This document shows positions 1 to 64,000 of a stretch of DNA of 64,000 bases, piece by piece (position 1 is the stretch's first letter; each line of letters opens with the position of its first letter). This stretch comes from a bacterium (lineage in GTDB: Bacteria; SAR324; JACQKK01). Location of the stretch: positions 1,440,001 to 1,504,000 of the forward strand of contig OZ251219.1 in assembly GCA_965240465.1 (NCBI GenBank), written 5' to 3'. The position numbers and the translations under genes are program-made. Under the pieces are notes generated by a model. The model was not told where the DNA came from, did no database searches, and saw only the letters and a list, made by a program, of their open reading frames with translations.

Positions 1-1
1 A

Positions 2-754
2 TTTGCATTGTTGACCGGAATTACAAATCGTAGTTCTATTGCATTTGGGGTTGCCGAAGCCCTGAAAAAGCGTGGGGCACGGCTGGCATTAGGTTATTAT
101 CCTTTGAAAAAGGAGGGCTATGAGAAAAAACTACGCCACCTTATAGATGAACTGGCATTTGAACACATTGTACCCATGGACGTGAGTGATGTTGATTCCG
201 TCAAAGCTATGTTTCAAGTTTTGGGTAGTGAGTGGGGGCGGTTGGATATCATGGTGCATAGCTTGGCATCAGCAAAGCGTGAAGAATTAGGAGGAAGATA
301 TTCAGACATCTCGGAGGAGGGCTTTTCCTTGGCACATCGGATATCGGCTTATAGTTTGATAGAACTAACTCGTCATGCACGGACATTGATGAAAGGTGGC
401 GGTAGCATCTTAACGCTCTCGTATGTGGGTGCTCAGCGAGCTTGCCGTAATTATAATGTGATGGGAGCTGCCAAAGCTTCTCTGGAAGCCAGTGTACGCT
501 ATCTGGCTATGGAACTAGGACCTGAAAACATCCGAGTAAATGCGGTATCTGCAGGACCAATTCGCACGTTATCAGCCGCGGGTATTACTAATTTCTTTGA
601 TCTGCTACATAACGCGAAGGAAAAAAGCCCCTTAGGGCGAAACATTACCCAAAAAGAAGTCGGAGACGCATGTGTCTTTCTAGCCAGCAAGGCATCCTCT
701 GGGATTACAGGGCAAACCATATTTGTAGATGGAGGCTATAATATTTACGGCTAA
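2..754 (+). CDS. fabI: Enoyl-ACP reductase (NADH), 5' truncated by the window edge
   Basis: SDR fold: LTGITNRSSIAFGVA, YNVMGAAKASLE (YxxMxxxK), RVNAVSAGPIRTL, ITGQTIFVDGG. The frame is open to the window start. Confidence 0.93.
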   Translation, partial: FALLTGITNRSSIAFGVAEALKKRGARLALGYYPLKKEGYEKKLRHLIDELAFEHIVPMDVSDVDSVKAMFQVLGSEWGRLDIMVHSLASAKREELGGRYSDISEEGFSLAHRISAYSLIELTRHARTLMKGGGSILTLSYVGAQRACRNYNVMGAAKASLEASVRYLAMELGPENIRVNAVSAGPIRTLSAAGITNFFDLLHNAKEKSPLGRNITQKEVGDACVFLASKASSGITGQTIFVDGGYNIYG

Positions 755-886
755 TAATTTTATCAAAAATCAACCGTAAATGTTTAGGTCAGCACACCAA
801 TCTAGAGGTTAGAAACAACGCATGTGGCTTGTTATGCCACTGAAAGAAACATAATATGTAGTTAATCTAGCATTGAAATAGAATTA

Positions 887-3800
887 ATGGCCTTAAAAGA
901 TCAAAGGAGTAGCACTCCAGAAATTATTCGCAAGACTGTAGCTCTTGCAGAGAAATGGCAAAACATTGCAAATAGCCTACGCACCAAAGATGAACTAGCC
1001 CAGCAAAGCATGATGCGGTGCTTACTCAATCATCCGTCTGATAAGACTGTCTTGATGCACTTGATGGATCAGAGTTTTCGTTCTAAAAATCCAAGTCGGG
1101 TGGTGTCTCAGCTTTGCTATTTGCTAGAGCATTACAGTATTCCTAGCTTTTTTACCAACTTAGAAAAGCTATTACTCAAGGTATTTTTAAGGTTAGGTAG
1201 ATTTTTTCCCAGAATTTCTCATTCACAGATTTTGCAAAAAATACGCAAGACGACCCAGCATGTAATTATTCCTGAAGATCCAAAATTTCTACAGGCACAC
1301 TTGCAAAAAAGACGTTCTGAAGTTGTTCAGGTGAACCTAAATCATTTAGGTGAGTTAGTCCTTGGCGATGAAGAAGCACAAAACAGAGTACGGCAATATG
1401 GGAAATCTCTTTGCGACCCAGCCATACACACCATTTCTATCAAGATTTCTAATATTGTAGCCCAGATTCACCCTCTCGGTTTTGACGATGAATTAGACTT
1501 AATTTGCAAAAAACTGGCAGAACTTTACCACATTGCCATGGAACACCCAGTTATACACAGCGATGGCATTAAACGAACAAAATTTGTCAATCTGGACATG
1601 GAAGCCTACCACGATTTAGATTTAACAATGGTTGTTTTCATGCGGACGCTAAATAAACCAGAGTTTAAAAATTTACAGGCAGGCATTGTTTTACAGGCTT
1701 ACCTGCCAGATTCATTTTTACACCAACAGGAACTAGTAAAATGGGCTAAAAATAGGGTTGCTAACGGTGGTAGCCCAGTAAAGATGCGTTTGGTTAAGGG
1801 TGCAAATTTAGCTATGGAATCGTTTGAAGCTGCTGTGTGTGGTTGGCCGCTGACGGTTTTTGACTCCAAAATAGAAACAGACGCAAATTTTAAGCGGATG
1901 CTAGAATTTGGGCTACAAAAGGAAAACATTCCTGCTGTTAATCTGGGTTTAGCCTCGCACAATTTGTTTGATCTTGCTTATGCCTATAGTCTTATAGAAG
2001 AGCGTGGTATTTCCAAAGGCTTTGTTTTTGAGATGCTTGAAGGTATGGCAGACCACGTACGCCGAGCAATGCAAAATGGCTCACGCATGATCCCTAAAAA
2101 TGGCTCACAAAAAATATCAGCTATAAAAATGAAAAATCCAGAGATGCTCCTTTATACTCCGGTAGCAAACAAGGAGCAATTTGTGAATTCTATCGCCTAT
2201 CTGGTACGCAGGCTGGATGAGAATACTAGTCAGGATAATTTTTTGCGTTATTCCTTTGATATTAAAGTAGGATCTAAGGAATGGAAATTTCTTGAGAATC
2301 AGTTTATGTCTTCGTGGCAGATTAAGGATACAGTTTCATTTGCTCCACGGCGTCAACAGAATCGTGCTACAGAGGTGTTTTCCAAGGGGGTTGGTACATT
2401 TAATAATCCTGTTTTTTCTAACGAGCCAGACACCGACTGGGTACTACCTGCTAATCGAGAATGGGCTGAAACAATCCGCAAAAAATGGCAGCCAAATAAG
2501 CAAACTAAAACCGAAAACATTCCGCTTATAATTGGTAAAAATGTAGTAACCGCTGAGCGTAAGCAACAAATATTTATTGATCCCTCGCAACCAAAAATGC
2601 CTCCGCCATTTTCTGTGGCACTAGCTACAGAAGAAGATGTTAATAAATCTGTAAAAATTGCTAAGGACGATAGCTCAAATTGGCATAAAACAACCCTGAA
2701 AAAACGACATGAACTGCTTAGCAATGTCGCCAATAATTTAAGAAAGAAACGAGGAGACTTGATCGGAATGGCTGCCGCAGTTTGTGGCAAGACTTTCTAT
2801 GAGTCAGACCCCGAAATTTCTGAAGCAATTGATTTCGCTGAGTATTATCCACATTCTTTGCGTTTGATTGAAAGGCAGACTTCGCTAAAATTGCAACCGA
2901 TGGGGATAGTTTTGGTGATTCCTCCCTGGAATTTTCCGATTGCTATCCCCACTGGAGGAATTGTTGCAGCCTTAGCAACGGGCAATACAGTTTTATTTAA
3001 GCCATCTCCACTGGCATTTCCTTTGGGTAACTATATTGCTCAATGTTTCTGGGATGCTGGTATTCCTCGTGATGCCTTACAGGTAATTACTTGTGAGGAT
3101 GGCAAGCCTATTGAAACTCTCTCAGCACATCCCGATGTGAACGCAGTTATATTCACCGGAGGCACTAAAACCGCCTTGAAATTGCTTGAAAATCGTCCTG
3201 ATGTGGCATTATCAGCAGAAACAGGGGGTAAAAACGCCACCATCGTCACTGCTATGGCTGACCGTGATCAAGCAGTTGAGCATGTTCTGCATTCTGTTTT
3301 CAGCTACAGCGGGCAAAAATGTTCGGCGACTTCACTGCTTATTTTGGAAAGTGAAGTCTATGAAGATACTATTTTTCGCAAGCAATTACTGGATGCTATT
3401 AAAACCCTGCAAGTCGGTTCTGTTTGGGATTTTTCTAATAAAATGGGACCACTTATACGAGAACCAATGGAAAATTTAAAAAGAGGGTTGGAAAATTTGG
3501 ATGATGGAGAAAGCTGGGCTTTGAAATCAAAGTGCGACAAAAGCAATCCAAAACTTTGGCATCCTGCTGTCAAATGGGGTGTACAGCGTGGGAGTTTTTC
3601 ACATCAAACCGAATTTTTTGGGCCATTGCTTTCAGTAATGAAAGCCGATTCACTGGAGGATGCGATTGCTATCGCTAATGACACGGATTACGGTTTAACT
3701 TCTGGGTTGGAAAGTTTAGATCCCCGCGAGCAAAAAATATGGTCTGAGAAAATCGCTGCAGGAAATCTTTACATTAACCGAGTAACCACGGGGGCGATTG

Positions 3801-4573
3801 TCTTGCGCCAGCCCTTTGGGGGAATTGGTTATTCTGCGATTGGAGCAGGTATCAAGGCGGGTAGCCCTAATTATGTCTTACAGTTCTGCAACATAAAGGA
3901 AGGCAATACTCCCACTCAAGGCAAAATAAATAATGAATTAGAACTATATTTGATTGCTAAGGACTTGCATAAACTAGAACGAAGTAAATATCCAGAGTTC
4001 AGGGATGATTTGCAAAAAACCGTGCGGGCGATTAATAGTTGCTTATATCAATACGAGCAGGAATTTTCTAAAGAGCAAGATTTTTTCCGTTTGCGTGGGC
4101 AAGATAATTTATTCCGTTATCTTCCGATTGGGAAAGTATGTGTACGCTTACACGCAGAAGACGGTTTGTTTGAGGTGCTGATACGCATTACCGCTGCACG
4201 AATTGCCAAATGCCAAGTGGAAATGAGTGTTCCTCTGGACTTAAAAAACTCAGTTACTGAATTTATAGCCAGCAAGGAAGGCAAACACTTCTGCCATTTG
4301 GTAGTGTACCATACTGAAACCGATGAAAAACTGGCAGGACGCATTGCTGAAATAGATAGAGTGCGTTATGCCCATCCTGACCGTGTCCCTAGCATTGTCT
4401 ACCAAGCTGCCGCCAAACTAGGCAAGTACGTCTCCCGAGATATACCACTGGCTGAGGGACGTATTGAAGTATTACGCTATATGCGTGAACAAAGTCTGTC
4501 TATAGATTATCACCGCTACGGTAATTTGGGAGAACGGGAGGACAAAATCGACTCAGCTTGCCAAAAAGTGTAA
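887..4573 (+). CDS. putA: Bifunctional proline dehydrogenase / P5C dehydrogenase, no obvious N-terminal RHH domain
   Basis: PRODH motifs NLDMEAY, GIVLQAYL, RLVKGAN, ASHN, FEMLEGM, YLVRRLDEN. ALDH motifs PPWNFP, FTGGT, AETGGKN, GQKCSA, EFFGP. Confidence 0.95.
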   Translation: MALKDQRSSTPEIIRKTVALAEKWQNIANSLRTKDELAQQSMMRCLLNHPSDKTVLMHLMDQSFRSKNPSRVVSQLCYLLEHYSIPSFFTNLEKLLLKVFLRLGRFFPRISHSQILQKIRKTTQHVIIPEDPKFLQAHLQKRRSEVVQVNLNHLGELVLGDEEAQNRVRQYGKSLCDPAIHTISIKISNIVAQIHPLGFDDELDLICKKLAELYHIAMEHPVIHSDGIKRTKFVNLDMEAYHDLDLTMVVFMRTLNKPEFKNLQAGIVLQAYLPDSFLHQQELVKWAKNRVANGGSPVKMRLVKGANLAMESFEAAVCGWPLTVFDSKIETDANFKRMLEFGLQKENIPAVNLGLASHNLFDLAYAYSLIEERGISKGFVFEMLEGMADHVRRAMQNGSRMIPKNGSQKISAIKMKNPEMLLYTPVANKEQFVNSIAYLVRRLDENTSQDNFLRYSFDIKVGSKEWKFLENQFMSSWQIKDTVSFAPRRQQNRATEVFSKGVGTFNNPVFSNEPDTDWVLPANREWAETIRKKWQPNKQTKTENIPLIIGKNVVTAERKQQIFIDPSQPKMPPPFSVALATEEDVNKSVKIAKDDSSNWHKTTLKKRHELLSNVANNLRKKRGDLIGMAAAVCGKTFYESDPEISEAIDFAEYYPHSLRLIERQTSLKLQPMGIVLVIPPWNFPIAIPTGGIVAALATGNTVLFKPSPLAFPLGNYIAQCFWDAGIPRDALQVITCEDGKPIETLSAHPDVNAVIFTGGTKTALKLLENRPDVALSAETGGKNATIVTAMADRDQAVEHVLHSVFSYSGQKCSATSLLILESEVYEDTIFRKQLLDAIKTLQVGSVWDFSNKMGPLIREPMENLKRGLENLDDGESWALKSKCDKSNPKLWHPAVKWGVQRGSFSHQTEFFGPLLSVMKADSLEDAIAIANDTDYGLTSGLESLDPREQKIWSEKIAAGNLYINRVTTGAIVLRQPFGGIGYSAIGAGIKAGSPNYVLQFCNIKEGNTPTQGKINNELELYLIAKDLHKLERSKYPEFRDDLQKTVRAINSCLYQYEQEFSKEQDFFRLRGQDNLFRYLPIGKVCVRLHAEDGLFEVLIRITAARIAKCQVEMSVPLDLKNSVTEFIASKEGKHFCHLVVYHTETDEKLAGRIAEIDRVRYAHPDRVPSIVYQAAAKLGKYVSRDIPLAEGRIEVLRYMREQSLSIDYHRYGNLGEREDKIDSACQKV

Positions 4574-4592
4574 GTCAAAAGATAAGTAATCT

Positions 4593-5039
4593 CTAATTCT
4601 CATCTAAAATAGCACCCTTAGTGAGAATGACACAGCCATAAGGCCTTGTTTCTGTGGTGGCAAACACGGCAAATGCAGATTTAACTTGATGATAAAATTG
4701 AAAGCGTTCCAGGTGCTTAGGCTGGATCTTGGATGGCGTGGGTATCATCTGGGAACACGCCCTGGATATTTCTAACAAATCTTGGACAGCAGCAGGTACA
4801 AGGGAATTATCTACGGTTTGCATGAATTTTATAGGGTGTTCTGTGAAGGCATCTACGGGCATGATGGAAAGAACGGCCTTGGTTACCTCGCAGGCTGGGC
4901 AGCTCAGGTACACCAGTTTTTTAGCCATGGAAGCGGCAGGAAAATTACTGTCTACAATGGCCAGCTCGTCTCCATGTCCCATGGAAGCAAGGATGTAAAG
5001 GGCTTCAGCATTGATGATAGGGGGAATGTTTATAAGCAT
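4593..5039 (-). CDS. RbsD/FucU family sugar mutarotase
   Basis: LASMGHGDELAIVDSNFPA, ERFQFY and TTETRPYGCVILTKG match the family signature. Confidence 0.88.
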   Translation of the reverse strand: MLINIPPIINAEALYILASMGHGDELAIVDSNFPAASMAKKLVYLSCPACEVTKAVLSIMPVDAFTEHPIKFMQTVDNSLVPAAVQDLLEISRACSQMIPTPSKIQPKHLERFQFYHQVKSAFAVFATTETRPYGCVILTKGAILDEN

Positions 5040-5209
5040 GTCATTATTATTTAAGAACAGTGTAATTATATTTTATTTCTCAGATGAACAACCAGATACT
5101 GCTACTGAGCAAGGGCAACATCCTTGATAAGACAGGCAAGAAATCGTAGCATGGAATAACTTGAATTAGCATTCTCATATTAATCACTCTGTGTTCTAAA
5201 CTATCAATA

Positions 5210-5584
5210 ATGATTAACTTAACCGAAAACGCAGCTAAAGAAATACGTAAGATTAGAATTAATGAGCACCTGGATGACAGTGTGCCTATTCGTATTGGAG
5301 TAAAAGCTGGTGGTTGCTCAGGATTCACCTACACTTTTGACTTTGATAGTCGTAAAACAAAATTTGATATGGAATTCAAATCGCAAGGAATGAATATCAT
5401 CGTAGACAAAAAAAGCCTTCTTTATATTAATGGTACCATCGTTGACTGGAGCTATAACCTTGCTAATAGAGGTCTGGTTTTTAATAATCCTTGTGCCAAA
5501 GGGTCATGCGGATGCAGTACATCTTTTATCTTTGAACCAGAACTTAAAGAAAAAGATGTTCCCATACTTCAGTTTAAATTCTAG
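5210..5584 (+). CDS. IscA/HesB A-type Fe-S cluster carrier
   Basis: MINLTENA, GGCSGFTY, NPCAKGSCGCSTSF. Confidence 0.92.
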   Translation: MINLTENAAKEIRKIRINEHLDDSVPIRIGVKAGGCSGFTYTFDFDSRKTKFDMEFKSQGMNIIVDKKSLLYINGTIVDWSYNLANRGLVFNNPCAKGSCGCSTSFIFEPELKEKDVPILQFKF

Positions 5585-5604
5585 CCCGAAACCAAGTTAC
5601 ATTC

Positions 5605-6051
5605 ATGGCTGATATCCTGCTACTAAATGGTCCTAACCTTAATTTGCTAGGCAAGCGTCAACCAGAAATATATGGACATCATACCCTCAAGCAAATAACC
5701 CAAGCCGTTGACGAAGTAGTCTCGATAGCAGGGCACAAACTAACTGCCTTCCAATCTAACCACGAAGGACAACTAATTGACTTTATTCATAAAAATAGCG
5801 AAGCTCAGTTCTTACTACTAAACGCGGCAGCTTTCACTCATACCAGCATTGCTCTTAGGGATGCGGTCAAGTTCACCAGCATTCCCTTTGTAGAAATCCA
5901 TCTTTCTAATGTTTACAAAAGAGAACCTTTTAGGCATAGCTCATTTTTCTCTGACATCTCCCAAAGTCTGATTTGTGGTTGTGGGTACTTTGGCTATGTT
6001 CTTGCGGCTCAATTCGCGGTACATTTTCTGGAAAACAAGACGAAGATCTAA
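5605..6051 (+). CDS. aroQ: Type II 3-dehydroquinate dehydratase
   Basis: LLNGPNLNLLGKRQPEIYG, QSNHEG, THTSIALRDA, EIHLSNVYKREPFRHSS. Confidence 0.96.
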   Translation: MADILLLNGPNLNLLGKRQPEIYGHHTLKQITQAVDEVVSIAGHKLTAFQSNHEGQLIDFIHKNSEAQFLLLNAAAFTHTSIALRDAVKFTSIPFVEIHLSNVYKREPFRHSSFFSDISQSLICGCGYFGYVLAAQFAVHFLENKTKI

Positions 6052-6148
6052 ATTACAATATGCCGATCTTTTTTGTACACAACTACTATCTCTAGTAAGA
6101 AAGTAGCTATATCTACCTATTATGTTTCCTAACGCAGCAAAAATAGCC

Positions 6149-7138
6149 TTAAAATGCATCGGCAAGGGCTTGTGCAGTGCTGTGGCGGGCATACCGAAGG
6201 GCTGAGTTCACAGATTTCCAACGCCCGTGTTTGGCAATGATAAACGGTGATTTTTGTTGCTCAACCAAATAAGTTGCCCCACCCGCTCGCAAAGAGTGTC
6301 CTCCAAATTGCGATGGATCTTCACCTGCTTGTTGGGCTGTTTTTTTTACAAGGCTATCTACGAAAGCTGATGAAAGTGGTTTCATAACTGCAGAATTATT
6401 CTTTATATGACAGAATAGCGGTCCATTCGTAATATGTGACAACTTCATCCATTGTTGGAGAGCTAGCACAGGGCAAAGGTGAGGGCGTTTTTTGGCTTGA
6501 ATAATATCTACCCAAGCTCCAGCACTTTCTTGGTCAGTTTTAGAATGAGAGAGGAACACTTGAATTCCATGAGGTGATTTACGTAATTGATCAGCCTTTA
6601 GAGACACAATCTCCGAACGGCGTAGGCAACCCACAAACCCCAATAGAAGTAAGGCCTTATTACGTTGTCCTCGCAAGGTCTGGGGGAAAGCACGAGGAAA
6701 GGCAATCTCTAAATGGTTTAAGGTTAGCGGTGCTTGTTGCTTTCTACGTACCCCCTTTCTACGGCGAATACCTGCCAATGCAGTTTGGATGCGTAGTGTT
6801 TCCCCCGGCGATGGAAATTCTCGCAAACGGTGGACAGTATTTATAGCCCACAAAGCCTGTGCCACACTGCTGGTACGCATGCCATTGCGTATCACCTTAC
6901 CAGAACGATCCAATACTGGGTGGACATCGGCTAGGTACAATAAAAAAGCCTCCAGCACTTCCTCTCTTGCAGGTAGTGCTTGTACCAAACGCTTTTCACA
7001 CCATCCTTTAAATAGATTCCAGTTTTTAAACAGAGCTCTCTGAGTTTCTAATGCCTTAGATGCCGCTCGATTGGCACGAACCCATTCCAAGGGGACTAAG
7101 GAATCAATTTTTCTTTTTGAAACTGTAGATATCTTCAT
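6149..7138 (-). CDS. Cre-like tyrosine recombinase
   Basis: Catalytic set is intact: R (GCLRRSE), K (HSKTDQ), HxxR (GHSLRAG), W (GRWKS), Y (LRYAR). N-terminal core-binding domain WNLFKGWC. Confidence 0.9.
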   Translation of the reverse strand: MKISTVSKRKIDSLVPLEWVRANRAASKALETQRALFKNWNLFKGWCEKRLVQALPAREEVLEAFLLYLADVHPVLDRSGKVIRNGMRTSSVAQALWAINTVHRLREFPSPGETLRIQTALAGIRRRKGVRRKQQAPLTLNHLEIAFPRAFPQTLRGQRNKALLLLGFVGCLRRSEIVSLKADQLRKSPHGIQVFLSHSKTDQESAGAWVDIIQAKKRPHLCPVLALQQWMKLSHITNGPLFCHIKNNSAVMKPLSSAFVDSLVKKTAQQAGEDPSQFGGHSLRAGGATYLVEQQKSPFIIAKHGRWKSVNSALRYARHSTAQALADAF

Positions 7139-7194
7139 TTTTTGCCTTCCTTGGCTAATATAAACTTAACTGGCCAGTACCATAACATTTTCTG

Positions 7195-7212
7195 CGGTAA
7201 TGTCAATTACCG
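7195..7212. repeat. Palindrome CGGTAAT-gtca-ATTACCG; candidate recombinase binding or crossover site
   Basis: Perfect 7-bp inverted repeat with a TAA-N6-TTA core resembling dif (TAA-TGTATA-TTA), about 57 bp upstream of the recombinase start. Confidence 0.45.
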
Positions 7213-7542
7213 AAGGTCTTTTCAATAAAAAACACAATATTCCTCCAGAGGTTTGCTTATCTTTATAAAATAAGCAATATAAGCCTCTACAGTCCTTTTA
7301 TATCTTCCCTTATAGTTTTACACCAAGAATACTCATTAAAGCCTCTTCAATGCATTATAAACAGCTTTTTTATATGGAAGTCACAGCATAAATTTTTGAA
7401 ACTCATCACACTGGCGGCACCGTATCTACATGTAATATCGTTGTTACATGCTTTAACAAGAAGGGAAGCGACAGAAACAACAAGCTGCTAGAAACAGCAA
7501 GTTGCTAATAATGAATTATTTTGACCGAGCTTAGAGCTAAAA

Positions 7543-9951
7543 TTAGGAAGAAGAAGTATATGCAGACGGAATATGCACAGGTTTGCTTGGGAGTATGGTA
7601 TCGCTGGATGGTGTGGGAGCAGGGGTCATTGGTTTGGGAACGCTTTCCAAGGCTAGTTCAAGGTATTCAAATACATTTTGCAATGGTGTAATTCTAATTC
7701 CGTTTTGAATTTCTTTGGGAATTTCAGAGATGTCTTTTTCGTTTTCAAGGGGGATGAGAGCTTGGGTTACGCCGCCGCGTCTGGCAGCCAGCAGTTTTTC
7801 TTTGAGTCCCCCGATTTGAAGCACTTTTCCGTGCAGAGTGACTTCGCCTGTCATGGCTATTTCATTCTTCACGGGGATACCTGTAAAAGCACTAACGATA
7901 GACGTTACTAGAGTTACACCTGCTGAAGGCCCGTCTTTAGGAATAGCACCTTCTGGAAAATGGATGTGAACATCTTTATTTTTGAATTCGCTAGCACAAA
8001 TACCCAAGGCGTTAGCGTTGGCACGGACATAGCTGATAGCTGCTTGAACAGATTCTTTCATTACCCCGCCAAGGCTACCCGTGCAGATGAGTTGATTGTC
8101 GCCGGGCATTAGAGCTGTTTCCACAAACAATAGATCGCCACCAGCTTGTGTCCATGCCATGCCATTAGCTACGCCAACCTCATTTTGTTGGCCGATATGG
8201 TCATACTTAAAGATAGGGACGCCCAGGAACTCTTTGACTTTTCTTGCAGAAACACTGATTTTCTTGGTATCTGGGTTCATGACAATTTTGGTAGCTACTT
8301 TGCGCATGATTTTTGATATCTGCCTTTCCAGATTACGTACTCCTGCCTCACGCGTGTAGTGACGAATTATTTCCAAAGTAGCATCTTTTTGGAAATCAAT
8401 AGCTTCTACTCGGAGGCCTGTTTCTTCTCGTTGTTTAGCTAGTAGGTGTTTGTGAGCAATGTGTTCTTTTTCTATTTCTGTGTATCCCGATAAAGATATA
8501 ATCTCCATGCGGTCTATTAAAGCTGGTGGAATGCTTGAGGCATCATTGGCGGTACAGAAGAAGAGCACATCTGAGAGGTCATATTCTATTTCTAGATAAT
8601 GGTCCATAAAGCTTTGATTTTGTTCGGGGTCAAGTACTTCCAGCAGGGCGGCGGCAGGATCTCCCATGACACCATTTGTCATTTTATCTACTTCATCCAG
8701 CAACATGAGGGGATTATTGCTACCCGCTTTGCGTAAAGACTGGATAATCTTGCCCGGCAAAGCACCAATATAGGTGCGTCTATGCCCATTAATCTCTGAC
8801 TCATCGCGGATGCCCCCCAGACTCATGCGAGCAAATTTTCTGCCCAGGGCACGTGCCACTGATTTTGCCAGCGATGTCTTACCCACCCCAGGAGCTCCTA
8901 CCAAGCAGATAATCTGTCCCCGCATACGTCCTACCCGCTTGGCAACAGCTAGATATTCCACAATTCGCTCTTTGACTTTATCCAGTCCGTGATGATCTTC
9001 GTTGAGAACTGTTTCTGCATGGGCGATATCTAGATTATCCTTTGTTTTAGTTTCCCAAGGCATGCTCAGTAGGACATCCAGATAACTACGTACCACATTC
9101 GCCTCTGCCGACATGGGAGACATAATCCTCAGTTTTTTTATTTCTTTTTGGGCTACTTTATAGGCTTCTTGAGAAAGTTTCTTTTTTTTCAACTTCTTTG
9201 TGTAGTTTTCCAATTCAGCCTTGCCGTCATCGCTATTGCCTAGCTCTCGCTGGATGGCTTTAATTTGCTCATTTAGATAGTACTCCTTTTGCGTCCGTCC
9301 GATCTGACCCTGTACACGCTCCTTTAAGCGTTTTTCTAGTTTCTTAATACCTACCTCTTCCAGCATACGCTCAAAGACCTGTTGTAAGCGCTTTTGAGAA
9401 TCAAATTCCTCCAGCAGGTTTTGCTTTTTCTGTAAATCAAAGCTCAAAAGAGGCACAATCTTATCTGCCATTAAGTGAGGTTGATTAACATCCAGCGACA
9501 ATTGATCCAGGCTATCCGTGTTGCGTTTGATATCACGTAGATAAGATTCCAGTTCAGACATGGTGGCCTTGGCTAGTGCAATAGATTCAGTACCCAAAAC
9601 CTTCGGTTCGCGAACTGGCTCTACTTCAGCCCGAAAATATGCTGAACTAGTATATGCCTTTATTAACCGTCCCCGAGAATGGGCTTCAAACAAAGCCTTG
9701 ACCGTGCCATTCGGTAGCCGCATAATTTGTAGTACTACTCCAATTGTTCCTACTCGGTACAAATCATCCTCTGATGGATTTTCCAGCATCGGGTCTTTCT
9801 GGGCAACTACAAAAATCTCCCTATCCAACTTCAGTGCTTCTTCCAGTGCTTCCATTGATCTTTTGCGACCAATAAAAAACGGGGTGGTCATTTGCGGAAA
9901 GACCACGATATCCCGCATGGGTAACATTGGTAATTGCGTTGTTTTTATCAT
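7543..9951 (-). CDS. lon: Lon ATP-dependent protease
   Basis: [14 protein letters not shown]-domain, Walker [25 protein letters not shown] catalytic Ser, [11 protein letters not shown]. Confidence 0.98.
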
Positions 9952-10035
9952 AGTGTCTCTTTAAGAGAGTGTTTTAGAGTATTCCTTATGCTCATATGTT
10001 GCCTACTTGCAACAAATGACCCACTCTTGATTTAA

Positions 10036-10064
10036 ATTATAGCCTCGCTTTTGCCAGCTGTCAA
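10036..10064 (-). promoter_or_regulatory. Consensus sigma70 promoter for lon
   Basis: Minus strand reads TTGACA-N17-TATAAT exactly (10064-10059 and 10041-10036), about 85 bp upstream of the lon ATG. Confidence 0.8.
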
Positions 10065-10210
10065 AGGATTGTGTACCAATATTTCTAACCCTATTACAAA
10101 AGGCAAGGAGCAAAAACATACCGAAGTCATTTATTAAGTTCACATTAGTCCTAAAAAACTTGCGGGGAGGGAGTATTTGTGGCTATTCTGACGGTAGGGC
10201 TACATATTTT

Positions 10211-10579
10211 ATGGGTATTATGTTATCACAGCAATATATTCCTATTGTTTTTTTAGTGGTGGTTGCCTGTGGAATTGCCACTGTCTTTTCTGTAGCGGGT
10301 GTTTTAGTAGGTCCCAAATTGAACAAGGGGGCAAAACTGATGCCTTTTGAGTCGGGTATGCCATCGACAGGATCTGAATATCGGCGTTATAGTGTACGTT
10401 TTTATATGGTGGCATTGGCGTTCTTGATTTTTGACGTAGAGATTGTCTTTTTTTATCCTTGGGCGGTACGTTTTAGGGAGTTTGGCTGGCCTGCTTTTTG
10501 TGCGATGGGTATATTCTTTTTGGTATTGCTGTTGGGATTGGCTTATGATTGGCGAAAAGGAGCTTTAGAGTGGGAATGA
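10211..10579 (+). CDS. nuoA: NADH-quinone oxidoreductase subunit A (start 10211 or 10220)
   Basis: PFESGM, RFYMVALAFLIFDVEIVFFYPWA, WRKGALEWE. Confidence 0.95.
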   Translation: MGIMLSQQYIPIVFLVVVACGIATVFSVAGVLVGPKLNKGAKLMPFESGMPSTGSEYRRYSVRFYMVALAFLIFDVEIVFFYPWAVRFREFGWPAFCAMGIFFLVLLLGLAYDWRKGALEWE

Positions 10580-11097
10580 AACTGCCTTTTAGTGAACAAT
10601 TCTTTACCAGCAAACTAAGTGATGTTGTCAATTGGGCGAGAAAATACTCCCTGTTCCAATACCCTTTTGTGACTGCCTGCTGTGGCATGGAATTCATGGC
10701 TGTTTACGGTGCTCATTATGATGGGGCACGTTTTGGCTGTGAGGTTCCGAGGTTTTCTCCACGCCAGTCTGATCTGTTATTTGTGGTAGGCACAGTGAAT
10801 CACAAAATGGCACCCATCCTCAAGCGTGTTTATGAACAAATGGCTGAACCTAAATGGGTGATTGCCTTTGGTGCTTGTGCTTCTTCAGGAGGTTTTTACC
10901 AAAACTATGCTGCCGTGCCCGGCATTGACCGCATTATTCCTGTGGATGTTTATATCGCTGGCTGTCCACCTCGTCCAGAGGCTGTACTGGATGGCATCAT
11001 TGCCTTGCAAAATCTGATTCAAGAAAAAGGCCCTCGCGGTCCTAGGGCAATTAACCCCAGAGGAGATGAAGAACCCATCAACCTCAGCCGTGAATAA
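10576..11097 (+). CDS. nuoB: NADH-quinone oxidoreductase subunit B
   Basis: TACCGMEF, SPRQSD, GACASSGG, GCPPRPE. ATGA overlap with nuoA. Confidence 0.96.
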   Translation: MKLPFSEQFFTSKLSDVVNWARKYSLFQYPFVTACCGMEFMAVYGAHYDGARFGCEVPRFSPRQSDLLFVVGTVNHKMAPILKRVYEQMAEPKWVIAFGACASSGGFYQNYAAVPGIDRIIPVDVYIAGCPPRPEAVLDGIIALQNLIQEKGPRGPRAINPRGDEEPINLSRE

Positions 11098-11110
11098 CCG
11101 ATAAAAAACG

Positions 11111-11743
11111 ATGGCAACCAAAAACAATAGCAGCACTCCAACCCAAGAGGTCAATACCTCCGAAACTGTACCTGATGCCCAAAAAAAATTAGGCCCCGCG
11201 GCTCAAATGCTATTGCGGTACGTGGAGAAAAATGACTTAAAGCAGCACGTTTTTAGCATTCACTCTCAGCATGGCGATGACACCATCGTCTTGAGCAGGG
11301 ATATAGCCTCTAAGGCTTTTACCCTATTGAAAACTGACCCCACCTCCAAGATGGAAATGATGATAGATCTCACCGCGGTAGATTTATTTCCTAGTCTTCC
11401 GCGTTTTGAGGTTGTCTATCACCTAAAATCGCTTTCCTTTGGGTATCGTCTGAGAATAAAAATTCCTCTAGATGAGGAAGATACCTGCCTACCCTCAGTA
11501 ATCAATATCTGGCAAGCTGCAGACTGGTATGAGCGAGAATGCTGGGAAATGTACGGCATAATCTTCAAAGGACACCCCAACCTCAAGCCCCTCCTACTCT
11601 ATGAAGGCTTTAAGGGCTGGCCTCTTAGAAAGGATTACGAAAAAGGCTTGTCCCAACCATTAGTAGAAATGCGTCCTGTGCGTGAACGCTACGACTATCA
11701 AGAACGATTCCAGCCTGTCAAAGACTCAATTACCGGGCCGTGA
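11111..11743 (+). CDS. nuoC: NADH-quinone oxidoreductase subunit C
   Basis: DLTAVD, RFEVVYHL, WYERECWEMYGIIFKGHP, PLRKDY. Confidence 0.95.
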   Translation: MATKNNSSTPTQEVNTSETVPDAQKKLGPAAQMLLRYVEKNDLKQHVFSIHSQHGDDTIVLSRDIASKAFTLLKTDPTSKMEMMIDLTAVDLFPSLPRFEVVYHLKSLSFGYRLRIKIPLDEEDTCLPSVINIWQAADWYERECWEMYGIIFKGHPNLKPLLLYEGFKGWPLRKDYEKGLSQPLVEMRPVRERYDYQERFQPVKDSITGP

Positions 11744-11794
11744 TATTTTGTCTCATAGAAAGCTACTTATTCTGCAACCCTCCAAATCATCCCA

Positions 11795-13003
11795 ATGAGT
11801 ACACAGAACACCACAAAACGGAAAAACTTAGATTTCGGTGCTGAACCGATGATAATCGAGATCGGGCCGTCACACCCCGCCATGCATGGTATCACTCGTC
11901 TCCGTTGCGAGCTGGATGGCGAGGTGGTTGTTAGCATGGAAGCCGAAATCGGCTACCTCCACCGCGGTTTTGAGAAAGAAGCCGAAAATGCCACCTATCT
12001 GCAAATCATCCCCTATACAGACCGCCTTAATTATGTTTCTCCGCTAATCAATAATGTGGGCTACTCGCTAGCGGTAGAAAAGCTGTTCCAAGTAGAAGTA
12101 CCTAGGCGTGCCCAATTCGTACGTGTACTAATGTGTGAAATTTCGCGTATCACTGACCACCTTACCTGCAATGGTGCTACCGCCATGGAAATAGGAGCTA
12201 TGACGGTTTTCCTGTGGTTTATCAAAGCCCGCGAGTACCTTTGGGAATTGGTAGAAGAAGTGACCGGTGCCCGTCTGACTACAACATGGACTCGCATTGG
12301 TGGTAATGCCAATGATATACCCGATGGTTTCCTGCCAGCCCTTAAAGAGCGTTTAGAAAAAGTGGAAGAAATTCTCAAGGAGGGAGAAGCCCTACTTATT
12401 AAAAATCCAATCTTTACCGAACGTGTTCGTGGTATTGGCATTTTATCTGCCCAGCGTGCCGTCCAATATGCTTTTTCTGGCCCCATGATACGTGCCTGCG
12501 GCATTCCCTATGATGTTCGCCGTACAGATCCATACCTTGTCTATGAAGAGCTGGATTTTGAAATCCCCGTTGGCGAAAACGGTGACTGTCTTGACCGCTT
12601 CCTAGTACGCCAAGAAGAAATGCGCCAAAGTATGTCTATCATCCGCCAATGTGTTGATAAACTCCCCCCTGGGGACTTCCACTGCCGCGATCGCCGTGTC
12701 TGGATACCTGATAAATTTAACGCCTATAATAGCATTGAAGGTCTCATTGACCATTTCAAAATCGTCATGGATGGTCCCAAACCACCACCCGGGGAAGCCT
12801 ATTTTGCCGTAGAAGGAGGTAATGGTGAGCTGGGATTTTACATTGTTTCTGATGGCTCGGGGAAGCCTACTAAGTGTCGTGTACGTCCGCCGTGCCTTAA
12901 CTACGTCATGGCCATGCCCGAGATGACTTGCGGGCATTATGTAGCTGATATCGTTCCTATTTTTGGTTCTATCAACATGGTGGGTGGTGAACTAGAGCGG
13001 TAA
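11795..13003 (+). CDS. nuoD: NADH-quinone oxidoreductase subunit D
   Basis: GPSHPAMHG, IGYLHRGFEK, DRLNYVS, GELGFY, C-terminal GGELER. Confidence 0.96.
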   Translation: MSTQNTTKRKNLDFGAEPMIIEIGPSHPAMHGITRLRCELDGEVVVSMEAEIGYLHRGFEKEAENATYLQIIPYTDRLNYVSPLINNVGYSLAVEKLFQVEVPRRAQFVRVLMCEISRITDHLTCNGATAMEIGAMTVFLWFIKAREYLWELVEEVTGARLTTTWTRIGGNANDIPDGFLPALKERLEKVEEILKEGEALLIKNPIFTERVRGIGILSAQRAVQYAFSGPMIRACGIPYDVRRTDPYLVYEELDFEIPVGENGDCLDRFLVRQEEMRQSMSIIRQCVDKLPPGDFHCRDRRVWIPDKFNAYNSIEGLIDHFKIVMDGPKPPPGEAYFAVEGGNGELGFYIVSDGSGKPTKCRVRPPCLNYVMAMPEMTCGHYVADIVPIFGSINMVGGELER

Positions 13004-13104
13004 TTTTATAAGTGATTTACATCAAATAGGAATGAAATTAATAACACTACAGCACCGTCTAAATTTGACAGACTATTTTTGGCAATCAAATTAGTAGTGC
13101 CACC

Positions 13105-14481
13105 ATGGTTGATGAAATCAATGTGACAATGGAGGAACTTATATCGCTTGCCAAGAGACGAGGATTTATTTATCAAGGCTCAGAGATTTATGGTGGGCTT
13201 GCCAATTGCTGGGATTATGGTCCCTTAGGTGTTGAGCTGAAGCAAAACATCAAACGCCAATGGTGGAAGGATTTCGTTCATAGCCGAACTGATGTGCTGG
13301 GGTTAGATAGTGCCATTCTTATGAATCCCTCTGTCTGGGAGGCATCTGGACATACTTCCAACTTTGCCGACCCCCTCACAGATTGCCGCCAGTGTAAGGC
13401 TCGGCATCGTGCTGACCACCTGCTGGAAAAGCACCTGTCGCCCACTGAGTTGGCTAATATGAGCCAGCAACAGCTGTTTGAAAAACTGCAATCCGTGAAA
13501 CTTCCTTGCCCAAAATGTGGCAGTTCCGACTATACCCCCATTAGACAATTTAACCTGATGTTCAAAACATTCCAAGGAGTAACCGAAGATTCTTCCACCC
13601 AAATTTACTTGCGTCCTGAGACCGCCCAAGGTATTTTCTTAAATTTCAAAAACATTGCCACTACCAGCCGTAAACGCCTTCCCTTTGGCGTTGCTCAGAT
13701 AGGTAAATCATTCCGCAATGAAATAACCCCCGGTAATTTTATCTTCCGCACCCGCGAATTTGAACAAATGGAACTAGAATTCTTCTGCCATCCCAAAGAA
13801 GCATCTCAATGGTACGACCACTGGAAAAATTTCTGCCTGCAGTGGTTAAAATCTCTGGGGATACACCCCAAAAACATACGCCTTAGGGATCATGTTCAAG
13901 AGGAGCTTTCTCACTATAGCCAAGCTACTGCTGATGTAGAATATCACTTCCCCTTCGGCTGGGGTGAACTGTTGGGGATTGCCAATCGGGGCGATTTTGA
14001 TCTCACCCAACACCAGAAGCATTCGGGTAAAGATCTGAGATGGCGACACCCAGATACTGAAGAAATTTTTCTCCCCTATGTGATAGAACCCGCCCTCGGT
14101 TTAGATAGACTACTACTAGCCCTTCTTGCTGATTCCTTTAGCACTGAAAATGTCAACAGCGAGACCCGTACTCTGCTAAAGTTTAGTCCTAGTCTGGCAC
14201 CCATTAAGGTTGCGGTGCTACCTCTTTCCAAACAATTGGCTGAGCCTGCCAACAAACTTTTTGCCGACATATCGCCACACTTCCACTGCGACTACGACCA
14301 ATCAGGTAGCATTGGCAGGCGTTATCGCAGACAAGATGAAATTGGCACCCCTTTTTGCATCACCGTAGATTTTGAAACCTTGGAGGATGAGCGTGTCACT
14401 ATCCGCCACCGTGATAGCATGAAGCAAGAACGCATTCCTCTTAGTGGTATACAAAAACACCTTGAGGTTTTGCTACAGTGA
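13105..14481 (+). CDS. glyQS: Glycine--tRNA ligase, homodimeric (alpha2) type
   Basis: WDYGPLG, LRPETAQG, GKSFRNEITPGNFIFRTREFEQME, YVIEPALG, IGRRYRRQDEIGTP. Confidence 0.96.
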   Translation: MVDEINVTMEELISLAKRRGFIYQGSEIYGGLANCWDYGPLGVELKQNIKRQWWKDFVHSRTDVLGLDSAILMNPSVWEASGHTSNFADPLTDCRQCKARHRADHLLEKHLSPTELANMSQQQLFEKLQSVKLPCPKCGSSDYTPIRQFNLMFKTFQGVTEDSSTQIYLRPETAQGIFLNFKNIATTSRKRLPFGVAQIGKSFRNEITPGNFIFRTREFEQMELEFFCHPKEASQWYDHWKNFCLQWLKSLGIHPKNIRLRDHVQEELSHYSQATADVEYHFPFGWGELLGIANRGDFDLTQHQKHSGKDLRWRHPDTEEIFLPYVIEPALGLDRLLLALLADSFSTENVNSETRTLLKFSPSLAPIKVAVLPLSKQLAEPANKLFADISPHFHCDYDQSGSIGRRYRRQDEIGTPFCITVDFETLEDERVTIRHRDSMKQERIPLSGIQKHLEVLLQ

Positions 14482-14584
14482 AAATTTGTGCATGCTAAAA
14501 CACTGGAATATCCCTCTATATCCGCAGTGTGTTTTTGTCCTAGAGTGATTGCTGGCAAGAATGTGGGAGCAAGGCTTGTGATAG

Positions 14585-16459
14585 CTAAAAACTAACCCCA
14601 TCGGGTGATTCTATGTCGGCTTTTTCTCTTAGGCGGTCAAGCTCGCTGGCTTCCACCGCTTTTATCAAGGCATCTTGTATCTCTTGACGCAACTTTTCAG
14701 TTTCTTCTTTGCTGGGATCTTTTGGTAGCCGACGGTCTAATAAGCGAATTATCCAGCCATCCTCAGTGATCACCAAGGCAAATGGTTTTTCTTTAGTCAT
14801 GGTTAAGGCTCTACGAGCAACAGAATGGCTAATGTCTTGGTCATCTGTAGCTGTTATGCTAACCGTCTCAGCCTTGGTGCGATATTTTCTCAGTAGAGTA
14901 CGCCAACCATTGGCACCTTTCAGGACACCTAAATCTTTGCGGACTTGGCTAAAAGCGTCCTGACGCCATTTTATTTTGGTGACTGTCTCTTTTATTTGCT
15001 CTCGTACTTCTTCCAGTGGGAGAAGCTTGGCCTCACGCACCTCTAGTACACGATAAAACACATGCCCCTGTACAGGATTACGACGAACAACCCCAGTTTT
15101 ACCGGCTTTTTTGCTAACTGTTTCATCTACGATATCTCTAACTCTGCCGAGCCCAGTTTTTGTTTCATCGCCAGTTATCCAGCCTGTTTTGCGAACCGGT
15201 TCACCGACATCTTTGGCAACTGTTTCAAGGCTGTTTTCCTTGATGCGCTTGGGCAGGTTCAAAAACTCCCTATTTAAGCGACGCTCTGCCAGTTTTAGGG
15301 TCAGTTCCTCCTTAATTTTCTTGCGTAAGCTCTCAAAAGACTGAACCTTTCCAGGCCTGATATCTACGGCCTGGATCAAGTGTAGCCCAAAAGGGGAGCG
15401 TACCACGCTACTGACTTCCCCTTCCTTTAGAGCGAAGGCTGCTGCAGAGAAACTTGGCACCATTTTCTCTTCGGTGAAATATCCCAAATCTCCACCCTTT
15501 GTTTTGCTGGGACCTTCAGAATGTTTGCGTGCTAATTCTGCAAAACTCTCCCCTCTATCTACTTTCTTAGCGATCCCCTCTAGAGTCTTGCGAGCTTTAT
15601 TTTCAGCTTCTCCGCCATCTTTTTCTTCGGGAAGCAAGTTAATTAAAATGTGGCGGGCACGCATACTGCCCGGGGTAGTATAGGATTCTAAATCTCGCTC
15701 ATACTGACGACGTACCAACCTATCAGGCACTTTTAGTTCTGCACGCATATCTTCCAAGTCTAAGGTAAAATATTCTAGTTTCACTGCTACGGGCTGCATA
15801 TACTCATGTGACCAATTCTTATAACGTCTCTCAATAGCCTTATCATCAGGAATTTTTGGGGCTTTAAAATTCTTGTAATTCAGGGGTGCTAGCTGGATGC
15901 GTACTTGCTCGTTCCGGGCTAGATAAACATTCTCAACTTCCCAATCTCCCACCACTACAGCTTGAGAAAGTAACTCCGTTAAATGCTCCACTAATAAATC
16001 CTCACGCACCCGCTCTTCGTAAGCGGCGGGCTGTAGTCTGTTAATAGCCAGAAAACGTTTATATGAATCTACATCAAACTCTCCATCTTTATGAAAAGCC
16101 TGAATTCCCTGAATGTAGGACTTTAACGCTGAATTAGGCACTTGCAAATCACGACGGCGGGCTTCATTGAGCAACAAACGATGATTAATCATCCGTTGCA
16201 ACACCAATTGCCGTAATCCCAGTTGGTCAGCTAGCTCCTCGGCACGATCCCCAGAGGTCTCACGCAGACGCTCCAATTGCTCGCTATAGGCATTTTGGTA
16301 GTCATCTGCCAATATGCTATCCCCATCCACCCGTGCCACTACCTGTGTCGGATTACTGAAAGTACCCACCCCAAATGAAATCACAAACGATAATGCCACC
16401 GTTATTAATAGTACCCGCATCCACCAAGATTGCAATACTCCGCGTAACTGACTAATCAT
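14585..16459 (-). CDS. PpiD-like membrane-anchored chaperone / parvulin PPIase
   Basis: N-terminal TM, SurA-like N domain, parvulin motifs ARHILI, FAELARKHS, GGDLGYF, SPFGLHLI. Confidence 0.88.
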   Translation of the reverse strand: MISQLRGVLQSWWMRVLLITVALSFVISFGVGTFSNPTQVVARVDGDSILADDYQNAYSEQLERLRETSGDRAEELADQLGLRQLVLQRMINHRLLLNEARRRDLQVPNSALKSYIQGIQAFHKDGEFDVDSYKRFLAINRLQPAAYEERVREDLLVEHLTELLSQAVVVGDWEVENVYLARNEQVRIQLAPLNYKNFKAPKIPDDKAIERRYKNWSHEYMQPVAVKLEYFTLDLEDMRAELKVPDRLVRRQYERDLESYTTPGSMRARHILINLLPEEKDGGEAENKARKTLEGIAKKVDRGESFAELARKHSEGPSKTKGGDLGYFTEEKMVPSFSAAAFALKEGEVSSVVRSPFGLHLIQAVDIRPGKVQSFESLRKKIKEELTLKLAERRLNREFLNLPKRIKENSLETVAKDVGEPVRKTGWITGDETKTGLGRVRDIVDETVSKKAGKTGVVRRNPVQGHVFYRVLEVREAKLLPLEEVREQIKETVTKIKWRQDAFSQVRKDLGVLKGANGWRTLLRKYRTKAETVSITATDDQDISHSVARRALTMTKEKPFALVITEDGWIIRLLDRRLPKDPSKEETEKLRQEIQDALIKAVEASELDRLREKADIESPDGVSF

Positions 16460-16668
16460 TTTTTCCTCTCATGCTTGTAAGAAATAATTTTTAATAAATT
16501 TCCCCAACCGATAAACAGTAGGCTCACTTACTCGCAATCAGGATACCACCGTTACCAGACTCCTCGCAAGAAGGTTTAGGGAGGAATATTACAACCCACG
16601 CATCAATGACTCAAAAACACTAAGAATATGTAAAATATATCCTCGGTAATCATATCTAAAAGTCAACA

Positions 16669-16698
16669 TTGAAAATACCCAGTAAAAACTGGTATCAT
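16669..16698 (+). promoter_or_regulatory. Candidate hrcA promoter with an inverted repeat in the spacer
   Basis: TTGAAA-N18-TATCAT with a TGn extension. CCAGT-aaaa-ACTGG lies inside the spacer. Confidence 0.4.
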
Positions 16699-16738
16699 TC
16701 TACCATATCTAATATTTCCTCCTCTTCTGCCACCAGCC

Positions 16739-17764
16739 ATGAATCAATACCGTACCTTAGTGATTCTGGATGAAATCATTAACCACTACGCTTCCCATCA
16801 AGAAGCTCTTAGTGCCCGCCTACTAGCAAGAAATTCCCAACTTTCACTTTCACCCACAACCATTCGCAACTTGATGGACGACCTCAGTCAACAAGGGTTA
16901 CTTACCACAGAGGGAGTATCCCGAGGACGTATTCCAACTCCAAAGGCCTATACGGTATATCTGCACAGATTACAGCAACAGCCAGATACCGCTACCGAAA
17001 TTCCTCCATTAGATGAACTAAAGGGTAAACAACTGAAACAAGCCCTGGATCAAGCTGGTGAATTCTTGGCCAAAGAAAGCAATTTCACTGTCTTTGCCTG
17101 GCTGCCACCTCGCAATGAGGATCCCCTTGATTGGGTACGTTTGTTTGCAATTGAAAATAATCAAGTACTGGTGGTAACCCGCACCCTGTTCGGGGAACTC
17201 TGGTGCAAAGTACTCACCAGTTCAGATCCTTTTCCACAATCCTTGCTGGATGAAGTCCAGCAATATATCAATAGTAACTATCATAAACAGTCACTGAGTA
17301 ACATCCGCCAAGATGTAATGGTCGGAAAACCGCAAGCAGTTCTAGCTAATATGCCCTCAATCGGCTCCGCGTTTCGCCTCCTTAGAAGAGCTTTTGAATG
17401 GGATGATGCCCCTCGCCCTTACTATTGGGGTAAGAAAACCATCTACCGCTGGCTAAAATTTGAAAATATTCAGCAAATTAAGCAGATAGAAAAGTACTTT
17501 CAAGATCCTCAACCACTACTGGAAGTCCTAAAACAGGGTCATTCTATCACGCACTCCGCTAACCCAAAAAATGAACTCAAGGTAGCCATCGGTAGCGATC
17601 TCCCACACTTCAGCAGTATCTCCATTACCGGCTGTAGCGTCCAATTAAACCAATGGCAAGCTTGGATTGCACTCCTAGGACCCATTTGGATGAATTACCA
17701 ACAAATGATTGCCCTCACCCATCAAACAACCCAACAATTCAACCAATGGCTTGGCAGCCTGTAG
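16739..17764 (+). CDS. hrcA: Heat-inducible transcription repressor (divergent)
   Basis: Winged HTH SPTTIRNLMDDL...SRGRIPTPKAY and C-terminal LLGPIWMNY. Length is typical. Confidence 0.8.
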   Translation: MNQYRTLVILDEIINHYASHQEALSARLLARNSQLSLSPTTIRNLMDDLSQQGLLTTEGVSRGRIPTPKAYTVYLHRLQQQPDTATEIPPLDELKGKQLKQALDQAGEFLAKESNFTVFAWLPPRNEDPLDWVRLFAIENNQVLVVTRTLFGELWCKVLTSSDPFPQSLLDEVQQYINSNYHKQSLSNIRQDVMVGKPQAVLANMPSIGSAFRLLRRAFEWDDAPRPYYWGKKTIYRWLKFENIQQIKQIEKYFQDPQPLLEVLKQGHSITHSANPKNELKVAIGSDLPHFSSISITGCSVQLNQWQAWIALLGPIWMNYQQMIALTHQTTQQFNQWLGSL

Positions 17765-17824
17765 ATGTATTTATCTCTGATATGTACTCTGATATTTAAT
17801 AGAGTTAAGTATAAGTGATAAGAA

Positions 17825-18811
17825 TCAAGTTCTTAGTATGGCACGGTAACATGCTTCGGCTAGTAGGGTGTCTTTTTCGACGGCTGTCAGAAGACTCTGG
17901 ATATAACGCTCACACTCTTCTTCTTGTTGCAAGAGGGAATTGCATATCAACAGTAGGTGACAGCCTGCCTTGATGGCTTTCTGACAAGCAATCTCCGTAC
18001 TGCAGTATTGCTGGATGGCCTGCATTTGGAGATCATCAGAGATTAGCCAAGCTTTTGGGGCTACTGTCAAAAGAGCCTCAATTGCGGTGGGATTTAGAGA
18101 AACTGGTAACTTCCCCCACTGCGGGGCAATTGCATGCGATAACAATACCGCCCCCCCAGGTATTTTTGGTACCAACTCTGCAAATAAACCAAGAGGCTCA
18201 GTAGCAAGCGAGTTTGACAGCAGACATCCCCCTTGGTGAGTATCGGTAGTGGCTGCTCCCAAACCTGGATAGTGCTTGAGGCATAGGCCTACCCCCCATC
18301 TACTAGCAGCCTTCGCATGACGAAGTGCGTACCCGGCAACCTCCTCGGTTTCAGCATGATAAGCTCGCCCGCGCCTAACAATAGGAGCATCTGGACGCAG
18401 CTCGCAATCAATCACGGGTGCTAAATTCATCCCAATGCCAAATTCTGCCATCTCTTGATAACTCTCATCTAATAATTTTTGCTGCTCAGTAAGGGGTAAG
18501 CTTGCCATCTGTTTGGCAGATGGTAAGTGTGTAAAACCCAATTCCTCCCTTAAACGACACACCTCTCCGCCCTCCTGATCTATCAGGACTAGGGGTTTAG
18601 ATGGCAAGCTAGCGATATCCTCACACAATTCAATAAGCTGTTTCTTACTTATTATGTTGCGTTTTTTTCCAGATAAGTGCTTGTCAAATAATATTACCGC
18701 TCCCAACCCCCATTGTTCGGTGAATTTTCGTAACCATGCAGGCACAGAAAGTCCATCAAAGCCTAGTCCAAACAACTTTCCCACCCTATTTGAAACAATT
18801 TCAGTAAACAT
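17825..18811 (-). CDS. nagZ: GH3 beta-N-acetylhexosaminidase (likely start 18811)
   Basis: IDQEGGEVCRL, NLAPVID, KHYPGLGAATTDTH, SDDLQM nucleophile. Confidence 0.85.
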   Translation of the reverse strand: MFTEIVSNRVGKLFGLGFDGLSVPAWLRKFTEQWGLGAVILFDKHLSGKKRNIISKKQLIELCEDIASLPSKPLVLIDQEGGEVCRLREELGFTHLPSAKQMASLPLTEQQKLLDESYQEMAEFGIGMNLAPVIDCELRPDAPIVRRGRAYHAETEEVAGYALRHAKAASRWGVGLCLKHYPGLGAATTDTHQGGCLLSNSLATEPLGLFAELVPKIPGGAVLLSHAIAPQWGKLPVSLNPTAIEALLTVAPKAWLISDDLQMQAIQQYCSTEIACQKAIKAGCHLLLICNSLLQQEEECERYIQSLLTAVEKDTLLAEACYRAILRT

Positions 18812-18976
18812 ATTAATTCCAAAAAATCTATCTATGAGGATAGTAACAAAGGCGAGAGTGCTTGAAACACCGCTTTCTAAGTGAGCAGGCAATACCCATG
18901 TCTTAATCCAATATAAAGATTACACAAGAGGTTGTAAAAAGTACTTAATTTTAGCACTAATTACCTGACATTTTTC

Positions 18977-19005
18977 TTGACTACTCTAAAGCTAGCACCT
19001 AGACT
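18977..19005 (+). promoter_or_regulatory. Sigma70-type promoter of the candidate sRNA
   Basis: TTGACT-N17-TAGACT. Confidence 0.65.
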
Positions 19006-19010
19006 CGGGG

Positions 19011-19120
19011 AGTGATTTGTCCCCCGGGAGGCAAGTCCTGCGGAACGCCACCCTCCTGTTCTGCGGGTTTGTTCCCCTAAAAAGAGCTTGTAGGATCACT
19101 CTTATAGGCTCTTTCTTTTT
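19011..19120 (+). ncRNA. Candidate small RNA (about 110 nt), family unrecognised
   Basis: Promoter upstream. Stem of about 19 bp (19026-19046 with 19058-19076) with several G-U pairs and loop GCCACCCUCCU. Intrinsic terminator downstream; no ORF. Confidence 0.6.
19081..19120 (+). terminator. Rho-independent terminator
   Basis: AAAGAGCTTGTAGGA-tcac-TCTTATAGGCTCTTT followed by CTTTTT. Confidence 0.75.
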
Positions 19121-19359
19121 GAATTGAATTTGCCTAAGTAAAATTGCGTTACGCTGAGTAAGTGAAGATTTTAGGGTTGTTGTTCTGTTACAACAAAATA
19201 GGACGGTTTGTACCGCTGTTCGGTAATGATTAAGAAATTTGGTGGCTGTGATGGTAAAAATTGGGTATCATCTTCTCGGTTGTCAGTTTTGGTAATGTTA
19301 CCGGTTTTTAGGCACTGTTTTTAGATGCCATTTTTTAAGTCTTAATTTTGGAGGTTTGT

Positions 19360-22068
19360 ATGCCTGGTTCCCGATGGATTATTATTGGATTTGCAGTTTT
19401 TTTACTGTTCTCATTTTTGAGTGATGGCATTTTGAATGTGTTGACCGATTGGTTGTGGTTTGGTGAAAGGGGTTATCAGGCATTATTTTATAAAACTATA
19501 TTATTGCAGTGGGGCATCGGGCTGACGGCAGGGGTACTAAGTTTCGCCTTTTTGTTTTTCAACTATCGTTATGCCTTACGTCAACTAGGTGATCCCAAGG
19601 AGCTATTACCTGATGAATTGAAGGGAACTCCATTTGCTAAGCTATTTCAGCGGAAGGTGGGTTATCGGATTATTTTTGTATCATGTATATCATTGGCAGC
19701 ATTATATGCTCTGGCAGTGGGCAGTAATTGGCACCATCTGATGTTGGCTTTGAATGGCCAACCCTTTATGGAGCAAGATCCTGTGTTCCAGAATGATGTG
19801 AGCTTTTATTTGTTCAGGTTGCCATTTTATTTTCAGCTACATGGCATATTTTGGTCTTTGATTTTACTGGCATTACTAGGGAGTGGGTTCTTTTATGTGC
19901 TTAAATTGCAGGGTACGCGCGTCAAAAATGGATCTGCGCCTGATACTCAATTCGCTAGCCATGCACGGCTACATTTGGCACTACTGACTACTTTATTGCT
20001 GATTGCGATGGCAATAGGTACTTATTTAAGCCGTTATGCCTTGCTGTATCGGGCAGGGGGTTTGTTCACTGGGCCTGGCTATGCTGACATCAACGGTACC
20101 TTGCCCTTGTTGGCACTGAAGACCATTGTAGTGTTATTGGTGGCGGGGATAGTATTTCATGCCTTGCGGAGTGGTTTATTTAAATTATTGGGGATTGGCC
20201 TTGCAGGATTGCTGATGTTTTGGGTGGGAGGATCCATTTATGTCAACTTGTTACAGCGATTTGTGGTAGCACCCAACGAGCTAGAAAAAGAGCGTCTGTA
20301 TTTGAAGCATCACATTACCGCCACCAACAAAGCATTTTTGCTGGATGAAGTGGAAGAACGCACGCTGGATGATGATTCGCGGCTGACAGCAAGTGACATG
20401 ATAGCCAATAGAGGAACGGTGAATAACATTCGCTTATGGGACCACGAGCCATTACTGGAAACATTTGCCCAGATTCAAGAAATTCGCACCTACTACGATT
20501 TTGTTTCCGTAGATAACGACCGTTACCGCATAAATGGCGAGCTTCGTCAGATAATGTTGTCGCCACGGGAGTTGAATCCTCAATCTTTACCCAGCAAAAC
20601 CTGGATTAATGAGCGTCTGACCTTTACTCATGGATATGGTTTAACAGCAGGGCCAGTTAATCGGGTGAGCGCAGAGGGATTGCCAGTGTTATTTGTGAAG
20701 GATTTACCTCCAAAAAGCGAAATCTCTAATTTTCAGGTAGATACCCCGGGTATTTACTATGGTGAGTTATCTGGTCAAAACGACTATGTGTTTGTCAACA
20801 CGCGCCAGCAGGAATTTGATTATCCCCAAGGAGATGCCAATGTTTTTAGTGAGTACAAAGGCAAAGGAGGAGTCCCCCTTGATAATTTCCTCAAGCGGCT
20901 ACTGTTTTCCTTGTATTTGAAAGACCTCAAGATGCTACTATCCGATGATTTTACCCCTCAGACGCGGGTTATTTTGCATCGGAATATCATTCAGCGTCTG
21001 AAGAGATTGGCACCTTTTTTCTCCTACGATTCGGATCCTTACCTGGTGGTAGCAGATGGAAATCTGGTTTGGATGGTGGATGCCTATGTAATTTCCAATC
21101 GTTACCCATATTCTGAGCATGTGACGGGAGTAGGCAACTACTTGCGTAACCCAGTTAAAGTGCTGGTAGATGCCAGCGATGGGACTGTAGATTTTTATGC
21201 CGTTCAGCCCGATGAACCCATTTCCGCTAGCTTTGGAAAAATATTCCCCGGTCTTCTCAAGCCGATAGAGCAGATGCCCAGCATTATTCGTCAGCATATA
21301 CGTCATCCACAGGAGTTATTTTACATTCAAGTTTCCCTATTCACTACCTATCACATGCTTGATGTGAATACTTTCTATAACAAGGAAGACAAATGGTCTA
21401 TACCAGTGGTAGAGCAAAAAAGAATGGAGCCCTACTACACAGTCATGAAATTGCCCGGCGAAACAGAAGAAGAGTTTATCCTAATGCTTCCCCTTACTCC
21501 ACACCTGAAAGATAACATGGCTGCTTGGGTGGCTGCCCGTAGCGATGGCAAAAATTATGGGAAACTGGTTGTATATCGCTTCCCAAAACAAAAGCTGGTG
21601 TTTGGTCCTAAGCAAATGGTGGCACGTATAAATCAAAACCCCCTTGTATCTCAGCAGATTACACTTTGGGACCAAAGTGGTTCCAATGTGATCCGTGGCA
21701 CCTTGCTAGTAATACCAATTGAAAACGCTCTTATTTACGTTCAACCCCTATATTTACGGGCCGAGGATGGACGTATACCAGAGCTAAAACGGGTGGTGGT
21801 AGGCTACCAAAATGAAATCGCCATGGGGCTAGACTTGGAAGATGCCCTCGGACAAATTTTCTCTGCCAACATTCTCACAAATGATAATCTTGACTTGCCT
21901 TCATCAGTAGTAAAATCTTCACAAGATGATAAAATTAAAGAATTATCTAACCGTGCTATGAATCAGTACAACGCCGTCAATGATGCTGCCCGTAATAATA
22001 ATTGGAGTCGCTTCGGCAATGAATTGAAGTCCCTAGGGCAAACACTGCGCAATTTGGTGCAACAATAA
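19360..22068 (+). CDS. UPF0182 family membrane protein
   Basis: DWLWF, DPVFQNDVSFYLFRLP, GYADI, IRLWD, TFTHGYG, YVQPLYL. GGAGG RBS before ATG 19360. Confidence 0.92.
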   Translation: MPGSRWIIIGFAVFLLFSFLSDGILNVLTDWLWFGERGYQALFYKTILLQWGIGLTAGVLSFAFLFFNYRYALRQLGDPKELLPDELKGTPFAKLFQRKVGYRIIFVSCISLAALYALAVGSNWHHLMLALNGQPFMEQDPVFQNDVSFYLFRLPFYFQLHGIFWSLILLALLGSGFFYVLKLQGTRVKNGSAPDTQFASHARLHLALLTTLLLIAMAIGTYLSRYALLYRAGGLFTGPGYADINGTLPLLALKTIVVLLVAGIVFHALRSGLFKLLGIGLAGLLMFWVGGSIYVNLLQRFVVAPNELEKERLYLKHHITATNKAFLLDEVEERTLDDDSRLTASDMIANRGTVNNIRLWDHEPLLETFAQIQEIRTYYDFVSVDNDRYRINGELRQIMLSPRELNPQSLPSKTWINERLTFTHGYGLTAGPVNRVSAEGLPVLFVKDLPPKSEISNFQVDTPGIYYGELSGQNDYVFVNTRQQEFDYPQGDANVFSEYKGKGGVPLDNFLKRLLFSLYLKDLKMLLSDDFTPQTRVILHRNIIQRLKRLAPFFSYDSDPYLVVADGNLVWMVDAYVISNRYPYSEHVTGVGNYLRNPVKVLVDASDGTVDFYAVQPDEPISASFGKIFPGLLKPIEQMPSIIRQHIRHPQELFYIQVSLFTTYHMLDVNTFYNKEDKWSIPVVEQKRMEPYYTVMKLPGETEEEFILMLPLTPHLKDNMAAWVAARSDGKNYGKLVVYRFPKQKLVFGPKQMVARINQNPLVSQQITLWDQSGSNVIRGTLLVIPIENALIYVQPLYLRAEDGRIPELKRVVVGYQNEIAMGLDLEDALGQIFSANILTNDNLDLPSSVVKSSQDDKIKELSNRAMNQYNAVNDAARNNNWSRFGNELKSLGQTLRNLVQQ

Positions 22069-22077
22069 TGAGCATCC

Positions 22078-22524
22078 ATGAATGCCAATACCAGTTCCAG
22101 CACTGTTGAAGGATTGCATCAAGTCCTTGCAGATAGTTACAAGCTTGCTCTGAATACTCAAGTATGCCACTGGAACGTGACAGGGCCTTCTTTTTCTTCT
22201 CTGCATACCCTGTTTGAAATTCAATATAATCGGATATCTGAAGCAATTGATGACCTAGCTGAGCGTATTCGTGCCCTGGGAGTGTTCGTCAATGCCTCAC
22301 TAAATCAATTTGACTGTCTCAGCACACTACCTGCCATGACTGCCGATATCCCAGCACGCCTAATGCTGGAACGCCTGCAGGCTGATCATCAAATGGTACT
22401 TAAAAGCCTAAGGAAAGTCCTGCAAATAGCCATCACTACTGAAGATCATGCTACCGAAGACCTCCTCATCCAACGCATCAGCTGGCACGAAAAAGCTATC
22501 TGGATGTTGGAAGCTAGTTCTTAA
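22078..22524 (+). CDS. dps: Dps ferritin-like DNA protection protein
   Basis: HWNVTGPSFSSLHTLFE, DDLAERIRALG, EKAIWML. Confidence 0.93.
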   Translation: MNANTSSSTVEGLHQVLADSYKLALNTQVCHWNVTGPSFSSLHTLFEIQYNRISEAIDDLAERIRALGVFVNASLNQFDCLSTLPAMTADIPARLMLERLQADHQMVLKSLRKVLQIAITTEDHATEDLLIQRISWHEKAIWMLEASS

Positions 22525-22571
22525 AATAAATTATTACTGCATGAAGGCAGGGTAAGACCTCTACATAGCCT

Positions 22572-23297
22572 TCATTTTTCTCTTTTTACCTGATTCCAAA
22601 CCACAGCCAAACGATTACAAATCTCAGCCGGGTCTGGGGATGTGGTGATTGGTCTGCCTACTACTAGCCAGTCGGCTCCAGCCTGCCATGCATACGCTGG
22701 AGTGGCTCTTCGCTGTTGATCATCCGAGCAAATTGATCCGTCATCAAAGCGGATCCCAGGTACTATACGCTGCAATTGGTGATGAGGGTCAACCTCATTT
22801 ATCAATGGGAGCTCTGTTGCAGCACACACGATGCCCGCCAAACCGTTATCAAGAGATTCTAAAGCTAAACGCTGCACCACTTCTTTAATGGAGGCACCAT
22901 ACAACTGCTGAACCGCGGCATTGTCCAACGAGGTCAAAATACTTACTCCTATCAGCATGGGATTTGATTTGTCAGTAGTGGAGAAACTGGTAGCAGCTAT
23001 GGTTGCCGCTTTTAGCATGTTTGCTCCTCCGCTAATGTGTAGGGTAATCATGTCAGTCCCTGCTTCCGTCAACACCCGCACTTGATTAGCTACAGTGTTA
23101 GGGATGTCATGCAACTTGGCGTCGCAAAATACTCTCCCATAATGTCTCAGACGAAACACCAACTGTACATCAGCACGCAATAGTAAATCGTTAATTTTGA
23201 ATCCCCACACTAACCCCTCTAAGCGGCGTGCTAAGGAGATAGCCTGCGTTTCATTCATGCCATCCAAGGCAACCACAACAGGAGGTAAATTAGTCAT
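22572..23297 (-). CDS. pyrF: Orotidine-5'-phosphate decarboxylase (likely start 23297)
   Basis: VVALD, DAKLHDIPNT (DxKxxD), VPGIR, DQQRRATP, VVGRPI. Confidence 0.93.
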   Translation of the reverse strand: MTNLPPVVVALDGMNETQAISLARRLEGLVWGFKINDLLLRADVQLVFRLRHYGRVFCDAKLHDIPNTVANQVRVLTEAGTDMITLHISGGANMLKAATIAATSFSTTDKSNPMLIGVSILTSLDNAAVQQLYGASIKEVVQRLALESLDNGLAGIVCAATELPLINEVDPHHQLQRIVPGIRFDDGSICSDDQQRRATPAYAWQAGADWLVVGRPITTSPDPAEICNRLAVVWNQVKREK

Positions 23298-23534
23298 TGC
23301 AATCAGTAAAAACCATAAGTATACCAAAATTGCTTCCCGCAACTTGCTCCTAGCATAAAGCTAACCCGTTCTGCTGCCAAGCCTATTACTTATAAATTGT
23401 GTTGCCCAACTCAGATAGCGATGGCTAATATAGGCGTCATTTTACGGGCTAAAAATATCTTATGGACAAACCCAAAATACACTGGAATGATGCAAGTATA
23501 ATTATTTATCAACCCTTTTAAGTTATAATCCATT

Positions 23535-24494
23535 ATGAAGCAGTATAATGTTTTCCCCACCAATTCTGACCAACAGTCGGATTCCCAGCCTAAAGCTCCT
23601 CCTGAGAATGGAAGTCAGCAGAATGTTATGCGTCTGAAGGTTGGTTTGGCAGAAATGCTCAAAGGCGGCGTGATTATGGACGTAGTCACCCCTGATCAAG
23701 CTGAAATAGCTGAAGAGGCAGGTGCTGTCGCCGTAATGGCACTAGAACGCGTGCCTGCCGATATCCGTCGCGAAGGTGGAGTGGCACGCATGAGTGATCC
23801 TAAATTGATTGAGGGCATTATGAGTACAGTCAGCATTCCTGTGATGGCTAAATGTCGTATCGGGCATTTTGCCGAAGCCCAAGTACTTCAGACCATGAAG
23901 GTTGATTACATAGACGAAAGCGAGGTCCTTACACCTGCTGACGACACCTATCACGTAAATAAACACGACTTTACCACTCCTTTTGTGTGCGGTGCTACTA
24001 ATCTGGGAGAGGCTCTAAGGCGGATAGGGGAAGGTGCTGCCCTAATACGTACTAAGGGAGAGGCTGGTACTGGTGATATAGTTCAGGCAGTAAAACACCT
24101 TAGAAGCATTAATCGAGAAATTGCTCTTATAAGTCAGCTGGATGAAATGGAGTTAATGTCTAAAGCTAAGGAGATAGCAGCTCCCTATGAATTGGTGCGT
24201 TATGTTCATCAAAATAAAGCTTTGCCCGTACCTAAATTTACTGCAGGTGGAGTGGCTACCCCTCAGGATGCAGCTCTCCTGATGCAATTAGGTGCTGAGG
24301 CGGTTTTTGTAGGGTCAGGGATTTTTAAGTCAGCTGACCCGGCAGCCCGTGCTTTAGCTATCGTTAAGGCGGTTACATACTATCAAGATTCTGCTAAAGT
24401 GCTGGAAGCTGCCAAAGGATTGGGGACACCTATGAGCGGACTGGCAGCCAATCAACTGGAAGACAAAGAAAAATTGGCTGACCGAGGTTGGTAA
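23535..24494 (+). CDS. pdxS: Pyridoxal 5'-phosphate synthase, lyase subunit
   Basis: [40 protein letters not shown]. Confidence 0.97.
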
Positions 24495-24496
24495 AG

Positions 24497-25090
24497 ATGC
24501 GTATTGGGATTCTTGCCCTGCAGGGGGCTGTTGTTCCCCATCAGGAAAAACTTGCCTGCCTCGGAGTGAAAAGTCTACTGGTAAAGGAGGCATCTCAATT
24601 GCCTAGCTGTGATGGATTGATTATTCCTGGCGGTGAAAGTAGCACTCTCAATCTGCTTATGAAGGCATTTGGCTTGGAGCAAGCAATATATAACTTTGCA
24701 GAATCCAAGCCAGTCTGGGGTACTTGTGCAGGGGCTATCATAATGTCTGAACATATTCAGGATTCCAGCATCTCGCAAAAAGGGTTGGGAATTGTACCCA
24801 TAAAAATCAAACGCAATGCCTACGGTAGACAAAACGACAGCTTCATTGATTCCCTCACTATTTCACTCCCGCAACAGCAGCCACAAACACAGGAAGCAGT
24901 TTTCATTCGCGCCCCGCAAATCACCGATTACCCTCCTCCATGTCGTGTACTGGCACGTTGCCAAGATATTCCCGTTGCTATTACCTGCCAGCAACATATG
25001 ATTACTACCTTTCACCCAGAACTGGCAGCAGAAAGTTTATTCCATAAATTTTTTGTTTCGGTATGCAAGGGTATGACTTCAGATAATTAA
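24497..25090 (+). CDS. pdxT: Pyridoxal 5'-phosphate synthase, glutaminase subunit
   Basis: GILALQG, IPGGESS, GTCAG, RNAYGRQ, FIRAP, FHPEL. Confidence 0.96.
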   Translation: MRIGILALQGAVVPHQEKLACLGVKSLLVKEASQLPSCDGLIIPGGESSTLNLLMKAFGLEQAIYNFAESKPVWGTCAGAIIMSEHIQDSSISQKGLGIVPIKIKRNAYGRQNDSFIDSLTISLPQQQPQTQEAVFIRAPQITDYPPPCRVLARCQDIPVAITCQQHMITTFHPELAAESLFHKFFVSVCKGMTSDN

Positions 25091-25091
25091 T

Positions 25092-25964
25092 ATGTTTAAT
25101 ATATTCGGGATGGCTAAACAGCGAAAGTTAGAGTGGGCAAAGGCTTGCTGGGATGCTTTGGGTCTAATGGCGATAGGCTGGGTGTTGTTGGGAATGGGAG
25201 TGGGAGTGTGGAGTCTACGGAAATTGCCATTGGAGTCGGTGGAGGTGCTTGGATTGCATCGCTTAAATGCCGATGATGTGTTACGGCATGCAAAGGTGGG
25301 AGGAAATCTTGGTTGGCTGGAGGTGGATGGTCATAAGCTGGCATTACGCTTATTGGGGCATGGCACAATTGCCCGCGTGAATGTATGGAAGCCCTTGGCA
25401 GGACATTTACGGGTGCGGTTGTATGAACGTGAGCCTAATTTTAAGGTAGCCTCAGCAGGGGATTGGCTGGTTCTTGACAGCGAAAGGGTGGTTTTGGCAC
25501 GCGTTGTAATGGATGAGGAGAAGAGAGGTACAGCTAAAGTGCAAGCATTGCCGGGTTTTGAGGGAATTGGTTTTGAGGGGTACAAATTAGATATAGGCTT
25601 ATCTACAGTGGTGGGGGGTGATACTGAAGTACGGCTAGGAAGACCGTTGCAGGATGATGCTACAGAGAGTGGTTTAGCGGTTTTGCAGGTTGCTTGGGAG
25701 GCAGGTTGGCCAGTAAATAAGCCATTATGGGTGAATGCAAAAAAGCCTTATCAAGTTGAGGTTCAAGGACTGGAAGGACAGCGGCTTCGCTTTGAGGCTG
25801 AATACGCTGATGAAGCTTTTAATACATGGCTGCGAGTACTGAGAGTACGTCCCTTGTTGCTAGAGCAAAATACCCTTATGGATATGATCGGTCAGGAACG
25901 GCGATTGAAACAAGGTTTTGTGTTACAGTACGGCTTGCCAGAATATGCTACGGAGCATCCTTAG
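25092..25964 (+). CDS. FtsQ/DivIB-like protein (TM plus POTRA-like domain)
   Basis: Single N-terminal TM, then LESVEVLGLHRL...IARVNVWKPLAGHLRVRLYEREP, the FtsQ POTRA pattern. Confidence 0.6.
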   Translation: MFNIFGMAKQRKLEWAKACWDALGLMAIGWVLLGMGVGVWSLRKLPLESVEVLGLHRLNADDVLRHAKVGGNLGWLEVDGHKLALRLLGHGTIARVNVWKPLAGHLRVRLYEREPNFKVASAGDWLVLDSERVVLARVVMDEEKRGTAKVQALPGFEGIGFEGYKLDIGLSTVVGGDTEVRLGRPLQDDATESGLAVLQVAWEAGWPVNKPLWVNAKKPYQVEVQGLEGQRLRFEAEYADEAFNTWLRVLRVRPLLLEQNTLMDMIGQERRLKQGFVLQYGLPEYATEHP

Positions 25965-25988
25965 AAGGATTTATTTTAAGGAGCAGTT

Positions 25989-26483
25989 ATGCGTCTGCTA
26001 TTACAAAGATGCGATGGCGTGGAGATTGTAGGCAACATAAAGTATGGTAGCAGATCTGCGGTTAAGCGGGTGAATATCACCGGAGCAAGCTTGTTGGCAT
26101 TGGTGGGCTTTGGCAAAGAGGATGATGCTACCTGCTTAAATCCGATGGCAGTAAAAATGCTTAATTTGCGTTTATTTCCCCTACAGGATGGCTCTGGCAA
26201 GCTAGAGAGAAGTTTGTTGGAAACAGCTAGTGGCTTGGTATTGGTGCCACAATTCACTCTATATGCTGATTGTCGTAAAGGGCGTCGCCCCAGTTTCACT
26301 GACGCATTGCTACCCAAATTAGCCAAGCCTTTGTTTGAGGAATTTATTGCAGTTTGTCAACAGCTGTTAAAAAATCATCATCCATTACGGGAGTCAGCCA
26401 TGACGCACGGCTGGTTTGGTGCCGACATGCGAATTAGCTTAGTGAACAATGGTCCAGTGACCATGATGCTAAAACACCCTTGA
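25989..26483 (+). CDS. dtd: D-aminoacyl-tRNA deacylase
   Basis: MRLLLQR, PQFTLYADCRKGRRPSF, FGADMRISLVNNGPVT. Confidence 0.95.
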   Translation: MRLLLQRCDGVEIVGNIKYGSRSAVKRVNITGASLLALVGFGKEDDATCLNPMAVKMLNLRLFPLQDGSGKLERSLLETASGLVLVPQFTLYADCRKGRRPSFTDALLPKLAKPLFEEFIAVCQQLLKNHHPLRESAMTHGWFGADMRISLVNNGPVTMMLKHP

Positions 26484-26496
26484 TGCTCGTTGATGA

Positions 26497-27732
26497 CTAT
26501 AAAGAAAGACCTATAGAGGCCTTATATGTTTTTTCTTTGTGTGGCTTACGATTGTTTTTGTTACCTGAGTCGAATCCCCAATTTGAGTATCCTAATCTTA
26601 TGATAGTGAATAGGTTAATTTCAACGCCATTAGTGGCAACACCTTGGTACCTGCCAATCCCTAAATTGATTAAATTGCCTCCAAAGGGCAAGGGTATTAT
26701 CCCAGCCGCTACCCCAAAACGTGTTCGCTGACCAAAACTGCGCTTTGCACCATCTTGCTCAATAGCAGAAGTGATATCTTCCAGCTCAATACTTACAGAA
26801 GCATCGGCAAATAAGGCGTCAACCAATAAAGCACTGCCTACGTTAAAAGTGCCTGGAGCCTTGTATCTACCTCCATCACCACCCGTACTCTTCAGCGTAA
26901 CTCCGCCAAAATTGTTTGCGGTAAAGCTAGTTTGCAGTGCTCCAAAGAAAAACGCACTCTTACGGTTTATCAATCCCACGTCAATGCCATTTCCTTTGTA
27001 CTCTTTTGGTTCAATGCTTAGATCAATTTTGCTGCCAGCAACAGCATCTATAAAATCTAGTTTATTATCTACAATTGTGAATTTTTGATTTTTGTAGTTA
27101 AATCCCCAACGCCATTCATCAGAATGTCGATAGCCCAAAGACATTATCTTAGAATCAAGAATACCAGAATAAATTTCTAGGGTGTCAAGTTCTCCAGGAT
27201 TTGGTGGATTTAGTGGATCTATGACAAATCCAGAATCCCCTTTATCTACAAAACTAAGCCTGATCTCTTGGCTATAAAATTGGGCACCTCCTATTGTCAA
27301 TCCCGCAAAAGGTATTCTTGCTCCCGCTCTTCTACTTATAGAACCAGCATATCGTTGCTCATTCCCAAGGTATCTATTAAAATAATCCGTAAGATCACTA
27401 TCAGATACATTATCCTTACCTAGTATGTTTCTAGAATCTTCTAGGAATCTTACACTATCTCTAGAAGCTGAGATTGATATACCAGCATCCACAAAAAACA
27501 AATATCTACCTAAGGTAAGTCCTGCTGGATTGTAATAAATGGCATCGCCATGAGTTGCCAAAGGTCCATAAGCATTACCCGCTGCCAGTGCTATGCTTTC
27601 TCTTTGAAAGAAACTATTGGTATCAAGATTCTGGGCATAAGCCGCAGTACTTACAGCCACAACTGTCAAACACACGACAACAGAATGCTTAAAAACTTTA
27701 AATATTTGACCTGCATGGATAAATATATTCAC
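26497..27732 (-). CDS. Outer-membrane beta-barrel protein (FadL/TraF-like)
   Basis: Signal peptide ending AYA-Q, N-terminal ALAAGNAY...AIYYNPAGL motif, amphipathic beta strands. Confidence 0.65.
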   Translation of the reverse strand: MNIFIHAGQIFKVFKHSVVVCLTVVAVSTAAYAQNLDTNSFFQRESIALAAGNAYGPLATHGDAIYYNPAGLTLGRYLFFVDAGISISASRDSVRFLEDSRNILGKDNVSDSDLTDYFNRYLGNEQRYAGSISRRAGARIPFAGLTIGGAQFYSQEIRLSFVDKGDSGFVIDPLNPPNPGELDTLEIYSGILDSKIMSLGYRHSDEWRWGFNYKNQKFTIVDNKLDFIDAVAGSKIDLSIEPKEYKGNGIDVGLINRKSAFFFGALQTSFTANNFGGVTLKSTGGDGGRYKAPGTFNVGSALLVDALFADASVSIELEDITSAIEQDGAKRSFGQRTRFGVAAGIIPLPFGGNLINLGIGRYQGVATNGVEINLFTIIRLGYSNWGFDSGNKNNRKPHKEKTYKASIGLSL

Positions 27733-27991
27733 ATATCTACCTTAATTGAGAGAGGAAGACCAACTCTGAGTGCTAACAAATAGCAATGCTCACCAGGATC
27801 ACACTCCTTTGAGTGTAAAACTATTATGTAGGTATAGTCAAATAAAGTGCGATGTGCTTATCGGAAACATCTCACATGTAATTCTTACAGGTTTTGTACT
27901 TGCCCTTTTTTAGTGGACTTGATGATAGTCTGTGTGAAGAAGGTTGTTACTAGATTTTATGATTATTTTGTAACACACTTAAGAGGTGACC

Positions 27992-28894
27992 ATGCAGATA
28001 CTCAGTGGAAAAGAAGTACGCGAAGCAATGATGCCTAGCCTGCATGCTGAGTCCCGACGCTTGAGTGCTTTAGGTGGGCGTCCACGTCTAATGATGGTAT
28101 TGGTGGGAGATCATGCCCCTTCTTTGAGCTATGTGCGTAGCAAGAGTCACTTTGCCCGATCCCTAGGCATTCAAGCAGAGGTAATACCACTGGCAGCTGA
28201 TGTGACTGCAGAGGAACTACACGGAGTATTGGAACGCCTGAACCATAATCAAAGTGTGCATGGGATTTTATGTCAAAATCCTTTGCCGCCTCATCTAGAT
28301 GAGGCCGAGGTATATAAAAGGATTGATGTAAAAAAGGATGTTGATGGATTTAATCCTTATAATGCGGGGCTGTTGCTAGGAGGGCATCCTTGTCTAGCTC
28401 CTTGTACTCCTGCGGGAGTGCTTTGCATGTTGCGTCATTATGGAATTACTACTAAGGGGCGGAAAGTGGTTGTGCTTGGTCGAAGTAAGATTGTAGGGCG
28501 TCCAATGTCTACTATGTTATCTACTAAGGGTGAGGACGCGGTGGTGACACTATTGCACTCAGCGGCAGGAAAAGTGGAGGAATTTGTGCGTCAAGCCGAA
28601 CTGGTAATTACGGCAGCGGGCAAACCTGGCTTTATCACAGGCGATATGCTAGCTGATGGTGCAGTGGTAGTGGATGTAGGGATTAATCGGGTGCAGGATT
28701 CTGCCAGCGAAAGAGGGTATAGGATTGTAGGGGATGTTGATTTTGATTCCGTCCGCCATAAAGTTAGTGCCATCACGCCTGTGCCGGGTGGGGTAGGTTT
28801 AATGACTGTTTGCATGCTTATGGCTAATACCTTGAGTGCTGCTCGCTGGCAGAAAGAGGGCTTGCCACCAGATGCCATTTGGAGGAATACTTGA
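27992..28894 (+). CDS. folD: Methylenetetrahydrofolate dehydrogenase/cyclohydrolase
   Basis: YVRSK, KDVDGF, PCTPAG, GRSKIVGRP, TPVPGGVGLMT. Confidence 0.97.
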   Translation: MQILSGKEVREAMMPSLHAESRRLSALGGRPRLMMVLVGDHAPSLSYVRSKSHFARSLGIQAEVIPLAADVTAEELHGVLERLNHNQSVHGILCQNPLPPHLDEAEVYKRIDVKKDVDGFNPYNAGLLLGGHPCLAPCTPAGVLCMLRHYGITTKGRKVVVLGRSKIVGRPMSTMLSTKGEDAVVTLLHSAAGKVEEFVRQAELVITAAGKPGFITGDMLADGAVVVDVGINRVQDSASERGYRIVGDVDFDSVRHKVSAITPVPGGVGLMTVCMLMANTLSAARWQKEGLPPDAIWRNT

Positions 28895-28912
28895 TTAGCA
28901 AGGATTTAGAGA

Positions 28913-31207
28913 ATGAAAAAAGAAGAAAAAAAACCAGTTGATACTCTGGCGGAAGAGGCACTGGAATATCATAGTCGTCCGCCTAGGGGTAAGGTTGAGG
29001 TACGTGCCACTAAACCTACCTCTACTCAGCATGACTTAGTACTGGCATACAGCCCTGGAGTAGCAGCACCTTGTCTAGAAATTGCACGTGATGAATCTCT
29101 TAGCTGGAAATATACTGCACGGGGCAATTTGGTGGCAGTGGTCAGTGATGGCAGTGCCGTACTGGGACTAGGCAATATAGGTCCTCTGGCTTCTAAGCCT
29201 GTGATGGAAGGTAAAGCCGTGTTGTTCAAGCAATTTGCAGGAATTGATGTTTTTGATCTGGAGATAGATTCAAAAGATCCTAATAAGTTTATTGATATCG
29301 TTAGTGCCCTGGAACCCACATTTGGAGGCATCAATCTGGAGGATATTAAAGCCCCAGAATGCTTTAAGATAGAACCTTCCTTGCAAAAAAAGGTGGGCAT
29401 CCCCGTGTTTCATGATGACCAACACGGCACAGCCATTATCAGTGGAGCAGCTCTTATAAATGCTCTAGCCTTGATAGGCAAAAGCATGGAGAGCGTAAAG
29501 GTGGTTTTCAGTGGAGCTGGTGCAGCAGCGATAGGTTGTGCCAATTTCTATCTGCAGCTGGGCATGCGGCGGGATAACATTTCCATGGCCGATTCTAAGG
29601 GCGTACTGCACCAGGACAGAGATGATATTAGTCCTCAGGCACGTCAATTTGCCCAAAAAACTAAATGCCGTATCCTAAAGGAAATTGTTCGTGATGCAGA
29701 TATCTTTGTAGGACTCTCTGCACCTAATGTTCTTACCCCAGAGATGTTGAAATCAATGGCAAAAAAACCTATTGTTTTTGCACTTGCTAACCCTACCCCA
29801 GAAATTGATTACCATTTAGCCAAAAAAACTCGCCCCGATAGCATCATTGCCACAGGACGCTCAGATTACCCCAACCAAGTCAACAATGTCCTCTGCTTCC
29901 CTTTCATCTTCAGAGGGGCACTGGATGTTCGTGCTACTTGTATCAATGAAGAAATGAAACTGGCTGCTTCTAATGCCCTAGCCTTGCTAGCCCGTGCAGA
30001 AACTCCAGATGAAGTACTAGATGCCTATAATCTGAACTCCCTACACTTTGGCAAAGAATACCTAATCCCCAAACCTTTTGACCATCGTGTTCTGCTGTCG
30101 GTTGCCCCTGCCGTCGCTCGAGCAGCAATTGAAACCGGCGTTGCAGCTGCTAGTGGAAATTTTAAATATAACGAATATAGAGACTACCTTGAATCACTAC
30201 AAAGCCTAGCAAGATACACCGTTAGGAAATTAAATAGACGCATAAAAGTCTCAGCCCACTCACGTAAGAAACGAGTGGTTTTTCCAGATAGTAGTAATGA
30301 AAGCGTGCTTAGAGCCTGTAGCCATATCGTGCAAGAAGGAGTGGCTACCCCAGTACTGCTCGGTAGCCCAAAACATATAGAAAAATGGGCCTGCAATTGG
30401 CAAATAGACCTCCATGGAGTGGAAATTATTGATCCATTAAATTCACCATTGGTGGATAAATTTGCAGATGAGTTACTGAAAATAAGGGCTCGTAAGGGGA
30501 TTGATAAATTACAAGCACAAGCACAAGCTTCGGATGTGATTGAATTTGGGCTGATGATGGTCAGAACCAATCAAGCAGATTGCTTCGTGGGTGGCATCAG
30601 CAGACCATTCCCTAGCATTCTTCGTCCATCCTTAAAAATTATTGGAGTTAGAAAAGAAGCTTGCACCGTGAGCGGATTTTACATGCTTATTTACAAGGAT
30701 AGAGTACTTTTTCTATCCGACTGCGTGGTTAACATCAAACCCGATGCCGAAAAACTGGCCTATACTGCCATCAATACGGCTCGGGCTGCCAGGTTTTTAG
30801 GTCATACCCCAAAAGTTGCCTTTGTTTCATTCTGTAATTTTGGTAGCAGTCAGAATGAAGAACCAGAAACCATCCAAGCTGCCTTAAAGATTGTACATCA
30901 AAAAGAACCGAGCTTGATGGCAGAAGGTGAAATGCAAGCACACCTAGCCCTTTCTCATCGGGAACGCCAAAAACTCTTCCCCTTCTCTGTCATGGAAGGA
31001 TCTGCCAACATCCTAATCATGCCCAACCTCAGTGCAGCTTCCATTGCCTGTTGCAGTCTGGTAGCCCTCAGCGATGCCGACATAGTGGGTCCTATTCTGT
31101 CTGGCATGAAAAAGCCAGTTAACCTTATTCCTCAGGAAGCACGGGTACAGGATATCATTAGCATGACCACCATCTCTGTGCTGGAAGCCCAAGAACAGGT
31201 GCTTTAG
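28913..31207 (+). CDS. maeB: NADP-dependent malic enzyme with PTA-like domain
   Basis: [47 protein letters not shown] and a C-terminal PTA fold. Confidence 0.96.
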
Positions 31208-32274
31208 CAATTTACTATCCGCTCCCGCTCTGTAGTAGAAAGGGATTCATTGGTAGCTAGTTGTCCGCAGGCTGCCAGAATGTCCTGTCCTTTGGATATT
31301 CTAAGCGTGGCAACAAGACCTTTATTGAGGAGTAACCGTTGGAATGCACGCATTTGCGTCATGGAAGAAGGGTAATAAGGACTTTTTGGAAAAGTGTTAT
31401 ACATTATCAGGTTAATTTTGCAAGGTATCCCGTGCAGTAGCTTCACTAAGCTGCGGGCCTGATTGAGAGTATCTGTCATATCTTTGATGAGAATGTATTC
31501 AAAAGTCAGCTGATGTCGTCTGTTTTGGGTAGCTTGACGGCAGGCATCTAGCAGAGCTGCGATGTTCCAGCGGCGGTTGATAGGCATAATGCGGCTACGG
31601 AGTTCATCTGTGGTAGCGTTGAGGGAGACAGCCAGATTGAATTTGAGATTGTCTTTGCCAAAATTCAGGATGGCTGGTACCAAGCCGCTTGTAGAGATGG
31701 TAATACGGCGGGCTGCTAGCTTAAAGCCATCATTTGCTTGTAAAATACTGAGAGCATTAATGAGATTTTTGTAATTGTGGAGTGGTTCTCCCATGCCCAT
31801 GAAAACAAGATTACTAATCCTCCTGTCATCAGGCAACAAACGGGACAACTCGATTACTTGATCTACAATTTCACCCGTAGTCAGTTGTCGCTTTAACCCC
31901 ATTGCAGCAGTCAGGCAGAAGGTGCATCCCATGGCACAGCCAACCTGAGAAGAAATACAAGCCGTATAATGCTTGCGATTAGGCATCAGTACCGATTCAA
32001 TTGCTTGTAGATCAGCCAGCTGAAAGCGGATCTTGCGGGATTGGTCTTGGGATACGAGGGATTGAGTTTGGGCTAAGTTGCCTATATCAAAGTGTTCATC
32101 TAATTGCTGACGGAGTGCTTCTGGCAAACTAGTCATTTCGCCAAAATTCTTGGTGCGATGCTGGTAAAGCCACTGAAATACCTGACGAGCACGATAAGAG
32201 GGCTGGTCATGCTCTCCCAGCCAATTGGTTAGTCCTGCTAGGGTAAAGTCTTTGATATTTTGCTTTTGGAGCAT
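31204..32274 (-). CDS. rlmN: Dual-specificity RNA methyltransferase (radical SAM)
   Basis: CISSQVGCAMGCTFC, MGMGEPL, ILAACGQL. Confidence 0.96.
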   Translation of the reverse strand: MLQKQNIKDFTLAGLTNWLGEHDQPSYRARQVFQWLYQHRTKNFGEMTSLPEALRQQLDEHFDIGNLAQTQSLVSQDQSRKIRFQLADLQAIESVLMPNRKHYTACISSQVGCAMGCTFCLTAAMGLKRQLTTGEIVDQVIELSRLLPDDRRISNLVFMGMGEPLHNYKNLINALSILQANDGFKLAARRITISTSGLVPAILNFGKDNLKFNLAVSLNATTDELRSRIMPINRRWNIAALLDACRQATQNRRHQLTFEYILIKDMTDTLNQARSLVKLLHGIPCKINLIMYNTFPKSPYYPSSMTQMRAFQRLLLNKGLVATLRISKGQDILAACGQLATNESLSTTERERIVNC

Positions 32275-32393
32275 CTATGAAGGTAAAAAGTAGGACAATT
32301 TAGCAGACGTATAACGATCACAGTGTACAGCGTTATGATCTGCTTCTGATTTAATTTTTGGGATCCCTTTAGTTTGTCTCAGAACCTCATTAT

Positions 32394-33920
32394 CTAGCTA
32401 TTAAGAATCTGTTTTTGTCTTGTCTTACCTGCTGGGGTGGGGTATACACCGCCAACACAAGCCAGGCATAGTTTTTCAGGAGGCATATGTAGAGCAAGGC
32501 ACACGCGTTCAATGGGAAGGTAGTCCAAGCTATCGGCATTTAAGGACTTTGCCATGGCTTGCAATTGTTCTGCTGAGGGATAAAGGATTTTTCCATTGTT
32601 ACCAGGGACCAGGAACTTGTCTGCAAACATTTCTTTTCTGGTGGGCATATCAATGCCGTAGAAGCAGGGCATTTGAATGGGAGGCGAGCCGATTCTCACG
32701 TGGACTGATCGTACTTGTCCTCTTTGACGCAAGTTTTCTATTACTACTTGCAAGGTGGTACCGCGTACGAGGCTGTCATCAATTAGGTAAATATCCTTTC
32801 CTTTCAATACCTCTGTCAAAGGAGTGAATTTAAGGCGGGCTGTTTTAGCACGATCGGTACTTTCTATAAAGGTTCTGCCCACGTAGCGGTTATGCAACAG
32901 ACCCTGTTGCAATGGAAGCCCCATTTGGTGAGCAAATGCACTGGCCGCCGTTGATGAAGTTTCGGGTACACAAATGACCATTGCCCCCTTTGGCGAATCT
33001 CCTTTGAGACATTCTTTTTCCTGCAATGCCTGTTGATTACCTATGTTGCTACGTGCTTGATGGACCGAATGCCCGTCAATAGATGAACCAAGATTAGAGA
33101 AATACACCCACTCAAAAAAACAAGGAGTATGCTTCACGATGGGCATATAACGCTCTACCCGCCATCCTTTGGGGTTAGCTATAAGCATTTCGCCTGGTTT
33201 TAAATAACGAATTTCCTTCATATTTAAATTGCGATGTACCACATTCTCTGATGCTGCCAGTAGCATGTTATCCTGTACGGCATAGGCGAAAGGTTTAAAG
33301 CCAAGTGGGTCTCTAGCTGCTACCAATTCCCCTTCTGCATTGATGAACACAATGTTGTACGCTCCATCAAAATCTTTGGCTAATCGGGTAAATAGCTTCA
33401 CCATATCTGGTCTACGCTCTCCCTTTAACTGTCGATTGATACAGTGCATCATGACTTCAGTATCGGTACTAGAGGTAATGTGATAATCCCTGCTTTCCAA
33501 TTCCGCTTTCAGGTCTTCGTAGTTGGCCAAGTTACCGTTAAACGCCAAAGAAAACCACTTCCATTTGCGACCATGGACACGCTCAAATGGCTGAGCATCC
33601 TCTTTGTCATTATTGCCTGATGTACTGTAGCGGTTGTGTCCGATGGAAGCAAAGCCTCTTAATTGCTGCATCAGTTCCAGGTTTTTTTCTTTGTCATGCA
33701 ATGCAAACACATGTTGCACAGAACCGATGTTCTTGTAAGAACGCAAAATACGATTCCCCTCAGGGAGATAACTAGTGATGCCCGCACTTTGCTGTCCGCG
33801 GTTTTGCATATCTAGCAAGGCTCTAACTACGGGTACAGCAGAGTTGCAGCGTTCTTGCTGCTCACCAAAGTAATAACAGGCAGCAACCCCGCATTCTTCC
33901 TTAATTTCACTCATAAACAT
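32394..33920 (-). CDS. purF: Amidophosphoribosyltransferase (propeptide / Fe-S type)
   Basis: KEECG, QNRGQ, GHNRYST, DDSLVRGTT, PCFYGID, CLAC. Confidence 0.95.
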   Translation of the reverse strand: MFMSEIKEECGVAACYYFGEQQERCNSAVPVVRALLDMQNRGQQSAGITSYLPEGNRILRSYKNIGSVQHVFALHDKEKNLELMQQLRGFASIGHNRYSTSGNNDKEDAQPFERVHGRKWKWFSLAFNGNLANYEDLKAELESRDYHITSSTDTEVMMHCINRQLKGERRPDMVKLFTRLAKDFDGAYNIVFINAEGELVAARDPLGFKPFAYAVQDNMLLAASENVVHRNLNMKEIRYLKPGEMLIANPKGWRVERYMPIVKHTPCFFEWVYFSNLGSSIDGHSVHQARSNIGNQQALQEKECLKGDSPKGAMVICVPETSSTAASAFAHQMGLPLQQGLLHNRYVGRTFIESTDRAKTARLKFTPLTEVLKGKDIYLIDDSLVRGTTLQVVIENLRQRGQVRSVHVRIGSPPIQMPCFYGIDMPTRKEMFADKFLVPGNNGKILYPSAEQLQAMAKSLNADSLDYLPIERVCLALHMPPEKLCLACVGGVYPTPAGKTRQKQILNS

Positions 33921-33950
33921 TCCATAACATAGAAAGGTCCTGAAGGCACC

Positions 33951-34838
33951 CTATTGCCAGCGTGCTATCAAGCTATCATACGCTTGCTGTACCCGCAAAA
34001 ATTCTCCCACCGAGCCACCCTGGTCAGGATGATTATGCTTAGCTAATCTCCGATACGCTGAACGAATATCCTCCAATTCTGCATCCTCATTCAAACCCAA
34101 CACCGCTAAATGCTCTGACATACCCGCCAACGGTGAATGCCCTTCGCCAACCTTGCTCCAGCCTTTCATCCCCAAAAGACGAGCCTTCGTTAACAAATAA
34201 AACATTAATTTCTCACAACGGTCTTGCACAAACATTAATTCACTAGGGGGAGTACGCCAAAAATCCTCAGTCCCTGCTCTCTCTAAAAGTGCTACGGCTG
34301 TAGCTCTCAAATAATCGGAAGACAAGGTTTCATACAGACCATGACGCTTATCCATCTCCAGTGGACGCAATCGAATCTCACGTACTAATCGCCCCACATG
34401 CATTTCCATACTCCGAAACCCCGTTGCCAACCGCTCCCGCAATTCATCCTCAGTCATAGACTCGTAGGCGTCAAAACGCATCCCTAATACATCGCCCAAG
34501 CACAACAGTACCTCACGATAGTGCTCCTGCAAAAACACCAAACCACTGTTGTACACTGCTTCCGTATCCCAACTGAAATCACAAGACTTCAATATTTCCA
34601 ATAATGCTTCATCTTCCCAAGGTGCTAAGGTACGATACACTGAATATCCGCGGTCCCTATCAAAATATCGATACCAAGCCCATAAAACCTCCTTGGCAGG
34701 CAAATCGCTCTGTAACAATAAGTGCAAACCAATGGCACTCAGGCCAGTATGACCACGTTCATTACTCACGCCATGACGCACACTACCACGCAAACCTTCA
34801 AAAAACTTTAATACAGTTCTTGTTTGATCCCGACCCAC
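33951..34838 (-). CDS. Protein with a C-terminal J-domain
   Basis: LAVLGL...IRSAYRRLAKHNHPDQGG...FLRVQQAY (HPD motif). The N-terminal region is unrecognised. Confidence 0.75.
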   Translation of the reverse strand: MGRDQTRTVLKFFEGLRGSVRHGVSNERGHTGLSAIGLHLLLQSDLPAKEVLWAWYRYFDRDRGYSVYRTLAPWEDEALLEILKSCDFSWDTEAVYNSGLVFLQEHYREVLLCLGDVLGMRFDAYESMTEDELRERLATGFRSMEMHVGRLVREIRLRPLEMDKRHGLYETLSSDYLRATAVALLERAGTEDFWRTPPSELMFVQDRCEKLMFYLLTKARLLGMKGWSKVGEGHSPLAGMSEHLAVLGLNEDAELEDIRSAYRRLAKHNHPDQGGSVGEFLRVQQAYDSLIARWQ

Positions 34839-34979
34839 AACTCAACACCATAAAATACTACCCTGACCCCACTACCATGATTCATGCTTCCACAATCAAT
34901 AACAAAACACCAATTTCTTAGAAGTAAAGCACCGCAGAAGAACTTGAATACCACACAAGTGTTATATTGCCACATCCCT

Positions 34980-35597
34980 TCACCGATTAGGAATAAAAGG
35001 GAGCGGTATCTGATAAGCAGACTTATAGCTAGAAAATACCAGCAAAGCCTCTAGCTGTGCGGCCGATATTTTAATGCTTATTCTTTTCGGAAGGGATGTT
35101 CCCTTAGCAATAGTCTGATAAGCTAAGTAATCAACAATGAGTACGGGCTTATTATTTTGCCATCGTTGCCATGAACTCAGTAATCCATCTGGTCGCAACT
35201 GCTCACGATACTCGAATGGCTCGGTGCTACCCCAGTGATTTGCTTCCCTTTTTGATGTAACTGGCGGTATGCCACTAAGCAATACTTGCAATTCCAAGCC
35301 ATTTAATAACTCCTTCAATTCTTCATTATCTTTAGGATTGATCCACAGCGTATTGCCATCGGAACGGGCTTCCCACAATGATTTACTGCTAAAAGGATGC
35401 TTTAAGCGGATCAGAGCTTTGTTGTCGGTCCAAAGCAAGGCTTCCACATTAAAGATTTGGGCTTCGGATGTTGTCTTTACCCTAATGCGTCCCTGCAGTA
35501 GCACCCCGGCTGATGGGTCAAAGGACGGCTGTCGGGTGCAACTCACAACACTCAATAGCACCATTATGATTAGGTGATGCCTAAACTGCCATCCCAC
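34980..35597 (-). CDS. Putative lipoprotein, LolB-like fold possible
   Basis: GTG start at 35597 gives MGWQFRHHLIIMVLLSVVS-C, a lipobox. C-terminal VDYLAYQ...LPKRISI pattern. Confidence 0.55.
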   Translation of the reverse strand: MGWQFRHHLIIMVLLSVVSCTRQPSFDPSAGVLLQGRIRVKTTSEAQIFNVEALLWTDNKALIRLKHPFSSKSLWEARSDGNTLWINPKDNEELKELLNGLELQVLLSGIPPVTSKREANHWGSTEPFEYREQLRPDGLLSSWQRWQNNKPVLIVDYLAYQTIAKGTSLPKRISIKISAAQLEALLVFSSYKSAYQIPLPFIPNR

Positions 35598-35599
35598 AG

Positions 35600-35707
35600 T
35601 TATTTCATCCAGCGTTTCTCGGCCCAAATAAAGACCGATAAATAAACCACGGCTAACAAACCAACAATAAGTAAAACAATGAATTCGTGCATGAGTATTT
35701 CTTTCAT
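35600..35707 (-). CDS. Small single-TM protein (30-35 aa), not in the ORF track
   Basis: MKEILMHEFIVLLIVGLLAVVYLSVFIWAEKRWMK*. The stop is 2 nt before the lipoprotein GTG. Confidence 0.45.
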   Translation of the reverse strand: MKEILMHEFIVLLIVGLLAVVYLSVFIWAEKRWMK

Positions 35708-35817
35708 TTATTATAATTTAGCCGAAAAAAAATTGCATTTTTGGCAAAATATTCTTAATAAATTAATTTTTAGTATTCAGTTTTTGCCTCTATAAGAGTG
35801 TTTCACCCTGTTATTAG

Positions 35818-36194
35818 TGGAGGCGGCGGGAATTGAACCCGCGTCCTATCAGGTCAGGGGAAGGTTTTCTACAAGCTTAGCGGCTGTTTTATTTAACTCA
35901 TGGCTTGGCAAACCGCAGCCTTACCAAAAGCGATTCTACCTATTGAGTGTCCTCAACTGCCAGCAGACAAACAGCTGAGTAAGCACGATTATGATACGGT
36001 GGTCTCTTTATCATGCGTCCAGAGGCCGCATCCGACTTAAAAGGGTCTAGGCCTATTTAGGCAGCTAGAGCCATCGGAGTGTAGTCGCTGTTTTTGGCAA
36101 CTAACGTTTCCATCGATTTTTTACGTGGCCATCGATGAACCACGGCTTGCTTACCTTTCCTTGAAAATCCTGTAGTCGAAGCCAGTACGCCCCC
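35818..36194 (-). ncRNA. ssrA: tmRNA; tag peptide (A)AKNSDYTPMALAA encoded at 36098-36057
   Basis: 5' GGGGGCGTACTGGCTTCGAC, 3' GGACGCGGGTTCAATTCCCGCCGCCTCCA, tag ORF ending ALAA-stop, adjacent to smpB. Confidence 0.97.
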
Positions 36195-36275
36195 AAACAA
36201 AATCGGGGCTGGGGCGGCCTATCCGCCCCTCCTAGCGATTATACAACTATTAAAATTTAAATAAAAGGTCTTATA

Positions 36276-36773
36276 TCAACTCTGAGAATGTTGCTGGAGG
36301 GCTTGTTGTGCTTCTCGTTGCATTTGGCGTTGTTTAAGGGCTTCTCGTTTGTCGTGTTCTTTTTTTCCTTTCGCGAGGGCTATTTGTAGCTTTAGTTTTC
36401 CTTTTAGGAAGTAAGCTTTAACAGGCACTAATGCCCAGCCGCGTTCTCTGGTACGTCCGTATAGGCGGAGGTTTTGCTTCTTGTTCAGCAATAATTTACG
36501 AGGACGGATGGGGTCTTGTATAACGTAGCCGCCGTGTTCATAGGGAGCTATGTGAGCACCCATCAGGAAAATTTCATTGGCAGTAATACGGCAATAGCTT
36601 TCTGTTAGGCTAAGATGCCCATGGCGAACGCTTTTTACTTCCGGACCTCGCAAGACGATGCCTGCTTCTAATATCTCAATAAGCTCATAGTGGTGACGCA
36701 CGCGGCGGTTATCTGCAACCAATTTGGTAGGCAAAATTGTTGAGGTCGCAGGCTTTTTATTGGTAGCTGACAT
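36276..36773 (-). CDS. smpB: SsrA-binding protein
   Basis: NRRVRHHY, EAGIVLRGPEVKS, RPRKLLL, GKKEHDKR. Confidence 0.97.
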   Translation of the reverse strand: MSATNKKPATSTILPTKLVADNRRVRHHYELIEILEAGIVLRGPEVKSVRHGHLSLTESYCRITANEIFLMGAHIAPYEHGGYVIQDPIRPRKLLLNKKQNLRLYGRTRERGWALVPVKAYFLKGKLKLQIALAKGKKEHDKREALKQRQMQREAQQALQQHSQS

Positions 36774-36782
36774 AGCAAACCC

Positions 36783-37520
36783 TTACGATGATTGGTATGC
36801 CCGATACTCCTTACCACTACTTTTTACAGATACCGGAAATTCTTTTTGGATATAATCTTGAAGTGCTTTGGGATAAAGTCTTTGCTCTATTTTTTTTACC
36901 TTTTCTTGCAATGCTTCTGGAGTGTCTTTTGATGATATCGCCGCAGATTCCGTATCTAGAATACGACCCTGATCATATTTTCCTGTGACTAAGTGAACCG
37001 TGGCACCGCTGGTTTTTTGCTTCTCTTTTAAGACAGCTTCATGAACACGCAAACCATACATGCCCATCCCCCCGAATTGAGGGAATTCACCAATCAGGGC
37101 AGGATGAATGTTGATAATACGCCCAGGCCATGTTTCTAACAAGGGAGTACCAACAAGCCTCATATAGCCAGCACAAACAATCAATTGTACTTGATGCTCT
37201 TTGAAAACAGCTTTGATAGCTTCATCGGGATTGGAGTCTGTTTTAGCACTGATATGTCTGGTAGCAATACCATGCTTATGTGCACGCTTTAGAACGTAGG
37301 CTTTAGAGTTATTGCTGACCACAATGCAGACATTCGCATCTAGCTTGCCATTGGCAATGGCCTTAATGATGGAATCCAAGCCGCTACCTCCATGAGAACA
37401 CAGAACTCCTAAATTAATACTTTGCTTGGGTGGTGTCACTGCTAATGACCCATGCTCACCATAAGTAACGGTCGCATGGGGCGATTGAGGTATTGCTATT
37501 AGTGGAGATCTGGCAGTCAT
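36783..37520 (-). CDS. purN: Phosphoribosylglycinamide formyltransferase
   Basis: AGYMR, INIHPAL, GMYGLRVH, SGATVHLV, YDQG. Confidence 0.93.
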   Translation of the reverse strand: MTARSPLIAIPQSPHATVTYGEHGSLAVTPPKQSINLGVLCSHGGSGLDSIIKAIANGKLDANVCIVVSNNSKAYVLKRAHKHGIATRHISAKTDSNPDEAIKAVFKEHQVQLIVCAGYMRLVGTPLLETWPGRIINIHPALIGEFPQFGGMGMYGLRVHEAVLKEKQKTSGATVHLVTGKYDQGRILDTESAAISSKDTPEALQEKVKKIEQRLYPKALQDYIQKEFPVSVKSSGKEYRAYQSS

Positions 37521-37631
37521 ACCCTAGGTAAGCAACAAATACGAGAAGATGGCTAGGCAACGGTACACCCTGCAATATACCACATATTCTATCTTGCTAT
37601 CAAAAATAAGCCCACGAGTAAAGGTGCCATA

Positions 37632-40600
37632 CTAAGAAGTAACTGGTTTAACAATAAATAGAAGGTCTCCCTGATTGATGGTTTGGCCACTTTCAACCAT
37701 GATTTTCCTTAGTTCAAATTTCTGATGCTGTGGGAATATATCTTGTCCAGATTGGTTAAAATCATTGAGGGTCAGAGGTTCAAAAACCTTCATAGCTTCT
37801 ATTAACCCAAGTGGCTGTGATGTATCAATTAGGGTGTGGAGTTTAACAAATGGAGGTTCTTCTGGTGATGGACTGCCATAGAAAATCCCAGTGCGAGGAG
37901 AAAGAACTTTTAATTCTTCTGAATTGGAAATAGAGATAGATTTGATGTCAATGTTGCCAATATTTGTAGAATGGCGTTGTTCAGCATCGTTGATGATAGC
38001 TTTAATGTCTGCTTTCTCGAAGAATTTTTCCAAGTAATTGGTGTCATATATTCCTTTGCGGAAGGTTTTGTCAGCAAGGATGGCTTCCATAAGAGAAATA
38101 TTGGTATAAATGCCTTCAATATGAGTGTTTTGTAGGCCTTTTAGGAGAGTATCAATGACTGTCTTGCGGTCGGGGCCGTGGGCAATAATTTGAATTATGA
38201 GGCTATCGTAGTAAGGAGGAATGGTGTCATTTTCTTCGGCTGCACTTAGGATACGCAGGTTAGGATCTTCTGGTAGGCGGAGGAAGGTGATTTTGCCTGG
38301 ACTAGGCTTAAAATGAAGTTTGTTATCATTGGTCAGTATCAATTGTTCAGCATTGATGCGTACCTCCATAGCATAACCGTTATTTTTGGGCTTTAGGTTG
38401 GCAATACTCTTCCCAGCCGCAATACGGATTTGCTCTACAACGATATCTACTTCAGATACCATTTCGGTCACAGGATGTTCTACTTGTAGTCGGGTGTTCA
38501 TTTCCATGAAGTAGGCGGTATCTCGTTTAAGGTCATGGATGAATTCTACCGTGCCTGCACCAATGTAATTTACCTCATCAGCAATTCTTTCAGAATCGGT
38601 AATAAGCCGCTTAATAAGTTCTGGCTTCAATAAAGGAGAACCTGATTCTTCTATCAATTTTTGTTTTTGCCTCTGCACAGAGCAATCACGTATTCCGAGA
38701 ATACAAGTGTTACCTTTGCCATCTCTTAATACTTGTACTTCTACATGGCGAATAGAACTAACAAAGTGCTCCATGTAGATATCACCGTTGCCAAAAGCAG
38801 AAAGAGCCTGCTGACTGGTACGCAAAAACGCGTCTTTTAATTCCTCAGAGTTTTCTACCAGACAAATCCCCTTGCCACCCCCGCCGAAAGCAGCTTTCAT
38901 CAAGACGGGGTACCCAATTTCTTTAGCAATTATTTGAGCTTTTTCACTAGAATCAATCACTCCCATACTGCCAGGGGCAACAGGAATTTTGAGATGGTTG
39001 GCAGTAGCAATAGCATTAGATTTATTGCCCATTAACTCCATGCTTTTAGCACCAGGACCAATGAAATTTAGTCCATGCTTCCGACATAGCCATGCAAAGT
39101 CTGGATTCTCAGATAAAAAACCTATCCCAGGATGGATGGCATCAGCTTTTTCCTGTTCAGCAATGCGAATAACGCTCATACCATTAAGGTAGCTTTCTTG
39201 AGGAGTGTTACCACCTAAACAAACAAGGCAGTCTGATTTTTTGAGCATGCGGGCAGGAAGGCTTTCCATATCGGCATCAGACTGAACTAATAGTACATTA
39301 ATTTTGGCAGCGTGAGCACCTTCAATAAGGCGAACAGCTGTGGTTCCTCTGGCATGTATAAGCAAATTGCGAACTGGAGAAAACTTGATGTAATCCTTTG
39401 GTAGCGGGGCTGTTTCCTGCGACAAATCGGGCTGTCGAGGCTTATATTCACCCTCAAGAACTCTTTTGATGGCTTGGGAAATACTTTCTGTAGGAATAGG
39501 TATGTTGGAATCAATATTCCTTAATCTTTTGTCTAGATCTGGGTCAAAAGGATTTATAACCAGATTGTTCATAGAAATAGGGTTGCGACTAAGATAGTTT
39601 GCCAGAGTAGATTCAGCGGTTAAATAACTGGGGACAACTCGCTGACCAGCAAAAGGAATCACTGCTCCAGAAAGATAAAATGTTTTTACCAGGGGATGAG
39701 TAACAAAGCTTGCTTGTACACCCCCAGTGCAATCTCTAAAGCCAAAACACAAGATCGGGAGGTCAAAATCTTTCACAAATCTGCTAATACGGTTGTTCAG
39801 GATGGCCATAGAAAAAAGAGAGCCCGCACCCTCTTTAACTTGCATCCCGCCTGAAGAAATAAGCATAACCAAGGGAAGTTTACGCTCAGCACAATCCAGC
39901 ATTAGGCGGCATATTTTTTCACAGCTGGCCATATCAAAAGCACCGGCCTGGAATAGTGTATTGCTCACCACCACACCGACGAGAGTTTTGAAACCCTGAT
40001 AATCAAAATTGGCAATTCCAGTCACAATACCAACCGGAGGAATGTCAGCTTTCAAAGACTTTTCAATTGATTGACGATAACCAGGAAATTGGTGGGGGTC
40101 GGCTGTAATGAGATTTTTATGAAGTTCTTCAAAATTAGTGAATAAGGTATCAATCACTTCTTGAGGATGAAGGCGATGTTCCTTTTTGTACTCACTAAGT
40201 AGATTTTGGATGAGCATATCCCTATAAGTTTTATTAAGCCTATGCCAAAAATCTTTAATACCAATGTTGCGAGGATTTATGCGTCCGTTGAAAACCGAAT
40301 TTTCTCTTTGGCTACGATAAAACTCAGGGAGCAAATGAGTGAACATATAAGACACTATCGCAAACAACGGCTCGCTGACCCTGGGATAGACAGTACGCTT
40401 CCAGCCGCTGATTTGACGAATAAATGGCTCAGCTTGACGCATTTGAGTCAGTTGACTGAGGAATTGGAAGAATTTTTCTCTGCAGTCATTATCTTTAATA
40501 GCAGGTCCTTTTATAGATCCTTGTACCTGTCCAAAGGTTTTATCTAAGAGGCTAGCAAGTGTTTCTTGGGTGATATGGTTTGTATCTTTTAATTCACTAG

Positions 40601-42248
40601 CTATAGAGGTAAGATTTTCCAGAATTTTGTCGTACAGCCTATCAAATAGCATCAGGTTATGGATAAATTCAGGCAGACATTCTTGTATCTCTTTGATGTA
40701 AAGTGAACTCATCACACTTGCTTCAGTAGCTGGCACAGGTGGTTTACAGGGGGTTTCTTTCAGTATTTCCAGTAAATGAGAAAAATTGTCAGCAGCATCC
40801 ATCTTCCATACATTAAAAAGATGCAAACTAAGCAACATGCTGAAACGTTTTATGTTGCGTTCATAGCGTTGCTGAGGGCTACCCATCAATAAACTGGAAA
40901 TAACATTCGGGGCATCTTTTCTAGTTTTGAAAGACTCCACAAAACGACGGTAGCTTTCCATGAGATCATTCTCATAACGGAGTTCTAAAGGGTTCTGTAG
41001 CCAATTTTCAAAGCGTTGTTTCCTTACTTTATCTAAACGATCTCGTAGCTCGCCCGCGGGTGTTTTTATCTGGGTAGTAACGCGAGAATAGCGTCGCAGA
41101 GAAGTGGTTCTTAGTCTCACTCGCAAGCGAAGATGTCTATGGAAACGAAAGACTGCTCCAAATACATTCAATCTTCCTGAAGGAGTTTTTTTATTACCTA
41201 TGCTGTCATTGAGGTTGTCCTCAACCAGAAGCCTGCTAGGGCTGAGATAATTTAAGATATTGTGCTTGTAATGCTCAAAGAAATAATGGTTTTCATCTTG
41301 AGAAAGAAATTGGTGAGCTTGGGTTTCCACAAAGTCCAGAGCTGCTAAAATGGCATCCTGCAGAGCATTCAAAGGCTGATTATCTGATGGAGAATAATCT
41401 ATAACACCATCTAGGTATCCGAATTTGTAAAGTTCATAAGCAGAAACTCCTGCATACTTGGCACATTCCTGCCAAGATAAATTGTGATTATAGGCAATCT
41501 CACTTAAGCCAGTGGGATGAATGGTATTAAATACACCGTCTCTGACGGAAAGTAGAAGATTAGTTGCTGCCAAAGGTATAGCACCTCCGCTGTATCCATT
41601 TCCTAGTATAATCCCAACAGTAGGTTGAGGTAGATTGATCATTCTTTCAATCAAGGCAGAAATTGCGTGAGCTTGGTTATCTAGATTAGCTTCTTCATTT
41701 GCTTCTGCACCGGGGGTATCTACCATGGCAACTACTGGGATAGAGTGTGCCGAATAAAATTGCATCCATTCATTTGCAAATCGGTGGTGGCAAGGCTTCC
41801 AAACGCCTTTGTTGCGATTACGGTTTTGTGCCAAAAACACCACTCGACGGCGACGATGCGGAGGCTGAAACTCTGCTTCAGCTAGGTAAAGGGGACCCTC
41901 GTTGAGTTCTCGGATGATTTTACAATCCATTTGTGCAATGACCTCTGGGGCACTAGTGCGTTTGGTATTTTCAGATGGGCTGATGGTATGGTGGATATAA
42001 TCATCCACACTCATGTTTTGGAGGGTACGAATTTGTTGATCTATTTCCTGTGCAGATAACAATCCTGATAATTGTGGTTTGCTAAGCCAAATCGGAGGAA
42101 CCTGACGGGTTAAAGTATACTCGGAAGCGATCCGCTCGCTTTCAATAAAAACTTTCTTAGCCTCTAATGAGGACTGCTCAGCACTACACGCTTTTTTTGA
42201 GCGTGAAGACTTGTTTTGTTTCTGAGAATTTCCGTTAGCACGGGGCAT
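37632..42248 (-). CDS. Single-chain biotin-dependent acyl-CoA carboxylase (CT-alpha, linker, CT-beta, BC, BCCP)
   Basis: AccA-like VDTPGA and GNGYSGGA. AccD-like ISSGGMQVKEG, TGGVQASF, FAGQRVV. BC motifs HPGIGFLSEN, GGGGKG, RDCSVQR, EMNTRLQVEHP. BCCP motif EAMKV. Confidence 0.9.
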   Translation of the reverse strand: MPRANGNSQKQNKSSRSKKACSAEQSSLEAKKVFIESERIASEYTLTRQVPPIWLSKPQLSGLLSAQEIDQQIRTLQNMSVDDYIHHTISPSENTKRTSAPEVIAQMDCKIIRELNEGPLYLAEAEFQPPHRRRRVVFLAQNRNRNKGVWKPCHHRFANEWMQFYSAHSIPVVAMVDTPGAEANEEANLDNQAHAISALIERMINLPQPTVGIILGNGYSGGAIPLAATNLLLSVRDGVFNTIHPTGLSEIAYNHNLSWQECAKYAGVSAYELYKFGYLDGVIDYSPSDNQPLNALQDAILAALDFVETQAHQFLSQDENHYFFEHYKHNILNYLSPSRLLVEDNLNDSIGNKKTPSGRLNVFGAVFRFHRHLRLRVRLRTTSLRRYSRVTTQIKTPAGELRDRLDKVRKQRFENWLQNPLELRYENDLMESYRRFVESFKTRKDAPNVISSLLMGSPQQRYERNIKRFSMLLSLHLFNVWKMDAADNFSHLLEILKETPCKPPVPATEASVMSSLYIKEIQECLPEFIHNLMLFDRLYDKILENLTSIASELKDTNHITQETLASLLDKTFGQVQGSIKGPAIKDNDCREKFFQFLSQLTQMRQAEPFIRQISGWKRTVYPRVSEPLFAIVSYMFTHLLPEFYRSQRENSVFNGRINPRNIGIKDFWHRLNKTYRDMLIQNLLSEYKKEHRLHPQEVIDTLFTNFEELHKNLITADPHQFPGYRQSIEKSLKADIPPVGIVTGIANFDYQGFKTLVGVVVSNTLFQAGAFDMASCEKICRLMLDCAERKLPLVMLISSGGMQVKEGAGSLFSMAILNNRISRFVKDFDLPILCFGFRDCTGGVQASFVTHPLVKTFYLSGAVIPFAGQRVVPSYLTAESTLANYLSRNPISMNNLVINPFDPDLDKRLRNIDSNIPIPTESISQAIKRVLEGEYKPRQPDLSQETAPLPKDYIKFSPVRNLLIHARGTTAVRLIEGAHAAKINVLLVQSDADMESLPARMLKKSDCLVCLGGNTPQESYLNGMSVIRIAEQEKADAIHPGIGFLSENPDFAWLCRKHGLNFIGPGAKSMELMGNKSNAIATANHLKIPVAPGSMGVIDSSEKAQIIAKEIGYPVLMKAAFGGGGKGICLVENSEELKDAFLRTSQQALSAFGNGDIYMEHFVSSIRHVEVQVLRDGKGNTCILGIRDCSVQRQKQKLIEESGSPLLKPELIKRLITDSERIADEVNYIGAGTVEFIHDLKRDTAYFMEMNTRLQVEHPVTEMVSEVDIVVEQIRIAAGKSIANLKPKNNGYAMEVRINAEQLILTNDNKLHFKPSPGKITFLRLPEDPNLRILSAAEENDTIPPYYDSLIIQIIAHGPDRKTVIDTLLKGLQNTHIEGIYTNISLMEAILADKTFRKGIYDTNYLEKFFEKADIKAIINDAEQRHSTNIGNIDIKSISISNSEELKVLSPRTGIFYGSPSPEEPPFVKLHTLIDTSQPLGLIEAMKVFEPLTLNDFNQSGQDIFPQHQKFELRKIMVESGQTINQGDLLFIVKPVTS

Positions 42249-42469
42249 TGTAAAACGACATCAATGGGCAGTAAGTATTATTATTTTGGCATTAGTGAAC
42301 CAGAAGGGTAAATCTTTTTCTGTAATGGTGCAAGAAGCATCCCCAAATTGGTTATATGGTGTAGTGCTGTTGCCCCTTGCTATTTTTCCACGGATTATTG
42401 TATAGTTCACAAGCGGAATTGCTCAAAATACGTACGGGGTGGCATAAATTACACATAGAGAAATATTAG

Positions 42470-43345
42470 ATGATGTTTGGCTTACTCCCGTCTTTTGAGC
42501 GTTTAGGATATAATGTTTGGGGGTTGCGTACTGCAAGCGGTATCCCAGCGATATTACTACTATTGGGATTTTTGTATTATGCCTCGGTGCAAGTGTTGGG
42601 TATAATGGCTGGAATTGTATGTTCGTGGGCTGGTTGGGAGTTTGGTAGGATGGTGCGTAGCAAAGGAGGTGTTCCGCTACGAGCGGAGTTGATGCTCTGT
42701 TGGGGAGGCTTGTTTGCTATAGGGGCTTGGTTAGGAGGCACAGGTGGCTTGAATGCTATGCTACTACTGGGGATGTTGCAGTTGGTACTGTTAAGCATTT
42801 ATGTTCCAGCATCAACTAATGTAGAAATTGCTAGGGTAAATTCTGTGGTATGGGGTTTTTCAGGACTGGCATTTGTGATTTGGCCTTTAGCACATTTGTT
42901 ATTGCTATTGGGTTTTTATGGTAAGGGTCCTTTGTTACTGTTGTTATTGGTGGTATCAGGAAATGATACTGTCGCATTCTTCGTAGGCAAACAGTGGGGA
43001 AAACGGCCTTTGATACCCACTGTCAGTCCAGGAAAGACTTGGGAGGGTGCGATAGGGGGCTTGCTGGGAGGGGTAATGGCTGCGACTTTAACCTTTCTCA
43101 TATTTCAATACTGGCCTGTATTTAGATTTCAACTTTCCAGTTGGTGGTCGGTACTTTGGTTTGGCAGCTTGCTAAGCATAACTGCACAAGCGGGAGATTT
43201 GATAATCTCGTACATTAAACGTCAATGTGGCATGAAAGACTCTGGTCGCTTCCTACCGGGTCATGGAGGATTGTTAGATCGTATAGATGGATGGTTGTTG
43301 TCTGTGCCATTGGTTTATTATGCTTTGTGGGCAGAGCTGATCTAA
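42470..43345 (+). CDS. cdsA: Phosphatidate cytidylyltransferase
   Basis: SPGKTWEG, GDLIISYIKR, KDSGRFLPGHGGLLDRID. Confidence 0.94.
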   Translation: MMFGLLPSFERLGYNVWGLRTASGIPAILLLLGFLYYASVQVLGIMAGIVCSWAGWEFGRMVRSKGGVPLRAELMLCWGGLFAIGAWLGGTGGLNAMLLLGMLQLVLLSIYVPASTNVEIARVNSVVWGFSGLAFVIWPLAHLLLLLGFYGKGPLLLLLLVVSGNDTVAFFVGKQWGKRPLIPTVSPGKTWEGAIGGLLGGVMAATLTFLIFQYWPVFRFQLSSWWSVLWFGSLLSITAQAGDLIISYIKRQCGMKDSGRFLPGHGGLLDRIDGWLLSVPLVYYALWAELI

Positions 43346-43372
43346 GGTTAATATCCATGGAGGCCAAACGGT

Positions 43373-44578
43373 TTGAGGTCAAAAATTCAAAATTTGGTGG
43401 TACTGGGGTCTACTGGTTCGATAGGTAGGGCAACCCTGGATGTTGTACGGCAGATGAGAGACAGTCTGCAAGTATTTGGATTGGCTGCTAATAGTAACCA
43501 TCAAATGTTGGCTGAACAAATTCGCGAATTTCAGCCTGAATTTGCCGTCCTTTCTCAGGGGGGACACGCCATGGAGGCTCTTGTTAAAGCACTGCCTGAC
43601 ACCTCCACTAAGTTGCTTACAGAGGAAGAATCTCTATGCGAATTAGCTTCTCACCCCAAAACTCATCATGTGATGGCTGCTATGGTGGGGGCGATAGGAC
43701 TAAAACCAGTATATGCTGCAGTACAAGCCGGCAAACGAATTTCCCTTGCCAATAAAGAAGTCATGGTCATGGCCGGAGAACTTATTGTTAAACAAGCACA
43801 ACGCAATAATGCTATCTTGCTACCCGTTGATTCTGAACATAACGGTCTCTTCCAATGCCTACAGGCAGCCCAGCAAAATCAGGTGGAAGAACTGATACTG
43901 ACAGCTTCCGGTGGGGCATTGCGAGACACCCCATTGGAAATGCTTCCACACATTACCAAAGCTCAAGCACTTGACCATCCTAACTGGAACATGGGGCAAA
44001 AAATCACCATTGACTCAGCTACCATGATGAATAAAGGTCTTGAGATCATAGAAGCACGCTGGCTATTCAACATTCCCGTTAGTCGTATTAACACACTAAT
44101 TCACCGTGAAAGCATTGTACATGCTATGGTGCGTTTCGTTGATGGTTCCATCTTGGCACAACTAGGCCCCCCTGATATGCGATTGCCTATTGCACACTGT
44201 CTTGCCTGGCCTAAACGCTTGCCCTTGAATTTACCACGGCTGGAAATATCGCAACTGAAGCAGATCTCCTTTCAAAAGACAGACCCCCGACGCTACCCAT
44301 GTCTGGAACTAGTAAGAAAGGCAATCTCCATGGGAGGGGGTATACCAGCAGCCATCAATGGTGCCAATGAAACCATCGTTAATGCTTACTTGAATGATGC
44401 TTTCCCCTTTATAAAAATTCCTCTGCTATTAAAACAAAGCTTGACCGCATTGCAAAAATCCCAGCAACAACCCCATCCACCAGCTGCATTAATGAACATA
44501 CATAGCATAAAGGATGCTCTCATTGCTGATACCGTCGGGCGTCAAATGGCAAGGCAAGCGATAAAAAGCATTTGCTAA
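43373..44578 (+). CDS. dxr: 1-deoxy-D-xylulose-5-phosphate reductoisomerase
   Basis: LGSTGSIG, LANKE, PVDSEH, TASGG, HPNWNMGQKITIDSATMMNKGLE. Confidence 0.97.
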   Translation: MRSKIQNLVVLGSTGSIGRATLDVVRQMRDSLQVFGLAANSNHQMLAEQIREFQPEFAVLSQGGHAMEALVKALPDTSTKLLTEEESLCELASHPKTHHVMAAMVGAIGLKPVYAAVQAGKRISLANKEVMVMAGELIVKQAQRNNAILLPVDSEHNGLFQCLQAAQQNQVEELILTASGGALRDTPLEMLPHITKAQALDHPNWNMGQKITIDSATMMNKGLEIIEARWLFNIPVSRINTLIHRESIVHAMVRFVDGSILAQLGPPDMRLPIAHCLAWPKRLPLNLPRLEISQLKQISFQKTDPRRYPCLELVRKAISMGGGIPAAINGANETIVNAYLNDAFPFIKIPLLLKQSLTALQKSQQQPHPPAALMNIHSIKDALIADTVGRQMARQAIKSIC

Positions 44579-44674
44579 AGACCTTATTTTTGGATAAAAA
44601 AAATTATTACGCTTGGTTCATGTAGAATGATATAAGTAGAGGAAGGAAGTGAGAGAATACTCCAGAGATTATAA

Positions 44675-45991
44675 ATGTTAACCATCATAGTTTTTATTGC
44701 CGTCATTAGCATATTAGTGTTTGTCCATGAAATGGGACATTTCACAGTTGCCCGTTGGGTTGGCGTAAGGGTGAGGGAATTTTCAATTGGAATGCCTCCC
44801 AAAGCACTGGGCTTCAAGCGAGGCGATACTGAGTACAAAATAGGCTGGCTACCACTTGGAGGCTATGTGCGTCTGGAGGGGCAAAACATTGACGATGAAA
44901 ACCCTTCGGACCCGAATAATTTCGCTGCAAAATCTAAATTCCAACGCTTTCTGATATTGGTAGCTGGTTCTTTTATGAACCTGTTATTCGCGTTGTTATT
45001 GATGTGGGGCTTCTTTTTTCTGGGAAGCAATATCCCAGCCTATCAAATATCTACACCCCTGGTTTCTGCCGTTACTAAAGGAAGTATTGTAGCCAAATCT
45101 GGTATAAAGCAAGGCGACACAATTATCGGTATACAAGGAAACCCCGTTGCTGATTGGAGTGAATTATTCAAAGCTATAGAACTTAATGTCCCCAAAAACG
45201 AGACTATCCTTATAGGCTACCGCAGATTAAATTCGCTGAATGAAAACACTGTTAGCATTAAATCTAAGGACATCCTTAAAGAACAGGCTGATTTTCTAGG
45301 CCTCATCCCCCATCAACCGGCGATCGTAGGCGGATTTAGCACTGGTTCTGCTGCCAAAAAAGCTGGGCTAAAGGTAGGAGACACGGTGACAAGCATTAAT
45401 GGCAAAGTTATAGAAAGTTGGTATGAGCTATCACAGATAGTGCGAGCTAGTGATGGTCGATTATTGAACTTAGAAATTATTAGAGACGGCAGACAAATCA
45501 CCACTAAAGTGATACCAAGAATAGTCGATAACCGCCCGCTGATAGGCGTCACCCCGCCTACGGTCAAGAAAAAACAGCCGTTTTTCTCATCTTTCTACTC
45601 AGCCGTTAAGAGATTGGGAGATATCACTGTAAGCACCGTGGTGTTTTTGGGGAAACTTGTTACAGGCCGAGCCTCATTTGATGTTCTTGGAGGTCCTGTT
45701 ATGATCGGAGCCGCTCTGGGTTCAGCAGCCCAAAAAGGCTTTTCTGACTTATTATTTCTTACTTCTTTTATCAGCCTACAGTTAGGGATATTTAACCTAC
45801 TACCTATTCCTGTTTTGGATGGCGGACATATCTTCATACTGGGATTGGAAGGGGTGTCCAGAAAGTCTATCAGTCCTAAATTGCGTGAGCGCATTCAAAT
45901 ACTGGGAATGGTTTTCTTAATTGGCCTCATCCTACTGGTGACTTTTAATGATGTCTGGAGGCTAATCACCGACCGATCTTTCGGTTTTTAG
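44675..45991 (+). CDS. rseP: RIP metalloprotease with two PDZ domains
   Basis: HEMGH, PLGGYV, NLLPIPVLDGG. Confidence 0.95.
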   Translation: MLTIIVFIAVISILVFVHEMGHFTVARWVGVRVREFSIGMPPKALGFKRGDTEYKIGWLPLGGYVRLEGQNIDDENPSDPNNFAAKSKFQRFLILVAGSFMNLLFALLLMWGFFFLGSNIPAYQISTPLVSAVTKGSIVAKSGIKQGDTIIGIQGNPVADWSELFKAIELNVPKNETILIGYRRLNSLNENTVSIKSKDILKEQADFLGLIPHQPAIVGGFSTGSAAKKAGLKVGDTVTSINGKVIESWYELSQIVRASDGRLLNLEIIRDGRQITTKVIPRIVDNRPLIGVTPPTVKKKQPFFSSFYSAVKRLGDITVSTVVFLGKLVTGRASFDVLGGPVMIGAALGSAAQKGFSDLLFLTSFISLQLGIFNLLPIPVLDGGHIFILGLEGVSRKSISPKLRERIQILGMVFLIGLILLVTFNDVWRLITDRSFGF

Positions 45992-46011
45992 GCAGAAAAT
46001 CGGGTGGTTCT

Positions 46012-46755
46012 ATGCCTGCTAAACAACGCTTAGACAGGCTGTTAGTAGAGCGCGGCTTAATTGATTCTCGTGAGAAAGCACAAGCTCTGATTATGGCGGG
46101 TAGGGTTTGCGTGGAGGGTGTTTCTCGTCTTAAAGCAGGGGAGTTGGTATTGGCGAGAGCTAATATAAAAGTGAAGTTTCCTCCTCACCCATTTGTGAGC
46201 CGTGGCGGGCAAAAATTAGCGACGGCACTCAGTCATTTTAATCTTGATCCTAAAGGGATAACAGCACTGGACATTGGTGCCTCTACAGGCGGATTTACCC
46301 ACTGTTTGCTCCTGAATGGTGCTACTAAGGTGATAGCGCTGGATGTCGGGTATGGACAGTTGGCTTGGGAACTACGTAAACATCCAAGTGTGGAGGTCAT
46401 GGAGAACGTCAACATTCGGCATTTGCCCGCAGGAAGTCTACCATTGATGGACTGGCTAGTTGTGGATGTCTCGTTTATATCTTTGAAAATCGTGTTGCGG
46501 AGTGCCGCATGCTTTCTTAAGAGTGGCGGGACTGTAATAGCCTTGGTTAAACCTCAGTTTGAGGCAGGCATACGGAATGTAAAAAAAGGCGGTAAAGTTG
46601 ATTCCAATGAGATACATGAAGAAGTCTTAAAGGAAATACTGCATTGTGGAAAAAATCTCGGCTGGCAATCACTAGGAATCACACCATCGCCTATAACAGG
46701 TAAGAAATCTGGCAACAAGGAATTTCTGGCCGCTTGGCACAGTCCCAAAAACTAG
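46012..46755 (+). CDS. tlyA: TlyA family RNA methyltransferase
   Basis: S4 domain RLDRLL, FVSRGGQKL, DIGASTGGFT, DVSFISL, KPQFE. Confidence 0.95.
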   Translation: MPAKQRLDRLLVERGLIDSREKAQALIMAGRVCVEGVSRLKAGELVLARANIKVKFPPHPFVSRGGQKLATALSHFNLDPKGITALDIGASTGGFTHCLLLNGATKVIALDVGYGQLAWELRKHPSVEVMENVNIRHLPAGSLPLMDWLVVDVSFISLKIVLRSAACFLKSGGTVIALVKPQFEAGIRNVKKGGKVDSNEIHEEVLKEILHCGKNLGWQSLGITPSPITGKKSGNKEFLAAWHSPKN

Positions 46756-46784
46756 CTCTGGCAGCTGAGATGGTTTGATATATC

Positions 46785-47573
46785 TCAATATTTTTTTGGA
46801 TCTGTTTTTATGTTCATGTATATTTGCCGTTTTGCTTGGGTAAATTTTTCTATAGAGTAACGTAGCATCGTACGGGGCATATTATGAGCGTGTTTATTGA
46901 GGAATTCTTCCAAGGTAAGTTGGTTTATTTTGCCTGCTTCACGCAACATCCAGCCCACTGCCTTGTGGATTAGGTCGTGGGGATCATGTAGAAGGCATTC
47001 TGCTATGCCAAAGGTATCCTGCAAATCTTCTTGGCGAATGAAATACATCGTCGCTACAATGGCGATGCGGCGACGCCAAAGATTATCTGATTGTGTCCAC
47101 TGGTACAGGAGCTTCCGAGAAGTAGAATACAAATGAGATCCAACAATAGTAGGAGCACTAATATCAACCAAATCCCAGTTATTAACTCGCTCCATCTTTT
47201 CTAAGTATAGATTATGTATAAGTTGGCGTTGCTGCGGGTTACATTTTCGGTATCTCATAACCATGATTATCAAGGCCAGCATGCGTTCTTCGTGAAATTT
47301 TGAATCTAATAATTCAACCAATACAGCTGAGGATGCTTGTTCAAATTTGCACGCACAACGGCGTATGTCGGGCACGACAATGCCCATAAAATGGTCGCCT
47401 TCTCCATATTGACCAGGCCCGGTTTTGAAAAAACGAGGGTAAAATACAGCCTTTTCAGCACAGATAAAATGCTTCATTTGCACGCGGATAGCCATTATAT
47501 CGGCTGTTGTAGCACCCTCTGTAGAAATAGCTTTTGTCACCGGTTTACTCAGCAAGATAGATTGAGAGTTCAT
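46785..47573 (-). CDS. AlkD-like DNA alkylation repair protein
   Basis: FFKTGPGQYGEGDHFMG, NNWDLVD, WRRR, KAVGWMLRE, MPRTMLRY. Confidence 0.88.
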   Translation of the reverse strand: MNSQSILLSKPVTKAISTEGATTADIMAIRVQMKHFICAEKAVFYPRFFKTGPGQYGEGDHFMGIVVPDIRRCACKFEQASSAVLVELLDSKFHEERMLALIIMVMRYRKCNPQQRQLIHNLYLEKMERVNNWDLVDISAPTIVGSHLYSTSRKLLYQWTQSDNLWRRRIAIVATMYFIRQEDLQDTFGIAECLLHDPHDLIHKAVGWMLREAGKINQLTLEEFLNKHAHNMPRTMLRYSIEKFTQAKRQIYMNIKTDPKKY

Positions 47574-47584
47574 ATCAAAGTAAG

Positions 47585-47656
47585 CTCCCCGAGCAAGATT
47601 CGAACTTGCGACCTAGTGGTTAACAGCCACCCGCTCTACCGCTGAGCTATCGGGGA
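47585..47656 (-). tRNA. tRNA-Asn(GTT), CCA not encoded
   Basis: TCCCCGATAGCTCAGCGGTAGAGCGGGTGGCTGTTAACCACTAGGTCGCAAGTTCGAATCTTGCTCGGGGAG folds as a cloverleaf. Confidence 0.97.
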
Positions 47657-47816
47657 ATGTGTTACATAAGATAATGCAACAGGCACTTAAGCATATCGCA
47701 AAACAAATTGATAAAGTCAAATTGTCATCAAACTTAGTACACAATCAAACCACAATAGCAAGGTGATACTTGTTTAGGCATCTTGATGAAAGCACCAGCT
47801 AACATTATGTTGCTAT

Positions 47817-48716
47817 TTAAGGATTATTGCCACTGCTATTATCTTTCCAATGAGCACGCACTGTAAGTACACCCCGGGGTGAATTGACATCCAACGGCTC
47901 GTTGTCCAGACGCAGGTAGCGTGTACTGAGTACGTGAACAGCATCAACATCTCCTTGCTCTATCAGGGATACTAATTCTTGTCCCGTGCTGGATAGAACA
48001 TCTAGTAGCAACACTTTCTCATCTGATTGGACATTAAAAAATGGATGGGGCAAGGCGTTCATGTTCTCATTTTTAATAGCTTGAGTTAATTCTACTTCTT
48101 CCCAGCAATTATCATCACTTAAGACATGGAGGCATGCACGCATTTGATCTGGAGTATTGGCATCAGTAATCTTTGGCTGATTATTTTTCAATCTACGATA
48201 GTAAACAGATCCATTACGAAGGATAGTTTTCTCTGTGTCCAAGCTATTTGCCCATGGCGGATCTTGGGTAGTTGTAGCACTAATTATTTCCCCTTGGCTG
48301 TTTAGACGCAGAAAAATAAACATTGGGATTTCACCATAGCCTAAATCATACGGTGGCGATGATCGCAGATATTTGAATGATACTGCAGCCGGGTTATTAA
48401 TGCTAATTCCTGGAGCATATGTGAGGTGGATAGTAATATGTGCCTGAGTCCGGTTTATTCCATAGCCTCCAAATGATAAATCAGCAAAAGAATTAAATTT
48501 GACTCTTGGCAAAAAATAGTAAGTATTAAATAAAAAAAACCTATTATTTGTATCACTAAAATGGTTAATTGAACTTCCTATATTTATACCTCTCGGTTTT
48601 ATTTTTGGGGCTCCATATTCACCCATAGCTACAGCAGAAAAATTATCGTAGAGTTGATTCATTTTTGATGCAGTTAGTACATCTCCAATGTTGAAATCAA
48701 GATTAGACCATACCAT
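47817..48716 (-). CDS. Putative tail fibre / receptor-binding protein (likely start 48716)
   Basis: Last gene of the tail module. N-terminus MVWSNLDFNIGDVLTASKMNQ resembles tail-fibre anchor segments. GGAG RBS. Confidence 0.55.
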   Translation of the reverse strand: MVWSNLDFNIGDVLTASKMNQLYDNFSAVAMGEYGAPKIKPRGINIGSSINHFSDTNNRFFLFNTYYFLPRVKFNSFADLSFGGYGINRTQAHITIHLTYAPGISINNPAAVSFKYLRSSPPYDLGYGEIPMFIFLRLNSQGEIISATTTQDPPWANSLDTEKTILRNGSVYYRRLKNNQPKITDANTPDQMRACLHVLSDDNCWEEVELTQAIKNENMNALPHPFFNVQSDEKVLLLDVLSSTGQELVSLIEQGDVDAVHVLSTRYLRLDNEPLDVNSPRGVLTVRAHWKDNSSGNNP

Positions 48717-48787
48717 ATAATTCTCCAAATTTATGATTAACAAAAAGCTAACGCTTATTAAATATATCAATTAGTATAAAAAATTAA

Positions 48788-49981
48788 TTACACTAATAAA
48801 AATCTTTGATCATCTAGTTGTCCACGTACAGGATGATCTAATTTTAATCCAAGTTGCTCTTGCATTGTATTGAGCAAGCTAATTTTAATGGAACATTTCT
48901 GCATATCAATTTCTTGAGACATAACCCGCCAAGGTATATCTAGATCTACCCCAAAATTTTCTCTTTGCTCCATAGTAATTATTTCTCCCGGTTTGCAAAG
49001 AATGGCAGCCAAAGTACTATCTACAGTTATTTTAGTAGAAGGTTCCTCAAGCGTATACAGAGTACTCCTAGCAGTATAGTTAGCATCGGTATGAGAGATA
49101 TGCCATATATTATTGCTCTTTAGTATCAATTTACGTTCACCAAAACGATTAATTGATTCATCATTTCGTGCTTCAGCTACAGTACTCCAAGTACGATTTT
49201 GAGTAGAATAATCTGCATGTACAAAAATACTATTTTTTACACTCTTAGGAGAAGTTTGTACCTGTATATTTGAAATGTACTTAGAAATAAGAGTGTGGTG
49301 AGTAGTAGGACGGGAAGTTATTTGAGAAAAACTAATCCTGCCATCTTCAATATAAATTGCAGAGCGTGCTATATCTGCTAATTGGCGTAAAGCATATCCC
49401 AATTTTGTATCCTTAAAATATGCTTTCATGCGAATATTATTCTCTCTCCAGATTGTTTCCCAATTGGAAAAAGAATTATAATTTATATCTGGATTATTGT
49501 TATTCTTTAAAGAAGAAAGTCCTCCATAGCTGGTAAGTAATAACCATGCTAATTCTGAGGGTAAGTATCTTGACCCGGTTAGATCAAGAGGTTGTTCATT
49601 TCCTAATAATACTTCTGTTACTTTGCTGATATTATCCTGTGCTTGCAGGAGAATATAGTTTTCCAAGATGGATGCTTGTTCCAAACGCCCTTGGAATAAA
49701 GTGATATATTGATATCCTGTGATTCTGTGTACCCATCCTAAGCGGATTTTACATACAGTAAGTAAAGCCTCATTGCTGGCTAATTTTTCTGCCAGAGCGT
49801 TTTTATAGGCAAGTTTAATGGATATAGTGACTGGACGCAGATTGTTCCATTCACGATTGACACGCGGCCATTGTTGTACTAGATGAGATATGTCTTCATT
49901 ATCAAGTATTAATTGCCTTTTTGGACGTGATAATGACGCCCTCATTTGTTGCCTAAACCATGAAGAAACCGAGTAAGACAT
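48788..49981 (-). CDS. Putative tail hub / baseplate protein
   Basis: Position after the distal tail gene. ESINRFGERK matches the SIxxYG hub motif. Confidence 0.55.
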   Translation of the reverse strand: MSYSVSSWFRQQMRASLSRPKRQLILDNEDISHLVQQWPRVNREWNNLRPVTISIKLAYKNALAEKLASNEALLTVCKIRLGWVHRITGYQYITLFQGRLEQASILENYILLQAQDNISKVTEVLLGNEQPLDLTGSRYLPSELAWLLLTSYGGLSSLKNNNNPDINYNSFSNWETIWRENNIRMKAYFKDTKLGYALRQLADIARSAIYIEDGRISFSQITSRPTTHHTLISKYISNIQVQTSPKSVKNSIFVHADYSTQNRTWSTVAEARNDESINRFGERKLILKSNNIWHISHTDANYTARSTLYTLEEPSTKITVDSTLAAILCKPGEIITMEQRENFGVDLDIPWRVMSQEIDMQKCSIKISLLNTMQEQLGLKLDHPVRGQLDDQRFLLV

Positions 49982-50017
49982 AAGCTATTCCGTACATAAA
50001 ATATTTTGGGACTGAAA

Positions 50018-50398
50018 CTAGGGTATAATTTGGTAAGATTCTAGTTCTATTTTGCCTCGATAGCGGTTTGCATAAGGGAGAACATGTTGTCCCAATGGTA
50101 TCCTGCGATTGACCAAGATAACCTGATAAAGAGGTGTTGCAGTACCGTCTTCCCAGAATAAGGGGGTATTGTTTTGCCACCATCTGTTGATGAGTTCTGC
50201 TTCTTCGGTTTCCATGTGGCTGACGGAGAATCGCCAGCGTAGCCATTTACCAAAATTGTAGCGGAACATGTTACCAGCTTGTGTTCGGATGCTGGATTCA
50301 ATTTTTTGATGATCTCGGATGTAGTTGTATTCGGGATGCAGAGCTACGTTTGTTGACGAGTTTGCAAAGAGCAAGTATTTGCGAGAGTTATCGGTCAT
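50018..50398 (-). CDS. Putative distal tail protein
   Basis: Immediately after the tape measure, 126 aa, RTQAGNMFRY...WRFS pattern. Confidence 0.5.
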   Translation of the reverse strand: MTDNSRKYLLFANSSTNVALHPEYNYIRDHQKIESSIRTQAGNMFRYNFGKWLRWRFSVSHMETEEAELINRWWQNNTPLFWEDGTATPLYQVILVNRRIPLGQHVLPYANRYRGKIELESYQIIP

Positions 50399-50423
50399 AT
50401 TTGATTAGGGGATTAGGAGTGTA

Positions 50424-51446
50424 TCAAGTTTCGGTGGCAAATTTTGGATAGACACCACTTTCATAAAGAGAATCCATGGCACCGTAGATTCTAACGGCCA
50501 ATAATTCCCTAAGGTCTCGTTCGTCCATACGCAGTAGGGAATCTATGTGGGTAGCGTTTTCCAAGATATGTACCTCCATTTGCTGAACTACGATGTTGCC
50601 TTGGGAGGAATCTTGCTTGTCTATAAATTGGGTTAAATCTTTATTTTGTGAAGGGGATAGTATTCGTTCGCCTTTATCTAAGAGATAGGTTTGCTCTTTT
50701 GGGACAAAAGAAAGACCACCATGTGCGGCTGGGGGATTTTGCTTAGCAATAGAACTCGCAAGAGCCAATCCGCTAGCTAGCTCAGCAGCTGCTACTACTG
50801 GTCCTAATGGCCAAGGAATCTCAGCTGCAGCTTTAGAAGCACGCAAATATGCAGCAATAAGGGATTGCCCAGATGCAATAGCCTTATAAGCTTGGAATCC
50901 CCGGATACCTTGACTTTTAGATATTGTTGCTAAGCGTCCTAATCCATCGGAAACCGATTGCAAGCGTGCCAGATTCTCAGATCTTTGCAGTGCAGTGAGG
51001 CTTTTTTCATGTTCGGAGTGTAGCTGCTGTAATTGATTATTATGCTGCTTAGTGCGGTTGATCTCGTAAGATTGGGATTTAGAAACATTGGCTTCTTTTT
51101 GCAGATCATGTTCGCTTTGTTGTTGGATAATTTGCTCATTTTCTAAGGCTTTTGCTTCAAGGTACTGCTTAGATTGGTTTCGTTCCAAATCGTTGCGGTG
51201 ATTAAGGTAATCGGCACGTTGTGCGAGTGAAGCTTCGTCATTAGCAGATTGGCGCGCCTGGGTATGAGCCTGATTATTGGCACTTTCTTGGGTAACGCGG
51301 TTTGTTTCTTTAGTTGATTGGCTTATTATCCGATTACTTTCCTGTATGTCATTGGCACTAGTAAGTGAACGTTTGCCCATGCGTTCTACAGTAGCAGAAA
51401 AGGCATCGCGAGCTTCAATAACAAAGGATATTTTTTGTTCGGGCAT
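50424..51446 (-). CDS. Short tape measure protein (340 aa)
   Basis: N-terminal ISFVIEARDAFS, helical Q/A-rich body, C-terminal AHGGLSFVPKEQTYLLDKGERIL motif. Follows the chaperone genes. Confidence 0.8.
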   Translation of the reverse strand: MPEQKISFVIEARDAFSATVERMGKRSLTSANDIQESNRIISQSTKETNRVTQESANNQAHTQARQSANDEASLAQRADYLNHRNDLERNQSKQYLEAKALENEQIIQQQSEHDLQKEANVSKSQSYEINRTKQHNNQLQQLHSEHEKSLTALQRSENLARLQSVSDGLGRLATISKSQGIRGFQAYKAIASGQSLIAAYLRASKAAAEIPWPLGPVVAAAELASGLALASSIAKQNPPAAHGGLSFVPKEQTYLLDKGERILSPSQNKDLTQFIDKQDSSQGNIVVQQMEVHILENATHIDSLLRMDERDLRELLAVRIYGAMDSLYESGVYPKFATET

Positions 51447-51496
51447 GGTACGTAAAAAATAAATGGCAATAGATTGAAAGCAATAAGGATAAAATG

Positions 51497-51748
51497 TTAA
51501 TGAGAAGAAGATGCTTGTATGCGATACATTTCACTGGTTATCCATTCAAAGATTTCCACTACATGATGAGGTTGTTCGGCATAACATCTACCGTCGGGCC
51601 AGGCTGTTTGCATCCACCCACCTTGCAGATATGCGTGGCAATTTTTCCAAGCATCCCACCATGTGTAAATAGATAACCCGGCAACTGTAAGAGGCGCCAT
51701 CAATCGCATGCCTTCGGCAATACGGTGGATGGCGCGGCGGACTTTTTT
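51497..51748 (-). CDS. Tail assembly chaperone C-terminal extension, reached by -1 frameshift
   Basis: The -1 frame is open from the slippery site A AAA AAG to stop 51497 and contains WPDGRCYAEQPHHVVEIF. Confidence 0.7.
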   Translation of the reverse strand, partial: KKVRRAIHRIAEGMRLMAPLTVAGLSIYTWWDAWKNCHAYLQGGWMQTAWPDGRCYAEQPHHVVEIFEWITSEMYRIQASSSH

Positions 51749-52095
51749 TCGCTGGGTTCCTCTTCCTGCAGTTGTCCACCGCGAATCAAAGTAGCTAACA
51801 AGGCATCTACTAGAGGACTAAAATACTGATGTTCTAAGACATCCTCTAAACTGGCTGACACGCCTTTAATCTTAAATCCAGAAAATGAAGTAATATAATC
51901 AGGGAGTATCTGTACCCCTATTTCTTGTAACCGTAGATTTTGCTCCCAAGCATTACTGGGAGAATTTTCTTCTGTAGGATGTAAATAGGGAAGCAGACTA
52001 AGCATATCTTTGCGTTTCAATGCCCGCATACTACCAGTGATAGTATGTCCATCAAATAATATACTGAATTCAAACTGTGGTAAAAATTCTTTCAT
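51700..52095 (-). CDS. Tail assembly chaperone
   Basis: Lies between tail tube and tape measure and carries an in-frame slippery heptamer. Confidence 0.7.
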   Translation of the reverse strand: MKEFLPQFEFSILFDGHTITGSMRALKRKDMLSLLPYLHPTEENSPSNAWEQNLRLQEIGVQILPDYITSFSGFKIKGVSASLEDVLEHQYFSPLVDALLATLIRGGQLQEEEPSEKKSAAPSTVLPKACD

Positions 52096-52104
52096 GATAA
52101 ATTC

Positions 52105-53082
52105 TTATGTAGTGTAGGGAGCATGAGTGTTAACCAAGGTAATATTTATGGAATTTCCATTAGCTTGACGAATTGCTTTTGCTGAGAATTCAGTTTCTAA
52201 GGGACCAGGACCGCTTATTGTAGGCTTTAGTTCAACATATTGAATTTCTGGTAATGATATTTGTACAGATTCTTTAACATCACCTGATAGTGTCACACCA
52301 CTTTCAAATTCTAGGCTAAAAGAACGTCTTTCTTGATTAAGAAAAGCTACATATTCTCTATCATTATCAAATCGTGCACTACCTTGCAGGCTTATAGTTC
52401 TAAAGCCGCTTCTTTGTATCCGTGAAGGATACTTACCTCCATCTAGTGTATGTAATACCTCTAGGTTTTCATCTAATTGAATACTAAGTTGAGTGAAATC
52501 ACCATATAAGTCATTATTGATATTACACTTAGCCTGTTGCCAGCTTAGTGGCTTATCATAATTATAAGTAACACTCACAGGATTAGTGTCTTTGAAGCGT
52601 CCTCCCAGCATTCCTAATTTCAATTTAAGGAATTCTCCATTAGCGACACTTAGCTCTAGTGAAGATGCTACCATATCGTAAAATACCCTAGCTTTACTGT
52701 CGCCATGGAAGTGCTTGTATATGGCAAGCGGATGGTTAACGAATTTGCTGTTATGGTCCTGATTTTTGGGGGAAAACAGGTGAACGTAGTAATTGTTGCT
52801 TGATCTTACAGAATAAGAATTTCCTAAAACAGATTGAAATAATAATCCTACGGCTAAAGGTGAGGCTTCTACTGACAGCTCCCCACTGATGGTAATAGGT
52901 CCAGAATGAAGATTTCCTTCATCAAATACACCGTGCATATTTTGCTCTACCAAGGGTGGTTGTTCTACCGATACTGATTCTGATAGTAGTGGTAACCATT
53001 GCAAGGTAGGCATTCTAAATTGATTTGTACTTGTAGCAGACTGAAAGCCTATCGCCAACGAAGCATTTTGTCCGTACTTCAT
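52105..53082 (-). CDS. Major tail tube protein (non-contractile type)
   Basis: Beta-rich 325 aa protein with strong AGGAG RBS, in the canonical position. No sheath gene nearby. Confidence 0.75.
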   Translation of the reverse strand: MKYGQNASLAIGFQSATSTNQFRMPTLQWLPLLSESVSVEQPPLVEQNMHGVFDEGNLHSGPITISGELSVEASPLAVGLLFQSVLGNSYSVRSSNNYYVHLFSPKNQDHNSKFVNHPLAIYKHFHGDSKARVFYDMVASSLELSVANGEFLKLKLGMLGGRFKDTNPVSVTYNYDKPLSWQQAKCNINNDLYGDFTQLSIQLDENLEVLHTLDGGKYPSRIQRSGFRTISLQGSARFDNDREYVAFLNQERRSFSLEFESGVTLSGDVKESVQISLPEIQYVELKPTISGPGPLETEFSAKAIRQANGNSINITLVNTHAPYTT

Positions 53083-53172
53083 AATATCTCCTGTAAGGTT
53101 GTGAAAAAAATAACAAGTAAGGTAATAAATATCAGTAATGAAAATAGTAATATAATTGTAATAAGATGGTAT

Positions 53173-53637
53173 TTAACAAGGGATAGTTTGTAGAGCAATT
53201 TCATTGGTGAACAACCACGTATCGGCGTTAATATCCCTTTGAAACGGGGATATCTCCATTTCTTCCATGGCTAGTAACACGCCGCTAAGCAGAAGATTAC
53301 TGTAAAGAGCACTTAGTAGCAGATTTTGGATTTTATATAGGCGTTTGCTTGCATCTTGAGAACTTTTATGGCTAGAATCTTGAAGGTAGAGTAGCATTTC
53401 TAGTTGTGATTGCCATAATTTTGAACCCCCTAAGGTATGGGGTTTCAATTGCAATCTACCCGGATAGATTCCTAGCCAGGGTGTTAAGCTGATATCACGA
53501 TTGATGGGTTCAGCATGCTGTATTGTTAATCCTGCTTTGGTAAGTGCACTATCCTGAGAAAGCTGGGTTACTATAGCCTGAGCTATTTCTTCTACTGGTA
53601 CGTAATTTGTTTGACTGCTAGGGGATTGTTGTTTCAT
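53173..53637 (-). CDS. Putative tail terminator / completion protein
   Basis: Position and size, with the PWLGIY pattern. Confidence 0.55.
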   Translation of the reverse strand: MKQQSPSSQTNYVPVEEIAQAIVTQLSQDSALTKAGLTIQHAEPINRDISLTPWLGIYPGRLQLKPHTLGGSKLWQSQLEMLLYLQDSSHKSSQDASKRLYKIQNLLLSALYSNLLLSGVLLAMEEMEISPFQRDINADTWLFTNEIALQTIPC

Positions 53638-53678
53638 ATTATTGTGACTATTTTTTAGGAATAGTGAGGAAACTTATG

Positions 53679-54119
53679 CTATGGAATGTATTTTGGAATG
53701 AAAGGCAATTTGGATAATCTGTCCTTAAGATTTTGCTTAAGCAATGTTTCAGCCTGGGGAAGCTCTGGGAACAGGGGCCTTTTGGGGACTCCCTGTCCTA
53801 GATGATGAAGCACCGCATATGCTGCAGTGTTGGTTGCTTTAATATCTTTTGAAGACTGGAGTAACTTAAAACTATTTCTTAATTTACCTGTGTTAACTAG
53901 CAATGGACGGGTGTTACGCTTTTTTGAACTACTGCTTCGGGGAATCCAGCTGCCACTTTGCAGTAACCTTCCTTGCCCATCAAAGTTTTTTTTAGTCCAA
54001 GCAATCATGGTTTTTCCTAATTCTTGGTGGGTCTGTTTTATCCAACTTGCAGATGCTTGAGGATTACTCCACTGACGTCCCAATTGCTCTAAGGCTTTAT
54101 GTGCATTATTTTGTGGCAT
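53679..54119 (-). CDS. Mu gpG-like virion morphogenesis protein
   Basis: NFDGQG...W...LLVNTGKLRNS...YAVLHHLG...PKRPLF. Confidence 0.75.
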   Translation of the reverse strand: MPQNNAHKALEQLGRQWSNPQASASWIKQTHQELGKTMIAWTKKNFDGQGRLLQSGSWIPRSSSSKKRNTRPLLVNTGKLRNSFKLLQSSKDIKATNTAAYAVLHHLGQGVPKRPLFPELPQAETLLKQNLKDRLSKLPFIPKYIP

Positions 54120-54162
54120 GGCAGTATATAAGTAGTAAAAATTACTGACGGCGGTTATTTTG

Positions 54163-54546
54163 CTAATCAGGAACAAAGGTGTTTTTTATATTACGGGTAC
54201 TGCTCCAAACTTGCTGTCCAGGAGAATTTACCCAGAGCAGTTCTCCGTTATCTAACACCATGGCCTGATTACCCTGGGAGATCTCTTTAATTCTATTTTG
54301 AATCTCTTTTTGGAACGGCAGCATAATTGTTTCATCTTTGCTACGCTGGAGGATGAGCAGATAGGCAAGATCAATAGTAAGGTCGCGAGCGGTTAAATTG
54401 TTTTGTCCTAAGGGAACGGAAACCCAAGGGGCAAGCATAGCTTCTAGCCTTAAAGAGGCATAGAGCAGATAGTGGTTAGTAAGTTCTTCATCACTGATAC
54501 GAGTGATGTAGCGTTCTTTGAATTGTGAAACAGTTGCATAAACCAT
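54163..54546 (-). CDS. Head-tail adaptor (Mu gp36-like)
   Basis: MVYATVSQF start, position after the capsid gene, DLAY motif. Confidence 0.65.
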   Translation of the reverse strand: MVYATVSQFKERYITRISDEELTNHYLLYASLRLEAMLAPWVSVPLGQNNLTARDLTIDLAYLLILQRSKDETIMLPFQKEIQNRIKEISQGNQAMVLDNGELLWVNSPGQQVWSSTRNIKNTFVPD

Positions 54547-54693
54547 GGCTAATAATTGGTAAAAGTTTGATAAATAATGAAGATTGTTTTCTAAGAGTAA
54601 GGGAGGGAGGCAATCGAGAAACACACACTAGGGCTTTTTTCTGCCAGGGGCCTCGGCAGGTTGGCCAAGGATTACCTCCCTATATTTGCAAGC

Positions 54694-55647
54694 TTAGGAT
54701 TTAACGTTTCTGACCAAATATCCAAGAGATTTGGCTGTAATCGCCTCTGCTTGGTAGTATCCGATCTCCACTTCATGACAATGTCTCCGAGTATCATAGG
54801 GGTGGCGAACAACCTGCATGTTAGGGATGTCAGACGCCGCCCAACGGAAGAAATAGCCAAATGAAGGAGTCTCCATAGAAGCTGCATCTGGTGCATAGTA
54901 GACCAAAACATTGCTTCCCCATATTTGTTGTAGGTTGATATCTAGGCCTTCCTCAGCACTATTTCTCCATGCATTTCCAACATGTATCTTGCACTCCAAT
55001 AGTTCTTCTATTTGAGATGAACTTGGGTAGAGACCTCCTCCAGATACAATGGAATTGTTAGCACGATCACTCACTGTTCTATGGCGACGGAACAATTGCC
55101 AAGCTTGTCCAGAAAACAGAACCCGATTGGGACGGTAACCAGTAGAAGATTCTACGCTGTCTATAGCAGCTAAGATATCGTTAAGAGGTTTAGCACCGGT
55201 GGCGTTCCATTTGTTGGTAGGGGTAGAATTACCTCCCACATTATCAGTGTTGGAAATAAGTTTGGCAAGGCGGACTTCCCAATCCAACAAGATAGAATCT
55301 TGCACGCGCATTATGCGTCCCTCTTCAAATTGTTGAATAAACACCGGATCGGCATTGATACGGTCTTCTAGGGTCACATCTACCTTAAGGGCATAATTGC
55401 TACAAAAGAATCCAGATTTAGAAATACGAGAGTGGATCTTATTAGCTTCGGTGCCACGAGAACGACTAGTGTCTTCGTGTCGGAATAAATCGGCTTGTTC
55501 AAATACCACATAGTTATCGGACTGTTTGGGGACCTGTACCACGGGGAATACTTGGTCAGCAATGAAGCCCATAGGGCGATAATTAAGAACAACATTAGAA
55601 AGGTGCTGGTCTACATGTAGAATGCGACCTTGCATGTATTCGCTCAT
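54694..55647 (-). CDS. Major capsid protein (HK97 fold)
   Basis: VDQHLSNVVLNY..FIADQVFPVV, TGYRPNRV, PSFGYFF. AAGGAG RBS. Confidence 0.85.
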   Translation of the reverse strand: MSEYMQGRILHVDQHLSNVVLNYRPMGFIADQVFPVVQVPKQSDNYVVFEQADLFRHEDTSRSRGTEANKIHSRISKSGFFCSNYALKVDVTLEDRINADPVFIQQFEEGRIMRVQDSILLDWEVRLAKLISNTDNVGGNSTPTNKWNATGAKPLNDILAAIDSVESSTGYRPNRVLFSGQAWQLFRRHRTVSDRANNSIVSGGGLYPSSSQIEELLECKIHVGNAWRNSAEEGLDINLQQIWGSNVLVYYAPDAASMETPSFGYFFRWAASDIPNMQVVRHPYDTRRHCHEVEIGYYQAEAITAKSLGYLVRNVKS

Positions 55648-55710
55648 GTTAAACTCCTTGGGGAACTGTTGATTATAAAAGTTGGGTTGACAAAGATTAT
55701 GTGACTAGAA

Positions 55711-56088
55711 TTAGGCCTTCTTCACTGGCGTTGCGAAATTGAATACTCCTGTGCCGACAGCACCCGAAGATACGTGGGTTCCTAAACAGCGTCCTATAAT
55801 ATAGGAATCTGTAGTAGCAGATACAAAATATCCAAGACTGTTAACAGTCAACAGAGTACCTGATGTAACACTGTTACCAGCGGAGAATTTCATTACCCCA
55901 GCATAGCCAAGGGTTACAAATTCTCCTGTTTTTCCTCCGTATTGCAGAATGCCAAGAGCAGTTTCGCCTGTACTGGCAGTACTACCACTTACCGTGATTG
56001 CTTTGAATAGATCACCAGAGGCTGTCAGATCATTGAGATCTTCTCCGGCCTTGATTGTAAGGTTGGAATAATTTCCTTGAATGGCCAT
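55711..56088 (-). CDS. Capsid decoration / cement protein (DUF2190-like)
   Basis: Small G/A/T-rich protein between scaffold and capsid genes, with AGGAG RBS. Confidence 0.65.
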   Translation of the reverse strand: MAIQGNYSNLTIKAGEDLNDLTASGDLFKAITVSGSTASTGETALGILQYGGKTGEFVTLGYAGVMKFSAGNSVTSGTLLTVNSLGYFVSATTDSYIIGRCLGTHVSSGAVGTGVFNFATPVKKA

Positions 56089-56103
56089 GGGGGGAACTCC
56101 TAA

Positions 56104-57261
56104 TTATTGAGGTTGAATGGTAAAGCTACGGTAGGCCTCAGACAGCTGCGGATGAGAACGCAAGACATGTTGTGCGGCTTGACTATAGCTGATGTTTAAT
56201 TCGTGCATTTTTCCTTCTGCAAGTGCTGCCAGTTGCTGAGCAGGTGTTGTTGCAGTATCCGATGAGGGCGGTCTCATAGAGGAAGCAGCTTCTTCTTGAG
56301 GAAGCACAGGGTTTGACTGTTGAATGAATTCCATTAACCAATTCAAGGAAATTTGAAGAGGTTTGCCTTCAGCAAAGTATCGTGCTTGGCAATTAATTTC
56401 GTTCATAAGAGAATCACGCAAAGTGGGACTTAATTTTCCTGATTTTACTTGAGTGTCACAGCTTCTTTTTGCACTTTGGATGGCAAGGGATAATGCCTTT
56501 GCCTGGCGCATTTTATGAGATTCGCGAAGATGTTCTTCTTGTTGCAGCTTATAGACACGCAGTTCGGAAAGTTCAGTCTGTTCTTCACTGTTGAGCATGG
56601 TGGAGGGCATATTTTTCTCCTTCCGCTTTAAGGTTAAAGAAGAGGTTGATGAATGAGATGCCTGCTGAGGAATGAATTCTTTTACATTCTCCAGAGGCAA
56701 GATGAATACCCGCGAATTGCGAGCACAAAAACCTGAAGGCCAATCTGCCGTCAGGAAAATTGATAAATCTTTCAAGTTAGTCACAGCAGGCAAGTCAGCA
56801 CCTAGCAAGGCTACGGCCTTCAGTGTTTTGCCTATTTTTCTACCCTTATATTCAGCCTCAAAGTAAATTTCTGCAGAAACCCTTCGCCAGCGACCTTCAG
56901 TAATAGCTTTTCGTACTACGGCAGGAACTTGAAGAAAGGTTGCTATTAATTTATCCCCCTCTACCCGCAATGCACTAACCCAACCCAAGGCTGGGTCGCC
57001 ATCGCTTTGCCCCAATAATGTTTGATCTTCATCATGACCAAATTTTAATGGAGGTTTTATTTCATTCTTTAGTAATTCAAAATTATGAGCAATCTCTTCC
57101 AAATCTTCTCGGCTGAAATACTCTCCATTCCATTTTCCTACACTCATAATTTCTGCTTCTAGAGAAGATCTACCTTCGGCATCTTTGTTTGGGATCTGGG
57201 AAACGGGACCTTTGTCATAAGGTAGCATTTCTTGTTCTTGGCGGAGACTCTGCATGTTCAT
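56104..57261 (-). CDS. Mu gpI-like prohead protease with C-terminal scaffold
   Basis: PLKFGH, PALGWV, WRRVSAEI, AVALLGADLPAV, followed by a coiled-coil C-terminus. Confidence 0.85.
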   Translation of the reverse strand: MNMQSLRQEQEMLPYDKGPVSQIPNKDAEGRSSLEAEIMSVGKWNGEYFSREDLEEIAHNFELLKNEIKPPLKFGHDEDQTLLGQSDGDPALGWVSALRVEGDKLIATFLQVPAVVRKAITEGRWRRVSAEIYFEAEYKGRKIGKTLKAVALLGADLPAVTNLKDLSIFLTADWPSGFCARNSRVFILPLENVKEFIPQQASHSSTSSLTLKRKEKNMPSTMLNSEEQTELSELRVYKLQQEEHLRESHKMRQAKALSLAIQSAKRSCDTQVKSGKLSPTLRDSLMNEINCQARYFAEGKPLQISLNWLMEFIQQSNPVLPQEEAASSMRPPSSDTATTPAQQLAALAEGKMHELNISYSQAAQHVLRSHPQLSEAYRSFTIQPQ

Positions 57262-57349
57262 TTATCCTTGTATTTAGGTTAGCTATGGTAGAAAACTTTT
57301 TGCGTTGGTGAATTTTAATAGGATGTTAAATGATTTTTATTTGATGTTT

Positions 57350-58801
57350 CTATACCATTGATGGATGGGGTTTTATGCCATTAGCACGGTTGTTTGGGGT
57401 ATCTGGATCAGGCCTTAGCTGTCCATTGGCACGGACTCCACTCTGCTGATTTGGAGGGTACGTACCGTTAGTTGATAAAGGGAATCCCAACAATTCACGG
57501 ATGCGAGATTCGTCTTCGGTAGAGGGGGTAACCAGACCACTAGTGACAGCATCCTTCCATCTGGCAACTGTATCTTGTCGTTGCTGCTCAGTTAGAGGAG
57601 CAAAAGAGAAGCGTGGGTATTCTACTAGTCCAAAATTCCACCATGATAGCTCGCGAAATAGCTGTTCATTGAGGACATCTGCGACTGACTCTGCAATGCC
57701 ATTAAGCACAAAGAAGAATGTTTCTAGTTGGATACGGCTCTGACTATATCCTCCTGTTTGTCCTTGTTCTGAAAATCCTAACAAGTTTGGCACTAGCAAA
57801 GCTTTAGCGATGGCCTTATCTCGTGCTGCGATGGCACGCTCAAAAGCATCTGTGGAAGGGGCATTAATCATTTCTAGCTCTACATTGGCGGGAGTAATAA
57901 TGGAGGTACGCCCACTTAGGTTTTGCATTGCTTGTTTGAGAGATTCCCTATCTTGAGAACTAATGGCACCAGATATACGCCCATGAACAAAACCAGATGC
58001 CATTCTCTCTAGGTAGATATTCCAGAATTTAAATATGTTTTCTTTAGCCCACCAATGGCGATAGCATTCGCGAAGATCAGACTCCCCGTATTGCAAGTTT
58101 TCTTCTGGCTTATTCACATGATGAATAAATCGCCTTAGTGGTAGCTGGACTTCTTTTACGCCTTGTTGCTGTATCAGTTTGGTAGTGTTACCGTATTTAT
58201 CTACTTCAAAGCGAAAGGTTTCTGCGGGGCGAAGCTTTAAGGAACGTAGGCTCCAACGATACTGCCCTTGCCAAATAACGGATTGGAATGTTTTTTCGAG
58301 CAAGCTAAAGCCAAATACATGACTGGTAAGTATGTCTCCCATGGCTTGATGGAAAGATCCACACAGATGTTTTTCCATCATTGTATGAAAGAAATCAGCA
58401 GCTATTTTTTGTTCATCTGTATTGGTCTCAAATCGCCACGAACGCGAGGTGATTACCGCTTGTTTTAATCCGAGTAAGGCACGGATCTGATCATCTTTCA
58501 TTACTCTGCGATATATTCCAGATCCCCAGCCTTCGCCCATTTCTGGATGCCAAGATACGCTTGGTTGTTGTTGAAAGAATGACCTTTCAGCCCATGCTAT
58601 TTCTTTGCTGTGAGAAGTCCATGGTTTAGTGCTACGCCGTGTATCTGCATGGAGGCGAATTTCATCGGATTGCATCCCGGTTGATGTACTTGGATTATGG
58701 GAAGAAGTTTGGTCATCCACGCTATGCTTGGCAGCTGTTGATTTGCCTAGCAAGCGATGAATGATACTCTGTCTGGGTCTTTTATAAGCTTTGGTAGGCA
58801 T
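57350..58801 (-). CDS. Portal protein (Mu gp29/DUF935-like)
   Basis: FGFSLLE, YGESDLRECY, DKAIAKALL, NEQLFRELSWWNFG. Follows the terminase. Confidence 0.85.
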   Translation of the reverse strand: MPTKAYKRPRQSIIHRLLGKSTAAKHSVDDQTSSHNPSTSTGMQSDEIRLHADTRRSTKPWTSHSKEIAWAERSFFQQQPSVSWHPEMGEGWGSGIYRRVMKDDQIRALLGLKQAVITSRSWRFETNTDEQKIAADFFHTMMEKHLCGSFHQAMGDILTSHVFGFSLLEKTFQSVIWQGQYRWSLRSLKLRPAETFRFEVDKYGNTTKLIQQQGVKEVQLPLRRFIHHVNKPEENLQYGESDLRECYRHWWAKENIFKFWNIYLERMASGFVHGRISGAISSQDRESLKQAMQNLSGRTSIITPANVELEMINAPSTDAFERAIAARDKAIAKALLVPNLLGFSEQGQTGGYSQSRIQLETFFFVLNGIAESVADVLNEQLFRELSWWNFGLVEYPRFSFAPLTEQQRQDTVARWKDAVTSGLVTPSTEDESRIRELLGFPLSTNGTYPPNQQSGVRANGQLRPDPDTPNNRANGIKPHPSMV

Positions 58802-60077
58802 GTTCGCTTTCAGAGTGAGGGTTTCCTAAAATAAATTCTCTTCTGGTTTCATTTATTCCCCAGCAGCAGAGAGCCAAAGCCATGACGCAATCGTCATGCT
58901 GACCTTGAGGTGCACTGGTGCGGATGAAACCCGAAGGTAGGCGATAATGTTCATAAGCAGCTAATTCGTTCATGGTTTCTCGGTGATAAGCCAAGCTCAG
59001 CATTCCTTGCTCCATACAAAGAGCCAAGAGTTCCACCAATTGCTGCTTGCGAGAGTGAGTGAATACCACTGGATAAGCTTCTGCTCCCATACGGTTCATT
59101 TCTTCACAGATGGGGTCACCACTGCCGCTGGCATCCACATAGAGCGGTGCATAGTTAAAACGACGAGATAATGCCAGCAATCTTTCTAATTGACCCCGCC
59201 ATGGAATTCGATGAAAACGCTCACAGTACACGGTACTACGAGTATCAACACAACCTACCCATGCAACGGTGAAATCACCCCAACGGGCTAGATCTACTCC
59301 CAGTATGTAGGAGTGTCCAACTTTAGGAGCAGCATCCATTTTTACAAGTTGTATATCGTTAAGAGATTGGAAAACCTTCTGATTTTCATTAGCAAATTCA
59401 GCCATAATCTCTTGTTGATAGACTGCCCTAGGCATCTGTTTCTGTAGACCTTCTAGCTCTTTTTTGCTGAGTAATGGATTGATATGAGAAGGATGCCTAA
59501 AACTTGCCCAGTCTTGCTGCTGAGTATCTTGTCCCCAATCAAACATACGCCTGAAAAGACCATCTCCTTTGGGAGCCCCAATGCAAAAAAATCGGGCATG
59601 AGGACTTTCTATAAGCATAGGTAGCAAGGTGTGGTAATAAATGGATTCATCACGCAAAACCAGTCCTGCTTCATTTATCCAGATGTAGTCATAAGCAAAC
59701 CCTTCCAACATTTCAGGGCGTTCTGCCGAACCGAAATCACACCATGAACCGCTTTCAAAATTTAGGACATGGTCGCTTGCATCCCATTTCCACTCTGAAC
59801 CCTTAAGGCAGGGACTAAAATAACGAGCTATCAACTTGTGGATATTTCTATAACTAGTATCTATCCACAAATGACAACTCCGAGGATGTAAGTGTGCCAA
59901 TTCTACCAGTCTTGTTATCGCACCATGAGTACCACCCGCCCGACGCCCTTTTACATAGACTATGTTTCTTGTCGGACAATCAAACACCTCAAGTTGATGA
60001 GGCAAATAAGACAATGTTATGGCTTTTTCTTTTGTGTAATCAGCGTGACAGGGGAGCATTTTAATATGTCTCTTCAA
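58782..60077 (-). CDS. Large terminase subunit
   Basis: PHQ, KGRRAGGT (deviant Walker A), IWINEAG, nuclease motifs GVDLARWGDFT and HDDCVMALAL. Confidence 0.92.
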   Translation of the reverse strand: MKRHIKMLPCHADYTKEKAITLSYLPHQLEVFDCPTRNIVYVKGRRAGGTHGAITRLVELAHLHPRSCHLWIDTSYRNIHKLIARYFSPCLKGSEWKWDASDHVLNFESGSWCDFGSAERPEMLEGFAYDYIWINEAGLVLRDESIYYHTLLPMLIESPHARFFCIGAPKGDGLFRRMFDWGQDTQQQDWASFRHPSHINPLLSKKELEGLQKQMPRAVYQQEIMAEFANENQKVFQSLNDIQLVKMDAAPKVGHSYILGVDLARWGDFTVAWVGCVDTRSTVYCERFHRIPWRGQLERLLALSRRFNYAPLYVDASGSGDPICEEMNRMGAEAYPVVFTHSRKQQLVELLALCMEQGMLSLAYHRETMNELAAYEHYRLPSGFIRTSAPQGQHDDCVMALALCCWGINETRREFILGNPHSESEHAYQSL

Positions 60078-60244
60078 TGAATATTCTTAGTTCATCAGCT
60101 CAGTGATAAACACTCCGTAATAATACGAAGGTCATAAAAAGCCCCATTAGTATGCTCAGGCATACAAAGCTTGTCGCTAAATGCAATAATCTACTGAGAG
60201 CTACTCAGTAAGATGTTTTTATTAGTGTGTGTTGGATTATCTTT

Positions 60245-60273
60245 ATGCTAAGGCATTAGAAATACTTTTTCAA
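60245..60273 (-). promoter_or_regulatory. Candidate sigma70 promoter driving the phage-like operon
   Basis: Minus strand TTGAAA-N17-TAGCAT with AT-rich upstream sequence, about 170 bp before terL. Confidence 0.55.
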
Positions 60274-60405
60274 GTAAAAAATGTAATTCTACGAAAAAAT
60301 AATTGGGGAATACCAAAAAGACAAAGCCATCCTCCCTTAACCTTGAAAAGGTAGCTTATGTGTTCTGCTTTCATCAGAGGATGAAGGTAAATTGATTACG
60401 GCAGA

Positions 60406-60741
60406 TTAGCCGGTAATTCTTTCTAGTAAGGGAGATATATTTCCCTGCAAGATAAAGGCGATAACCAGTCCGTAAATAACCAGAGATTCAATCAATGCCA
60501 AACCAATGATCATAGGAGTAAAGATGCGACCAGAAGCATTTGGATTGCGTGCAATACCTTCTAGGGCTGCCGAAACAGCCTTGCCTTGTCCCAACGCACC
60601 ACCCAAAGCAGCGATACCTATTGCTAATCCTGATGCCAAGGAAAGTCCTAATACAGAAATCTCGCCGTCTGCAACCGCATAAACTGGAGAAGCTCCCATT
60701 ACGAATAAGGTAGAAAACAGAGTAAGTGATTTTTTATTCAT
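60406..60741 (-). CDS. atpE: ATP synthase F0 subunit c, with N-terminal leader
   Basis: [18 protein letters not shown]. Confidence 0.96.
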
Positions 60742-60833
60742 TGCGTCTCTCTAAAAATAAGCCTCTCTAAAAAACAGAATTCGCTCCCTGCTGAGGAGTC
60801 TACAAAATAAACTGATAATAACCAATAAAAAAT

Positions 60834-61544
60834 TTAATGCGGAGCATCTTGTGCATCCTGAATGTATACCGCAGCAAGCAGTACAAATACTACCGCCTGT
60901 AGTACAGATACCAGTACTCCCAAAGCCATGAAGGGTACTGGTAATCCTACTGCCAATAAGGAACTAAAAACAGTCAACACTTGGTGGTCGCCAGTCATGT
61001 TTCCAAACAAACGCATTGAAAGCGACAGAGGCCTTACTAAGTGACTGATGATTTCAATGGGTATCATCAAAGGTGCCAACAATAGCAATGGCCCCATGAA
61101 TTTTTTGCCGTAGCCCCATCCGTGTGTTTTAAGTCCTATTGTGTGTGCAGTAAAAAATATCATTAGTGCTAAGGGAAGGGTGACATTGTACTGGTCTGTA
61201 GGAGCCGCGAAGCCCGGCACCAATCCCAACAGATTGTTGCATAGAATAAACAACATGAATCCTGCCAGTAAAGGAAATACCGAGCGTACTCCTTGATGAA
61301 TAATACCCTGAAAAAAACCAGACATCCTAACCACGATGAATTCTCCTAAGAAAGCAAAATTCACCTTTCCTTGAGGAGCAGTCACCTCTTGCTTACGAAA
61401 ACTTCTACCTACCAAGAAAGCAAAAACCACTAGCACAACCGAAGCTACCAGAGCATCCACTGCTGGATGAGGATCTATGCCATAACGTGCTAGCAAGTGT
61501 TCTAGTGGTTCAAAGAGAAAATTACGCCAAGAAATTTCGTGCAT
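60834..61544 (-). CDS. atpB: ATP synthase F0 subunit a
   Basis: NLLGLVP, RPLSLSMRLFGNM, LQAVVF. Confidence 0.96.
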   Translation of the reverse strand: MHEISWRNFLFEPLEHLLARYGIDPHPAVDALVASVVLVVFAFLVGRSFRKQEVTAPQGKVNFAFLGEFIVVRMSGFFQGIIHQGVRSVFPLLAGFMLFILCNNLLGLVPGFAAPTDQYNVTLPLALMIFFTAHTIGLKTHGWGYGKKFMGPLLLLAPLMIPIEIISHLVRPLSLSMRLFGNMTGDHQVLTVFSSLLAVGLPVPFMALGVLVSVLQAVVFVLLAAVYIQDAQDAPH

Positions 61545-61597
61545 TTTGTATAAGCTTAGATGATTAAATTCATACTTTATGAGTTCATAGCCAGCAT

Positions 61598-61972
61598 CTA
61601 CGTATTTTGGATGGTTTTAGCTGCTAAGGTGAGGCAGGCAGGCAGTATGGTAGAAATTCCAATCAATAGACCTAACGGGGATATCTGAAGCACGCGGAGG
61701 CAACCCGCAATGAATATGATGTTGAATCCCAATTTTAATGGATATACCCACCATGGAAAACGCCTAGACCTTTTAAGTAGCGAACGTACTAATTTTTCTG
61801 TCCATACCAAATTGGTAGTTACCAGTCCCACACCTAGCAGAACGGCTAGTACAAAGTCAAACTGACCTCGTATCAAGGGTAGTCCTATGAATAGTACGCC
61901 CCAGCCGATGGTAATCATCAACAAAGGGGAACGGCTGGGAAGGGTAGATTTTCTAACGTTCATCAAGATCAT
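61598..61972 (-). CDS. atpI: ATP synthase protein I-like membrane protein
   Basis: Hydrophobic 124 aa protein directly upstream of atpB. Confidence 0.65.
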   Translation of the reverse strand: MILMNVRKSTLPSRSPLLMITIGWGVLFIGLPLIRGQFDFVLAVLLGVGLVTTNLVWTEKLVRSLLKRSRRFPWWVYPLKLGFNIIFIAGCLRVLQISPLGLLIGISTILPACLTLAAKTIQNT

Positions 61973-62216
61973 TTGTCTGCTGTACCTTTTTCAAGGTACG
62001 CCAAGCTGAATACATAGCTATTGCCATCCCCAATGCTATTCCGGTTAATAATAACCAGGGAGCAGTATCCCAACGATTATCAAGCTTATTTCCTAACCAT
62101 AGACCTCCCAATACCGCAATCCCCATTTCTAGACCAAGGTTGCTAAGTCGCAACAATTGCAAATATTTCCGGCGGTTTGGTGGTAAAGGATTACTTGTGG
62201 ACACAAACATTCGCAA
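61953..62216 (-). CDS. AtpZ / ATPase gene 1 family protein
   Basis: GLWLGNKLDNRWDTAPW motif and two TMs, at the head of the atp operon. Confidence 0.8.
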   Translation of the reverse strand: MRMFVSTSNPLPPNRRKYLQLLRLSNLGLEMGIAVLGGLWLGNKLDNRWDTAPWLLLTGIALGMAIAMYSAWRTLKKVQQTNDLDER

Positions 62217-62278
62217 TCAAAAAACCTGATCAGTAGATCATTTATACCCTACATATTCAATCAAATCAAGGTATTAAC

Positions 62279-63562
62279 TCAGGAAACCATTTCTGTGATG
62301 GTTTCAGTAATTGCCTCCAGAGTGAGTTCCAAGTCTTTATCGGTGTGTGCAGTAGATACAAATAACGCCTCGTATGGTGATGGTGGCAGATAAACACCGT
62401 GCCTTAGCATTCCTTGGAAGAAACGAACATAGAGTTTGGTGTCATAGTTGAGGACATCTTGATAAGATTTTATTGGATGTGCATGGAAAAAGAAGCCGAA
62501 CATGCCTCCAAAATGGGCTGTCTGAATAGGGATGCTTGCTTTTTCACAGGCAGAACGAAGACCATTGAGAAATACTTCACTAATACGACTTAGACGGGAA
62601 TAGGCATCTGCTCCAGACAGGCTTTCTAAAGCAGCGATTCCAGCGGCCATTGCTAAGGGGTTTCCAGACATCGTACCTGCTTGATAAACAGGACCTTCAG
62701 GTGCCAGCATTAACATGATATCTCGGCGACCACCATAAGCACCTACTGGTAGTCCGCCGCCAATTACCTTACCAAAAGTTGCCAAATCAGGACGAACTCC
62801 AAAGTATTCTTGGGCTCCACCTTTGGCAACTCGGAAGCCGCTCATTGTTTCATCAAACAGCAACAAGCAGCCGTGCTTATCGCATAATGACCGCAGTCCC
62901 CTGAGGAAATCTATCTGCGGTGGCACCAAACCCATATTTCCAGGGATAGGCTCTAGTATTACCGCAGCTACCTTGTATGCTTCTAATAAACGCTGAATAG
63001 ATTCTAAGTCATTAAACTCAGCTAAGAGTGTATCATTTGCAGTAGATACAGGTACCCCGACAGAATCTGGTACTCCTAATGTGGCAGAACCAGCTTTTAC
63101 CAGCGTGGCATCCAAACTACCGTGATAACAGCCTGCTAATTTGATAATTTTCTCTCGGGAGGTGAACCCACGTGCCAGTCTTAATGCTCCTTGTACCGCT
63201 TCATTGCCAGAGTTAACGAAACGCACCAATTCCAATGGCGAGTACCAATTTCTCAGCTGCTCCGCCAAGATTGTTTCTAGCTCGGTAGGAGTGGTAGTCC
63301 CCTTGCTAGCAGTATCATTGATTGCTTGCAAAACTTGTGGATGTGCATGTCCAGCAATAATTGCTCCCCAAGAGCAGACATAGTCCACATAACGGTTGCC
63401 ATCCACATCTTCTAGCTGGCTACCCTCACCACGAGAGATAAACAATGGCGAAGACAATCCCACCCCCTTAAATGCTCGGACAGGGCTATTTACTCCGCCC
63501 ACTAGCACCTTATTTGCACGAGAAAAGCACGCATTGGAAACTTCTGCCTTCAGATGATTCAT
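62279..63562 (-). CDS. hemL: Glutamate-1-semialdehyde 2,1-aminomutase (divergent)
   Basis: GGVNSPVRAF, DYVCSWG, TFGKVIGGGLP (PLP Lys), YQAGTMSGNP. Short deletions in conserved loops. Confidence 0.88.
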   Translation of the reverse strand: MNHLKAEVSNACFSRANKVLVGGVNSPVRAFKGVGLSSPLFISRGEGSQLEDVDGNRYVDYVCSWGAIIAGHAHPQVLQAINDTASKGTTTPTELETILAEQLRNWYSPLELVRFVNSGNEAVQGALRLARGFTSREKIIKLAGCYHGSLDATLVKAGSATLGVPDSVGVPVSTANDTLLAEFNDLESIQRLLEAYKVAAVILEPIPGNMGLVPPQIDFLRGLRSLCDKHGCLLLFDETMSGFRVAKGGAQEYFGVRPDLATFGKVIGGGLPVGAYGGRRDIMLMLAPEGPVYQAGTMSGNPLAMAAGIAALESLSGADAYSRLSRISEVFLNGLRSACEKASIPIQTAHFGGMFGFFFHAHPIKSYQDVLNYDTKLYVRFFQGMLRHGVYLPPSPYEALFVSTAHTDKDLELTLEAITETITEMVS

Positions 63563-63648
63563 AAGCGAATTTTTTTATATTATAAAATCAGTATATGGTA
63601 ACTTAGGATAAATACAACTAAATGAATTATTGAAGATGAATTATGTTC

Positions 63649-63999
63649 TCAAAAACTATAGATCAAGCGAAATATAAGCTGGCTAAAATCATCAGGATCA
63701 CTAACAGGCTTAGTATAATCATTCAAACGAAATGCTTCTTTAGCAAAAAGATGATTAGCTTCTATAACAGAATATGTTTGATGACGTAATGCTGTTTTCC
63801 ACTTAATGTTTATTTCTGTTCCAATATTGCTTACTAGTTCATCATCTTCATTAAGAATGGGGTTATTATATTTCAAATCGTGGACACTCATAGAGAAAAG
63901 AAAACCCTTTTTATCAGGATTTAACCAACTATATTTTAGGCTGTTCATTTGAATGTTATTGACAGAATGCCCTAATCCTCCGCCATCATAAAAACTTGG
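63649..63999 (-). CDS. C-terminal part of an outer-membrane beta-barrel protein, 5' outside the window
   Basis: The frame is open to the window end. IGTEINIKW pattern and C-terminal FRLIYSF beta-signal. Confidence 0.55.
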   Translation of the reverse strand, partial: PSFYDGGGLGHSVNNIQMNSLKYSWLNPDKKGFLFSMSVHDLKYNNPILNEDDELVSNIGTEINIKWKTALRHQTYSVIEANHLFAKEAFRLNDYTKPVSDPDDFSQLIFRLIYSF

Positions 64000-64000
64000 T

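Follow-up and report, generated by a model that had tools for sequence, protein, structure and literature searches.

The 12.3-kb cluster of phage head, packaging and tail genes described here is, in our assessment, the principal locus of a phage-particle system that has been domesticated and fixed in the chromosome and that would act as a gene transfer agent (GTA), a reading to which we give a probability of about 0.6. Domestication of the cluster is well supported. We infer that its particles would package and transfer host DNA, and the cluster is a strong candidate for a new kind of GTA. Two features of GTAs were found: head and tail genes that stand without replication, integration or excision functions, and vertical inheritance at a fixed locus together with purifying selection.

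Gene content and organization of the cluster

The cluster lies at positions 47817–60077 of the window (the whole 64,000-nucleotide stretch of DNA that was analysed) and comprises 15 intact, co-oriented ORFs on the minus strand, as are all window features described below. A preliminary description of this DNA had named 14 genes, which is the same set if its "chaperones" are counted as two. It had also placed the cluster between atpE, about 330 bp away, and tRNA-Asn, 160 bp away, and the measured gaps are 328 and 160 bp. atpE (60406–60741; PF00137, 2e-20) forms the upstream boundary and is a flank outside the element, while tRNA-Asn (47584–47656; identified with ARAGORN) is the downstream flank only in G000, the genome holding the window. 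An independent contig from a public run covers positions 46000–61655 free of joints.

The large terminase gene terL (58782–60077, with an alternative ATG start at 60059; phrog_2, 2e-31) is conserved more strongly than any other gene here, with 75% identity and a dN/dS of 0.07 relative to the congener, G001. Its C-terminal nuclease domain resembles PDB 5tge/5m1f (about 1e-21), and its motifs KGRRxGGT and WINEAG are invariant across 11 terL proteins of the family. It is followed by a portal gene (57350–58801; PF06074 Portal_Mu, 7e-56, 190 bits; phrog_113, 6e-65) and by a head maturation protease that may include a scaffold part (56104–57261; phrog_976, 1e-37). The proposed Mu-like head was borne out for the portal only, which is of Mu type. 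terL is not Mu-like; its nearest phage relatives, in Tunturiibacter and Thermus phages, are ≤32% identical. The major capsid protein (MCP; 54694–55647; phrog_1005, 7e-59; PF03864, 26.3 bits) is 62–73% identical within the family, compared with 28% for the best cultured-phage match and 48% for the best IMG/VR contig. Viral contigs that share the portal-protease-scaffold-MCP-glycosyltransferase (GT) layout have MCP identities of 38–48%. A small head protein of 125 amino acids, scaffold-like or decorative (55711–56088), matches phrog_673, "head scaffolding protein" (9e-11); the preliminary description had called this ORF cement.

Between head and tail lie g6 (54163–54624), a neck or head-completion candidate that occupies this place in 9 of the 10 loci of relatives; g7 (53679–54176), a tail completion or Neck1 protein of the Mu gpG/P2 gpS type (phrog_26, 1e-10; PF05069 at 24.0 bits, slightly below the 24.3 cut-off); and g8 (53173–53637), a neck or tail-terminator candidate kept in 8 of the 10. 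These are followed by the tail tube (52105–53082; PF18906 Phage_tube_2, 1e-20; phrog_290, 3e-28) and by g10 (51700–52095) and g11 (51497–51709), which by their sequence are a predicted tail assembly chaperone pair with a programmed −1 frameshift. A −1 slippery heptamer, A_AAA_AAG, at 51748–51742 joins the two; its phase is X_XXY_YYZ. Relative to g10, g11 is read in the −1 frame, which no stop codon interrupts between the heptamer and g11. The congener has the identical heptamer at the identical position, although synonymous sites are saturated.

The tape measure protein is short, at 340 amino acids (50424–51446; phrog_13674, 2e-16, and seven other tape measure families), and ORFs in this position are 289–342 amino acids long in the five relatives' loci examined. 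Beyond it lie g13 (50018–50398), a tail-tip candidate 65% identical to its congener counterpart and 25–35% identical to the G007 copies; g15 (48788–49981), a tail-tip or hub candidate; and g16 (47817–48770), a candidate distal tail or receptor-binding protein with weak atlas leads. A language-model search placed g15 near viral tail-protein clusters (0.96–0.98), and its homologues in relatives are 708 amino acids long. The lowest GC content in the cluster is that of g16, which is 51% identical to the congener ORF; that ORF begins at the Met corresponding to Met19, and the true start of g16 is probably Met19 (window position 48716). Variability within the cluster is greatest among these tail-tip genes. 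Neither Pfam nor PHROGs gave a family for g6, g8, g13, g15 or g16, and the earlier labels adaptor, terminator, Dit, hub and fibre must be regarded as guesses from position. The gene content fits the non-contractile tail that had been proposed: tube and tape measure are present, and no sheath family was matched among the cluster ORFs in Pfam or PHROGs, several of which are without family, the only sheath-sized ones being the distal g15 and g16. Strong Shine–Dalgarno motifs, noted earlier for high-copy virion genes, stand before four genes (AAGGAG before MCP, AGGAG before the scaffold-like and tube genes, AAGGA before the protease); no such motif precedes the other 11 cluster ORFs.

Vertical inheritance and purifying selection

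The gene order AT3-atpI-(orf124)-atpB-atpE-[terS-like]-terL-portal was found in G000, G001, G004, G007, G011, G014, G015 and G017, eight genomes in total. They represent seven genera of a single family, the MAGs of which carry the label SAR324 or Deltaproteobacteria. On the other side, a convergent carbamoyltransferase (OTCase) gene directly follows the cluster in G001, G007, G017 and G009, none of which has a tRNA at the corresponding place. The atpE side of the originally described atpE/tRNA-Asn locus is shared by these eight genomes, but the tRNA-Asn side is particular to G000, and the position of the cluster relative to that tRNA, previously offered as a clue, is uninformative on integration. 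These arrangements show, at the level of sequence, that the cluster already lay between the atpIBE block and the carbamoyltransferase gene in an early family member. An MCP profile matched 13 of 19 family genomes and none of 69 genomes from the phylum's other six families. The cluster is absent downstream of atpE in at least G008, G002 and G012, so the system is dispensable.

Cluster and host histories agree. Supported clades common to both trees are (G000,G001), (G004,G017) and G007 with G014; the single disagreement concerns a clade of the host tree, itself built from only three linked genes, that the cluster data do not reject (AU p = 0.167). Pairwise identities of cluster and host are correlated (r = 0.88 over 36 non-independent pairs), and the GC content of the cluster tracks that of its host (0.41, 0.48, 0.56, 0.63 and 0.71). 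The tree congruence that had been suggested as a check thus holds, with no clade rejected. In addition to its atpE-locus cluster, G007 has another copy of mosaic make-up (MCP 59%, portal 38%, no terL match). The prophage next to this copy is Mu-like and has an rve transposase gene and two AAA_22 genes, which means that active phages may have exchanged genes with the cluster.

In NG86 comparisons with the congener, pS was 0.64–0.82, which is saturated, and dN 0.17–0.36; dN/dS was 0.07–0.16 where computable, against 0.09 for the flanking AT3 gene and 0.04 for atpB/atpE. The cluster genes found in 10 relatives are all uninterrupted, four stops in HSPs lying at gene ends. Neither congener shows damage to any of the 15 ORFs, to the slippery site or to the promoter block. 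The dN/dS check proposed earlier accordingly returned low ratios, saturated dS and no pseudogenes. The cluster is kept in two reduced genomes of 1.6–1.7 Mb, compared with 2.3–5.2 Mb in relatives. Taken together, the comparisons show vertical inheritance and purifying selection of the cluster across the family, and by the same sequence comparisons it did not arrive recently as a prophage.

Putative promoter, flanks and absence of selfish functions

A consensus scan identified, 5' of terL at 60192–60273, a promoter-like element (TTGAAA-17-TAGCAT, 60273–60245) and a 5'-UTR hairpin (60210–60192), a block that the congener retains despite saturation at synonymous sites. No direct repeats bracket the cluster and no integrase or transposase lies within it, which confirms the earlier statement that integrase, transposase and a duplicated att core are absent. 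Genome-wide, G000 has only two tyrosine recombinases, no rve (PF00665) match and no paralogues of the cluster, and a tblastn search of this genome with 454 ORFs from related prophage and viral loci recovered no early-gene homologues. The reported absence of a repressor, terS, holin and endolysin stood for the window but not for the genome, where unlinked candidates for each were found.

Candidate genes of the system elsewhere in the chromosome

An endolysin/holin/spanin-like cassette lies at 611,701–612,941 of G000 and, as in G001, has prfB as its neighbour. Its endolysin matches PF08291 (2e-21) and phrog_894 (2e-42), its holin matches PF11351 GTA_holin_3TM (31.5 bits, cut-off 24.8) and phrog_3427 (7e-33), and the holin is followed by a spanin-like ORF of 98 amino acids (phrog_462). 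Dedicated release genes, holin and endolysin, are thus present by homology, as the preliminary description had anticipated for unlinked lysis genes, and the cassette is conserved in the congener. The basis for linking it to the cluster is adjacency in three other genomes (in G005, G009 and G011 the endolysin lies immediately upstream of terS-like/terL) together with a patchy distribution: of 19 genomes, 4 have the holin family and 7 the endolysin family, the latter count including a weak match in a cluster-less genome.

The anticipated unlinked terS has a diverged, terS-like counterpart at 1,328,719–1,329,672 of G000. A terS-like profile matches genes that adjoin terL in G004, G007 and G009 (1e-39 to 1e-43) and an unlinked gene in G001 (1.6e-7), of which the G000 gene is the syntenic homologue (BLASTP 4e-19, hhalign E 1.9e-4). 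The ORF family stands next to terL in eight relatives' loci. The family has no Pfam, PHROG, PDB-sequence or phage match, and its assignment as terS rests on position. An AF2 model shows a helix-turn-helix and a long helix, and its similarity to Sf6 TerS (Z 4.6, rmsd 4.7 Å, 87 residues, rank 25) is within noise.

A third locus, at 1,290,998–1,294,852, holds a CI-like HTH+S24 repressor gene divergent from a Cys-rich 120-amino-acid ORF and a GT4-GT2 glycosyltransferase gene, a triad kept in seven genomes. The GT gene adjoins MCP within the cluster in G005, G006, G009, G011 and the viral contigs, and lies elsewhere in the rest; it occurs in 12 of 13 MCP-bearing genomes and in none of the six genomes without MCP. 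A homologue of the CI-like protein is also present in cluster-less G008. As the CI-like protein is the only S24 protein of G000, a genome that lacks canonical LexA, it could be no more than the SOS repressor of the host. No operator-like 12-mer is shared upstream of the three loci tested. RecA, ComEC and DprA are retained.

The lysis cassette, the terS-like gene and the CI-like/Cys-rich/GT locus probably belong to the system, judging by these genomic associations. The unlinked genes are not parts of a rearranged prophage, an outcome that had been named as counting against domestication; they form small cassettes flanked by housekeeping genes, and the congener has them in corresponding places. 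On the chromosome the candidates map to 0.61, 1.29, 1.33 and 1.49 Mb, and if the three outlying loci do belong to the system, one head would probably not hold all of them. The four loci are up to ~880 kb apart and include no replication, excision or transposition function, so the particles would be unable to propagate the system. A Mu-like head with T=7 geometry would have room for some three times the 12.3 kb of the cluster, so a particle of that size could be large enough to carry the main locus.

Relation to known particle systems

The system resembles RcGTA in having a head–tail structural cluster without replication or integration genes, in being inherited vertically and held under purifying selection throughout a higher taxon, and in a short-tailed siphovirus-like design; its candidate holin is from the same Pfam family, PF11351 (GTA_holin_3TM). 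It differs in the separate origin of its structural genes, its portal being of Mu type (PF06074). A Pfam scan of 16 ORFs matched only PF06074, PF03864, PF05069 and PF18906; HK97-type portal, protease and capsid families and RcGTA tail families were unmatched among the cluster ORFs, which rules out the RcGTA-like (type I) GTA family and supports the earlier view of a domesticated particle distinct from RcGTA. The host is of another phylum, and a GT and CI-like/Cys-rich ORF locus is associated with the cluster here. RcGTA is regulated by CtrA and GafA, which are not implied in the present system. RcGTA is described as having a "multilocus genome" with lysis genes elsewhere (PMC5026251), and here, too, candidate genes lie in several loci with lysis genes unlinked. 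Its TerS is described as divergent (PMC11841831), as is the terS-like candidate.

The best cultured MCP matches (27–28% over 97–99% of the length) are to the Pseudomonas D3112/JBD67/JD18 group, transposable siphoviruses with Mu-like heads, and to Roseobacter phage RDJL Phi 1. With these the cluster shares a Mu-type portal, a gpG/S-type neck protein and a predicted non-contractile tail, and the related prophage with a transposase in G007 is Mu-like. In contrast, the locus has no DDE transposase, MuB, c repressor or Mu F-type head protein, its terL is of another type, and its position has been fixed throughout the family's history. A Mu-like transposable phage is ruled out by the rve and early-gene searches of the G000 genome described above. 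PBSX-like Bacillus prophages are likewise chromosomally fixed, species-group-wide particles that package host DNA; PBSX has an Xre/CI-type repressor, release by lysis, a contractile tail and a single contiguous locus, whereas here a sheath is unmatched and the genes lie in four loci. BaGTA, VSH-1, Dd1 and VTA are also independent domestications of tailed phages, in other taxa. Their putative TerS proteins are described as atypical (PMC11841831), and a paper cited there reports that the VSH-1 genome is also divided.

Alternative explanations

All of the evidence for domestication applies equally to a defective-phage particle kept for a use other than transfer, such as a PBSX-like killer that is induced by DNA damage, released by lysis, adsorbs to competitors and is lethal to them, with host DNA packaged incidentally. 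A CI-like HTH+S24 repressor beside a cluster-associated operon suggests the SOS-type induction that PBSX has, and variable tail-tip genes are expected of a targeting module. However, terL is the best-conserved gene and a terS-like gene is retained, which indicates that DNA packaging itself is under selection; neither a sheath nor any other contractile membrane-puncturing apparatus was matched in Pfam or PHROGs, and few examples are known of non-contractile particles that kill without DNA-borne toxicity. We therefore consider such a use unlikely.

We judge it improbable that the cluster is a helper-dependent or still selfish element that related Mu-like phages infecting the family activate or recombine with, its conservation reflecting repeated phage input rather than host benefit. 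The mosaic copy in G007 and the layout shared with viral contigs are what such an element would leave, but both flanks are conserved across genera, composition follows each host from 0.41 to 0.71 GC, cluster and host trees are congruent, and MCP orthologues are far more alike than any is to a phage or viral contig. An inert cryptic remnant whose decay is still pending would explain why integrase, replication and regulatory genes are absent beside the cluster in G000, why terS-like and lysis genes that are in-cluster in some relatives are missing from its locus, and why some family members have lost the cluster. It is very hard to reconcile with intact ORFs, slippery site and promoter block in both congeners at saturated synonymous sites, with intact genes in all 10 relatives and with retention in two reduced genomes, and we regard it as highly improbable.

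Proposed mechanism and significance

In the GTA reading, a sigma-70-like promoter that belongs to the cluster and precedes terL would drive its expression, and procapsids would be built from the Mu-type portal, the protease, the scaffold-like protein and the capsid protein. TerL, probably with the unlinked, fast-evolving TerS-like protein, would pack chromosomal DNA by headful, and a short non-contractile tail would be assembled from the tube, the G/GT chaperones, the tape measure and three tip proteins. The unlinked endolysin/holin/spanin-like cassette would lyse a fraction of cells and release the particles, while the CI-like/Cys-rich/GT locus would probably supply induction control and virion glycosylation. 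The particles would then carry host DNA to kin, in the manner of GTAs.

The cluster has survived the reduction of the lineage's genome to 1.6 Mb. More tentatively, and at less than even odds, all of these elements may hold jointly: the SAR324-labelled family would possess an independently evolved GTA that combines a head of Mu type with the short tail of a siphovirus, encoded at four dispersed loci, with virions glycosylated by a dedicated GT4-GT2 enzyme, a CI-like RecA-cleavable repressor, a new Cys-rich activator and a TerS so diverged that it is barely recognizable, a system that would have been worth keeping through that reduction.

Gene content and flanks of the cluster

Window positions 47,817–60,077 hold the cluster, whose 15 ORFs all run in the same direction on the minus strand and either overlap or are separated by short gaps. 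Family scans identified the large terminase TerL (phrog_2, 2e-31), a Mu-type portal (PF06074, 7e-56), a head maturation protease (phrog_976), a 125-aa scaffold-like protein (phrog_673), the major capsid protein (MCP; phrog_1005, 7e-59), a gpG/S-type neck protein, g7 (phrog_26, with PF05069 slightly below the cut-off), the tail tube (PF18906, 1e-20) and a 340-aa tape measure protein (TMP; phrog_13674 and seven other TMP families). The preliminary description had also named an adaptor, a terminator, a Dit, a hub and a fibre. As g6, g8, g13, g15 and g16 (numbered by order in the cluster) matched no family in these scans even at E values up to 5, those labels are positional; for g15, a language-model search alone found likeness to viral tail proteins. 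From their sequences, g10 and g11 are predicted to be a canonical tail chaperone pair. Relative to g10, g11 is read in the -1 frame; a correctly phased A_AAA_AAG heptamer occurs 42 nt ahead of the stop codon of g10, and between this heptamer and g11 the -1 frame has no stop. The nuclease domain of TerL is intact (match to PDB 5tge/5m1f, ~1e-21), and its KGRRxGGT and WINEAG motifs, both N-terminal, do not vary among 11 family sequences.

On one side the cluster is flanked by atpI-orf124-atpB-atpE, and on the other by tRNA-Asn and a DNA-alkylation-repair gene. Both junctions are spanned by one public-run contig, and the contigs of three runs are contiguous without joints. A search for RNA runs covering the locus yielded none. 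The earlier remark that there is no duplicated att core held, as no direct repeat was found bracketing the cluster. With no such repeat, and no tRNA at the matching place in four relatives, tRNA-Asn was ruled out as an integration site. Insertion into the atp operon was likewise ruled out, because the atpF-type genes are 73 kb away and were found after atpE in none of the cluster-less genomes checked. The F-type ATP synthase genes of the genome holding the window (G000) are split between atpI-orf124-atpB-atpE (window 60,406–62,216) and the b-subunit genes (G000:C1:1573798-1574757), and relatives, like the sister family, show the same break after atpE. The gap between atpE and terL contains a conserved block that looks like a promoter (window 60,192–60,273). 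Elsewhere in the window are a tmRNA gene (35,817–36,194; tag peptide AKNSDYTPMALAA) and a tyrosine recombinase gene (6,149–7,138), one of only two in G000; with the other, at 309 kb, it presumably forms a Xer pair.

Distribution in the family

G000 is a single contig of 1,599,138 bp and its congener G001 measures 1.7 Mb, while other family members, deposited under titles reading 'SAR324 cluster bacterium', 'Deltaproteobacteria bacterium' or plain 'bacterium', range from 2.3 to 5.2 Mb. The cluster follows AT3-atpI-(orf124)-atpB-atpE in eight genomes of seven genera (G000, G001, G004, G007, G011, G014, G015 and G017). The atpE side of the locus is shared among relatives; the tRNA-Asn side is not, none being present there in four of them. 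Beyond the tail genes, G001, G007, G017 and G009 have an aspartate/ornithine carbamoyltransferase gene in convergent orientation. In G009 this distal junction is retained with the atp block 220 kb from the cluster. G000 has lost the distal carbamoyltransferase gene, keeping only a 28% paralogue, and tRNA-Asn is the neighbour instead. Extra ORFs precede the carbamoyltransferase gene in G007, and almost none do in G017. From genus to genus the distal tail genes vary widely, as seen in the tail-tip regions of G007 and G017 (L060, L061, L023, L026), where the homologue of g15 has 708 aa versus 397 aa in G000.

A capsid profile matched 13 of the 19 family genomes, counting G016 with its divergent copy only, and none of 69 genomes from the phylum's other six families. 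In G008, G002 and G012 there is no cluster after atpE (13.5, 5.5 and 3.5 kb read, respectively) and no capsid gene in the assembly. Contigs of G013, G016 and G018 end at most 1.4 kb from atpE, and contig ends bar a verdict on cluster position in G003, G005 and G006. When the host tree is rooted on the sister family, both branches of the family's deepest split contain genomes with the cluster. The simplest history is one early acquisition followed by several losses.

Selection and co-divergence with the host

Comparison of the cluster with that of the congener gave pS of 0.64–0.82, which is saturated, and dN of 0.17–0.36 (NG86). Where dS could be corrected, dN/dS was 0.07–0.16, alongside 0.09 for the flanking AT3 and 0.04 for atpB/atpE; with dS saturated and NG86 the only method, these are rough upper-range estimates. 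They do not include g16, which is 51% identical to its congener counterpart by tblastn. All cluster genes found in 10 relatives are uninterrupted, the four stops within HSPs being natural gene ends or an upstream start.

A tree of terL, portal, protease and MCP recovered the same supported groups as a host tree of three linked genes (AT3, atpB and atpE). The two trees differed only in where they put G009, which has a long branch, and there the host arrangement was not rejected by the cluster data (AU p = 0.167). Pairwise identities of cluster and host were correlated (r = 0.88, 36 non-independent pairs), and cluster GC tracks that of the host (G000, 0.41; G001, 0.48; G007, 0.56; G009, 0.63; G017, 0.71). 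The complete head-packaging-tail set has thus been inherited vertically over the long term under purifying selection. The two small genomes are strongly AT-shifted (0.45–0.48 GC versus 0.53–0.71 in relatives), and the cluster has moved along.

Candidate components at unlinked loci

In all larger relatives a conserved ORF overlaps the start of terL. This terS-like ORF is not at the locus in G000 or G001, and we found no terS in the atpE-terL gap of G000, where ORFs have only 28–41 aa. Its AF2 model shows a helix-turn-helix followed by a long helix. No library searched recognised it, Foldseek returned nothing at E ≤ 0.001, and the comparison with Sf6 TerS (E ~4, Z 4.6) was within noise. The terS-like profile matched an unlinked ORF of G001 with an E value of 1.6e-7, compared with 1e-39 to 1e-43 for the control ORFs beside terL in G004, G007 and G009. 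The syntenic G000 homologue (317 aa; G000:C1:1328719-1329672, L069:2720-3673, outside the window) stands beside an ScpA-like gene; it is 35% identical to the G001 ORF (BLASTP 4e-19), aligns to the profile over 95 columns (hhalign E 1.9e-4) and had been the second match (E 0.07) of an earlier terS-like HMM search. The top match of that search (E 0.0067), a 122-aa ORF at 1.019 Mb, was dropped, as it aligned over only 30 helix-turn-helix columns (hhalign 50%); it follows an HNH endonuclease gene (G000:C1:1018555-1019590, L045:2555-3590) and has a helix-turn-helix-like N-terminus and an AbrB/SymE-like C-terminus. The terS-like gene has diverged far more rapidly than the other genes and contains a Pro/Ala-rich insert or repeat. 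Position in relatives, profile matches and synteny make this diverged ORF, present in both small genomes, a candidate small terminase gene that probably belongs to the cluster.

The preliminary description had proposed looking for lysis genes elsewhere in the genome, and we located a cassette at G000:C1:611701-612941 (L044:5702-6941, outside the window), between prfB and a ParA-like gene. It encodes an M15 endolysin (PF08291, 2e-21; phrog_894, 2e-42), a holin (PF11351 GTA_holin_3TM, 31.5 bits; phrog_3427, 7e-33) and a spanin-like 98-aa membrane/coiled-coil protein (phrog_462). It also lies beside prfB in G001, at 62–69% identity, and a same-family endolysin gene is directly upstream of terS-like/terL in G005, G009 and G011. 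These families are patchy: of the 19 genomes, 4 have the holin and 7 the endolysin. Their hits are confined to cluster-bearing genomes, apart from a single weak one, for the endolysin, in G018. Adjacency in other genomes and co-occurrence, the latter among related and non-independent genomes, indicate that the cassette probably belongs to the cluster.

A gene of ~990 aa encoding a GT4-methyltransferase-GT2 protein follows the capsid gene in G005, G006, G009 and G011, in the second copy of the head-tail module in G007 and in viral contigs. Its homologue in G000 (GT4-GT2, 816 aa, 41–43% identity) lies outside the window at 1,290,998–1,293,448. The GT gene was found in 12 of 13 capsid-bearing genomes, the miss being the 61% complete G003, versus none of the six others. 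As an unlinked gene it belongs, in seven genomes, to a conserved triad (G000:C1:1290998-1294852, L063:4999-8852, outside the window), in which a CI-like protein gene (HTH_31 and Peptidase_S24) is divergent from a 120-aa ORF, orf120, followed by the GT gene. The orf120 product has four invariant Cys and occurs in 8 of 19 family genomes, all cluster-bearing. No match to it was found in Pfam, PHROG, PDB sequences or phages, and its AF2 model (mean pLDDT 68.8; blocks over residues 31–100 average 80–87) gave no fold match (Foldseek best E 2.6; VIA-wide best Z 2.4). G000 encodes no S24 protein besides the CI-like one and has no LexA DNA-binding domain, and a homologue of the CI-like protein occurs in the cluster-less G008, so this protein may be the SOS repressor of the host itself. 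As a possible operator, we looked for a 12-mer (up to two mismatches) common to at least five of six regions, namely those upstream of terL, upstream of the lysis cassette and between the CI-like gene and orf120 in each of G000 and G001, and found none. By the same kinds of evidence as the lysis cassette, namely adjacency elsewhere and co-occurrence among related, non-independent genomes, the triad probably belongs to the cluster. A primary mycobacteriophage study reportedly described virion glycosylation by phage glycosyltransferases. Where such genes adjoin a capsid gene, their products are assumed to glycosylate the virion (PMC11256854).

Relationship to phages and possible function

The closest capsids of cultured phages, those of Roseobacter RDJL phages and D3112-like Pseudomonas siphoviruses, are 28% identical to that of the cluster. 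Capsids on IMG/VR contigs reach 38–48%, and these contigs have a longer portal and additional genes; a metagenome scan returned three loci only, with MCP identity of at most 65%. Contig 1 of G007 (L028, L029) carries a second, mosaic head-tail module (MCP 59%, portal 38%, no terL match, GT gene after the MCP gene), which adjoins a Mu-like prophage with an rve transposase, two AAA_22 ATPases and an MCP 41% identical. This copy or prophage is possibly a living relative of the ancestor.

We consider it probable, at about 0.6, that the cluster is a gene transfer agent (GTA), with packaging and transfer of host DNA read from its genes. The genes for the terminase and the portal rank with the most conserved ones, which suggests that selection would be maintaining DNA-filled particles. 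The main rival, a PBSX-like particle kept for killing or some other purpose, appears unlikely. A still-selfish element linked to a helper is less plausible again. The claim that selfish functions are missing was borne out, as genome searches found no phage replication, integration or transposition genes in G000. With no replication or excision and with parts scattered over ~880 kb, the DNA available for packaging would be the chromosome. The idea that the cluster is an inert remnant we regard as very improbable. RecA, ComEC and DprA, which would serve in recipients, are present in G000; because these genes are common, this is weak evidence for the GTA reading.

To our knowledge, experiments have established no more than a few independent GTA lineages, all from cultured organisms. 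In the openly accessible literature on SAR324 that was searched, we found no such cluster described. Like RcGTA, the cluster has its predicted parts spread over several loci, a candidate holin from the same Pfam family and an unusual TerS-like protein (PMC11841831). The structural genes are from different families, however, so the likeness is one of organisation and not of descent.

Hypotheses on virion modification, and on a GTA controlled by DNA damage, can be tested starting from the GT gene and from the pair formed by the CI-like gene and the Cys-rich ORF. If the GTA reading is true, the cluster would represent a further GTA lineage, in an uncultured SAR324-labelled group, widening the known range of phage domestication, and would provide a concrete gene set to seek in host-derived DNA of marine 'viromes'. 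The same system, present in 3–5 Mb genomes and streamlined in those of 1.6–1.7 Mb, would then be a natural experiment bearing on host benefit as the reason GTAs are kept.
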